Positions 1 through 50,706 of a stretch of 50,706 nt of DNA are shown here, in pieces. The translations under genes were made by a program, and so were the position numbers. The DNA comes from Methanosarcinales archaeon (GTDB lineage Bacteria > Chloroflexota > Anaerolineae > Anaerolineales > E44-bin32). Location of the stretch: positions 1-50,706 of the forward strand of contig JAIWHF010000001.1 of NCBI GenBank assembly GCA_048629905.1, in the 5' to 3' direction. The stretch's first letter is position 1. Each line of letters begins with the position of its first letter. A model generated the notes under the pieces. That model worked only from the letters and a program-made list of their open reading frames with translations. It ran no database searches and had not been told where the DNA came from.

Positions 1-121
1 GGAGTCAGGAGATCCCTCCCCCGCAGAGCTCACCCGAGCCGAAGAGCTGCAAGGCGAACGCTTCGCCAACACCCAATGGACGGAACGGATCTAGTGATAA
101 GTTAGTAGCTTTGGTGAGGTG

Positions 122-694
122 TTATTCTGAGCTGAAGCGCACGTTCGAGAATCCCAACGACCCCAGAAGACGGTACAGATAGGCCTCTGCGTTAACCTGC
201 GCCTGCTCGAGAATCCCATCGCTCAACGCGGCTTCCAGGATCTCTTTCTCCGCTGCCAGACGGGCGGCAGATTCAAGCTCGACGTCGCCGCGCCGCAAGA
301 AACCAACTTCACGGTCGTATACGTACGTCTTCTCATTATCCAATGCGGCTATAAAGATCTCTGCCGGGGGTAGTTGGAGCGTGACCACCCCCTTCTCATC
401 GATCGAGATATCACTCTCTGTGATTTCCGCCAGATCCACGCCGGCGATGACCGAGCCATGGGCAACAAGCAGGAGCCTATCCCCAAACAAGAAGCCGAAG
501 GGACCCTGGCGTGTCTCTGCCGTAATGACCTTCTCGACCGAGTAGTGAATGGTCTCCAGGCGAGCCAGCGACTGGACCTCTTGAATCAGGGTCACTGGAT
601 CGGGGATGATCGTCGGTGTGGGATGGAGCAGCCTGGCAACTTCCGTGGATACTCCCTGTTGGAGTTCAATCACAGGTTGTGTCGCCTGCTGCAC
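122..694 (-). CDS. DUF4230-like hypothetical protein
   Basis: 190-aa ORF with coding-like composition. The overall pattern (LARLETIHYSVEKVI... GSVIAGVDL...) resembles DUF4230 family members as I remember them. The overlapping plus-strand ORFs look like shadow frames. Confidence 0.5.
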   Translation of the reverse strand: MQQATQPVIELQQGVSTEVARLLHPTPTIIPDPVTLIQEVQSLARLETIHYSVEKVITAETRQGPFGFLFGDRLLLVAHGSVIAGVDLAEITESDISIDEKGVVTLQLPPAEIFIAALDNEKTYVYDREVGFLRRGDVELESAARLAAEKEILEAALSDGILEQAQVNAEAYLYRLLGSLGFSNVRFSSE

Positions 695-756
695 GCCGCT
701 CAGGAGGACGGCAACTGCTTCTTGTGCCCGTCCGTCATACGGTCTAAACTCAGCGC

Positions 757-1041
757 ATGCACGTCGCCGTCGTCACGATCGAACTCTATCTCCCCGGCTG
801 CAACTCCTTGAAAGAGAAACGCAGCAAGCTTAAACCGCTGCTCATAAGGTTGCAGCGCGAGTTCAATATCTCCACCGCCGAACTGGAGCATAATGATCTG
901 CACAGGTCTGCGGGGATCGCCTGCGCGGTTGTTGGGAACAACGATCGCCACCTACAGCGGACGTTGGAGACTATTCCAAGATGGATCGAACGGAACCGGC
1001 CAGACCTTCAGGTCGTTGATTATCAAATCATCCTCCTTTAA
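757..1041 (+). CDS. DUF503 (YlxP-like) family protein
   Basis: 94 aa. The N-terminal HVAVVTIELYLPGCNSLKEKRSKLKPL matches the characteristic hhhhhxLxhPxxxSLKEKR signature of DUF503. Confidence 0.65.
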   Translation: MHVAVVTIELYLPGCNSLKEKRSKLKPLLIRLQREFNISTAELEHNDLHRSAGIACAVVGNNDRHLQRTLETIPRWIERNRPDLQVVDYQIILL

Positions 1042-1067
1042 ATTCGGAGGAGATTAAGGAGTCTTTC

Positions 1068-1856
1068 ATGGATTTAGGTTTACAGGATCAAACAGCAGTC
1101 GTCACCGCCGCATCACGCGGGTTAGGGAAGGCCGCGGCGCAAGCGCTTGCACGAGAAGGCGCGAATATCGCTCTTTGTTCCCGCACGGATCAAATCTTCA
1201 CTACGGCAGAGGAGATTCAACAGGAGACTGGCGTGGATGTACTCGCCATACAAACCGACCTGACCGAACCGAAGCAAATTGAAGCGATGATTTCTAAAGC
1301 ACACAACCACTTTCAAAAAATCGACATCCTGATCATCAATGCCGGAGGCCCTCCTCCTGGAGGCTTCCTCGATCTCAAACCTGAGGATTGGACCACGGCA
1401 GTTGATCTAACCGTGATGAGCGCCGTGCGTCTTTGCTACGCCGTCGTGCCGCACATGCTTGAACAAGGACACGGCTCCATCGTCGCAACGCAATCCTACT
1501 CCGTCAAACAGCCGATCGACAACTTAATTCTCTCAAACTCGCTGAGGATGGCCGTGATCGGTTTGGTAAAGTCCCTCGCAAATGAACTCGGACCGAAGGG
1601 AATCCGTGTGAATTCGATCAACCCAGCCTGGACCTGGACGGATAGAGTGCAGCAGCTCATGACGGATCGCGCCGAGCGCAGTGGGACAACCATCGATGAC
1701 CAGGCAGGAAAAGTCACGGAAGACGTACCGCTGGGTCGCATGGGAACGGTCGAAGAATACGGAAAGACCATTGCCTGGCTGGCTTCCCCCGCAGCCTCCT
1801 TCATCCATGGGCACGCGCTCATGTTCGATGGCGGCGCAACAAAAGCCACGCTTTAG
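1068..1856 (+). CDS. SDR family oxidoreductase (3-oxoacyl-ACP reductase-like)
   Basis: 262 aa. Gly-rich dinucleotide site TAASRGLGKAAA, an NNAG-type motif IINAGG, and the C-terminal GHALMFDGG typical of classical SDRs. RBS GGAGGAG lies upstream. Confidence 0.85.
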   Translation: MDLGLQDQTAVVTAASRGLGKAAAQALAREGANIALCSRTDQIFTTAEEIQQETGVDVLAIQTDLTEPKQIEAMISKAHNHFQKIDILIINAGGPPPGGFLDLKPEDWTTAVDLTVMSAVRLCYAVVPHMLEQGHGSIVATQSYSVKQPIDNLILSNSLRMAVIGLVKSLANELGPKGIRVNSINPAWTWTDRVQQLMTDRAERSGTTIDDQAGKVTEDVPLGRMGTVEEYGKTIAWLASPAASFIHGHALMFDGGATKATL

Positions 1857-1891
1857 CAACACATTATCGTAAGTTAACCCGCTTAAACCTG

Positions 1892-1917
1892 AACCACGCA
1901 GCGAAGGCTGCGTGGTT
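1892..1917. terminator. Hairpin between convergent genes (possible bidirectional terminator)
   Basis: AACCACGCAGC-GAAG-GCTGCGTGGTT is an 11-bp perfect stem located between the SDR stop (1856) and the response regulator stop (1963). The flanking T-runs are weak. Confidence 0.45.
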
Positions 1918-1962
1918 AGTTAAGGGAAACGCGGTTGCCAGCCAGCGATCCAAACAAATAGT

Positions 1963-2352
1963 TCAGGCTGCGATAACTTGCTCCACCCTGAGCCGTCTAC
2001 GCATCAGCGTGCGCAGCCTGGAAGCGAGTAAACTAGCGTGAACGGGTTTGATAAGATAATCATCTGCCCCTGCATCCAATGCCCTTGCTACACTCCCCGG
2101 GGAGCCAATCGCAGAGAGAATTAGGATCGGGACATCACAGAACTCACGGATCCGCTCACAAACTTCCCAACCATCCATACTGGGCATTAACAAATCAAGG
2201 ATAATGACATCTGGCTGCTCATTGCGGCACTCTTCGACACCTTCTTCGCCGCTGAACACCGCTCGAATTTGAATGTCTTGGCCCCGCAACAACGTACGCA
2301 GCATGATCGCTAGATCGGGGTCGTCGTCGATGAGTAGAACGTCTACAGCCAT
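1963..2352 (-). CDS. Single-domain response regulator (CheY-like receiver)
   Basis: DVLLIDDDPD...DVIILDLLMPSMDGWEV...LSA...DDYLIKP are receiver motifs. ATG at 2352 is preferred over the upstream GTG at 2370 because an AAGGTAAGG RBS-like run precedes it. Confidence 0.85.
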   Translation of the reverse strand: MAVDVLLIDDDPDLAIMLRTLLRGQDIQIRAVFSGEEGVEECRNEQPDVIILDLLMPSMDGWEVCERIREFCDVPILILSAIGSPGSVARALDAGADDYLIKPVHASLLASRLRTLMRRRLRVEQVIAA

Positions 2353-2500
2353 ATTTACCTTACCTTTCACTGTAGCTATTATCCTTGATTTTTAACGACT
2401 TGAACCTTACAAGGTCCTTTCACTGTAAAGCGGACTTTGCTTGCTAGGAATCAGCAGAAAGGCTATGATGGTTTCAATAGAAATCGACAGAGGGTTCCAC

Positions 2501-3682
2501 ATGCCAAAGTCTTCCCAACAAACTCCCAATATTCAATTAATCCTATGCCCCCAGTGTGAGCACCCTCTCCCAGGGGATGCGAGGACATGTCCCAATTGTG
2601 GAATCGACCTGGCTCTCCTTTCCCTCCTTGGGGAAAAAGCCTATCTCGATGGCTCACCCAAATACGCTCCAATGGACACAACGCCGCAATGGCTCGTGCC
2701 CCGCATCGGGGATTTCCTCATCAAGCAAGGTGAGATCACTGAGGAGCAGCTCAAGATGGCCCTGGCGCGCCAGAAAGAGGCTGCGGAAAGCGGCGAGCAT
2801 GTTCTCCTCGGCCAGACGCTGCTAGAGCTGGGCTACCTGGAGCGAGAGACTCTGGATCGAGCGATAACTCAGCAGATCGTAGAGCTGCATGCCGCCCTCC
2901 AGGAATCAAACAGGACTTTACAACAGCGGGTAACGGAGAGGACGAAAGAACTCAGACACGCACTCGAGCGACTGACCGAGATCAACCAGATTAAAGCCAA
3001 TCTCATCTCCAACATATCGCATGAACTTAGAACGCCGCTAGCGCATATCAAAGGGTATGTTGAACTTTTCGTTGCCGGTGAGTTGGGCGATCTCACTGAG
3101 GAGCAAAGCGAGGCGATGCAAGTGACTGTGCGAGCGACAAACCGTCTTAGTGGTTTGATCGAAGACTTGATTGAGTTTTCAACGGCGTCGCGTGAGGGCA
3201 TCACACTCCACCTGCAGCCGGTTTCGATACCAGAGTTGATCGATGGAGTTCTCAATCGCTCCAACGAGAAGGCGAAAAAAGCAGGCGTCACCCTGGAGGC
3301 CATGCTCGCAAATGATTTGCCTGATTTGCAGGTGGACCCTGAGCGGCTCTCCTGGGCGATCTTTCAGTTGGTCGATAACGGGGTTAAATTTACCCCTGAT
3401 GGGGGAAAGGTAAACATTCAGGTAGGAATCGAGGATCTGGGGATACATTTTGCTGTGTCCGACACCGGTATTGGCATACCCGAAGACCGCATCCAGGAGA
3501 TCTTCGAGCCCTTCCACCAGCTGGACGGCTCGCCGACAAGGCGATATGGAGGTGCTGGCTTGGGTCTTGCACTTGTAGAGATAATCGTAGATGCTCACGG
3601 TGCTGAATTGTCCGTTGAAAGCCAGGAAGGCCAAGGGACGAAATTTGAATTTACGATCCCGACAGCTTTAGGAAATAAATGA
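2501..3682 (+). CDS. Sensor histidine kinase with N-terminal zinc ribbon and MshEN/T2SSE_N-like domain
   Basis: CPQC...CPNC zinc ribbon. Two tandem LGxxLhxxGxhxxxxLxxAhxxQ motifs at 2702-2875. HisKA H-box ISHELRTPL. HATPase N/G boxes (DNGVKFT, DTGIGIP, GGAGLGL). ATG at 2501 with RBS AGAGGG is preferred to the TTG at 2441. Confidence 0.85.
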   Translation: MPKSSQQTPNIQLILCPQCEHPLPGDARTCPNCGIDLALLSLLGEKAYLDGSPKYAPMDTTPQWLVPRIGDFLIKQGEITEEQLKMALARQKEAAESGEHVLLGQTLLELGYLERETLDRAITQQIVELHAALQESNRTLQQRVTERTKELRHALERLTEINQIKANLISNISHELRTPLAHIKGYVELFVAGELGDLTEEQSEAMQVTVRATNRLSGLIEDLIEFSTASREGITLHLQPVSIPELIDGVLNRSNEKAKKAGVTLEAMLANDLPDLQVDPERLSWAIFQLVDNGVKFTPDGGKVNIQVGIEDLGIHFAVSDTGIGIPEDRIQEIFEPFHQLDGSPTRRYGGAGLGLALVEIIVDAHGAELSVESQEGQGTKFEFTIPTALGNK

Positions 3683-4929
3683 CCGGTCCATTAATTCCGA
3701 CTGAATCTCTTACGTACGGCACGGAATTAAACGCCGTCTACGCCATCGCTCGCATCGTCGCAGAAACCTTTGATACCGATGCGGGACTCGATGCGATTTT
3801 CCGTCTTGCACGCACAATCTTCATCTTCGATACCGTCGCTCTTTATCTCGAGAATGAAGAGTCGCATGAAATAGAACCCAGCTATGCTCGCGCACTGGGT
3901 CGGGGCAGATCGCGTGGGGCGGATCTCGATTGGGGCGAGCCAGCCGCAGAGGAAGCCTTTCGCTCGGGCCAAACCGTGCTGCGACAGGAGGATGCCGGTC
4001 CGATCGTGAAAGGACGTGAGCGGCGACGCGATTTTCTCGGCGTACCGCTGCTTGTCGGTGGGCGGTGTGTAGGAAGTCTCGCCTTCGGAAGATTCGGGGG
4101 ACCCTCTTTCCCGTCGGAACACATTCAATTGGCGGAGTTTGTCGCCTGGCACGTTGGGCAGCTCCTGGAGAACCGCCGTCTCTCCCGACGCATCGCTAGT
4201 TTGGAAGCACAGCGTGAGCTGACCCGTATGCAGGATGATTTCATCTCAACAATCTCACATGAACTGCGAACCCCGCTGGGGTTCATTAAAGGATACGTTA
4301 CGACGCTCTTGCGTGAGGACACAGAGTGGGACGAGACAAGCCGGGATGATTTCCTCAAAATCATCGACGATGAAGCGGATCGACTCAGCGAACTCATCGA
4401 TAACTTATTGGATTCATCCCGACTGGAAAGCGGGACTTTGAGCATGACTTTCGAGCCAGCTCGCCTCGGCCCTGTCGTCCGAGCTATGATTCAAAGAGTC
4501 GAGGGGGCCACTCCAGAAATTGAGGTCATCACGGAGATGCCCGATGACCTCCCGATTCTCGAGATCGATTCCACGCGCATCGCCCAGGTACTGGACAACT
4601 TCCTTACCAACGCCTCGAAATACGCGCCCGGGGCGAAGGTGTATATTAAAGTAGATGCCGATGATGAACGCGTGCGTGTCGAAGTTCAGGATGAAGGCCC
4701 TGGAATTACCCAGGAGCATCTTTCACACCTATTCGAGCGCTTCTACCGAGTCCCAATAAACGCTGCCACCCGCGGCACGGGTCTTGGACTTTACATCTCC
4801 CGCAAGATCATCGATGCGCATGGCGGTGAAATAGGAGTTGAGAGTATAGTAGGGGAAGGAACGAGTTTCTTCTTTACGCTCCCCGTTAAAACGATAAATA
4901 TTGAGGAGCAGGAGGGCGAATATGTCTGA
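3679..4929 (+). CDS. GAF-domain sensor histidine kinase
   Basis: The N-terminal ~170 aa are GAF-like. H-box ISHELRTPLGFIKGY and HATPase motifs (NASKYAP, DEGPGI, GTGLGLYISRKI) follow. The ATGA start overlaps the stop of the previous kinase. Confidence 0.85.
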   Translation: MTGPLIPTESLTYGTELNAVYAIARIVAETFDTDAGLDAIFRLARTIFIFDTVALYLENEESHEIEPSYARALGRGRSRGADLDWGEPAAEEAFRSGQTVLRQEDAGPIVKGRERRRDFLGVPLLVGGRCVGSLAFGRFGGPSFPSEHIQLAEFVAWHVGQLLENRRLSRRIASLEAQRELTRMQDDFISTISHELRTPLGFIKGYVTTLLREDTEWDETSRDDFLKIIDDEADRLSELIDNLLDSSRLESGTLSMTFEPARLGPVVRAMIQRVEGATPEIEVITEMPDDLPILEIDSTRIAQVLDNFLTNASKYAPGAKVYIKVDADDERVRVEVQDEGPGITQEHLSHLFERFYRVPINAATRGTGLGLYISRKIIDAHGGEIGVESIVGEGTSFFFTLPVKTINIEEQEGEYV

Positions 4930-5623
4930 CCCGAAAATGATTCTGGTCGTCGATGACGAACCACGTTATCTGAGCCTTGTGGAAATCAACCTTGAAACTG
5001 CGGGGTATGAAGTGATCACGGCGATGAATGGGCAGCAAGCTGTTGATGCAGTCGCCGAACACAAACCTGACATCGTCCTCCTCGACGTCATGATGCCGGT
5101 TATGGATGGCTTCACAGCTTGTGAACGCATCCGCGAATTTTCATCCATCCCTATCATAATTCTCACAGCGAAGGGGGAAGAGCGCGATCGCGTGCGTGGG
5201 CTCGATGCAGGTGCCGATGATTACATCGTCAAACCATTTTCAGCGCAGGAGCTACTCGCCCGAGTCCGCGCCGTGCTGAGAAGAGCCGAGCGTGAAACCG
5301 TTGAAGGGTTCCATGAACCTCTTTTCAAGCACGACGGATTAGAGTTGGACCTTGCGCGCGCACAGGTCAATGTAGATGGGGAGGAAGTCGCCCTTACCGC
5401 GACTGAATATCGTCTGCTTCAAACACTGGCCAACAACACTGGCCGAGTGCTCAGCCCGGAAGATCTGCTGATGTCAGTCTGGGGAGACGAATACAAAGAT
5501 GACAAGGAAATCCTTTGGGTTTGCCTCAGCCGGCTTCGCCAAAAGATCGAACCCGATCCCAAGAACCCGATACATATCATCACCAAACAAGGGATTGGGT
5601 ACATGATGCCCTCAGTTGAATAG
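4922..5623 (+). CDS. OmpR/PhoB-family DNA-binding response regulator
   Basis: Receiver domain (ILVVDDEP, DIVLLDVMMP, LTAKG, ADDYIVKPF) plus a winged-helix output (LTATEYRLLQTLA...GIGYM). ATG at 4922 follows RBS GGAGGG and overlaps the kinase stop by 8 nt. Confidence 0.9.
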   Translation: MSDPKMILVVDDEPRYLSLVEINLETAGYEVITAMNGQQAVDAVAEHKPDIVLLDVMMPVMDGFTACERIREFSSIPIIILTAKGEERDRVRGLDAGADDYIVKPFSAQELLARVRAVLRRAERETVEGFHEPLFKHDGLELDLARAQVNVDGEEVALTATEYRLLQTLANNTGRVLSPEDLLMSVWGDEYKDDKEILWVCLSRLRQKIEPDPKNPIHIITKQGIGYMMPSVE

Positions 5624-5649
5624 CACTAGACCCCACGGGTAGCGCTGGA

Positions 5650-6792
5650 ATGCCAACACCTTCATTGCTCGTTATTGAGCCTGATCGAAAGACCTCTGTC
5701 TTTATCCACCATATGCTCACGCAAACGGGCTATGAAGTTCAGGTAGTTCCAACGGGTAAGGAAGGGTTAATTGCAGCGTGGAGCAATACGCCCGACGTCA
5801 TCGTCACCGAATTAGATCTCCCAGATATCGATTTTGTTGAACTCATCCAGAAGTTTAAAAATGATCAACGCACGAGCCGGACCACCCTGATCGGCTTTAC
5901 TCATCTTAGCGCGCCCGAAGCCACCGTCGCCGGCATAGATGCAGGTCTGGACCACATCATCATCAAACAAACCGACGCTGTGGAAGCTCTAATTAGCTAC
6001 CTGGCGGAAGGACAGCGAGCGGGTGCAACAGAGAGGAGCACTGCGGCGACTCCTCATCTCGCTCAAGTGATCGCCTTCTTGGGGGCAAAAGGTGGGGTCG
6101 GGACATCTTCGATTTGCGTGAATATCGCCCACCTCATCTCACAAGCTGTAGGACCAGACAAGACCGTTGTTCTCGATCTCGTCCTGCCGATTGGGTCCTT
6201 ATGCGAGATTACCGGAATGATGGGGCCACCGGATGTCGTCGACCTGACGGAACTAGAACCAAGCCAGCTTACCCATGATTATCTGCGCGAGAATCTCTTA
6301 ACTCCACAGGGGTGGGATACCAAGTTTATCCCGGGAGCCAGCAGCCCGGACCAGGCAGAGAGATTGAACGCGGACCGACTTGCCCCACTTCTACAATCGC
6401 TCCGCTCCACATACGAATACGTCATTGTTGACCTGGGGCGCAACCTTTCGCCTTTGGCTCGACTGGTGATGAGCGTAGCCAAGGATCTTGTACTTGTCCT
6501 CATGCCCGATGATGAATGTGTTAACAATGCACATGCGATCGCGGATTATCTAGACAACCACGGCATCCAGACCGATCGACTGCAGTACATCTCTAACCGC
6601 CCCCTGCCAACCGAAGGGTTAACCCAGAGGACCCTGGCAGATCGCATGAACGTGGAGATGCTGGCCGCGGTGCCAAACATCGGTACGCAGTTTACGCTGC
6701 TAAACTCCCTCCATGCTCCTTTGCAATTGCGCTTCCCTGACGAACGAGCCAACCTCATTCTCAAAGACGCAGCTTCTCGCCTGCTCCAATAA
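5650..6792 (+). CDS. Receiver domain fused to a ParA/MinD-type (CpaE-like) ATPase
   Basis: N-terminal receiver-like fold (LLVIEPD...VIVTELDLPD). A deviant Walker A, FLGAKGGVGTSSICVNIA, is followed by a ParA/CpaE-like body (VVLDLV, YVIVDLG). Confidence 0.65.
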   Translation: MPTPSLLVIEPDRKTSVFIHHMLTQTGYEVQVVPTGKEGLIAAWSNTPDVIVTELDLPDIDFVELIQKFKNDQRTSRTTLIGFTHLSAPEATVAGIDAGLDHIIIKQTDAVEALISYLAEGQRAGATERSTAATPHLAQVIAFLGAKGGVGTSSICVNIAHLISQAVGPDKTVVLDLVLPIGSLCEITGMMGPPDVVDLTELEPSQLTHDYLRENLLTPQGWDTKFIPGASSPDQAERLNADRLAPLLQSLRSTYEYVIVDLGRNLSPLARLVMSVAKDLVLVLMPDDECVNNAHAIADYLDNHGIQTDRLQYISNRPLPTEGLTQRTLADRMNVEMLAAVPNIGTQFTLLNSLHAPLQLRFPDERANLILKDAASRLLQ

Positions 6793-7019
6793 TTAATCGG
6801 GATGTCCAATATCAGTTAATACCCGGTTCTAGAAGGCACATCTGATCATTAGCTGTTCAATTCCCCATTGGATCACCTACGATTTAATTTGCCAATCTTG
6901 AGCTGATCATCGATTGGGTTTCTAACGAACGCTCACCGGGTGATTAAAGGCCTTGTTGTTTTGCGATTAAGATCAATGTCTTCCTGATCTCTGGTATGTG
7001 GGTCTAAAGTGTGGACATT

Positions 7020-7028
7020 TGCTATAAT
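7020..7028 (+). promoter_or_regulatory. Extended -10 promoter element TGCTATAAT
   Basis: An exact TGnTATAAT lies 29 nt upstream of the ATG at 7058, with RBS GGGAG between them. The same 9-mer recurs upstream of secA and of the aspS leader. Confidence 0.4.
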
Positions 7029-7057
7029 CCCCTCAATCCGCAATCGGGAGCTGCATA

Positions 7058-7729
7058 ATGACGGATCAACAAACCCGAATTTTACGCGCCAAAATGCTGG
7101 GCGCTCTGATGCGTGAGAAACGCTTGGAAACCGGGATGAGCTTGAAAGATATGGCGAAGCTTATCGGCAAGACGACCAGCACACTCTCCTCGTATGAGCA
7201 TGGCCGAAAGTCTATCTCCTTGCCAGAACTTGAACTCTTTGCATTCCATCTAGATACCCCTCTGCGCTACTTTATCTCACCATCCGCTGCTGATATTGGA
7301 GAGGATTACACGTTTGATCCGACCATCATGGTCTCACTGCGGCAGCGAATAATCGGTGCAATGATGCGCAAACGAAGACTCGAGCTAGGAATGTCGATTC
7401 GGGAACTTGCGGCGACAGTCGATATGCCACCTAGCCGAGTGAGCAATTATGAACGTGGTTTGCGCCCTATTCCCATCCCCGATCTGGAAAGCCTGGTTAA
7501 TGCCATCCAGCAACCCGTGGATGAGCTGATCGACCACGAGGGGCCGATCGGCAACTGGCATATGACCCAGCAAGCGTTCGAACGCTTCTGTGAACTTCCT
7601 GCGGATCTACGCGCCTTCTTCAGCACTCCTGAAAACGAGCCCTATCTCAAGATGGCAGAGCGGCTGTCAAAACTTGATCTGTACGCCTTGCAAAGAGTCG
7701 CTCAGGCGTTTGATGATCTAGTCCAATGA
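7058..7729 (+). CDS. Transcriptional regulator with two XRE-type helix-turn-helix domains
   Basis: Two internal repeats, REKRLETGMSLKDMAKLIGKTTSTLSSYEHGRKSISLPEL and RKRRLELGMSIRELAATVDMPPSRVSNYERGLRPIPIPDL, each match the HTH_XRE pattern. Confidence 0.75.
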   Translation: MTDQQTRILRAKMLGALMREKRLETGMSLKDMAKLIGKTTSTLSSYEHGRKSISLPELELFAFHLDTPLRYFISPSAADIGEDYTFDPTIMVSLRQRIIGAMMRKRRLELGMSIRELAATVDMPPSRVSNYERGLRPIPIPDLESLVNAIQQPVDELIDHEGPIGNWHMTQQAFERFCELPADLRAFFSTPENEPYLKMAERLSKLDLYALQRVAQAFDDLVQ

Positions 7730-8277
7730 CTCAAGATTCGAATTCGCCCGAGAAACTCTCCCAGGACGCGCTCGACGCCTATCAACACGGAGCGTATGAG
7801 GATGCCGTCCAAGGCTTTCAGGCGGCAAAGCGAGACTTCCTCGATCGCGGTGACGACATAAATGCAGCAGAAGCCGCCAATAATCTCTCCGTTGTCCTGC
7901 TCAAGATGGATCGGACGCGCGAGGCCCTAGACGCTGTGAGGGGGACCCCCGAAATCTTCCAGCGCGCCGGCAACAGCCAGATGGAAGCGATGGCTTTGGG
8001 AAATCTGGCTTCAGCACTTGAAGCCAATGGGGAGGTCAAGCAAGCGGAGGAATGTTATATACAAGCCCTCACGCGCCTTGAGGACAGCGACGATCAAGAA
8101 ACACGGTCCTACATCCTTCAATCACTCTCAAGGATCCAATTGCGCGGTGGTAAGCCTTTTGATGCCCTGAACAGCATGCAAGGAGCGCTCGATTCTCAGC
8201 CGCGCCTTCGTTGGCGCGACCGCATCCTTCGCAGACTCTTTGACATACCCGCACGACTCCTCGGTCGAGGATCCTAA
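7726..8277 (+). CDS. TPR-repeat protein
   Basis: 183 aa with several 34-residue Ala/Leu/Gly-patterned repeats (AYQHGAYEDAVQGFQAA..., NLSVVLLKMDRTREAL..., ALGNLASALEANGEVKQAEECY). Its start overlaps the upstream stop in an ATGA arrangement. Confidence 0.6.
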   Translation: MTQDSNSPEKLSQDALDAYQHGAYEDAVQGFQAAKRDFLDRGDDINAAEAANNLSVVLLKMDRTREALDAVRGTPEIFQRAGNSQMEAMALGNLASALEANGEVKQAEECYIQALTRLEDSDDQETRSYILQSLSRIQLRGGKPFDALNSMQGALDSQPRLRWRDRILRRLFDIPARLLGRGS

Positions 8278-8294
8278 TCCATCCCCCAGAGAGT

Positions 8295-9158
8295 TTGGAC
8301 GCGATGCAATCGCAATCATCATGGACAGTCCGGCAGACGCAGTCTAGCGATCAAAGCTTAATCTCTTCCCTATTGACAAACGCATCTCACAAGCACATTC
8401 ACTTCGACTGGTTGAACGTTCTAGACCTGCTAGATGAAGCGCCCTTTCTCATTGCCCTCAACAAAGATAGACCGGTTGCTTGCCTTGCCTGCCAGCCTGA
8501 CCCCCCACAGGTCGCTTGGATACGCCTCTTTGCCGTATTGAAAGACGTTCCTAAATACCCAGTGTGGGACCGCCTCTGGAAGGCGGCTGCGGAGGACGCT
8601 GTAAAGCTCGGCGCATCGCAGGCGGTGGCCCTCGCCACACAGGATTGGTTCATCCCCTTCCTCAAAGAATTCGGCTTTATTGAGACGAACAAGGTTATCT
8701 TTTTCAAGTGGGATGGAGACCCGATTACAAACCTCCAGGAACCTGGGTTTAAGCTCAGAAATATGGCATCGGAAGATCTCCCTGCAGTCGCTCTCGTAGA
8801 CCAGAGCGCCTTCGATCCCGTCTGGGCTCTGTCCCTGCGATCGCTTCGCACCGCCTACCGTCTCTCCTCATTGGCAACGGTCATATTAAAAGGAGACAAG
8901 ATTGTCGCCTATCAAATGAGCACATCATCCGCGCTGGGCGCCCACATCGCCCGCCTGGCCGTCCACCCTGACCTGCAGGGAATGGGCTGTGGGAAAACTC
9001 TCATCGCCAACGTTCTACATGGTTTTTCTCAGCGCGGGATAGAGCAAGTGACCGTGAATACACAAGCGGATAACCTCCGCAGCCAGCAGCTCTATCGCTC
9101 CCTCGGTTTTCAACCCACGGGCCAGCGTTTCTCTCTCCTAGAAACCAAATTATCTTAG
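8295..9158 (+). CDS. GNAT family N-acetyltransferase
   Basis: The C-terminal half has the acetyl-CoA site RLAVHPDLQGMGCGKTLI and the ...NTQADNLRSQQLYRSLGF motif typical of GNAT. The N-terminal half is a degenerate second GNAT-like fold. Confidence 0.75.
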   Translation: MDAMQSQSSWTVRQTQSSDQSLISSLLTNASHKHIHFDWLNVLDLLDEAPFLIALNKDRPVACLACQPDPPQVAWIRLFAVLKDVPKYPVWDRLWKAAAEDAVKLGASQAVALATQDWFIPFLKEFGFIETNKVIFFKWDGDPITNLQEPGFKLRNMASEDLPAVALVDQSAFDPVWALSLRSLRTAYRLSSLATVILKGDKIVAYQMSTSSALGAHIARLAVHPDLQGMGCGKTLIANVLHGFSQRGIEQVTVNTQADNLRSQQLYRSLGFQPTGQRFSLLETKLS

Positions 9159-9299
9159 CTCCGTTATCTGGGTGGCACTTCTCGACTGAATTTTTTTACA
9201 TTCGAGTCATTGTCTCGAGTCGACATTATTCTGTCTACATCGCTTCTTCAATATGTGAAGTTAGGAAGCAGGCGCAGCCTGCGCTTTGAGGGTTGCACG

Positions 9300-16318: not shown

Positions 16319-17143
16319 ATGCCCGAACTGCCAGAAGTCGAAACGATTGCGAAAAACCTTCGTGAGGGGAACGGCTCGCCGCCGATCCCCGGTCGGCGTA
16401 TTGTCAGCTTCTCCACAGACTGGCCGCGGCACGTCGAACACCCCTCTTTGCGGTCCTTCAACAGACGGATAAAGGACCGCGAAATCGTCGACGTGAAGCG
16501 ACGAGGCAAGTACCTTGTTTTTCCACTCGACCGTGAGACGCTCCTGATCCACCTGCGCATGAGCGGCGATCTACGCCTGGCTCCCACCCAGGATCCGAAA
16601 GACCGTTTCGATCACACATTATTCAATCTGGATAATGGCTGGGACCTGCGTTTCAGCGACGCCAGAAAATTCGGTCGGGTTGGTCTCTACGCGGATCCCG
16701 AAGTAGTCCTGGGGCGATTAGGACCCGAGCCTCTCGCACCAAACTTTACACATGAACAACTCGCGAATATGCTCCATGCACGAAAACGCTTACTGAAACC
16801 TCTCCTTCTGGATCAATCTTTCCTGGCTGGATTGGGAAACATCTACACGGATGAGGCCCTGCATCAAGCCGGTCTCCACCCGCTCAGGAGAAGTGACAGT
16901 CTTTCAAATGCCGAGGTCAAACGACTCTGGAGGAGCATTCGCGAGTCGCTCGAGATGGGCATACACCACAATGGCGCCAGCATCGACTGGGTCTTTCGTG
17001 GGGGTGACTTTCAACACCATTTTCGTGTATATAAACAAGAAGGGGAACCCTGTTTTAATTGCGGCACGAAAATCCAACGCACCGTCGTCGGTGGACGCGG
17101 CACCCACTTCTGTCCGCACTGTCAGCCGGAGGACCAACCATGA
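16319..17143 (+). CDS. mutM: Formamidopyrimidine-DNA glycosylase
   Basis: N-terminal MPELPEVE catalytic Pro/Glu. H2TH region GLGNIYTDEALHQAGLHP. C-terminal zinc finger CFNCGTKIQRTVVGGRGTHFCPHCQ. Confidence 0.95.
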   Translation: MPELPEVETIAKNLREGNGSPPIPGRRIVSFSTDWPRHVEHPSLRSFNRRIKDREIVDVKRRGKYLVFPLDRETLLIHLRMSGDLRLAPTQDPKDRFDHTLFNLDNGWDLRFSDARKFGRVGLYADPEVVLGRLGPEPLAPNFTHEQLANMLHARKRLLKPLLLDQSFLAGLGNIYTDEALHQAGLHPLRRSDSLSNAEVKRLWRSIRESLEMGIHHNGASIDWVFRGGDFQHHFRVYKQEGEPCFNCGTKIQRTVVGGRGTHFCPHCQPEDQP

Positions 17144-17964
17144 ACAGTCAATTGATGATCGGAGTCTTATTAATCGCCGCTGGTATTCTTTTAGCGGTGG
17201 TAGCCTATTGGGTTATCTCGGGCGGTGGATCGACCAAAGAACCAGAATCCGCAGATGATGTAAATGGTGGAGAGGCTCCTGAAGCAGCAGCGATCGAAAC
17301 GGACATTCCCGCTCCTTTAATGTTGGACAATGAAGATATCTCCGACGACATCCCTGATCTGCCGGATGATATTCAAACATCAACCGAGCAAGATGATCTC
17401 GAGACAACAGACGAGATCGCTTCTGAGCAGCCCCCTTTGGCGGAACCTAGCCCCGAATCGGAGGCTGAGTCACTCGGCGAGGATGAAGACGAAGAGGAGC
17501 AAGCCGGCAAACCAGGCTTGCAGCCGCAAGTTGGTCCGCGGATATCTATCGCCACGCTCCTGCGCGATGATGTTACCGGGCAGCTGATCGTGAAGGTCGG
17601 GGATACAGAGTATCACAACCCCGACGACCTTAGAGCATCCGACGATTGGACCCGCGTTGAATTTGCCGCCTCAGATCTCCAAACCTGGATAATAAAAGAG
17701 GCACCTAGTCAGCCAAGGGTCGAACTCGAGCACGAACCTGTTGAGCCGAAACCCACGAGTATGATCGAACAAATAAATGTCATTCTCCAGGAGAAGATCG
17801 AATCTTCAGGTCGTTCTCATCTAGCCGTACGCCTGCTGGAGAGCCCCAGCGGAGCTGCACGCGTATTGATCGGGGTGCAGAGCTATGATCTTGCCGACGT
17901 TCCGGATGAGGATATCCGACAGCTTATCCAGGAGGCGGTTGCCATCTGGGAAGCGGACCAATAA
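17140..17964 (+). CDS. Membrane-anchored highly acidic hypothetical protein
   Basis: ATG at 17140 overlaps the mutM stop in an ATGA arrangement. TM helix MIGVLLIAAGILLAVVAYWVI is followed by a long Asp/Glu-rich region. Confidence 0.6.
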   Translation: MNSQLMIGVLLIAAGILLAVVAYWVISGGGSTKEPESADDVNGGEAPEAAAIETDIPAPLMLDNEDISDDIPDLPDDIQTSTEQDDLETTDEIASEQPPLAEPSPESEAESLGEDEDEEEQAGKPGLQPQVGPRISIATLLRDDVTGQLIVKVGDTEYHNPDDLRASDDWTRVEFAASDLQTWIIKEAPSQPRVELEHEPVEPKPTSMIEQINVILQEKIESSGRSHLAVRLLESPSGAARVLIGVQSYDLADVPDEDIRQLIQEAVAIWEADQ

Positions 17965-17970
17965 TAAAAA

Positions 17971-18819
17971 TCAATCCAGATAAATCGGCGTGAGGTGCTT
18001 TCGCCCGTCTTCTTCGACAAGGCGGGCGATTGTTATTTGGGGATCATGCTGGAAGAAAAGCCAGGCTTCGTTTTCCAATGCCCAACGCTGCCAGCGCTGT
18101 TTCGTGCGAATATTCTCCAAGGGGTAAACATCGTAGGCGGTGAGCCACGAAGTGCGCTCCATTTGTACGCCATAGGAGGCCATATCCGCTACAAAGAGAC
18201 CGCGCCAATCACCATCCTGTAAGAGGACGGATTGATGGCCGCGAGTATGCCCGGGAGTGACAACACAGTGAACACCATCCGTCACCCTGGTGTCGCCGTG
18301 AAGAAGTTTAAGCCGCCCCTGCGTGAGAAGTGGTGAAAAATTTTGCTCGAAGTAAGTTCCCCGAGTTCGTGCATCGGGATGACTTGCCTCCGCCCATTCC
18401 ATCCGCTGCACCCAGTACTCCGCCCGTGGGAACACCGGTCGCATTTCTCGTTCGATTAGCTCGGTATTCCCGGCACAGTGGTCTGCATGCAGATGGGTAT
18501 TAATCACAATATCAATATCATCTGGAGCCACACCTAAAGAAGCGAGATTCCCCAGTAGCCCGCCTCCCTCTCTCTCCAATCCCCATTGCAATGCTGCGTC
18601 TTCCGAGAGCTTATTCCCGAGCCCAGTGTCTATAAGAATGGTTTTTCCTTGTGAACGGACCAACAAGCAATTCAAGACCATCGGAATCAAGTTTTCAGTT
18701 GTTGGCGTAATATGGCGTTCAAAGAGATTGCGAGGGACTAACCCAAAAGGTCCGCCGGCATCTACCCAAACCGTACCATCATGCAGGACAGCGATTTCAA
18801 GCTCACCAATTCTGTGCAT
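17971..18819 (-). CDS. MBL-fold metallo-hydrolase
   Basis: The HxHxDH motif is NTHLHADHCAGN, and a downstream TPGHTRGH is present. Confidence 0.85.
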   Translation of the reverse strand: MHRIGELEIAVLHDGTVWVDAGGPFGLVPRNLFERHITPTTENLIPMVLNCLLVRSQGKTILIDTGLGNKLSEDAALQWGLEREGGGLLGNLASLGVAPDDIDIVINTHLHADHCAGNTELIEREMRPVFPRAEYWVQRMEWAEASHPDARTRGTYFEQNFSPLLTQGRLKLLHGDTRVTDGVHCVVTPGHTRGHQSVLLQDGDWRGLFVADMASYGVQMERTSWLTAYDVYPLENIRTKQRWQRWALENEAWLFFQHDPQITIARLVEEDGRKHLTPIYLD

Positions 18820-18824
18820 AGATC

Positions 18825-19868
18825 CTACTGCCTCCAGAATAGAGAGACGAACTCCGACTCTAATTGACTAACCCTGTGGGGGTCGAGAAAGGCTGCCTGA
18901 GCCGCAGTTAATGCAAACCCCTTCAACGACTCTAACGACAAACCCAGATGGTCGACGGCGTGTTGATACTCGAGAGACAGGGTAGTGCCGAAGATTGAGG
19001 GGTCATCCGTAGTCAGAACAGTTTGCAATCCCGCCTGTATCATCTGCGGGAGTGGGTGTGCATTAAGCGAGGGGATGGCACCGGTGAGATAATTGCTGTC
19101 TATGCTCACCTCAAACGGAATCCCTCGCTCGCGGGCCAGAGACACAACTTGCGGGTCATCCAGGATGCGAATTCCATGTCCGATACGATCCGCCCCCAGA
19201 TCGAGAATTGCCTGGCGTACGTTTTCCGCACCGGTCCACTCTCCAGCATGGATGGTCAGTCCAAGTCCGGCCTGTTTCGCGTTTGCCAAAACCGACTGAA
19301 ATGGCAGGGCGGAAAACTCGACCTCATCACCGGCAAGATCCAACCCTACAATTCCATCCTGGATATGGTCCGCCGCAATTCGAGCTGCTTCCTCGGCGAT
19401 TTCGAGCGATTCGTGGCGGTTTACGCTGACAATCAACCCGACTTCAATTCCGTGTGCTGTGGCAGCTTCTGTAGCTGCGTCTATCACCCACCGCGTCACA
19501 TCTTCCATATCGAAAACACCCGATTGAGCCAGCGCGGCCGGGGTGAAACGCAATTCGAGATAGCGCACTTGGTCTCGTGCAGCGTCCTCAACAGCTTCAA
19601 CCGTGATCCGCTGAATGATTTCCGGTGAGCGGAAGAACAGACGGATATTCGTAAATTTTGAAAGGAAATGCTCAGGGTCTCTAGGATCCCCATCGACGAC
19701 CTGTACGAGCCTTCGTAGGGATTCAATGTCTTTCGGAAGCGGCAGGGAGGCCTCGCGCACAATCTCGGCCATCGTTTCGAGGCGTAATGATCCCTCGAGA
19801 TGACGATGGAGGTCAACCTTTGGCAGTTCCAGTACCCGCTTATCTATTATTGCGGAATGATCCTTCAA
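18825..19868 (-). CDS. add: Adenosine deaminase
   Basis: VDLHRHLEGSL metal site, HAGE catalytic motif (TIHAGEW) and TTDDP near the C-terminus. Uses a TTG start preceded by AAGGAAG. Confidence 0.9.
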   Translation of the reverse strand: MKDHSAIIDKRVLELPKVDLHRHLEGSLRLETMAEIVREASLPLPKDIESLRRLVQVVDGDPRDPEHFLSKFTNIRLFFRSPEIIQRITVEAVEDAARDQVRYLELRFTPAALAQSGVFDMEDVTRWVIDAATEAATAHGIEVGLIVSVNRHESLEIAEEAARIAADHIQDGIVGLDLAGDEVEFSALPFQSVLANAKQAGLGLTIHAGEWTGAENVRQAILDLGADRIGHGIRILDDPQVVSLARERGIPFEVSIDSNYLTGAIPSLNAHPLPQMIQAGLQTVLTTDDPSIFGTTLSLEYQHAVDHLGLSLESLKGFALTAAQAAFLDPHRVSQLESEFVSLFWRQ

Positions 19869-19991
19869 CTGGCTTCCTTGCCCACCCTGGATTAGAGCAG
19901 TGGTTGAGATGTCATCTAGAAATATTTATCCGCAGCGACCGGCAAGGCGAGTGTGCTAGCGCCGGGGTCGGTCGGCAACCTGGTGTAAAGA

Positions 19992-22900
19992 CTACTTACG
20001 TTTGCGCTTCCGTTTGCGTTTCTTGCCCGACTTCTTGGGTGTGCTATCGGGCTTGCCATCATCAGCCACCGTCCCCCTGGGAGCAGGCGCCTGCTTTGCA
20101 GCTGTTGAAGAACTCGGTGTGGTTCGCAGCCGGAACATATGGGCGACAACACCAGCCCGAATGGAGGCCAGGAGTACGTTAAAGAGGTCGAATGCCCGGC
20201 TCTTATACTGCACAAGTGGATCGCGTTGACCATACGCCTCTAAGCCGATTGAGGTCCTGAGCGCCTCCATCTCCGTGAGGTAATCCACCCACTCTCGATC
20301 GCCGACCGAAAGGAAAAGTTCTCTGTGGGCACGCGCTAACGCCTGGCTCCCCAACACATTGGAGATCGTCTCGCGTGCATCCGCGGATAAGGATGAAAGA
20401 GGACCTTGCCCGGCGTATTGATCGAACGCTTCCTGCCCCAGTGCGGTTCGTAATTGATCCTGGGACCGCGATTCCAATTGATCCAACTTCGATCCGGCAA
20501 GCCGTGAGGATGCCGCATTCCCAAGCAGTTTTTTCAAGGACTCTTGAGCGCCTTCAAGATGCCGCACAATCTGTTCTGTGAGCTCGTCCGGATCGCGATC
20601 CGAGATGAGATTAGCAGCATAGAATGGATAGGTTAGACGGGCGACCTTAACCGATTGGCGCTGGTGTGTTTTCCGATCGAAAAAGCTGCGTTGACCGTAG
20701 CTCATCTGGATCAGAAAACGGATTCTCTCCCGCGCATCGAGCGTAGAATTTTCCCGGAGGGCATTCTGCAGATCTGTCTCGATTTCACCCAAGATCCGTC
20801 CTGAGCGAGCTTCCCACACGTTTTCTATCGCGTTTTGCAGGTCTTCTGATGCTTGATCCCAATCGATGGATGCTGAGACACTTGGCTGTAGATTCAGGCT
20901 TTCCCCAATCCTGCGTTCAACGGCCTGGATCAAACCGGCCCAGATGCGCAAGCCGAAACTGGCCTCTACCATCTCCCGGATTCGCCGCTGGAAACTTTGC
21001 GGATCCTCGCGCACCTGCTGCAAAGTTTTATCATCCATCTGGATGCGTAAACCTGCTGCTTGCTCGACCGCCTCCAGCAAACCGCGAGGGTCGATGTCTC
21101 TCCCCTCTTCTTCGGCTTCATAAATCGCAGCGTCGACTGCCATCTCTGCGAATTCGACACGCTGCTCAACCTGGTCATCCAGACGCTCAAGGGCATGGGT
21201 CAACTGCTCGTCAACGGCTCGCTGCAAGTGAACTTTATTCGCGTCCAATGATCCTCGAGCGATTTCTAGGAGACTCTGTTTCAATTCATCCGCTTGGGAG
21301 ACATCTTCTAATGGAGCGAGGAGCTCGCTCAACATGAAGGATGGATAAGGTTCATCACTCTCCAGCCCGATTGTCGGTTGGGTCTCCTCCAGCCAGGCAA
21401 GCAGCTTCCAGGGTCCCTCGGGATCGGCAAACGCTATTTGGACATGCTCTTCAACCTCAGTGCGCAGCATCGAGGCGATATCATCGCTTAGACTATCCTT
21501 CGTGAAGACCCGGTTGCGTTGATTGTAGAAAACCTCGCGCTGTTGATTGAGTACATCGTCATAATCGAGAAGGTGTTTTCGGGTGTCAAAATTCGCACCC
21601 TCAACCCGAGTTTGAGCTTGTTCGATCGTGCGATTCACAATGTTATGAGCGATCGGAACAGCATCATCGATATTGAAGCGCTGCATCAGATTCGCCACTT
21701 GTTCGCCGCCGAAAAGGCGCATTAACTCGTCTCCCAGAGAGAGGAAGAACTGCGAAGAGCCTGGGTCGCCCTGCCGGCCTGCGCGACCGCGCAGCTGGTT
21801 GTCGATGCGCCGTGATTCGTGCCGCTCTGAACCGATCACATGCAGACCACCCGCATCCCACACGCGCTCGCTATCCTCTATGAAGCGTTTCAGCTGCTCA
21901 ATTTCTGCTTCGTAGATTCCAATCGCCTCTTCATCCGCCTTCGCCAGTGCCTTGAGTCGCTCACCCAAACTCATGTTCTCAGGATCTTGAACCCCGATCC
22001 GCCGCAAAACACGATTCACCGCGGCGAGAATTTCCTCAGCGATCTCGCCGCCGAGCTTGATGTCTACACCTCGCCCGGCCATATTTGTGGCGATGGTCAC
22101 CGCGCCCAATGATCCTGCCCAGGCAATGATGGCTGATTCCTCATCATGCTTCTTCGCGTTCAAAACATTATGCGGAACCCCGCCCTTCAGCGCTTCAGTC
22201 AGCCTCTCAAGATCAGATGGGGCAAGTTCTAAGACCTTCAATAACCGCTCGAGATTCTCCTCGCGGGTGGGACTGAGCGAGACGTCCAATTCACGAGCGA
22301 AGGGACGCAGAGTGGGGGATTTAACCTCGGGAAGCGGAGCGTAGAGAGGTTTCAAAGCATCGACCCGCATACCATCATCGGGAATATCATGCGCCTCCAA
22401 GTAAGCATCACGGAGGATATGGATATTAGCCAGGGTTTGAAGCGCATCTGCCCGCAGGCGTGATGAGAGACGTTCTGAAAGTTCCACAGAAGTCGTCCCA
22501 ACGAGGAGCGGTTGGCCTAGTGTGTGCCGCCGCAAGATCTCCAGGGTGACCGCCCGGAGCTTAGCTTCTTCGGTTCGGAAGACGATATCCGGGTAGTCTT
22601 TACGGCGCCAAAATACCGGGTTTTGATCCTGGTCATCCACACGAGTGTAGTAGACGAAAGTGCTACCGTTGTCTGAATAAGCAATTTCATCCAGATCCGT
22701 GTCTGGCTGCATGACGATAAATTCTAGATTGGTTGGAAGCGGGACCACATCAACATCGTATATTTTGCTGAATTCCTCCGCTTCCGTGACAGCAGTTCCC
22801 GTCATGCCCGCCAACTTCTCGTACATACGGAAATAATTCTGCAAAGTGACCGTGGCATAGGTTACATTTTCTTGTCGAACGCGAACTCCCTCTTTGGCCT

Positions 22901-24011
22901 CAACTGCCTGGTGCAATCCGTCGGACCAGCGCCTGCCAGCCATCATCCGACCGGTGAATTCATCTACGATGATTACGCGGCCAGCTTGAACGACGTAGTC
23001 CTTATTCCGTTTGAAGAGATACTCTGCACGCAGCGCCTGCTCCAGGTGCCCGAGCAATCGAGCCTGCTCCGGAGTAATATCCTCAGGACGATCTGGATCG
23101 CGAATGGGTGTTTTGAGCAGCTGCTCGACATGGTTCTCGCCAATCTCAGTGAGCGCCACTGTCCGGTCCTTTTCATTGGCCTCAAAATCCTCGGCGTTAA
23201 GTTGTTTAACCACTTGGGCCATCTGGACATAGAGCTCGGGATCATCATGTGATGGACCGGAGATAATCAAGGGCGTTCTGGCTTCATCGATGAGGATGTT
23301 GTCCACTTCGTCGAGAATGGCGAAATAATGCCCGCGCTGTGACCTTGCTTCGAGTGTGCGGGCCATATTATCCCGCAGGTAATCGAAACCAAATTCGTTG
23401 TTGGTTCCATAGGTCACATCCGCCGAATATGCATCTTTCCGATCGACCAGGCGCAGTTGATGGACGTCCTCCTGGACAGATTCCAGGTCAGGATCGTACA
23501 CAAATGCCTTACGACCATGCTCGGTTCGGGAAGCTTCTTGCAGTATCCCGACGCTTAATCCTAGAAAGTGAAAAACTGGACCCATCCAGCGTGCGTCGCG
23601 CCGGGCAAGGTAATCGTTAACGGTGACCAGATGAACGCCCTGTTCTCCTAAGGCGTTGAGGTATATCGGCATCGTGGCCACCAGGGTTTTCCCTTCCCCC
23701 GTCTTCATTTCGGCGATCTGACCTTGGTGGAGGACGATTCCGCCGACAAGCTGGACATCGAAATGCCGCAACCCAACCGTGCGAATCGCAACTTCACGCA
23801 CAACCGCAAAGGCTTCAACGAGCAAGTCGTCGACAGTCTCGCCCTGCTGCAAGCGCTCCTTGAATTCGCCAGTTTTTGCTTTTAATGCCTCGTCTGAAAG
23901 AGCCTGCAATCCTGGTTCAAGCGCGTTGATCTCATCTACCATCTCGCGGTAATGATCGAGCATTTTTTGGATGGGATCGCCGCTGAGGGCCTTGGCAATA
24001 TTCTTAAACAT
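19992..24011 (-). CDS. secA: Preprotein translocase ATPase SecA (unusually long, 1339 aa)
   Basis: Walker [14 protein letters not shown]-like [56 protein letters not shown]. Large extra segments lie in NBD2 and in the helical wing region. The tail is basic, [14 protein letters not shown]. Confidence 0.95.
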
Positions 24012-24034
24012 ACTTTTTAACCTCTCCGGGCGAG

Positions 24035-24043
24035 ATTATAGCA
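24035..24043 (-). promoter_or_regulatory. Extended -10 element TGCTATAAT upstream of secA
   Basis: The minus strand reads TGCTATAAT-CTCGCCCGGAGAGGTTAAAAAGT-ATG. The RBS GGAGAGG lies between the -10 and the start. Confidence 0.4.
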
Positions 24044-24209
24044 TAGGGGTTGCCAACGCTAAGGAATAGCCGCGGTGATGTGTGTCACGCTGATGCGAAG
24101 CGCAGAGGAGGCGAAGGGAACCATAGTATGACATCGCCATCTCTTAATCAGGTTGAATTACAACTGTGCACCTCCCCCTCACGCCTGCGAAAACCTGGAA
24201 AACCATCCC

Positions 24210-24237
24210 TTGACGCCTGAATGCTTGAGAATACAAT
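24210..24237 (+). promoter_or_regulatory. Sigma-70-type promoter for tRNA-Leu
   Basis: TTGACG, a 16-nt spacer, then TACAAT, ending 8 nt before the first tRNA nucleotide. Confidence 0.5.
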
Positions 24238-24245
24238 ATGCTCAA

Positions 24246-24332
24246 GGGGCGGTGGCGGAATTGGCAGACGCCGGGGACTTAAAATCCTCTGAGGGAAACC
24301 TCGTGTGGGTTCGACTCCCACTCGCCCCACCA
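24246..24332 (+). tRNA. tRNA-Leu (anticodon UAA), class II with long variable arm, CCA encoded
   Basis: Acceptor stem GGGGCGG/TCGCCCC. Anticodon stem-loop GGGGA-CTTAAAA-TCCTC. Variable arm TGAGGGAAACCTCGTGT. T arm GTGGG-TTCGACT-CCCAC. 3' terminal ACCA. Confidence 0.9.
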
Positions 24333-24420
24333 AATCAATTCTTGAAATATCGCACCCGTGATCCGATTCTGTGAATAGATCCTGGGCAAGCCCTGTGTAA
24401 TCCTTAAGCGGAGGTTGATC

Positions 24421-25356
24421 ATGGTAAAGGGAATCCGGACCATTATCCTGAGCGCAGTGCTGCTCTTGCTGGTTGGTTGCAACCTACTGCCCGGCGTATC
24501 TGCGCCCACACCTTTCACATTTCCCACACCTAACCTTACCCACACATCCATCTTCGCCGAGATCCCTACGTCTACCAATACACCTTCGATCCTACCGATA
24601 GTTCCAACGGGGACCGCCACACCAAGCGGGCCAACCCCCACGACCGATCCGGCGGTGACGAATACTCCCAACCTCACCCCAATCCCAACGGGTTTTCGCC
24701 CGAATGGCTCTCCCGTAACAGCGGTTTACCTGAGCGCAGCTCCGGTGATCGACGGAGTGCTCAACGAGTGGTCATCGACTGCCTATCGCGCTGAGAAAAC
24801 CGTTCCTGGTGCCGGCTCGAATTGGACCGGTCCAAGCGATCTTTCTGCCACGTACTACATCGGCTGGGATGCGAATGCCCTCTACATCGGTGTAAGTAGA
24901 ACCGACGATGTAATCGTTCAGATTTCCACGGGCTACAACATGTATAAAGGTGACGATGTCGAAATTCACCTCGACATAGACCTGCCCGGCGACTTCACCT
25001 CTGTAACTATGAGCGCGGATGACTTCCAGATGGGTCTCTCGGCAGGCAACTTCGGAACACTCACTGAAGAGAGTTACCTCTGGTTTCCACGAAGCCTGCA
25101 GCGGAGCCTATCCACCGTCGAAATGAAAGCCCGGAGCACGACAGCTGGCTACGACATGGAAGCGAAAATACCCTGGTCCGTGTTCGGAATCAACCCAGTA
25201 GAAGGCGACCGCTTCGGATTCGCACTCTCGCTTTCGGATAACGACTTGCCGGGAGTAGCAGCGTGGCAGTCCATGGTATCGAGTGTATCGACGCGCAGGG
25301 TGGTCAATCCAACAACCTGGGGGACCCTGATCCTCGCCAACCCAACCGCGGAGTAA
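24421..25356 (+). CDS. Lipoprotein with CBM9-like (DOMON-like sugar-binding) domain
   Basis: Lipobox LLLVGC and a PT-rich linker. PVIDGVLNEW..., WDANALYIGV, GDDVEIHLD and GDRFGFALSLSDND match the family 9 carbohydrate-binding pattern. ATG at 24421 follows RBS GCGGAGG. Confidence 0.7.
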   Translation: MVKGIRTIILSAVLLLLVGCNLLPGVSAPTPFTFPTPNLTHTSIFAEIPTSTNTPSILPIVPTGTATPSGPTPTTDPAVTNTPNLTPIPTGFRPNGSPVTAVYLSAAPVIDGVLNEWSSTAYRAEKTVPGAGSNWTGPSDLSATYYIGWDANALYIGVSRTDDVIVQISTGYNMYKGDDVEIHLDIDLPGDFTSVTMSADDFQMGLSAGNFGTLTEESYLWFPRSLQRSLSTVEMKARSTTAGYDMEAKIPWSVFGINPVEGDRFGFALSLSDNDLPGVAAWQSMVSSVSTRRVVNPTTWGTLILANPTAE

Positions 25357-25451
25357 ACGCCTAATTACGCTACCATCTACAATGCAGTGTGAACTATTGC
25401 ATTTAATCGAGAACGGGTTGGCACACGTGGCGTCACATTGATGTCAGCGCG

Positions 25452-25493
25452 TAAAACCTCCCGCAGGTTTGGAACCTGCGGGAGGTTAATAGA
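25452..25493. repeat. REP-like palindromic element, copy 2 (no IS adjacent)
   Basis: AACCTCCCGCAGGTT-TGG-AACCTGCGGGAGGTT plus TAATAGA lies between convergent genes. It is almost identical to 9317-9358. Confidence 0.8.
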
Positions 25494-25582
25494 TCGATTT
25501 CGAGGTGCGAGGTCCCGCTCACTTCCGGGCGGAGTAGTGCAGCATAATTGCGCTACGTCGCTCACATTATTTGGAGGTGAGC

Positions 25583-26428
25583 TTAAAAAAGTACGGAAGC
25601 CAACTCGTCCCGATACTGCTGCGTTAACGTGTCTTGATCACCGATGATGGAGAATAGCGACAACAGCACTTGTTTGGGTAAACCGTCGCGGTAATTCTTT
25701 TGTTCGCGCAAGATATCGAGCATCCCATCCATCGCTGCTGGAAGATTGCCTAGGCCGATCAGGCGTGCAGCCTGATATAACTCGGCCGCGAGCGGGTCGT
25801 CCAGGTCCCTCGTTTCGGTCTCTTCAACCTCGGAAAGGAGGGCTGCTAACGGTTTGTGTCGCTCTGCAGTTGCCCATTCATTGCCGGGAGGAAAAATCTC
25901 AATTATGCGCAAAGCATCATGGCCTTTTCCCTGCATGAGTAAGCTCTCCAGTAAGCCCAGTGCAGCTGGCGCATTGGTCTCATCCATTTCGAAAATCTCA
26001 CAGAAACTGGTTTCGGCCTGTTCCCAGTGATGAGTCACAAGCAAGCTGCGTGCGTTTTCAACCGCAACTTCCGCTTCGGTTGGCGCCAGGTTGCCGATGA
26101 AACTCCGCACAACCGGTTCTGGCTGCGCACCCACAAACTCGGTTTCGACCTGACCTTGTTTAAACGCCTTGACCGCAGGGATACCCTGGACGCCATAGCG
26201 AACAGACAGACCCGGGTTTTCGTCGACATTAACCTTCGCCAGGAGAAAACTTCCCCCTGCTTCAATCGCCAACCGCTCGAGCAACGGCCCTAGAGTCCGA
26301 CAAGGACCGCACCATGGCGCCCAAAAATCTACAACGACGGGAATTTCATGAGATCGAAGGATCACTTCACCCTCGAAAGTCGCTTCATCTACGTCCAGAA
26401 TGTACTCGGAAAAACTCAAAACTTGCAC
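25583..26428 (-). CDS. Thioredoxin domain plus TPR-like C-terminal domain protein (YbbN/CnoX-like)
   Basis: VVVDFWAPWCGPCR active site followed by a helical repeat region. Uses a GTG start. Confidence 0.85.
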   Translation of the reverse strand: MQVLSFSEYILDVDEATFEGEVILRSHEIPVVVDFWAPWCGPCRTLGPLLERLAIEAGGSFLLAKVNVDENPGLSVRYGVQGIPAVKAFKQGQVETEFVGAQPEPVVRSFIGNLAPTEAEVAVENARSLLVTHHWEQAETSFCEIFEMDETNAPAALGLLESLLMQGKGHDALRIIEIFPPGNEWATAERHKPLAALLSEVEETETRDLDDPLAAELYQAARLIGLGNLPAAMDGMLDILREQKNYRDGLPKQVLLSLFSIIGDQDTLTQQYRDELASVLF

Positions 26429-26520
26429 CTCTTTCGGTTACTACTGCACGCTCGTTAGCGCTTTATTAGCGCCTCTAACTCTTTCTGGTTTTACTTCATC
26501 GTAATTAGCATGCTGATTGG

Positions 26521-26952
26521 TTAATAATCTTCGTCCGGATCAATCCCTGCTCCAGGCTGCTCAATGCGCAGGACCTCCCCATGCACGTTTATCACAACCC
26601 GGAAACCCATCATCCCCAGATACGTGCGCATGTCCTCGGGTAAACCGCTCTGGAGCAAAGCATCAAATTGGGCATCCATATTTTGAAGTGACGTTTCGAT
26701 CGCAGCCTTCGTGAAGATATCCTCCTGACCAATCATCTTCATCGTTCCCTCACTGATCATGTCCTCGTGCCCCTTTACCATCTCCTGCAACTGATCGAGG
26801 ACCTGCCGATCGACGTGCTCGCTTTCGATATGGCGGAGGAAACCATCGTCATCGACGACATAAAATGACTCTCCGCCAACAAGAACGATATCTACCCCCC
26901 TGTCATCTTCATCAACAACCAGACCTGCAAATAGTGAATGTTGTGCCATCAT
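26521..26952 (-). CDS. Acidic hypothetical protein
   Basis: 143-aa ORF with coding-like composition. I recognise no motif. Confidence 0.45.
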   Translation of the reverse strand: MMAQHSLFAGLVVDEDDRGVDIVLVGGESFYVVDDDGFLRHIESEHVDRQVLDQLQEMVKGHEDMISEGTMKMIGQEDIFTKAAIETSLQNMDAQFDALLQSGLPEDMRTYLGMMGFRVVINVHGEVLRIEQPGAGIDPDEDY

Positions 26953-27146
26953 TAGAATTCATCCCTGCCAGCTACGTGCTTAGTGGGTATCAGAAATTAT
27001 GTTAACGCGTAGCTCTTTGAGTGATCGATTATGAAGAATCTTACCAAATCCAATAGATAATAGGGAAGCGATTTCCCGGCGACGATGGATCAGCCAATTC
27101 CCAAGAACTCTTCCACCTTGGATTGAAACCATCTTATTGGATCATT

Positions 27147-27180
27147 GTCATTGCAGAGACGTTGCATGCAACGTCTCTAC
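27147..27180. repeat. GTCATTGC-type dispersed repeat carrying a perfect 24-nt palindrome
   Basis: GTCATTGC-AGAGACGTTGCATGCAACGTCTCT-AC, with the palindrome at 27155-27178. The GTCATTGC(G/A)AG head recurs at 37048 and, inverted, at 37170-37180. Confidence 0.65.
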
Positions 27181-27262
27181 CTCGGCAATATATGTCCTCA
27201 GTTTCCCTATGGTAGATATTGGGGATTCAGATTGGATTACACAATGTTAGGAAAAGAACCGC

Positions 27263-28249
27263 TTAGGGGTGAACATTAACCAGCGTCCCGATTGAAGCGA
27301 AGTTGAAAAGCCATTCCGCATCAGGGGTCCACAAGTTTATGCAGCCATGGCTCATCGGGACACCGAAGTTGCTATGCCAATAGGTCCCATGAAGCGCATA
27401 ACCTTTGTAGTAATACATCGTGTACGGGACGCCGGGCAGGTAATACCCGGGGCCCGCCATGGCGGTGGAGTAGAGCTTGGTGTACACGCGGAACTGTCCG
27501 GTTACTGTCGGATGAGCTGAAGTCCCGGTTGAAACGATGAAGCTCCTCACAAGATTATTTCCGTCGAAGGCGGTCACCCGCTGTTCGCTTAGATCCACGT
27601 CGATCCACCGGCCTTCATCCGCCAATTGATCGTGAGAGACATTGAAGGTTGAGAGGTACGAAAGGACGTGAGTGGGTGTGGCCGTTGGCGTAGGCGTTGC
27701 TGTCGGTGTCGCCGTTGCCGTCGGTGTTGCCGTGGGGGTATTCGTGGGTGTTGGCGTCATCGTCGCTTTCGCCAATGGCTGTTGGTAGGTTTGCGGCTGC
27801 AGAGCGGAGGCGGGTGCGCCTCCCAACCAGATCCCTACTCCCGCGGCTAAAACCACCGATGAGATGAAGACTCGCCGGGGTAAGATGCGCCGTTGCGCTA
27901 GAACATCAAGAGGAGTAATTTTCGGAAGGAGATCCTCGGGGATCCGCGCTTCCCGCAGTGCTGCTTTTCGTTCTCCTGAAGGCAGACGCCGAACCAGCCA
28001 GCGAATCGCTTTTTTCGCTGGTTTACTCTTCGGGTTGATTTCCAATGCGCGCGCCGCGTAGGCCAGCCCTGCGCGCGGCTCCGAAACGGCAGCTAAAGTC
28101 AACCATCCTTTTTCAGAGAGCGGATCGAGCTTGACCGCCAGGCGCGCAAATCTCCTCGCCTCGGAGATGTCACCCCGGCGGAGCGCTGCATGCGCTCGGT
28201 CGGATGGATCCAGCGATGGATCCTGTTGGTGTAAATCTGCCGGACTCAT
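27263..28249 (-). CDS. L,D-transpeptidase (YkuD domain) with N-terminal TPR-like region and PT linker
   Basis: C-terminal ...YALHGTYWHSNFGVPMSHGCINLW contains the catalytic His and SHGC motifs. The linker is TPTPTNTPTATPTATATPTATPTPTATPT. Confidence 0.85.
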   Translation of the reverse strand: MSPADLHQQDPSLDPSDRAHAALRRGDISEARRFARLAVKLDPLSEKGWLTLAAVSEPRAGLAYAARALEINPKSKPAKKAIRWLVRRLPSGERKAALREARIPEDLLPKITPLDVLAQRRILPRRVFISSVVLAAGVGIWLGGAPASALQPQTYQQPLAKATMTPTPTNTPTATPTATATPTATPTPTATPTHVLSYLSTFNVSHDQLADEGRWIDVDLSEQRVTAFDGNNLVRSFIVSTGTSAHPTVTGQFRVYTKLYSTAMAGPGYYLPGVPYTMYYYKGYALHGTYWHSNFGVPMSHGCINLWTPDAEWLFNFASIGTLVNVHP

Positions 28250-29070
28250 GGCGTAGTCTCCCCCGGGAGGCTGGCGGGCTCATTATTCACATAGCAAAGT
28301 ATGCCGTCCGCGATCCCGCGGGCCACTTTCTCTGGCTGAGAAGTGAGGAAATCCCGATCAAGATAGAGAAATCCAGTCTCGATGATCGCTGCTGGTGTCT
28401 GGCTGTGGATCTCGCGGAAGGTGTGATATTCCGTCATATCGCGTGTGATGCTGCCTGCATGGAAAGCTAAATCGGTCGCCCGGTGATAACGGTCAATGAT
28501 GCAATCGACCAACCGTTGTGATTTATCTGGAACAACTGTGTCCAGCGCACTGACAACTTTATATCCGGTCGCATAGTCGTTAATTGGGATGCAGGAATCG
28601 GCATGGATGGAAACTAACGCCACAGCCCGATATTCAAAGAGTCGCGAGTCGAACTCCTCCAGGATATCCACTTGCAGCCCCGCTGCCTCGAGTGCTCGTG
28701 CGGTAAGATATCCCACGTTGGTGTTAACTTCCAATTCCGTCAAGCCATCCTCGCAAATAGACCCGGGATCACTACCGCCGGTATTCGGGTTAATCCCTGA
28801 ATGCCCTATGACCAATCCAATTCGTAGTTCGGTCTCCTCCGGGGCAGATGGCACAATAGCTGAAGGGCCATTCTCCTGTGCCCCACCTTCCAGGGCAGCC
28901 GCGAATTGATTCGCCAGCTCCCCGGGGTTCAAGCTAGCGGGTGTCCATGCCGTAAAAAGTGTCGCCAAGATTCCGGCGACGATAAACGTCACCGAAAGAT
29001 GGCGTAGAATTTGGCGTGTTATCGGCTGCTCGTTGGCATCCGTACTGCGGAAGCTGATAGGGCTGCGCAT
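28246..29070 (-). CDS. N-acetylmuramoyl-L-alanine amidase (Amidase_3)
   Basis: IGLVIGHSG..., ALVSIHADS and ...AAIIETGFL are typical of the family. An N-terminal TM anchor is present. The stop overlaps the downstream start by 4 nt. Confidence 0.8.
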   Translation of the reverse strand: MRSPISFRSTDANEQPITRQILRHLSVTFIVAGILATLFTAWTPASLNPGELANQFAAALEGGAQENGPSAIVPSAPEETELRIGLVIGHSGINPNTGGSDPGSICEDGLTELEVNTNVGYLTARALEAAGLQVDILEEFDSRLFEYRAVALVSIHADSCIPINDYATGYKVVSALDTVVPDKSQRLVDCIIDRYHRATDLAFHAGSITRDMTEYHTFREIHSQTPAAIIETGFLYLDRDFLTSQPEKVARGIADGILCYVNNEPASLPGETTP

Positions 29071-29377
29071 GCCTCTGTTCTCTCAAATAGGTGGCTTGTC
29101 ATTATATCAGCGGAAGTCACATCAAACTACGTGACTCAAGTACCCAGGCGTATGGTTGATGGTTTGGATCAGAAATCGGCCACAAATTACTTTACATAAT
29201 ACAACAATGAAACCGCTCTTTGCTGCCATTATCACACACCTTCTCTCTTCAACATGAGTGGCGCACGAACTGGCCGCAAAATCACGTATTCTCCAATCCA
29301 CAGACTGAATAGCGCGTTCAAGGGTAGAATGGCAGAAGCTATCGAACCGAAATCGGGATCATGCATAAGGAAATTGG

Positions 29378-30550
29378 ATGAAGGACACCTTCAGCGAACG
29401 AAGCGAACTTACACGTTCAGAGTTTCAGCGTTACTCACGCCAGCTTCTACTGCCCGAGATTGGCTTGCAGGGCCAGGAGAGACTTAAGGCATCATCGATC
29501 CTCATCGTAGGTGCAGGCGGTTTGGGTTCGCCCGTCTCCATGTATCTCGCTGCAGCGGGTGTTGGACGAATCGGACTCGTCGATCACGACGTTGTCGAAT
29601 TAACGAACCTTCAACGCCAGATAATCCACGGCACTTCTCGGATTGGTGAGCGGAAGGTTCTCTCTGCCCGGGACCGCTTGGCCGACATCAACCCGGAAGT
29701 CGAAGTCGTTTTGTTTGACGAACCATTCACTTCAGAGAACGCTGAGCAGATATCCAAACCCTTTGATTTGCTCATCGACGCATCAGATAATTTCCCCACT
29801 CGATATCTGATTAACGATCTTTGCGTCCTGACGGGGAAAGCGAATGTTTCCGGCTCGGTCTCGCGTTTTGACGGGCAAGTCAGCGTATTCTGGGCGGAGA
29901 AAGGCCCTTGCTACCGCTGTCTTTTCCCCGATCCCCCACCTGTGGGTTTAATCCCCTCTTGCGCCGAGGGTGGTGTACTCGGCCTGCTTCCGGGAACAAT
30001 CGGGACTCTCCAAGCAACAGAGGCCATCAAACTGCTGCTCGGAATTGGAACGCATCTCATCGGAACGCTGCTTATCTATGACGCCCTGGATATGCGCTTT
30101 GAGATGGTCAAATTGAAGAAGAACCCTGAATGCAAGGTCTGCTCGCAAAATCCCTCGATTACACAACTGATTGACTATGAGGCTTTCTGCGGTGTTCCCG
30201 GGCACGACACTGACGAGAGCAGCCATCCACCCGATTGGGAAATCGAGCCTTCCAAGCTTGCCAAGAGGCTGGCAACCGGCGAACCCGTCCATTTAATCGA
30301 CGTGCGTGAGCCACACGAGCTGGAGATCTCCGCCCTCCCCAACGCCGACTCCATTCCCCTTGGCTCAATGGCGACCCGTATGGCCGAGTTGGAGGATACT
30401 GAGGAGATCGTTCTATTCTGTAGAACAGGCATACGCTCTACACGAGCGCTGCACCTCCTGGCCGGCGCAGGTTTCCAGAAAACTTTGAGCTTACAGGGTG
30501 GCATCAACGCGTGGGCACAGCAGGTGGATCCGACTCTACCCGTTTATTGA
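29378..30550 (+). CDS. moeB: MoeB/ThiF-family adenylyltransferase fused to a C-terminal rhodanese domain (MoeZ-like)
   Basis: YSRQLLLPEIGLQGQERL, Rossmann GAGGLGSP, CxxC pairs (CYRC and CKVC), and a rhodanese active-site loop FCRTGIRS. Confidence 0.9.
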   Translation: MKDTFSERSELTRSEFQRYSRQLLLPEIGLQGQERLKASSILIVGAGGLGSPVSMYLAAAGVGRIGLVDHDVVELTNLQRQIIHGTSRIGERKVLSARDRLADINPEVEVVLFDEPFTSENAEQISKPFDLLIDASDNFPTRYLINDLCVLTGKANVSGSVSRFDGQVSVFWAEKGPCYRCLFPDPPPVGLIPSCAEGGVLGLLPGTIGTLQATEAIKLLLGIGTHLIGTLLIYDALDMRFEMVKLKKNPECKVCSQNPSITQLIDYEAFCGVPGHDTDESSHPPDWEIEPSKLAKRLATGEPVHLIDVREPHELEISALPNADSIPLGSMATRMAELEDTEEIVLFCRTGIRSTRALHLLAGAGFQKTLSLQGGINAWAQQVDPTLPVY

Positions 30551-30667
30551 CCAAAACTTCCTAAGTTTTATTAGCCGCGTTCTCCTGCGAACACATGGAG
30601 CAAGGTGACACACTCGCATTCACGTCGTAATGCATAATGATCCAACTCATGGTTTAATTCCCTCATC

Positions 30668-32077
30668 ATGACTGGGAAAAATTGGATGGTAATTAAAAGG
30701 TGGGTACTACCATTCCACCCCCACACTGCAAAAAAGGATAAGCCAGGTCCTTGGTTCCTCGTTTCCATGTTTTTCGCTGCACTCACCATCGGGGCCTGCT
30801 CCACTTTTCCAGGAATGATTCAGAATCCCGATCCACAACAAACCCAAATCCCAACAACCCCAACCGCTATCCCTTCCAGCCCCACGCCCGCTCCTGAAAT
30901 CGAAATCATTACTCTTGATCTAATCCCGGGTCAGGCTCCGGATTCGTGGCAGGTGATTGGAAGGCTGATCAACAAAGCCGAGTTCCCACTTGGCGGAATT
31001 TCGGTCACAGTTACTCTGCTCGGGGCAGAAGGGGTTGAATTGGATAAAGCGACAGCGCCGGCGATCCCCGCCAGTCTTTTGCCAGGTGAGGAGGCGTTAT
31101 TCGTATTAGATTTTGAGGGGACCTTTGCCGTGGTTGACACGACCGCCGAGATCTTTGCTGAGCGCATCCCGCGCATTCGACGAACTCAGAGAGAAATCCA
31201 GAACGCAACCTGGCAAATAAACTCTGAGGGTGATACGGTGATCCTCGGGCAGATCACAAACCCTGGCATCTCTCAAGCAAAATTGCTTGATCTCGCCGTT
31301 CTCATGCTTGATGAAAACCAGGAACCTATTGGTTATGCTAATCTTGTGGCTTCTACCACACACATACCCCCACGCGAATCGGCTCCTTTTATCGCTTTAG
31401 CCGATGGGGAATTTGAGCCTGATGACCTGGTCTTCTTCCTGGATATGGTTGTTGATACATCTCCTCCAGAACCGGATCTTCAATTTCTAGAGCCGCCAGC
31501 GCTCCAATTCACAGACCAAGGTGTGCCCTTCTTTTTAGGTTCCATCCACAACCCCTCCTCCGATTGGGTATGGGCTTCTGGCCTGCTCATTTTAGAGGAT
31601 GAGGATGAACTCGTTGGGATAGCACCAATCAACCCCCCACTCCCCATTCAACCCGGTGGGATTTACTCCTTCACCATCCAACAATTTTGGGGGATCTCTC
31701 CTGAAATCCTCGCCTCCGAGGAGGCGATGCACACGCTGGATGCCCACGCTTCGGTGGAAGGGGTTGCCACCTTAGCTGCGGACGAAACGGTTTCGCTGCT
31801 GGAGTTAAGTATTTCGCAATATGAGGCCCTCGGCTCAATCGTGTTCTTGCGCGGGGTGATAACCAACCCTGGCGATACGCTCATCAGAGAACCTTCCATC
31901 TATGCGACAGCGCGAAATGAAGAGGGGCTTATACTTTCGGCTGGATGGGTTTCCCCCGCCGAACTTCTTGAAGCCGGAGAGGCGAGCGATTTCGAACTGT
32001 CACTTTTGCTGCCGCGAGAGGCCGATCCAGCAATGCTCGAGTATGATGTGATCGCTTTCGGGTTGGATGCGAATTAG
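30668..32077 (+). CDS. Secreted or lipoprotein of unknown function
   Basis: 469 aa. Hydrophobic leader with LTIGAC, a PT-rich linker, then repeated beta-rich modules. Start codon uncertain. Confidence 0.6.
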   Translation: MTGKNWMVIKRWVLPFHPHTAKKDKPGPWFLVSMFFAALTIGACSTFPGMIQNPDPQQTQIPTTPTAIPSSPTPAPEIEIITLDLIPGQAPDSWQVIGRLINKAEFPLGGISVTVTLLGAEGVELDKATAPAIPASLLPGEEALFVLDFEGTFAVVDTTAEIFAERIPRIRRTQREIQNATWQINSEGDTVILGQITNPGISQAKLLDLAVLMLDENQEPIGYANLVASTTHIPPRESAPFIALADGEFEPDDLVFFLDMVVDTSPPEPDLQFLEPPALQFTDQGVPFFLGSIHNPSSDWVWASGLLILEDEDELVGIAPINPPLPIQPGGIYSFTIQQFWGISPEILASEEAMHTLDAHASVEGVATLAADETVSLLELSISQYEALGSIVFLRGVITNPGDTLIREPSIYATARNEEGLILSAGWVSPAELLEAGEASDFELSLLLPREADPAMLEYDVIAFGLDAN

Positions 32078-32300
32078 ATCAACAATCATCATGATCCATA
32101 ATAGTTTCCCCCTGGGCGGTCCGAGCTTGAACCCGGACGTCACCGAAGATGCTAGCATACAGCCACTCTTCTGAGACTTAATGAAACAACGGATTGTCCT
32201 TTCCCTTTAGGACAGTTTCTTAATCACCGCGCGGATTTGGCGGGTTCCCTTTCGCAGGTTACAATTGGGGTGAACCTTACACAGGAATTGAGCGTAGAAC

Positions 32301-32684
32301 GTGACCGAAAACCAGGCAAGAATACTCATTGTGGATGATGAACCCGATACTGTCGGGCTTATCGAATTAACACTTCTTCCTGCAGGGTATGAGCTCTCAC
32401 TCGCTTACAGCGGCGAAGAGGCACTCAACAAGCTTCGCGATGAGACGTTTGATCTTCTTCTCCTCGATGTAATGATGCCCGAGATCACGGGTTTCGACGT
32501 TATCCGTTTACTCTCGGAAGAGAACAAAGCCATTCCCCCGATCATATTTCTATCGGCCAAAGGTCAGCAAAAAGACATCGACGAGGGAAACGCGCTCGGC
32601 GCCGCAGGATATCTTGTCAAACCTGCCACCCGCGGCCAACTCCTCGACGCGATCGGCGCCGCCCTATACGAAGCAAAAAGATAA
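32301..32684 (+). CDS. Single-domain response regulator
   Basis: ILIVDDEPD, DLLLLDVMMPEITG, LSAKG and GYLVKP. Uses a GTG start. Confidence 0.85.
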   Translation: MTENQARILIVDDEPDTVGLIELTLLPAGYELSLAYSGEEALNKLRDETFDLLLLDVMMPEITGFDVIRLLSEENKAIPPIIFLSAKGQQKDIDEGNALGAAGYLVKPATRGQLLDAIGAALYEAKR

Positions 32685-32685
32685 A

Positions 32686-33273
32686 ATGGAATCCGTTGAT
32701 TACAATCTCGATCTCTTCGAAGCGATGCTGGATGAGATCGAAGATTTTCTCCTCTCAGCGGATATCTTCTGGCCCCTGGCCAAACGCTCCAAACCCGAAT
32801 CGCCCCCCTACCCCCGCCTCAGCACAGGGGCGTTATTAATGACTCAGGACGAATCCCTGGCACAAGAAGCTGAGATGAACACCGACCAGAAAGCACGGCA
32901 TGCTAAACTGCAGAGCCAATGGAAAATGATTCTCAATAAGTGGCGCAGTGCGCTCGGGCGCAAATCAGAACGAGAAATGGGGATGCGCTTGAATCTGTGG
33001 CGAGCATATCTCTCCGACTTGGAAGAAGGAAAAGCTTCACATTTTGATTACGATCGAGAGACACGAAACCGAGTCCAGTTTACACGTCTTCGAACGCTCG
33101 CTGCGGGCAGCAGCAAGACTCTCAAGATGGAGAAAACGATTCGCTCCCTGGATGCTCGGTTGCTCAACCTGACCGTCGCCAGCGATTTCATCTGGGACGA
33201 TCGCTTGCGGGAGACCTACCCGGAAGGAGATTTCGGTTTTCTCTACCGCCAACCACGAGAGAACGGAAAATAA
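32686..33273 (+). CDS. Hypothetical protein
   Basis: ATG at 32686 lies 2 nt after the regulator's stop. The longer ORF from 32614 would overlap the regulator. No motif recognised. Confidence 0.5.
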   Translation: MESVDYNLDLFEAMLDEIEDFLLSADIFWPLAKRSKPESPPYPRLSTGALLMTQDESLAQEAEMNTDQKARHAKLQSQWKMILNKWRSALGRKSEREMGMRLNLWRAYLSDLEEGKASHFDYDRETRNRVQFTRLRTLAAGSSKTLKMEKTIRSLDARLLNLTVASDFIWDDRLRETYPEGDFGFLYRQPRENGK

Positions 33274-33295
33274 ATGCGCTATGGTATTAACCTCA

Positions 33296-33325
33296 CAGGC
33301 GCCGGATTTGCTGGCGCCTGTTTTC
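33296..33325 (+). terminator. Rho-independent terminator between convergent genes
   Basis: CAGGCGCC-GGATTTGCT-GGCGCCTG followed by TTTT. Confidence 0.75.
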
Positions 33326-33382
33326 ATTATGGAAATGATTAGTTGGCTGCGATCGTAATGCGCAGACCTCACACAGGAGTCA

Positions 33383-34909
33383 TTACTTCGCGAACTCGAC
33401 TGCGCGTGTCTCGCGGATGACCGTGACTTTTATCTGCCCTGGGTACTGCATCCCCTCTTCGATCTTCTTGGCGACGGTACGCGCTAGGCGCGTCGACTCA
33501 AGATCGTCGATATCTTCGGGGCGGACAATCACACGGATCTCTCGCCCTGCTTGAAGCGCATAACTCTGTGAAACGCCGTCGAATGAATTTGCGATCTCTT
33601 CCAACGACTTGATACGCTTTACATACTGCTCAAGGCTCTCACGCCTGGCTCCTGGGCGAGCGCCGCTGATCGCATCCGCCGCCTCGACAATCACCGCCTC
33701 TACAGATTCTTGATCAATATCACGGTGGTGGGCCTCGATAGCATTAACTACGATTGGATTGACACCATAGCGGCGGCAGAAATCCGCTCCTATTGACGCG
33801 TGAGTCCCCTCCACTTCGTGGTCCATCGCTTTACCGATGTCGTGAAGCAGCCCTCCAGCCTTGGCTATTTCTACATCTGCGCCCAACTCCGCGGCGATCA
33901 CTGCCGCGAGTTGTGATGACTCTATCGCGTGAGCGAGTTGGTTCTGGCCATACGATGTGCGAAACTTCAAGCGGCCAAGCTTCTTAATAATCTCCGGATG
34001 AAGTCCGGGAACACCCGCTTCGAAAGATGCGCTTTCGCCCTCCTCCACGATGAGCCGATCAACTTCCTTTCTTTGTTCGCTTACAATCTTTTCAATCTGG
34101 GCAGGGTGGATGCGCCCATCCAATACAAGCGCTTGCATGGAGCGCCGGGCGACCTCCCGTCGGACAGAGTCAAAACACGAGATTGTTACCGCCTCAGGCG
34201 TATCATCGACAACCACATCCACTCCGGCAGTTTGTTCGAACGCTCGGATATTCCGTCCATTCCGGCCGATGATGCGGCCTTTCATATCGTCCGAAGGTAA
34301 AGAGACCGCAGATACTGTAATTTCGGAAACGTGGTCCGAAGCCACCCTCTGTATTGCATCGGCGATCAAATGACGGGCACGTTTATCCCCCTCCGCCTGC
34401 GCCTCTTCTTCGATCTGTCGAATAATCCTGACCATATCTGCCCGGGATTCCCGCTCTACTTCTTGAAGCAGCTGGTTTTTAGCTTCTTCTCGGGTCATGC
34501 TGGATACACGTTCGAGTTCAACGAGAATTTCAGCAAGGCGCTCGTCCAGCTCATTCGAACGGCGGTCTACAGCGCTCTGACGTTTGTTTAACGTCTGTTC
34601 GCGCTTCTCCAACTGATCGAGGCGGCGATCATTTTCCGCTCTTCGCTGCTGAAGACGCTCATCTTCCTTCGAGAGCTCTGACCTCTTGCGGCTAATCTCT
34701 CCTTCGGCCTCATCGCGTATACGCAGCGCCTGATCGCGCGCCTTCAACTCAATTTCCTTCGTCTGTGCTTGGGCTTCGTCAATCATTCGCTCGGCTTCTA
34801 CCATGCGGCCGCGCACAGCACGTTCAATCTGCAATTGACGCAGTAAGTAACCAATGACCGCGCCTGCAACCAGCGATATTGCGATACCGATTATCAGTGG
34901 ACCATTCAC
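33383..34909 (-). CDS. rny: Ribonuclease Y
   Basis: N-terminal TM helix, a long coiled coil, KH domain ([15 protein letters not shown]) and HD domain (LLHDIGKA...HH). The GTG start overlaps the recX stop in a GTGA arrangement. Confidence 0.95.
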
Positions 34910-35556
34910 TTTTCTACCTCACTTTTCTCATCAGAACCGCTTCCTTCATCCATCAAAATCGATAATGTGGAGGATATGAGTTCAAAGGAAAAGCCGCGAC
35001 GGGCGAGGAACTGTCTCAGCCGACGATTGGAAGCTTCTTCTGTAAGATCACCGTAACGTTTACATGTTTTCCTGGCTACGGTGAGAGCTGCCTCAGCCTC
35101 GTCGAACCCTTCAAGGGCAGTTTCTATCGCCTCTTTTGACACTCCCTTACCGCGTAGTTCGCTCCTCAGCATCAGCCCGCTTCTTGGGCGAAATATTTGC
35201 CGGTTCTCAACCCAAACTCGAGCGAACTCAACATCATCGACAAGGGATGCTTCTCGCAGCCTCTTTAGAACCCGGTCCTGCACATCGATCTCGATCCGGT
35301 TCCGAGAGAGCTTGTTAGCGATTTCCTTCTCGGAATGAGGGCGCCTTGACAGATAGCGCAACGCGCGTTCATAAGCGCGCTGTTCCTCATCCTCGTCTTT
35401 CAACCGCTCAATATCTGCTTCAGATAATTCCTGTCCGACCTTTAAACCGGTCGCTATAATCCCCTGAACTCCAAATTTATATTGGTCATCAATAAATACG
35501 TTTACTCTATTTTTCTTTCTCCGCTGCAATTTCAAGGCGGTAATCACTCCCGCCAC
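34906..35556 (-). CDS. recX: Recombination regulator RecX
   Basis: The three-repeat helical pattern ([20 protein letters not shown]..., [11 protein letters not shown]..., [15 protein letters not shown]) and its position after recA support the call. GTG at 35556, 8 nt after GGGAGG, is preferred to the TTG at 35580. Confidence 0.8.
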
Positions 35557-35868
35557 GTTATTCACCTCCCATGAACACAAAAACCGCGAACCTTATAGGC
35601 TGCGGCTCAATGCAATGCTCACGGGATTTTCCAATCCCCAAATGACGATCTGACTCCGAATCACTCCACGCATGCAGAGCGCATCATGGAGTGGGCAGGC
35701 TAGCTTTTACTACACCCTCTCAGAGGGCAAAACCCCACTTTTTTCACCTACCATCCTAACGTTGTTCTTCTCTATCGGTGCCAAATCTCATTTCAGAGAT
35801 CTTTCGCAATGCTTTGGCCGCGCTTTTCATAAATTGTATTACGCAGCACTATAATGATAACACGAGCG

Positions 35869-36894
35869 TCAATCGCTCGTCTCGCTTTCTCCTTCACTGC
35901 CGTCTTCTTCAAGATCGGCATCTTTCCTAATCCCCACTTCGATCTCGGAAGCCATATCCGGATTCTCACGCAGGAAGTTCTTCGCGTTCTCCCGTCCCTG
36001 GCCCAATCGCGTCTCTCCATACGAGTAGAACGAGCCGCGCTTCGTGATCAACTCCATCTTCACCCCTAGATCCAGGATATCTCCCACCTTGGCGATACCC
36101 TCATTGTACATAATATCAAACTCCGCCACCCTAAACGGCGCCGCCACCTTGTTCTTCACTACCCTCACCCTCACCCGGTTCCCCACCACTTCCTGCCCCA
36201 CCTTGATGCTCTCGATCCGCCTCATATCCAGCCTCACCGAGGCGTAGAACTTCAGCGCTCGTCCCCCCGTCGTCGTCTCCGGACTCCCAAACATCACCCC
36301 GATCTTCATCCTCAACTGGTTCGTGAAGATCACCGCCGTGTTCGTCTGCTTGATCGCCCCGCTCAACTTCCTCAGCGCCTGACTCATCAAGCGCGCCTGC
36401 ATCCCCATGGTCGCATCGCCCATGTCCCCCTCGATCTCCGACCGCGGCACCAACGCTGCCACGCTGTCCACCACCACCACAGCCACCGCCCCGCTCCTCA
36501 CCAGCGTCTCACCGATCTCCAGCGCCTGTTCGCCCGTGTCTGGCTGCGCTATATACAGCTCATCCACATCCACCCCGCAGCGCGCTGCATACGCCGGGTC
36601 GAGCGCATGCTCCATGTCGATGAAGGCGCATACCCCGCCCATCTTTTGCGCTTCGGCGACGATATGCTGCGCCAGCGTGGTCTTGCCTGAGGCTTCCGGG
36701 CCGTAGATTTCAGTCACCCGCCCGCGGGGGATGCCGCCCACGCCCAGCGCAAGGTCAAGCGACAGCGAGCCGGTCGGGATCGCTTCCACTTCCAGATGAT
36801 GCGCTTCCCCCAGCCGCATCACCGCACCGTCTCCGTAGCGCTTTTTGATCTCTGTTACTGCAGCTTCTAGCGCCTTATCACGCTCACCGGCCAT
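35869..36894 (-). CDS. recA: Recombinase RecA
   Basis: [11 protein letters not shown] Walker [10 protein letters not shown] and [11 protein letters not shown], with an acidic C-terminal tail. Confidence 0.97.
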
Positions 36895-37047
36895 GTTTTC
36901 TATTCCTGTAGTGTGTTGCTAGAGATGAATTTTTGGGAATTAACGAAGTCTACCCGAGATTAAGATGGCTCGCAAGCCAAGCCGCTCAAGAGAGCCTTAT
37001 CCTGGCCGATTCACCACACCTATTAGTGCTGAACCCTCCCCGCGCTT

Positions 37048-37180
37048 GTCATTGCGAGGAGCCCGTCAGGGCGACGCCTGTCGTGCAAAGTCCCCGACCG
37101 AAGGGAGTGGGGAGCGAAGTCGAAGGATCTCAATCTCCGCGCTAGAATGGAGGAGATTGCTTCGCTTCGCTCGCAATGAC
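37048..37180. repeat. Inverted pair of GTCATTGCGAG-type dispersed repeats
   Basis: GTCATTGCGAG at 37048-37058 and CTCGCAATGAC at 37170-37180. An inner inverted repeat, CAATCTCC/GGAGATTG, lies at about 37131-37159. The pair sits in the recA upstream region. Confidence 0.6.
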
Positions 37181-37242
37181 ATTAAGGGGTGAACTTAGCC
37201 GCACCCATAAATCGATGCTCGCCTCAGAATAACCCTGACGGA

Positions 37243-37277
37243 TTAAAATAAAAGCGGTGGAGGAGACCTCCACCGCT
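37243..37277 (-). terminator. Rho-independent terminator about 230 nt downstream of the aspS stop
   Basis: The minus strand reads AGCGGTGGAGG-TCT-CCTCCACCGCT followed by TTTATTTTAA. Confidence 0.75.
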
Positions 37278-37504
37278 TCTAATAATTACTGCCCCGCCAT
37301 GCCGTGTGCTGCTTGATTTTGAACCTGCTATTGCAGGCGGGATCCTACCAGTGACTTTCGCCTTGGCCGAAGCCTATCGCGTTGCCCACCGAATAACGAA
37401 CCCCATTTATCAAGTGTTGGCTCAAAACCTCTTGCTGCATCACGAACACAGCAGGGACTAATATGGGTATACCACGTTCAATTCTAGTTGGCAATATTTC
37501 ACCA

Positions 37505-39277
37505 TTAATCCTCGTCAACAACCCTCAAATGGAGCTCCTTCAATTGATTAGGCTCAGCCGGCGAGGGGGCATCTGCCATCACATCGCGCGCTGCTTGATT
37601 CTTAGGGAAGGCGATAACTTCGCGTATATGTTCCTCTCCAGCGAAGACGCGAACAAGCCGGTCGATCCCCGGCGCAATGCCGCCGTGAGGTGGAGTCCCG
37701 TATTCAAAAGCCTCAAGCATGTGGCCGAATCGCTCCTGAGCGACATCCGGTTCAAGACCGATTAAAGCGAATACCTTCTCCTGCAATTTTCGATCGTGGA
37801 TACGGATGCTCCCGCCACCAACCTCCAACCCGTTAAGCACCATGTCGTATTGTTGGCCGCGTGCTTTGCCGGGATCAGACTCCAACCACGAAAGGTCCTC
37901 TGGCATCGGTGCGGTGAAAAGATGGTGACTCGGATCCCAACGCTTCTCATCCTCATTCCAGCCCACAAAGGGAAAATCGATCACCCATGCGAAAGCGAGA
38001 ATCTCCGGATCCAGCAAGCCCAGCCGCTCGCCGAGGTGGACGCGTAAGCGCCCTAAGGATTCGAAGACAACGGCCGGTTTATCGGCTACAAACAGGAGCA
38101 GATCGCCGGGTTCGGCTTCCAGCCTGTGCAGTAAATCTTTAATCCGATCCTCCGCGAGAAACTTGGCAAAGGAAGACCGATGCTCTCCTTTCTCATCAAG
38201 CGCCAGGTACGCTAAACCCTTGGCTCCAAATTGCGCGACGAAAGCTGTCAGTTTCTCGATTTCCTTCCGGCTGAAACTCCCAGATCCTTTTACATTTAAG
38301 CCTCGGACTTCTCCACCCTTCTCGACAACCTTTTCAAACACCTGGAAGCCCGACTCCACCGCCAAATCCGTCACGTCTTTCAACTCCAGCCCAAAACGGA
38401 TATCCGGTGCATCTCGCCCAAAGCGCTCCAGCGCCTGGCGATACGTAAGCCGAGGCCAGGGTTTGTGCATCAGCTTTCTCTCGGGAAGCAGCTTCTCCAC
38501 CATCGTGGTGAACAGCTCCTCCGAAAGCGCCATTATGTCCTCACGATCGACGAAGGACATTTCGAGATCCAACTGGGTGAACTCCGGTTGGCGATCTCCG
38601 CGCTGATCTTCATCGCGAAAACAGCGAGCGATCTGGAAATAACGCTCAACGCCTGCAACCATCAGTAACTGTTTGAGCTGCTGAGGTGATTGCGGTAAGG
38701 CAAAAAACTCCCCCGGGTGAACGCGTGAGGGGACCAGGTAATCCCGCGCGCCTTCGGGTGTAGTCTTGAAAAGAATCGGAGTCTCCACTTCCCAGAAGTC
38801 GCGTTCGCTGAGGAAATCACGAATGTACTTGATCACCCTATGGCGAAGTTCCAGATTGCCCTTCATACGTTCGCGCCTGAGGTCTAGATATCGATACTTC
38901 AGGCGGACCATTTCGTCGACTTCCGTCTCTTCATTGATCGCAAACGGAGGCGTTTTCGCAGGGTTTAAGACGACAATCTTCTGGATTTCCACCTCAATCT
39001 CACCGGAAGACAGATCTGGGTTCACCATCCCCTCCGGTCGACTTCGAACAACCCCCTCGATCTGCAGCACCCATTCATTACGAATCTCAACCGCAGTTTC
39101 ATGCGCCTCAGGAGAGTTCTCTGGATTAGCGACGATCTGTGCAATTCCTGACCGATCGCGCAGGTCGATGAACGTCACCCCACCGTGATCCCGACGTCGG
39201 TTCACCCACCCGGCAAGTATCACCCGTTCGCCAATATGAACTGATCTCAGCTCGCCACAATCATGAGTCTTAAGCAT
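37505..39277 (-). CDS. aspS: Aspartate--tRNA ligase (possibly non-discriminating)
   Basis: 590 aa. N-terminal OB fold (VILAGWVNRRRDHGGVTFIDLRDRSG). Class II motifs (FRDEDQRGDRQPEFTQLD, GGGSIRIH, GIAPGIDRL). Confidence 0.95.
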   Translation of the reverse strand: MLKTHDCGELRSVHIGERVILAGWVNRRRDHGGVTFIDLRDRSGIAQIVANPENSPEAHETAVEIRNEWVLQIEGVVRSRPEGMVNPDLSSGEIEVEIQKIVVLNPAKTPPFAINEETEVDEMVRLKYRYLDLRRERMKGNLELRHRVIKYIRDFLSERDFWEVETPILFKTTPEGARDYLVPSRVHPGEFFALPQSPQQLKQLLMVAGVERYFQIARCFRDEDQRGDRQPEFTQLDLEMSFVDREDIMALSEELFTTMVEKLLPERKLMHKPWPRLTYRQALERFGRDAPDIRFGLELKDVTDLAVESGFQVFEKVVEKGGEVRGLNVKGSGSFSRKEIEKLTAFVAQFGAKGLAYLALDEKGEHRSSFAKFLAEDRIKDLLHRLEAEPGDLLLFVADKPAVVFESLGRLRVHLGERLGLLDPEILAFAWVIDFPFVGWNEDEKRWDPSHHLFTAPMPEDLSWLESDPGKARGQQYDMVLNGLEVGGGSIRIHDRKLQEKVFALIGLEPDVAQERFGHMLEAFEYGTPPHGGIAPGIDRLVRVFAGEEHIREVIAFPKNQAARDVMADAPSPAEPNQLKELHLRVVDED

Positions 39278-39292
39278 CGTACCTCCCTACTG

Positions 39293-39332
39293 AAAAAAAT
39301 ACACCGCCCGGTCTCAGTGACATCGGGCGGCG
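39293..39332 (-). terminator. Intrinsic terminator immediately upstream of the aspS RBS (attenuator segments 3:4)
   Basis: The minus strand reads CCGCCCG-AT-GTC-ACTGA-GAC-CGGGCGG followed by TGTATTTTTTT. It ends about 8 nt before the aspS RBS GGGAGG. Confidence 0.7.
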
Positions 39333-39354
39333 GCAGGTTCATTCTACAATCCGT

Positions 39355-39441
39355 TCACTTCATCCATGAACCCCACGCCCGATGCTGATTCGGATCGGGG
39401 TTGTTGTTCAGAACCAGAAAGCGTGAACCTTGGACCACCAT
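39355..39441 (-). CDS. Candidate 28-codon leader peptide MVVQGSRFLVLNNNPDPNQHRAWGSWMK
   Basis: The ATG lies 6 nt after the TATAAT, the same spacing as the probable leaderless adenosyltransferase gene. Asn/Asp codons AAC AAC AAC CCC GAT CCG AAT (39408-39388) overlap attenuator segment 1. The stop falls just after segment 2. Confidence 0.3.
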   Translation of the reverse strand: MVVQGSRFLVLNNNPDPNQHRAWGSWMK

Positions 39442-39520
39442 GCGACGATTATAGCATCCTTGTAAATAACCGGGCAACGCAGCTCCCGGTAATTCCATCA
39501 GGGTCGCCTTTGCTCCCCGG

Positions 39521-40855
39521 TTACATCCCTCTGATCGTATCGAGATCGTCAGGAGTATCGATATCGAGCATCGCCGCCTGTCCCCAGGGGACAGCTTCAA
39601 CAGAATACGTCTTGAATAACGCTCGTCCCCCTTCATCGCCGTGAATCCGACGCAGCGCTTCGAACGTCGCTCGGTCGAAAAGAACAGGATTTCCCCAACG
39701 CTCACCGCTCCAAGGCGCCACAATCGGCGCTAAGGACTTGCGATGGGTTTCCACCAGAGCACTAACAAGATCCGCATCAACAAGAGGCATATCCGCCAGG
39801 AGGAAAACTGCGCCATCAACATTGGGCGCCAGCATCCTAAGACCTGAGCGCACGGAGCTGCTTTGCCCCTCAGCCCAGTCGGGGTTGTTGGTGATTTGAA
39901 CCGCAAGCTGACCTAACGCATCTTTTACGTCCGGCCCATCTGCGCCGAGCACAACAACAATCGGATCAAGCCCCGCATCTCGCGCCGCTCGGACGGGCTT
40001 ATTTATTAAAGCTTCATCTTCCCAAAGCTCCAACAGTTTCGGTCGACCAAAACGACACGATCCCCCTCCCGCTAATATTATTCCGGCAATCCGCCCATGA
40101 ACTTCCACAACCGGGTCCCCCTGCCGCACCTGCGCCAAAATGACCGCCCCGATACGATCGGTCTTCAGGGTCAGCTTGGCGATTTCACGCCCACGCTCCA
40201 CCGTATTTTGCGTCTCAGCCTTATTCAAAATCACCCGCACCTGCGCGCTCGCCGGCACTGATTTTAAGGCTCCATTCGCGTGCGCCAGTATTCCAGCAAC
40301 GTCCGCGGCCTGAATAATGTGGTCCTTATGAATTCCTAAGAGTGCTCTGATCGATTCTGGTCGATAAACGAAATCACCGTCCAGTTTTGTTCCAATAGCA
40401 TCAAGACCCATCACCGGCACGACGAGATCGACAAACGGAGGTATGACCGGTTCATGCTCCGCAGGCGCTTTCAATGAGCGGCCCCTGGCGCCATCCGCTT
40501 CAATCAAGACCACGGCGCCCGAAGAAGCCGCCAAAGGCAGTAGAGCCGCAAGCAAATCCTCTGGAGGCGCGGTCCACTTCGGCTCTCCCGACCATCTCTC
40601 ACCGGTTACGAGGACGGAGCGCTTCTCTTGAAGAAGCGCAGGGAAGAGGTTCACATCCTCCTTTGAGCGAAGGATGATATGTTGATCAGCGAGATCTGTT
40701 TGATCCAGCGCTAATTTTGTGGTTGTCGTGATGAGAACAGGTGTCTTAGGCGTTAATTCTTCGACCAGCCGGCGGATGCTCGCAGATTTTCCGCCTGCGC
40801 CAACGAAAGCCACAATCTGCCCCGGGGAAATACGCAGGGCTTTCGATAATTCCAT
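39521..40855 (-). CDS. Fusion protein: YqeC-like selenium-dependent hydroxylase accessory domain plus MocA/MobA-like molybdenum cofactor nucleotidyltransferase domain
   Basis: N-terminal P-loop IVAFVGAGGKSASIRRL and overall YqeC-like pattern. C-terminal GIILAGGGSCRFGRPKLL...LLADMPLV...GNPVLFDR...GDEGGR matches NTP_transf_3 (MocA). Confidence 0.75.
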   Translation of the reverse strand: MELSKALRISPGQIVAFVGAGGKSASIRRLVEELTPKTPVLITTTTKLALDQTDLADQHIILRSKEDVNLFPALLQEKRSVLVTGERWSGEPKWTAPPEDLLAALLPLAASSGAVVLIEADGARGRSLKAPAEHEPVIPPFVDLVVPVMGLDAIGTKLDGDFVYRPESIRALLGIHKDHIIQAADVAGILAHANGALKSVPASAQVRVILNKAETQNTVERGREIAKLTLKTDRIGAVILAQVRQGDPVVEVHGRIAGIILAGGGSCRFGRPKLLELWEDEALINKPVRAARDAGLDPIVVVLGADGPDVKDALGQLAVQITNNPDWAEGQSSSVRSGLRMLAPNVDGAVFLLADMPLVDADLVSALVETHRKSLAPIVAPWSGERWGNPVLFDRATFEALRRIHGDEGGRALFKTYSVEAVPWGQAAMLDIDTPDDLDTIRGM

Positions 40856-40856
40856 C

Positions 40857-41675
40857 TCACCCGCTCAGCAGTCTTCGTAAATAGGGCTGTGAGAGCAGCG
40901 CTTCTAGCACGCCGCCGCCGACGGCGAGTGCTTTATCTGAAATCGAGAAACAATAGGATGGATCACCTCGCGGGTCCAGGTCGCCAATTTTCGATGCCGC
41001 TTCGATGCGCACGCCGTCATGCACCAACCCTCGCAGCGCTCCATCAAAGGGCGCTTCGACTGGCACATCACCCACACGGACAATCTCATCACCAGCCTTG
41101 ATCATGGAGCCGATCTCCTTGCCCCCGTCCAGAAGCCCGCTGACTGGCGCCCGCAGCACCCGGTCGACATTAAACCCTGCCACCGTTTCTGGGACTTTCG
41201 TATCCGGCTCAGCGCTGCCCTGCCAGATAACACGCCCCATATTGTGCCCCCGGTTGGTTTCAATCACTGTGTTACAGTTGACCCCGGCTGTGAATCCCGG
41301 TCCTAGTCCGATCGTGAATAGGGACGGGTCCAGAGTCGTCTCCGGTGGAGTTTTACGCATGCGTCCGTCGACCAGAGCTGATGCGTTGATCTGCGCGCTC
41401 AGGTTTCCCGCAGGATCGACCAGCACCGGAACGACACGCTCAAAGCGAAGCGGTGGGATCTGCTCGGAATCAGGGACGAAGACACCCCTAACGCCTCCCA
41501 CCTCGATCTCCCCCGAATAAACAGCTTCGGCAAAAGCGACGCGCCGCCGGACAGCCAGGGGCTGCTGAATCTCGAGTACGACAACGTCGAAGCCACAGCG
41601 ATGCAGGCGCACCGCTACCCCTGTCGCCAGGTCACCCCCACCCCGAAGTATGATGAGTGGTCTTTCAATTTCCAC
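40857..41675 (-). CDS. yqeB: YqeB/EF2563-family selenium-dependent molybdenum hydroxylase system protein
   Basis: 272 aa. N-terminal IILRGGGDLATGVAVRLHRCGFDVVVLEIQQPLAVRRRVAFAEAVY matches my recollection of TIGR03309-type proteins. Confidence 0.7.
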   Translation of the reverse strand: MEIERPLIILRGGGDLATGVAVRLHRCGFDVVVLEIQQPLAVRRRVAFAEAVYSGEIEVGGVRGVFVPDSEQIPPLRFERVVPVLVDPAGNLSAQINASALVDGRMRKTPPETTLDPSLFTIGLGPGFTAGVNCNTVIETNRGHNMGRVIWQGSAEPDTKVPETVAGFNVDRVLRAPVSGLLDGGKEIGSMIKAGDEIVRVGDVPVEAPFDGALRGLVHDGVRIEAASKIGDLDPRGDPSYCFSISDKALAVGGGVLEALLSQPYLRRLLSG

Positions 41676-41677
41676 GC

Positions 41678-43900
41678 TTATTGGATCTTTCCTATGCCGC
41701 GCAGGACTCGCTCAGGCGTCAGCGGAAACGAATCAAACCAGGTGCCGAGCGCATCATGAACCGCGGCGATAACGGCGGGCGCCAATGGGATATAGGGCAT
41801 CTCAGCCATCCCTCGCGCCCCCCAGGGGCCAATGGGGTCAGGATACTCAAGGATCAGCGATTCGACTTTGTCTGGGATGTCCAACACAGTGGGAATGAGA
41901 TAGGTCGAGAGCTGACCGGTCTGGACGTAGCCGCCCGCCTGTTGAAAATCCTCCAGGACTGCATAGCCAAGCGCCTGGACAACGGCACCCTCAATCTGTC
42001 CTTCAACCAACTGCGGGTTGATCGCCTGCCCTACATCATTGGCAGAGATAACTTCCAGGACGCGTATTGCGCCGGTCTCCGTGTCCACCTCAACCGAGAC
42101 AACCTGGGCGACGTAACCATACGCGAAATTAGGTTCTGACTTACCCGTCTTCGGGTCAAGAGGTGTCGTCGCTGGCGGGCGGTACTGATAGAAAGCGATG
42201 GCTGGTCGTTCCCCATCTTTCCACTTTTTCAGCGCTTCTTCAGCCGCACCCCGGATCGCGTTTCCGCTCATGAAAGTCAACCGCGAGGCGGATGCGGATC
42301 CCGAATCCGCGGTTTGCGCCGTATCAGAGACAATCAAGCGGACCTTCTCAATCGGGGCACCGACTGCATCGGCGGTCATCTGCGCCATCGCCGTATGCGT
42401 CCCTTGTCCGACTTCCGCCCCCGCGTGATGCAGGACGACTTCCTCAATCTCGGACTCGCCGTGTAATTCGATCTCCGCCGAGCACTGCTCCGGCGCACCA
42501 AACGAGAAGCCAACATTCTTGAAGCCGCAGGCGAAGCCTACGCCGTGCCGGATGTGCTCTTCCTGTGTGTCATTAGAGGCTTTTAACTCAGGTCTGCTCC
42601 AACCACGCTCTGTATGTTTCCAACCGGCTCTTTCTGCAGCCTTTTCGACGACTTTGTCGATGCTTACGCCCTTCGGCAGAGGCGTATCCACAGAGAGAAG
42701 AGAACCTTCTTTCAGCAGGTTCCGAACCCTGATTTCCACTGGATCGATCCCCAGTGATTCGGCCAGCTTATTCATCTGCCCCTCAGCAGCAAATGCTCCC
42801 TGTGGTCCGCCAAAACCACGGAAGGCGCCGCCAGGAATGTGATTTGTATACACGGAATATGCATCTACCTTCACGTTCGGAATCTCATAAGGACCCGTGC
42901 ACATCATGGTGGCATTCCCGAGAACCTTGGTGGAGGTATATGCGTATGCACCGCCGTCCTGGATCACATCAACCTCAGCAGCCGTGAGAACGCCATCTTT
43001 CGTGGCCCCCCATTTCGTCCTTAAGATGAAGGGATGCCGCTTGTGGTGACCGATGATCGATTCTTCCCGGGACCAGATGATCTTGACCGGCCTATCGATA
43101 CCTTGCTGGTGCAAACGATAGACAGCGAGCGCCAGGACGATCTGGATCGACATATCCTCCCGTCCGCCGAAGGCCCCACCAATAGCAGGGTAGATCACAC
43201 GGATCTGATCCTGCGGCAGCCCCAATGCGTGGGCAACTTGTTCCTGGTCTTCATGCGTCCATTGTCCGGCGGCTTCGATCGTCACCCGCCCTTCTTCATC
43301 GATATAACTAATTCCCGCTTCTGGCTGAAGATACGCATGCTCCTGCCAAGGGGTATGGTATTCTCCTTCGATAATCACATCCGCTGCCCCAAAACCCGCC
43401 TCAAGATCCCCCTTCCGAATCTGGTAATGACAGAAGACATTACTGCCATTATCGGGGTGGATGAGGGAGCTTGATTCACGCATGGCTTCCAGTGGATCCA
43501 GAATCACTGGCAAATCCTCATATTCCACCACGATGCGCTTGACCGCCTCAGCGGCGATCGTTTCTTGGTCGGCAATAACCAGCGCGACCTGGTCACCAAT
43601 AAACCGGACCCGGTCGGCATAGGGCTTGGGTGACCCCGGGCCACACAAGACAGGCTGATCGGGCATGATGAGACCATACTCGTTTACAGGCACGTCCTTA
43701 GCGGTGAAGACCGCCACGACACCGGGGATAGATTCAGCGGAGGTTGTATCAATCTTGGTGACGCGGGCGTGGGGTCGACCCGCAAAGAGAATCTTCATAT
43801 ATGCCTGGTTGGGTCGGTTGATATCCCCCGGGTAAAGGGCCTTTCCAGTGACTTTTCCAACAGCGTCGATGCGCTGGATTGATTTCCCAATCACAGACAT
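41678..43900 (-). CDS. Xanthine dehydrogenase family molybdopterin-binding large subunit
   Basis: 740 aa. N-terminal a/b hammerhead (GKSIQRIDAVGKVTGKALYPGDI). Typical GGAFGGRE, GGFGGPQ-like (GAFRGFGGPQG) and C-terminal GxxE (ARGMAEMP) motifs. Confidence 0.9.
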   Translation of the reverse strand: MSVIGKSIQRIDAVGKVTGKALYPGDINRPNQAYMKILFAGRPHARVTKIDTTSAESIPGVVAVFTAKDVPVNEYGLIMPDQPVLCGPGSPKPYADRVRFIGDQVALVIADQETIAAEAVKRIVVEYEDLPVILDPLEAMRESSSLIHPDNGSNVFCHYQIRKGDLEAGFGAADVIIEGEYHTPWQEHAYLQPEAGISYIDEEGRVTIEAAGQWTHEDQEQVAHALGLPQDQIRVIYPAIGGAFGGREDMSIQIVLALAVYRLHQQGIDRPVKIIWSREESIIGHHKRHPFILRTKWGATKDGVLTAAEVDVIQDGGAYAYTSTKVLGNATMMCTGPYEIPNVKVDAYSVYTNHIPGGAFRGFGGPQGAFAAEGQMNKLAESLGIDPVEIRVRNLLKEGSLLSVDTPLPKGVSIDKVVEKAAERAGWKHTERGWSRPELKASNDTQEEHIRHGVGFACGFKNVGFSFGAPEQCSAEIELHGESEIEEVVLHHAGAEVGQGTHTAMAQMTADAVGAPIEKVRLIVSDTAQTADSGSASASRLTFMSGNAIRGAAEEALKKWKDGERPAIAFYQYRPPATTPLDPKTGKSEPNFAYGYVAQVVSVEVDTETGAIRVLEVISANDVGQAINPQLVEGQIEGAVVQALGYAVLEDFQQAGGYVQTGQLSTYLIPTVLDIPDKVESLILEYPDPIGPWGARGMAEMPYIPLAPAVIAAVHDALGTWFDSFPLTPERVLRGIGKIQ

Positions 43901-43957
43901 TCATTGCTCCAGGCGATGGTTATTTCGAGTATCACTTAGACCCTCTAACTGGGTGGC

Positions 43958-45664
43958 CTACGATCGCTGTCGCTCTAATTCTAGGTCGAATATGCGCCGC
44001 AGAGCTGCGGTGCTAATAGCGTAGGTTGGATCCATGCCGAAATAGGAAAGCGAGCCAGCCCCCAGGGTCTTCCCACGGGTCAATGGAGTATCGGATGCAT
44101 AGTGGAGGACACCAAGGTCAAATGGCAGACCATATAAGTTGACGATCTCATTTATCGGATACCGTTTTGGACGGAAGAGTTCATATACAGCCGATAAATA
44201 CGGGCTTGCCTCCATCTCGATGTCCGTATAGCCCTCTCGATAGAACACATCCATGTAGCGCGGCGTTTGCAGGAACGTACCCAGCACACTTACGGCTTTC
44301 TGATTGTCGAGAACTGTTCCATAAACCAGGTCATCGCGTAGATCTGCGGCGCTGAAGGAATTCTCAAAGAGATACGTGTTGCGTGAATGTTCGTCATGGA
44401 TAACTGCCGGGACCATCACGTCGCCAATGACACCATTCAGAGTCGCCGCCTTGCCCATGACGTAAACGCCCCGCAATTCTCCAAATCGTGTAGCAGCATG
44501 TGAGAGAATCAGGTAGGCAGCCATCCCCAGTGGATAGTCGATGTTCATAACAATCGCGTCAGAATCCTTAAGCCGATCAAGGTCCTCACGCCGGAGCCGT
44601 GTGTCGATCCAATCAGAGCGTATATTTTTAAGCTCGATAAGCTGGGCTTCAACGTCGAAAGCATGTTCGCTCTGAACGCGTACGATCCCAGCCTCTCGTT
44701 CGGCTTGTGCTCGCTGACTATGAGCATCTTTTCCATGCTCCGACCGCACATACTTCTTAAGTGTGTAGTAGAGGAAATTCTCTCGACTGGAAGGGATCTC
44801 TTTGGATTTGATCTCTTCCCATTCTTCCAGGAGCTTATGACACTCTGGTTGCTGCAGGTAGCGAACAAGTTCTTCTTCATGGCGCAGGGCATAACCGCTG
44901 ATTAAGTTAACGATACTGTGGGCGTTACTGGAGACGAAATAAACCGGTCGCTGCAGGATGGAAGGCATCGCCTTCTCGATTCCTTCCCACCAGATTTGGG
45001 TCGCCTGGCGGTAATCATTTAGCGAACCTGCTAAGAGGCGGATTTTTAACCGCTTCTCCTTCGAGGCGATTGCAGTGAGCATCGTCCAGAATGACTCCCC
45101 CCAAGCATCGTGCAATCTCTTCAACTCATCGGTTTTCATCGCCAATCCGGCAGCCAGAACCGCAAGCCCTTCATTCGTCTTGAGTGGGTCATTTAGAAAT
45201 GTTCTAACCTGTTCACCTTGTAATAAGTGATGAAGTTTGTTCCACTCGATTTGGTAGGCAGTTAAAAGCGGAACCATATCGTCGATATCTGAGCGGCTGG
45301 CGATGTAGCAGGCAAGTGTGTCTTTACCATCGAAGAAACTCCTCCGGCGGCGAGCCTGCGCCACAGCCGGCTGCCACTTCTCGACATTTCCGAATCCCTT
45401 GTTTGCGAAGACAGCCTGGCTTTGACCAAGCACAACTCGCTCCACATCTACGATGCAAGATGGCAAGCGAAGAGAACTGTAGATAAGCGCCGACGTATCC
45501 GGAGTTTCGGAACGCGCATCCGGGTGAAGAGATGACCCCATGTTCGTGTGCACTTCCTCAAGCGAACGCACTCGCACATCCATTGTGGACCGTAATAGCG
45601 AGTAATACGTCCGCATGTAGAGCTCGATTTCTTCAGAGCCTGTGCGTGGCACGGTTCTATCCAT
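43958..45664 (-). CDS. Uncharacterised 568-aa protein with C-terminal nucleoside phosphorylase-like (PNP_UDP_1-like) region
   Basis: The C-terminal ~220 aa read NIDYPLGMAAYLILSHAATRFGELRGVYVMGKAATLNGVIGDVMVP...DIEMEASPYL. This follows the phosphorylase/nucleosidase pattern: a Gly-rich strand-loop, GD, then ME(S/A). I do not recognise the N-terminal ~350 aa. Confidence 0.45.
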   Translation of the reverse strand: MDRTVPRTGSEEIELYMRTYYSLLRSTMDVRVRSLEEVHTNMGSSLHPDARSETPDTSALIYSSLRLPSCIVDVERVVLGQSQAVFANKGFGNVEKWQPAVAQARRRRSFFDGKDTLACYIASRSDIDDMVPLLTAYQIEWNKLHHLLQGEQVRTFLNDPLKTNEGLAVLAAGLAMKTDELKRLHDAWGESFWTMLTAIASKEKRLKIRLLAGSLNDYRQATQIWWEGIEKAMPSILQRPVYFVSSNAHSIVNLISGYALRHEEELVRYLQQPECHKLLEEWEEIKSKEIPSSRENFLYYTLKKYVRSEHGKDAHSQRAQAEREAGIVRVQSEHAFDVEAQLIELKNIRSDWIDTRLRREDLDRLKDSDAIVMNIDYPLGMAAYLILSHAATRFGELRGVYVMGKAATLNGVIGDVMVPAVIHDEHSRNTYLFENSFSAADLRDDLVYGTVLDNQKAVSVLGTFLQTPRYMDVFYREGYTDIEMEASPYLSAVYELFRPKRYPINEIVNLYGLPFDLGVLHYASDTPLTRGKTLGAGSLSYFGMDPTYAISTAALRRIFDLELERQRS

Positions 45665-45673
45665 CGGTATACC

Positions 45674-46078
45674 TCAATATCTACGTTTCCTTTTCTCTCG
45701 CCGCTCTCTGCGCTTCTTGCGTTTCTCAGCCTTCCGGTCGATCGCGACATCTGTTTCGCCTGGCCGAATAGGAAAGGCCATCGAGTAGATAACACTGAGA
45801 ACCGTGTAGCTTAGGAGTGTGAATAGAAAACCTACGATGATCTTGATCAGCAAACCGCCTCCCAGAAAGGGAGCGAATTTGGGATATAGGGCAGCTTGCG
45901 GCATGTACATCCAGCCGTTCTCAGCGTTGGCGCGCAGAAACCAATCAGCGAAGAAATAGCCAGCAGTGGCGAAGAGCGCAATTAGGATTAATCCCACCCC
46001 TCTCCACTTGGGATCTAAACGTTCCCTTTTTTCCCGCTCCTTATCGAGAGATCTAAAGCGGTAGGAATCTCGTCCCAT
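45674..46078 (-). CDS. Small membrane protein with highly basic termini
   Basis: 134 aa with two or three TM helices. The C-terminal tail is KAEKRKKRRERREKRKRRY. Confidence 0.5.
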   Translation of the reverse strand: MGRDSYRFRSLDKEREKRERLDPKWRGVGLILIALFATAGYFFADWFLRANAENGWMYMPQAALYPKFAPFLGGGLLIKIIVGFLFTLLSYTVLSVIYSMAFPIRPGETDVAIDRKAEKRKKRRERREKRKRRY

Positions 46079-46185
46079 GACGGCTTCCTCCTCCTCGGCT
46101 CGCTAAGAGCCGAGAACTCTTGTTATTAACTCCCATCAGGGAGCATGTATCGCAGTAATCATGTCACAACGATACCGCAAGAGAT

Positions 46186-47622
46186 TCATTGTGACTCAGA
46201 ACCCGACTGCATTAGTCCAGCAGCGCGCTCGAAAGCAGAGAGTATCTTATAGTAACCGGTGCAGCGGCACAGGTTACCTGTAATCGCCTGCTGGATCGAA
46301 AATATATCAGGCTCGGGCTGTTCTTCGAATAATTTAGCCCCCGCCATCAAGAACCCCGGTGTGCAATATCCGCATTGCACTGCACCTTCATCAATAAAAG
46401 CTTGCTGCAGCGGATGCAGCTTGTCATCCTGACTAAGCCCTTCGATGGTAACGATCTCTGCCCCGTGCGCCCGCGGTGCGGGCACCATACAAGCCATCAC
46501 CGCCACACCGTCGAGATAAACTGTGCAAGCACCGCATTCACCTTCCGCACAGCCCTCCTTCGTGCCGGTTAATCCCCCTTCCTCACGCAAGAGACGCAGA
46601 AGGGTCTTATTAAACCCGCTCTTGAAGCGATGCGGCTTCCCATTGATGGTCGTCTCGATCGTTACGTCTTGATGATGTTCCATGGAGTCCAATAGGGGTT
46701 GAATCGGTTGAACTCCCGATCTTCCCCGCAGCATCACTGGATTCTCGGGGAAGCCCTCTCGCTCGCTTTCATTATTAATCTGCCGCAACGCCCGGAGTGT
46801 GCAAACTCGCACCATCTCCTGGCGGTATCCTGCGCTTCCCCGTAAATCGTCAATAGGGCGAGCTGCAAGCCCAGCAAGTTCGGCAGCCTTTTCGATGACA
46901 TCAGGTTGGAGTTCCTTTCCTATCAGGAAAGTCTCTGCCTCCGTCGCGTGGATGATCGTCGGTGCCACTGAGCCAAGCGTGATTACCGAGTGTTCAATTT
47001 GCCCCTCCGTAATCAATAGCACTACGGCTGCGTTTACGACCGAAATCGCCTGCGCTCTACGCAACCCGAGTTTTATAAACGTGCTTCGAGCATTTTCTGC
47101 GAGGACCGGGAAGGCGATGTCGCTCATCAGCTCCCCGTCCTTCATGACTGTTTTTCGTACGCCGGTGTAGAAATCCTCAATCGGTACTGTGCGTTCCCCC
47201 TCCACAGAGAGCAAAGTGAGCCGTGCTCCCAGCGCCATGAGCGGCGGGATGGCGTCGTTGGCTGGCGAGGCGGTGATGATATTCCCGGCGACTGTTCCGC
47301 GGTTGCGGATTTGGGGTGCGCCCACCTGCCAACAGGCTCGCGCCAGTGTGAACCCTTTTTGTTGAATGAGCTCTGACCCGGCACAATGGTTGTGCGTCAC
47401 CAAAGGACCGAGGTGGACCCAACCGTCATCATCAAGCGTAATCATATCCTGACCCGGTATACGTGAAATATCGATTAATAGTTCCACACCCGGTCGTTGT
47501 CCGCGTTCCAATTCAAGGATCAGATCGGTTGCCCCGGCGACGATTCGAGCTCTCTCATTGTGTGCCGCTAGCAGTTCCACGGCTTCCTGCAATGTCGAGG
47601 GGGTGTAATAACGCGTCCACAT
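46186..47622 (-). CDS. Fused FAD-binding (CoxM/XdhB-like) and [2Fe-2S] (CoxS/XdhC-small-like) subunit of a molybdenum hydroxylase
   Basis: N-terminal FAD_binding_5 pattern (RIVAGATDLILELE, IRNRGTVAGNI). C-terminal ferredoxin-like GCAEGECGACTV and the second cluster CGYCTPGF...CRCTGY. Confidence 0.9.
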   Translation of the reverse strand: MWTRYYTPSTLQEAVELLAAHNERARIVAGATDLILELERGQRPGVELLIDISRIPGQDMITLDDDGWVHLGPLVTHNHCAGSELIQQKGFTLARACWQVGAPQIRNRGTVAGNIITASPANDAIPPLMALGARLTLLSVEGERTVPIEDFYTGVRKTVMKDGELMSDIAFPVLAENARSTFIKLGLRRAQAISVVNAAVVLLITEGQIEHSVITLGSVAPTIIHATEAETFLIGKELQPDVIEKAAELAGLAARPIDDLRGSAGYRQEMVRVCTLRALRQINNESEREGFPENPVMLRGRSGVQPIQPLLDSMEHHQDVTIETTINGKPHRFKSGFNKTLLRLLREEGGLTGTKEGCAEGECGACTVYLDGVAVMACMVPAPRAHGAEIVTIEGLSQDDKLHPLQQAFIDEGAVQCGYCTPGFLMAGAKLFEEQPEPDIFSIQQAITGNLCRCTGYYKILSAFERAAGLMQSGSESQ

Positions 47623-47631
47623 ATTACGTCT

Positions 47632-48453
47632 CTACCTGCCCTTCCCTTTGCGAGGGCGTTTTGGCGAATGTGCCATTCTTTCACCAGTTCCACCGTGGCG
47701 CAACATGATGATCTGTGCCAGAACGGACACCGCTATCTCCTCCGGCGTTTCAGCGTTTAATTCCAGCCCTATGGGCGACGTCACGCGGGCGATTTTATCC
47801 TCCGGCACGCCTCGCTCGCGTAAAGCCTCCACAGTAGTCTCCCATCGACGCCGCGACCCTATCACCCCGATGTACGCCGCTGAGGTCTCCAACAGCGCCG
47901 GTAGACCCTCAACATCCACATCGACGCCGCGCGTAGTCAAAACCAAGTAGGTACTCTCGTGGATGTCCACATGCTCGGGCAATTCCTTCAGAGAGCAGGA
48001 GAAATGCGCGTCGGCATCCGGATGATTTTCCGGAGTGGCAAAATCCGCCCGATCATCGGCGACAACCACACGAAACCCAAGCCACTTGGCAAGGTGTACG
48101 ATGGCTTTCCCGACATGACCTCCACCGGCTACAACAAGGGTTTCATTGGCTTTGATCGGTTCAATAAACACCTCTGCCTCGCCTCCACAAATGCCCACAT
48201 CCCCTTTTTCAGGATCGCGGAAAGCATACACAATCGACCGCGTTTCTCCATCCTTTAGCGACTCTAGCGCTTCGGCGACCACGCGGCTTTCCATCTCACC
48301 GCCACCGATCGTTCCATCAATACGACCATCGGGGAAAACAACCATCTTGCTGCCGGCCCGTCGCGGCACTGCGCCCTGGGTTCGAATCACCGTCGCCAAT
48401 GCCGCTGCTCCCCCTTTGCTCTCAAGCTCTGCCAGCGTCTGGTAGATACCCAC
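47632..48453 (-). CDS. XdhC/CoxI family molybdenum hydroxylase maturation protein
   Basis: AALATVIRTQGAVPRRAGSKMVV..DGRIDGTIGGGEMES plus a Rossmann-like VVAGGGHVGKA. Uses a GTG start. Confidence 0.85.
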   Translation of the reverse strand: MGIYQTLAELESKGGAAALATVIRTQGAVPRRAGSKMVVFPDGRIDGTIGGGEMESRVVAEALESLKDGETRSIVYAFRDPEKGDVGICGGEAEVFIEPIKANETLVVAGGGHVGKAIVHLAKWLGFRVVVADDRADFATPENHPDADAHFSCSLKELPEHVDIHESTYLVLTTRGVDVDVEGLPALLETSAAYIGVIGSRRRWETTVEALRERGVPEDKIARVTSPIGLELNAETPEEIAVSVLAQIIMLRHGGTGERMAHSPKRPRKGKGR

Positions 48454-49796
48454 TAACCCTCCAAAAGCGCCAGAATTACAGGGACCAACTGCTTTTTTCG
48501 AGAGACCACACCGCGAGCCTCGTACGTTTCATCTGGTAGACGCTTATATGGCAGCTCATAAAGAAGCGCGGGAGCTCTGCGGATTACGATCCGGCTCGAA
48601 CCGTCCACAATATCGGTCACCATTAGAAGTGCAAAACTCAAACCGCGTCCTTCGATGAGCTTGTCCAGCGCGTCTTTGAGCCCTGAAAGATGATCATCCA
48701 CTTCACGAAGATCGGTCACTTCAGCCTGAGCAATCCCAAATTTTAATCCGGCGGATTCATAAATTTTCAAGTCGCTCGAAATAACATCGTCGGGTTCACG
48801 TGACGCGAGCCCGGCTGCTGCTTTAAGCACCGCCTCACCGAAGCTCTCAGTAGACTCGTTCTCCAATGGAGAACCGCCAACGAAAGCCCACCGGCCAAGG
48901 CGTTCACATGCACGGTGATCGCGATCGGTAGTTGTTGGGGAGTTTAGGCGAAGCGTATCCGAGAACACCCCGGCAAGGAGCAACCCGGCGATTGCAGGCG
49001 GTGCGCTCATGCCATTGTCCTCGATCCGTTCGGAGACCAGCGTGCTTGTGCTCCCAACCGGGTCCACACGGAATCGAATAGGCAGCCGCGTTGGCGGATT
49101 GTTCACGCGATGGTGATCCAGAACTTCAAGAAGATCGGCTTCATCCAGTGATCGGATCGACTGACTTACTTCATTGTGATCAACAAGAATGACCTGGAGC
49201 CGCGGCGGATTGAGCAAATCCCGCTGCCGGCATATACCGACATAGCGCCCATCCTGATCAACCACCCAGAAATCATTGCGTTCTTCGCGCAGCACTCTGG
49301 GGAGCCCCTCACGTATTCGCGAACTGGAGAGGAATTTCGGCACATCGGTGTCAGCCACTTCCCTGCACGGTTGATCGAAGAGTTCCTGAAGACGGATATC
49401 CTGTAACTCTAGTCTTGGTCCCACCAAATTGCTCAGGGATCGAAATAAGCTGAACCCCGAGATAAGGCCGAACGGTATCCCATCAGAATCAACAACCGGC
49501 GCTACCGTTCCTGTTCGATTGGCGATTGCCCACGCATCACGCAACGTTTGATCCGGCGTAACGGTGTCATATCTATGAACGACAACCTCGAAACGGGGCG
49601 AAGCATCAGCCAGAAACTCAGGAGGAGACAATTCCAGCCGGTCGAGAACCCATGCCGTCTGTGCGTTAACTGGGCCGGCGCGAGCAGCGACAACTTCGCC
49701 GTCGCCCTTTGCATTCCGGAACCAGGCATAACCAATAGCAGATGCGATCGCATCGGTATCCGGGTTAACATGTCCAACGACGTAGATCTTGCTCAT
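48453..49796 (-). CDS. DHH/DHHA2 family II pyrophosphatase-like protein with inserted CBS domains
   Basis: VGHVNPDTDAIASAI and LVDHNE (family II PPase DHH motifs), an internal CBS-pair-like ~120 aa, and a C-terminal DHHA2-like region. Confidence 0.7.
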   Translation of the reverse strand: MSKIYVVGHVNPDTDAIASAIGYAWFRNAKGDGEVVAARAGPVNAQTAWVLDRLELSPPEFLADASPRFEVVVHRYDTVTPDQTLRDAWAIANRTGTVAPVVDSDGIPFGLISGFSLFRSLSNLVGPRLELQDIRLQELFDQPCREVADTDVPKFLSSSRIREGLPRVLREERNDFWVVDQDGRYVGICRQRDLLNPPRLQVILVDHNEVSQSIRSLDEADLLEVLDHHRVNNPPTRLPIRFRVDPVGSTSTLVSERIEDNGMSAPPAIAGLLLAGVFSDTLRLNSPTTTDRDHRACERLGRWAFVGGSPLENESTESFGEAVLKAAAGLASREPDDVISSDLKIYESAGLKFGIAQAEVTDLREVDDHLSGLKDALDKLIEGRGLSFALLMVTDIVDGSSRIVIRRAPALLYELPYKRLPDETYEARGVVSRKKQLVPVILALLEG

Positions 49797-49873
49797 TCTG
49801 ACTCTACTCCACCGTTTTTATTGATGCCGCTGGTTGTGATTCCTATCATACTATGCACATCCGCTCGAAGGGA

Positions 49874-50706
49874 TCATTCTTGCGATTTCAAGGCGCTCCA
49901 TACGCGTTCGGGCGTGACGGGCGCGATCAGCACATCCGCACCACAGGCATCCATGACCGCATTCGCAACCGCGGGTGCAACTCCATTCATCGGGATCTCA
50001 GCAACAGCTTTCACACCGAAAGGATGGGATGTCTCGAACGTCTCCACAAAGATCGTCTCCAGATCTGGCATCTCGTGCGCGGCGAAGATATGATAATCCC
50101 GGAAGTCCACCTCACGCGGACGACCGTCTTCATCATAGAGCATTTCCTCACACACGGCATAGCCAAGCGCCTGCGTCATGCCGCCTTCGACCTGCCCGGA
50201 TGCTGTCAGCGGGTTAACGATCACGCCCGAATCAACAGCCATCAACAACTTATCGACGATCACTTGTCCAGTCTCGACATCGACCGTCACCTCCGCAAAT
50301 TGGGCGGCGAAGGGCGGCGGAGCGACAGGAGATACAAAGGAACCGACGCCCATAATCTGCTCCTGATCTTCGTGGTGCAGAGCGTTGAGGGCAATCTCCT
50401 CCAAGGTGATGGATCGCCCATCGGGTGACCAGGCACATCGATCTCGCAGCACAATTTCATCCAGCTGGATCGTCTTTTTCTCCGTCCCCAGCATGCGTGC
50501 GGCGCGGTGGCGAATTCGCTCCGCCACTTTCTGGGCAGCGTCTACAACAGCCGCGCCGGAGATATAGGTCGTACTCGAGGCGTATGCGCCCTTATCGAAT
50601 GGGGTGAAATCCGTATCCGAAGAGTAGACGATGATATCTTCAACAGGAACGCCCAGGACTTCAGCCGCTAACTGAGCAAGGACCGTGTCCGAACCAGTGC
50701 CCAGGT
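49874..50706 (-). CDS. Second xanthine dehydrogenase family molybdopterin-binding subunit (C-terminal part; 5' end lies beyond the window)
   Basis: The frame stays open to the window edge. Translation reads LGTGSDTVLAQLAAEVLGVPVEDIIVYSSDTDFTPFDKGAYASSTTYISG...VNPLTASGQVEGG...GVKAVAEIP, typical of the XDH-family C-terminal Mo-binding domain. Confidence 0.85.
   Translation of the reverse strand, partial: LGTGSDTVLAQLAAEVLGVPVEDIIVYSSDTDFTPFDKGAYASSTTYISGAAVVDAAQKVAERIRHRAARMLGTEKKTIQLDEIVLRDRCAWSPDGRSITLEEIALNALHHEDQEQIMGVGSFVSPVAPPPFAAQFAEVTVDVETGQVIVDKLLMAVDSGVIVNPLTASGQVEGGMTQALGYAVCEEMLYDEDGRPREVDFRDYHIFAAHEMPDLETIFVETFETSHPFGVKAVAEIPMNGVAPAVANAVMDACGADVLIAPVTPERVWSALKSQE

What the first reader, a model, noticed from the sequence alone, without database searches (positions are those of the whole stretch)
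39278..39478. Classical ribosome-mediated attenuator upstream of aspS with an Asn/Asp-rich, apparently leaderless leader peptide
What the sequence shows, on the minus strand:
- The promoter is TTGCCC-18 nt-TGCTATAAT.
- Six nt later, an ATG opens a 28-codon ORF encoding MVVQGSRFLVLNNNPDPNQHRAWGSWMK-stop.
- Codons AAC AAC AAC CCC GAT CCG AAT overlap RNA segment 1 (AACCCCGAT).
- Segment 1 pairs with segment 2, either as ATCGGG or as GGGGTT.
- Segment 2 (GCATCGGGCG) is also complementary over 9-10 bp to segment 3 (CGCCCGATGT).
- Segment 3 is the 5' arm of a strong terminator, CCGCCCG..CGGGCGG plus T7.
- That terminator ends only about 8 nt before the aspS RBS.

Because no promoter can fit between the terminator and aspS, transcription of aspS from this promoter must read through the terminator.

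Inference: stalling at Asn/Asp codons would free segment 2 to form the 2:3 antiterminator. A ribosome that reaches the stop codon just after segment 2 would instead favour the 3:4 terminator. Mixed Asn and Asp codons would make sense for a non-discriminating AspRS that charges both tRNA-Asp and tRNA-Asn.

Established knowledge: leader-peptide attenuation of aminoacyl-tRNA synthetase genes is known for pheST in E. coli. I am not aware of it being described for aspS or outside Proteobacteria.
Basis: partly seen in the sequence, partly recalled or inferred. Interest (0 to 1): 0.65.

Follow-up and report, generated by a model that had tools for sequence, protein, structure and literature searches.

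The report
Asparagine/aspartate-sensing leader-peptide attenuator before aspS
A 28-codon upstream mini-gene rich in asparagine and aspartate codons, followed by a terminator hairpin that can be switched off, most likely lets this Anaerolineae (Chloroflexota) bacterium raise aspartyl-tRNA synthetase output when charged tRNA-Asn or tRNA-Asp runs short; I found the same device in about 150 relatives and no description of it in the databases or papers I could search.

Summary
These are an extended -10 promoter, an ATG 6 nt after it, a 28-codon ORF (MVVQGSRFLVLNNNPDPNQHRAWGSWMK), three mutually exclusive pairings, and a terminator plus U7 ending 5 nt before the aspS RBS.

Comparative data support the attenuator reading.
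- An ATG-started small ORF with at least 5 Asn/Asp codons in 7 precedes aspS in 37 of 78 Anaerolineae loci. Shuffled sequence gives 0.05.
- A metagenome scan added about 115 more examples.
- 89% of run codons are AAY/GAY and only 1% are Lys/Glu.
- The antiterminator and terminator helices both covary. This includes a position that is unpaired in the terminator but covaries with its antiterminator partner.
- The stop codon lies inside the antiterminator hairpin in 150 of 151 leaders.
- In 57% of leaders the ATG sits 6-11 nt after TGnTATAAT, which implies a leaderless mRNA.
- No T-box or other Rfam family matches.

New context: asnS follows aspS in 26 of 80 relatives, though not in this window. 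asnA carries its own copy of the attenuator in some metagenome contigs.

No transcript or regulation data exist. I file this as a new member of a known kind.

The parts
39472..39477 (-). -35-like hexamer TTGCCC (4 of 6 matches), 18 nt upstream of the -10. It is probably dispensable.
   Evidence: Across the family the -35 is no better than control, with at least 4 of 6 matches in 27 of 145 leaders against 32 in the control.
39448..39456 (-). Extended -10 promoter element TGCTATAAT.
   Evidence: TATAAT is perfect in 138 of 145 related leaders and TG-extended in 132 of 145.
39355..39441 (-). Leader ORF of 28 codons plus TGA, MVVQGSRFLVLNNNPDPNQHRAWGSWMK. The ATG starts 6 nt after the -10, so the mRNA is predicted to be leaderless.
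   Evidence: The -10-to-ATG distance is 6-11 nt in 86 of 150 related leaders. The others have a 12-45 nt UTR, with an SD-like motif in 44 of 64.
39388..39408 (-). Regulatory codon run AAC AAC AAC ccc GAT ccg AAT (4 Asn, 1 Asp).
   Evidence: Family statistics are: 89% of run codons are AAY/GAY and 1% are Lys/Glu.
39394..39399 (-). Segment 1 (CCCGAU). It pairs with AUCGGG of segment 2 as the anti-antiterminator and lies inside the codon run.
   Evidence: MFE folds.
39376..39385 (-). Segment 2 (GCAUCGGGCG), the 5' strand of the antiterminator base helix, inside the leader ORF.
   Evidence: duplex -26.1 kcal/mol. Covariation with segment 3 is shown. The GGGYG core is read in two different frames across the family.
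39366..39372 (-). 5' arm (GGUUCAU) of the inner helix of the antiterminator hairpin.
   Evidence: folds with a ribosome at the Asn codons.
39336..39342 (-). 3' arm (AUGAACC) of the inner helix of the antiterminator hairpin. The leader stop codon (39357-39355) lies in the loop between the two arms.
39320..39329 (-). Segment 3 (CGCCCGAUGU). It is shared between the antiterminator (pairing with segment 2) and the terminator 5' arm. Its AU is unpaired in the terminator but paired in the antiterminator.
39302..39332 (-). Intrinsic terminator hairpin (segments 3:4), -19.6 kcal/mol.
   Evidence: Across the family 94.9% of cells are paired, with 25 compensatory cells.
39293..39299 (-). U7 tract of the terminator.
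39282..39287 (-). aspS Shine-Dalgarno GGGAGG, 5 nt after the U tract and 4 nt before the ATG.
37505..39277 (-). aspS, the regulated gene. It encodes a bacterial-type AspRS of 590 aa with OB, class II core and GAD domains.

Best explanation
This is a classical ribosome-mediated (leader-peptide) transcription attenuator controlling aspS.

Proposed mechanism:
1. Transcription starts at an extended -10 promoter, at or next to the A of the leader ATG. The 28-codon leader would then be translated as a leaderless mRNA. This step is inferred.
2. The leader contains Asn and Asp codons just upstream of, and overlapping, segment 1.
3. If charged tRNA-Asn or tRNA-Asp is scarce, the ribosome stalls on the run. 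It covers segment 1, so segment 2 pairs with segment 3 as soon as segment 3 is made. This antiterminator hairpin prevents the 3:4 terminator, and RNA polymerase reads into aspS.
4. If the charged tRNAs are plentiful, the ribosome runs on through segment 2 to the stop codon inside the antiterminator hairpin. The terminator then forms and transcription stops 24 nt before aspS.
5. Without translation, 1:2 and 3:4 form and transcription also terminates.

What is shown: the sequence elements, their geometry, their conservation and their covariation in about 150 related leaders.

What is inferred: the start site, translation of the ORF, termination, and the response to Asn/Asp supply.

The same element also precedes aspS-asnS operons and asnA in relatives. 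The family is therefore best described as an Asn/Asp-tRNA charging sensor for genes of Asp/Asn-tRNA and asparagine supply.
For: Anatomy in the window.

Conservation and codon-level constraint:
- 37 of 78 Anaerolineae aspS loci carry an ATG-started small ORF with at least 5 of 7 Asn/Asp codons, against a shuffle mean of 0.05 and maximum of 1. No other amino acid pair approaches this.
- Four more loci carry the element 470-820 nt upstream.
- A metagenome scan with the terminator pattern gave 120 stretches. Of 111 with a downstream ORF, 96 are followed by AspRS. 105 of 118 with enough upstream sequence have at least 5 of 7 N/D codons.
- Inside the runs, 1075 of 1210 codons are AAT/AAC/GAT/GAC. 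Only 13 are AAA/AAG/GAA/GAG, so the third position is constrained to a pyrimidine. This is a reading-frame, tRNA-level constraint.

RNA-level constraint:
- The conserved GGGYG core of segment 2 is read in frame 0 in 87 leaders and frame 1 in 46. Its conservation is therefore at the RNA level, not the peptide level.
- On an independent MAFFT alignment of 37 loci chosen by AspRS homology, the antiterminator has 86.5% of cells paired against 31-46% for slid controls, with 17 compensatory cells. The terminator has 94.9% paired, with 25 compensatory cells.
- Column 119 is unpaired in the terminator yet covaries with its antiterminator partner (CG 28, UA 5).
- In the metagenome set, segment-3 A always faces U (56 of 56). 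Segment-3 G faces C or U (48 of 49).

Geometry (n = 151):
- The last N/D codon is a median 10 nt before segment 2, and the first is 33 nt before it.
- The stop codon is a median 11 nt after segment 2 and 20 nt before segment 3.
- The stop lies between segments 2 and 3 in 150 of 151 leaders.

Folding of truncated transcripts: the antiterminator forms in 135 of 145 leaders with a ribosome at the first N/D codon, against 58 of 145 with a ribosome at the stop codon.

Start signals: TGnTATAAT lies 6-11 nt before the ATG in 86 of 150 leaders. The rest have a UTR, with an SD-like motif in 44 of 64.

Gene specificity:
- The attenuator also precedes asnA (PF03590, E = 3e-103) in tandem with aspS.
- In L099 the asnA leader has 10 Asn and 0 Asp codons, while the aspS leader on the same contig has 3 Asn and 3 Asp.

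No Rfam family, T-box included, matches.
Against: There is no experimental evidence at all.

- Metatranscriptome contigs cover the leader and aspS, but they extend upstream of the predicted start site (39540, 39507, 39669) and may include DNA. They neither support nor refute the TSS or termination.
- In equilibrium folds of the full-length window leader, the terminator fold stays the MFE for 5 of 6 ribosome positions. The alternatives differ by only about 2 kcal/mol, so the model relies on co-transcriptional kinetics.
- In the window the stop codon is 18 nt beyond the segment-2 core. A ribosome parked at the stop would therefore not directly cover segment 2. A static fold still allows the 2:3 base helix behind it.
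- Across the family, the untranslated truncated transcript also forms 2:3 in 90 of 145 cases.
- The window leader has a short run (NNN-P-D-P-N). By geometry only the three Asn codons are well placed.
- 29 of 78 relatives show no such leader within 400 nt.
Confidence: 0.85

Rival explanations
1. Why Asn codons, rationale A. AspRS here is non-discriminating and makes Asp-tRNA-Asn for GatCAB. On this view Asn-codon stalling reports a shortage that more AspRS relieves directly. This is the same attenuator mechanism with a specific physiological logic.
For: - Asn codons outnumber Asp codons in aspS leaders (mean 5.3 against 2.5).
- This holds even where aspS is monocistronic, as in the window (19 loci, mean 3.8 Asn and 1.8 Asp).
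- The window AspRS has His31 and Gly83. So do the two PDB enzymes labelled Asp/Asn ligase (4wj3, 5w25). The discriminating T. thermophilus and E. coli enzymes have Leu31 and a gap or Lys.
- Most prokaryotes lack AsnRS (PMC2330236).
Against: - His31 is present in 76 of 80 relatives, including those with a bona fide asnS directly downstream. The signature therefore does not indicate absence of AsnRS.
- That these two residues determine tRNA-Asn acceptance rests on my memory of a paper I could not retrieve.
- The genome outside the 50-kb window could not be searched. No asnS, asnA or gatCAB lies in the window.
Confidence: 0.35
2. Why Asn codons, rationale B. The element evolved as the attenuator of an aspS-asnS operon, with Asp codons serving AspRS and Asn codons serving AsnRS. 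In the window lineage asnS has moved elsewhere or been lost. The Asn codons then persist as co-regulation or as a relic.
For: - asnS (NF003037, 539.6 bits against a cutoff of 414) follows aspS within -1 to 169 nt, with no terminator or leader in between, in 26 of 80 relatives.
- 22 of those 26 carry the leader, against 19 of 42 without asnS downstream.
- Their leaders are richer in Asn (6.0 against 3.8).
- Some contigs have attenuator-asnA-attenuator-aspS-asnS.
Against: - In the window and its closest relatives aspS is followed directly by 6S RNA, yet the Asn run is kept (NNN in the window and L002, NDN in L001). This argues for continuing selection.
- The ancestral gene order is not known.
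Confidence: 0.45
3. The element is an untranslated RNA switch, such as a riboswitch, a T-box-like tRNA sensor, or a site for a protein such as AspRS itself. On this view the small ORF is incidental.
For: - aaRS genes in many Gram-positive lineages use T-boxes.
- The terminator/antiterminator pair is strongly conserved in sequence.
Against: - There is no T-box or any other Rfam hit, even at E up to 10 or in 33 related loci.
- The leader from start site to terminator is only 149 nt.
- The A-rich run is constrained as in-frame AAY/GAY codons (89%), with Lys/Glu at 1%.
- It is always inside an ATG-to-stop frame whose stop falls in the antiterminator (150 of 151).
- It is preceded by either a leaderless promoter spacing or an SD.
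- Sequence outside the run and the paired segments is not conserved.
Confidence: 0.05
4. The hairpin is simply the terminator of the upstream Mo-cofactor gene cluster (or a chance hairpin), and the ORF is a chance ORF or a small functional peptide gene.
For: - The upstream gene (39521-40855) is on the same strand, and no other terminator separates it from aspS.
- RNA contigs span the junction.
Against: - The upstream gene differs among relatives, while the promoter, ORF, antiterminator and terminator module always travels with aspS or asnA.
- A perfect TGnTATAAT sits between the upstream gene and the ORF.
- A terminator 24 nt before an essential gene with no intervening promoter would silence it unless it can be read through.
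- The peptide sequence is not conserved apart from the N/D run. The apparent C-terminal motif is RNA-level.
Confidence: 0.03

Closest known systems
pheST attenuator of Escherichia coli (pheM leader peptide)
   Same: An aminoacyl-tRNA synthetase operon controlled by a short leader ORF rich in codons for the cognate amino acid. Mutually exclusive antiterminator and terminator hairpins sit just upstream of the synthetase gene.
   Different: - Different amino acids: Asn plus Asp rather than Phe.
- Two kinds of regulatory codon.
- Phylum Chloroflexota rather than Proteobacteria.
- A leaderless start in the window clade.
- There is no sequence relationship.
Amino-acid biosynthetic operon attenuators (trp, his, leu, thr, ilv, pheA; Rfam Trp/His/Leu/Thr leaders)
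   Same: The same four-segment logic, with 1:2, 2:3 and 3:4 pairings, regulatory codons at segment 1 and the stop near segment 2. Mixed-codon leaders are known from thr and ilv. The asnA copies of this element are biosynthetic-operon attenuators in exactly this sense.
   Different: - No Rfam leader family matches.
- I found no Asn- or Asp-codon leader in the literature I could search.
- The main target here is a synthetase gene.
T-box riboswitch (RF00230)
   Same: It controls aaRS genes by terminator/antiterminator choice in response to tRNA charging. It occupies the same position upstream of the gene.
   Different: - A T-box senses uncharged tRNA directly, through Stem I, the specifier codon and the T-box bulge.
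- None of these is detectable here.
- The sensor here is a translating ribosome.
Leaderless polycysteine short ORFs of mycobacteria (bioRxiv 10.1101/834739)
   Same: A leaderless mRNA begins with a short ORF carrying a run of codons for one amino acid. That ORF acts as an amino-acid-responsive attenuator of downstream genes.
   Different: - Actinobacteria and cysteine, with cysteine-metabolism targets.
- The abstract I retrieved does not describe a conserved intrinsic terminator and antiterminator pair like the one here.
Actinobacterial leader-peptide attenuators (trp, ilvB, leuA; PMC1262725, PMC10272879)
   Same: They are predicted or tested ribosome-mediated attenuation outside Proteobacteria, identified by comparative genomics.
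   Different: They involve different genes, codons and phylum. None concerns aspS, asnS or asnA.

Membership tests
Classical leader-peptide (ribosome-mediated) transcription attenuator | A short ORF with credible start signals, close to the promoter and upstream of the regulated gene. | tested here: met
   The ATG lies 6 nt after TGCTATAAT in the window. In 150 related leaders it is 6-11 nt after the -10 in 86. The rest have a UTR, with an SD-like motif in 44 of 64.
Classical leader-peptide (ribosome-mediated) transcription attenuator | A run of codons for the amino acid(s) tied to the function of the regulated gene, conserved as codons. | tested here: met
   37 of 78 loci have at least 5 of 7 N/D codons, against 0.05 in shuffles. 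89% of run codons are AAY/GAY and 1% are Lys/Glu. Targets are aspS, aspS-asnS and asnA.
Classical leader-peptide (ribosome-mediated) transcription attenuator | An intrinsic terminator between the leader ORF and the gene, with no promoter after it. | tested here: met
   A hairpin of -19.6 kcal/mol plus U7 ends 15 nt before the aspS ATG, and the region holds only one promoter-like site. The terminator covaries across the family.
Classical leader-peptide (ribosome-mediated) transcription attenuator | An antiterminator that shares a strand with the terminator, supported by covariation. | tested here: met
   86.5% of cells are paired against 31-46% when slid, with 17 compensatory cells. A position that is unpaired in the terminator covaries with its antiterminator partner.
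Classical leader-peptide (ribosome-mediated) transcription attenuator | Geometry: a ribosome at the regulatory codons frees the antiterminator 5' strand, and a ribosome reaching the stop prevents it. | tested here: inconclusive
   - Family medians fit: last N/D codon 10 nt before segment 2, and stop codon 11 nt after it and inside the antiterminator in 150 of 151.
- The antiterminator forms in 135 of 145 leaders with a ribosome at the first N/D codon, against 58 of 145 with one at the stop.
- In the window itself the stop is 18 nt past the segment-2 core, and static folds still allow 2:3.
Classical leader-peptide (ribosome-mediated) transcription attenuator | An anti-antiterminator (1:2) that sequesters segment 2 when the leader is not translated. 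| tested here: inconclusive
   Segment 2 pairs upstream in 39 of 45 loci when segment 3 is absent. Once segment 3 is included, equilibrium folds choose 2:3 in 90 of 145 untranslated leaders.
Classical leader-peptide (ribosome-mediated) transcription attenuator | Read-through responds to the supply of the charged tRNA and depends on leader translation. | not testable with these tools
   Only assembled metatranscriptome contigs exist, and they are uninformative.
T-box riboswitch | Match to the T-box covariance model (Stem I with specifier loop, and the conserved T-box sequence in the antiterminator bulge). | tested here: not met
   There is no RF00230 hit at E up to 10 in 39100-39700. There is none at gathering score in the window or in 33 related loci.
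Rfam amino-acid leader families (Trp, His, Leu, Thr leaders and others) | Match to any curated leader covariance model. | tested here: not met
   The only weak matches are 23S-methyl (16.4 bits against a gathering score of 50), which aligns to the hairpins only, and a lncRNA fragment.
Non-discriminating bacterial-type AspRS (as the regulated enzyme) | Charges tRNA-Asn, in a genome that lacks AsnRS and has GatCAB. | not testable with these tools
   His31 and Gly83 resemble the Asp/Asn ligases 4wj3 and 5w25. His31 also occurs next to asnS in relatives.

The most novel reading that the evidence does not exclude
In lineages such as this one, aspS is monocistronic and the leader is still dominated by Asn codons. 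There the attenuator may sense Asn-tRNA-Asn made by the indirect route (non-discriminating AspRS plus GatCAB). It would then be the first known regulatory device that reads the output of tRNA-dependent asparagine synthesis and feeds back on the misacylating synthetase. Together with the asnA and aspS-asnS copies, this would define a leader-peptide regulon for Asn/Asp decoding in Anaerolineae, run largely from leaderless mRNAs.
Probability: 0.3. Interest if true: 0.72.

Novelty: new member of a known kind. Interest (0 to 1): 0.6.

Why it matters
Ribosome-mediated attenuation is textbook biology, but it is documented for few amino acids and few phyla. For synthetase genes it is essentially limited to pheST.

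This work adds several things.
- It gives about 150 covariation-supported examples of an Asn/Asp-codon attenuator in Chloroflexota (class Anaerolineae, mostly uncultured). The element controls aspS, aspS-asnS operons and asnA.
- It supplies a previously missing regulatory mechanism for these genes in a phylum where no T-box was found at these loci.
- It offers a natural test bed for transcription-translation coupling on leaderless mRNAs.
- It is a ready-made annotation feature. The element is missed by Rfam, and the ORFs are too short for gene callers.
- If the Asn codons report on the indirect Asn-tRNA pathway, it would link attenuation to transamidation for the first time.

Tried and rejected
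- **T-box or other known RNA family.** I ran Rfam at E up to 10 on the region, and at gathering score on the window and 33 loci. The only real hits were 6S RNA and a tRNA. Rejected.
- **Transcript evidence.** Two run searches and two read-laying runs on eight metatranscriptome runs gave only low-depth assembled contigs. These span the promoter and may contain DNA, and four runs had nothing. Inconclusive.
- **Literature.** Nine searches found no aspS, Asn or Asp leader-peptide attenuator. The one paper most likely to overlap (Lopatovskaya et al. 2010, Mol Biol 44:128) is not held, so prior prediction cannot be excluded.
- **asnS, gatCAB or asnA in this organism.** I annotated 39 ORFs of the window and found none. 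A protein search with an Anaerolineae AsnRS returned only close relatives of that query and no link to the window lineage.
- **A further copy in the window.** Only one N/D-run ORF exists in 50.7 kb.
- **A second leader between aspS and asnS in relatives.** None was found. Those spacers hold repeat-like hairpins.
- **A gene between the distal attenuators and aspS in L021, L035, L036 and L039.** There is only repetitive sequence.
- **Equilibrium folding as a test of the switch.** It discriminates only partly.
Full report
**What is at the locus**

- TTGCCC lies at 39477-39472, followed by 18 nt and then TGCTATAAT at 39456-39448.
- Six nt later an ATG at 39441 opens a 28-codon ORF, MVVQGSRFLVLNNNPDPNQHRAWGSWMK, with its stop at 39357-39355.
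- A hairpin, CGCCGCCCGATGTCACTGAGACCGGGCGGTG, lies at 39332-39302 (-19.6 kcal/mol), followed by T7 at 39299-39293.
- The aspS RBS GGGAGG is at 39287-39282 and the aspS ATG is at 39277.

aspS (37505-39277) encodes a 590-aa bacterial-type AspRS with OB, catalytic and GAD domains.

The upstream gene on the same strand is a YqeC plus MobA-like fusion. It is the last gene of a molybdenum-cofactor and xanthine-dehydrogenase-like cluster. Downstream lie 6S RNA (37287-37460), recA, recX and rny.

AspRS relatives place the window in Anaerolineales (Chloroflexota), with best matches at 95-96% identity. Sequencing runs that hold it are cold-seep and marine-sediment metagenomes.

**Structure in the window**

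The unconstrained fold pairs CCCGAU (39399-39394, inside the codon run) with AUCGGG of segment 2, and it forms the terminator.

Segment 2 (GCAUCGGGCG, 39385-39376) is complementary to segment 3 (CGCCCGAUGU, 39329-39320). The predicted duplex is -26.1 kcal/mol, z = -3.7.

I add one feature. Segments 2 and 3 form the base of a longer hairpin with an inner helix, GGUUCAU (39372-39366) pairing with AUGAACC (39342-39336). The leader stop codon lies in its loop.

The AU of segment 3 is bulged in the terminator but paired in the antiterminator.

**Is it more than chance? Relatives chosen by protein, not by RNA**

I fetched 80 aspS loci from GTDB species representatives, all Anaerolineae or Chloroflexota MAGs with 64-96% AspRS identity.
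- In the 400 nt upstream, 37 of 78 usable loci have an ATG-started ORF of 10-60 codons with at least 5 Asn/Asp codons in a 7-codon window.
- 100 dinucleotide shuffles gave a mean of 0.05 and a maximum of 1.
- Asn is the dominant residue (26 loci with at least 4 Asn in 7), and no other amino-acid pair comes close.
- Four further loci carry the element 470-820 nt upstream, with repetitive DNA in between.
- Several more have shorter runs.
- Nearly all positive loci have a terminator of conserved shape, UCGCCC-GA-CGC...GCG-GA-GGGCGA followed by a U tract.

**More examples and the regulon**

- Of 111 with a downstream ORF, 96 are followed directly by AspRS.
- 105 of 118 with enough upstream sequence have at least 5 of 7 N/D codons. 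One leader has 20 consecutive Asn codons.
- Five are followed instead by AsnA, aspartate-ammonia ligase (PF03590, E = 3e-103).
- Three contigs have attenuator-asnA-attenuator-aspS in tandem.
- In L099 the asnA leader has 10 Asn and no Asp codons, while the aspS leader 1.2 kb downstream has 3 Asn and 3 Asp. Each has its own TGTGCTATAAT and SD.

**Translation-level and RNA-level constraints separate cleanly**

Inside the runs, 1075 of 1210 codons are AAT, AAC, GAT or GAC. Only 13 are the Lys/Glu codons that differ at the third base alone. The run is therefore constrained as in-frame Asn/Asp codons and is not merely A-rich RNA.

Conversely, the apparently conserved C-terminal peptide motif (R-A/V-G, VGRS) is the segment-2 nucleotide motif. 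Its GGGYG core is read in frame 0 in 87 leaders and frame 1 in 46. The rest of the peptide is not conserved.

**Covariation**

I used a plain MAFFT alignment of 37 protein-selected loci (A1).
- The antiterminator (columns 54-64 with 113-123) has 86.5% of cells paired, against 31-46% when the partner is slid by 1-3 columns. It has 17 compensatory cells in 3 pairs, and 0 of 500 shuffles reach the observed covariation score.
- The terminator has 94.9% paired, 25 compensatory cells, and 0 of 500 shuffles reaching its score.
- Column 121 covaries with both partners.
- Column 119 lies in the terminator's internal loop, yet it covaries with its antiterminator partner (CG 28, UA 5, UG 1).
- In the metagenome set, where only two degenerate positions of segment 3 were free, segment-3 A faces U in 56 of 56 cases. 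Segment-3 G faces C or U in 48 of 49.

This is direct support for the alternative 2:3 pairing.

**Geometry**

Across 151 distinct leaders:
- The first N/D codon is a median 33 nt before segment 2, and the last is 10 nt before it.
- The stop codon is a median 11 nt after segment 2 and 20 nt before segment 3.
- The stop lies between segments 2 and 3 in 150 of 151 leaders.
- The median energies of the 2:3 duplex (-19.1) and the terminator (-18.9) are balanced.

I also folded transcripts truncated before the terminator 3' arm.
- With a ribosome footprint at the first N/D codon, the antiterminator forms in 135 of 145.
- With a footprint at the middle N/D codon, it forms in 128 of 145.
- With the ribosome at the stop codon, it forms in 58 of 145.
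- With no ribosome, it forms in 90 of 145.

The discrimination goes in the expected direction but is not absolute. As in the classical systems, the decision must be kinetic.

In the window itself the folds behave as the model predicts for no ribosome, for the first and middle Asn codons, and for the last N/D codon. However, the stop codon is 18 nt beyond the segment-2 core. Blocking of 2:3 by a terminating ribosome would therefore work by occupying the interior of the hairpin, not by covering segment 2.

By spacing, the three consecutive Asn codons are the well-placed regulatory codons here.

**Start signals**

The -10 is a perfect TATAAT in 138 of 145 distinct leaders and TG-extended in 132. 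The -35 is no better than a control position, so these are extended -10 promoters.

The in-frame ATG lies 6-11 nt after the -10 in 86 of 150 leaders: 6 nt in the window clade, with a peak at 9 nt in the metagenome set. This implies a 5' UTR of 0-4 nt. The rest have 12-45 nt UTRs, 44 of 64 with an SD-like motif.

**Why Asn codons before aspS?**

- For it: the window enzyme has His31 and Gly83. So do the two PDB entries labelled Asp/Asn ligase (P. aeruginosa 4wj3, M. tuberculosis 5w25). The discriminating T. thermophilus and E. coli enzymes have Leu31 and a gap or Lys. The window's aspS is monocistronic and still carries an Asn run.
- Against it being settled: in 26 of 80 relatives a bona fide asnS (NF003037, 539.6 bits) follows aspS within -1 to 169 nt, without a leader or terminator in between.
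- 22 of those 26 carry the N/D leader, against 19 of 42 loci without asnS downstream. Their leaders are richer in Asn (6.0 against 3.8).
- His31 is present in 76 of 80 AspRS regardless of arrangement.

In much of the family, then, the mixed codons match a two-synthetase operon. Whether the window organism has asnS elsewhere could not be tested. I rate the two rationales at 0.35 and 0.45. Neither affects the attenuator mechanism itself.

**Alternatives to the mechanism**

- No Rfam family, T-box included, matches at E up to 10 or in 33 related loci.
- An untranslated switch does not explain the codon-level constraint, the frame-stop placement or the start signals.
- A plain operon terminator does not explain the dedicated promoter. 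It also does not explain why the whole module travels with aspS and asnA behind different upstream genes.
- Metatranscriptome contigs show that aspS, 6S RNA and the leader region are represented in RNA libraries. They extend upstream of the predicted start site at low depth and may include DNA, so they decide nothing.

**Comparison with known systems and novelty**

Mechanistically this is the pheST or trp type of attenuator. Multi-amino-acid leaders (thr, ilv) and leaderless attenuator ORFs (mycobacterial polycysteine ORFs, bioRxiv 10.1101/834739) both have precedent.

What I could not find anywhere is an Asn- or Asp-codon leader, attenuation of aspS, asnS or asnA, or any such element in Chloroflexota.

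I therefore classify it as a new member of a known kind. It is well supported by comparative evidence and untested experimentally.

Noticed in passing
window 37287-37460 (-); also L003, L013, L014, L017-L019, L021, L027, L031, L032, L034, L035, L039, L043, L056, L063, L075, L078-L080, L099: 6S RNA (RF00013, 75.3 bits) lies 45 nt after the aspS stop codon. The aspS(-asnS)-6S order is conserved in at least 23 Anaerolineae loci, which raises the question of whether 6S is processed from the aspS transcript.
   Followed up: partly
L015, L016, L021, L025, L026, L029, L030, L033-L039, L043, L045, L046, L048, L050, L051, L056, L058-L061, L068 (about 4770-6290 in each): asnS (AsnRS) lies directly downstream of aspS in 26 of 80 relatives, forming an apparent aspS-asnS operon. 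This is not the case in the window.
   Followed up: yes
L099:187-1461, L157:7179-8452, L180:3202-4447, L096, L166: asnA (aspartate-ammonia ligase) carries its own copy of the attenuator, in tandem with the aspS copy. The L099 asnA leader is Asn-only.
   Followed up: yes
L102 (leader upstream of position 1218): This leader peptide has 20 consecutive Asn codons ([42 protein letters not shown]), the extreme of the family.
   Followed up: no
L021:2520-3000, L035, L036, L039:2184-3000; aspS-asnS spacers of L026, L046, L050, L051: Repetitive, hairpin-forming (REP-like) sequence is inserted between the attenuator and aspS (470-820 nt) and in the aspS-asnS spacers. No gene is encoded there.
   Followed up: partly
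window 19992-24011 (-): SecA is 1339 aa, far longer than the 787-814-position SecA models. It matches them in 4-6 separate stretches, which suggests one or more large insertions.
   Followed up: no
window 9737-10876 (-): An IS110-family transposase (NF033542, E = 5.5e-71) marks a mobile element in the window.
   Followed up: no
window 11148-11876 (+): This ORF matches the Rcas_1661 family of thioredoxin-like (seleno)lipoproteins only over its C-terminal part. An in-frame Sec codon or a mis-set start is possible.
   Followed up: no
window 39521-49796 (-): A molybdenum-cofactor and xanthine-dehydrogenase-like cluster lies immediately upstream of the attenuator. It comprises a YqeC plus MobA-like fusion, an unassigned 272-aa ORF, a MoCoBD large subunit, DUF6909, an FAD/FeS subunit, XdhC and a Mn-dependent pyrophosphatase. 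No terminator separates it from the aspS leader.
   Followed up: partly
window 24246-24329 (+): A single tRNA gene (84 nt, Rfam 50.1 bits). Its anticodon was not determined.
   Followed up: no
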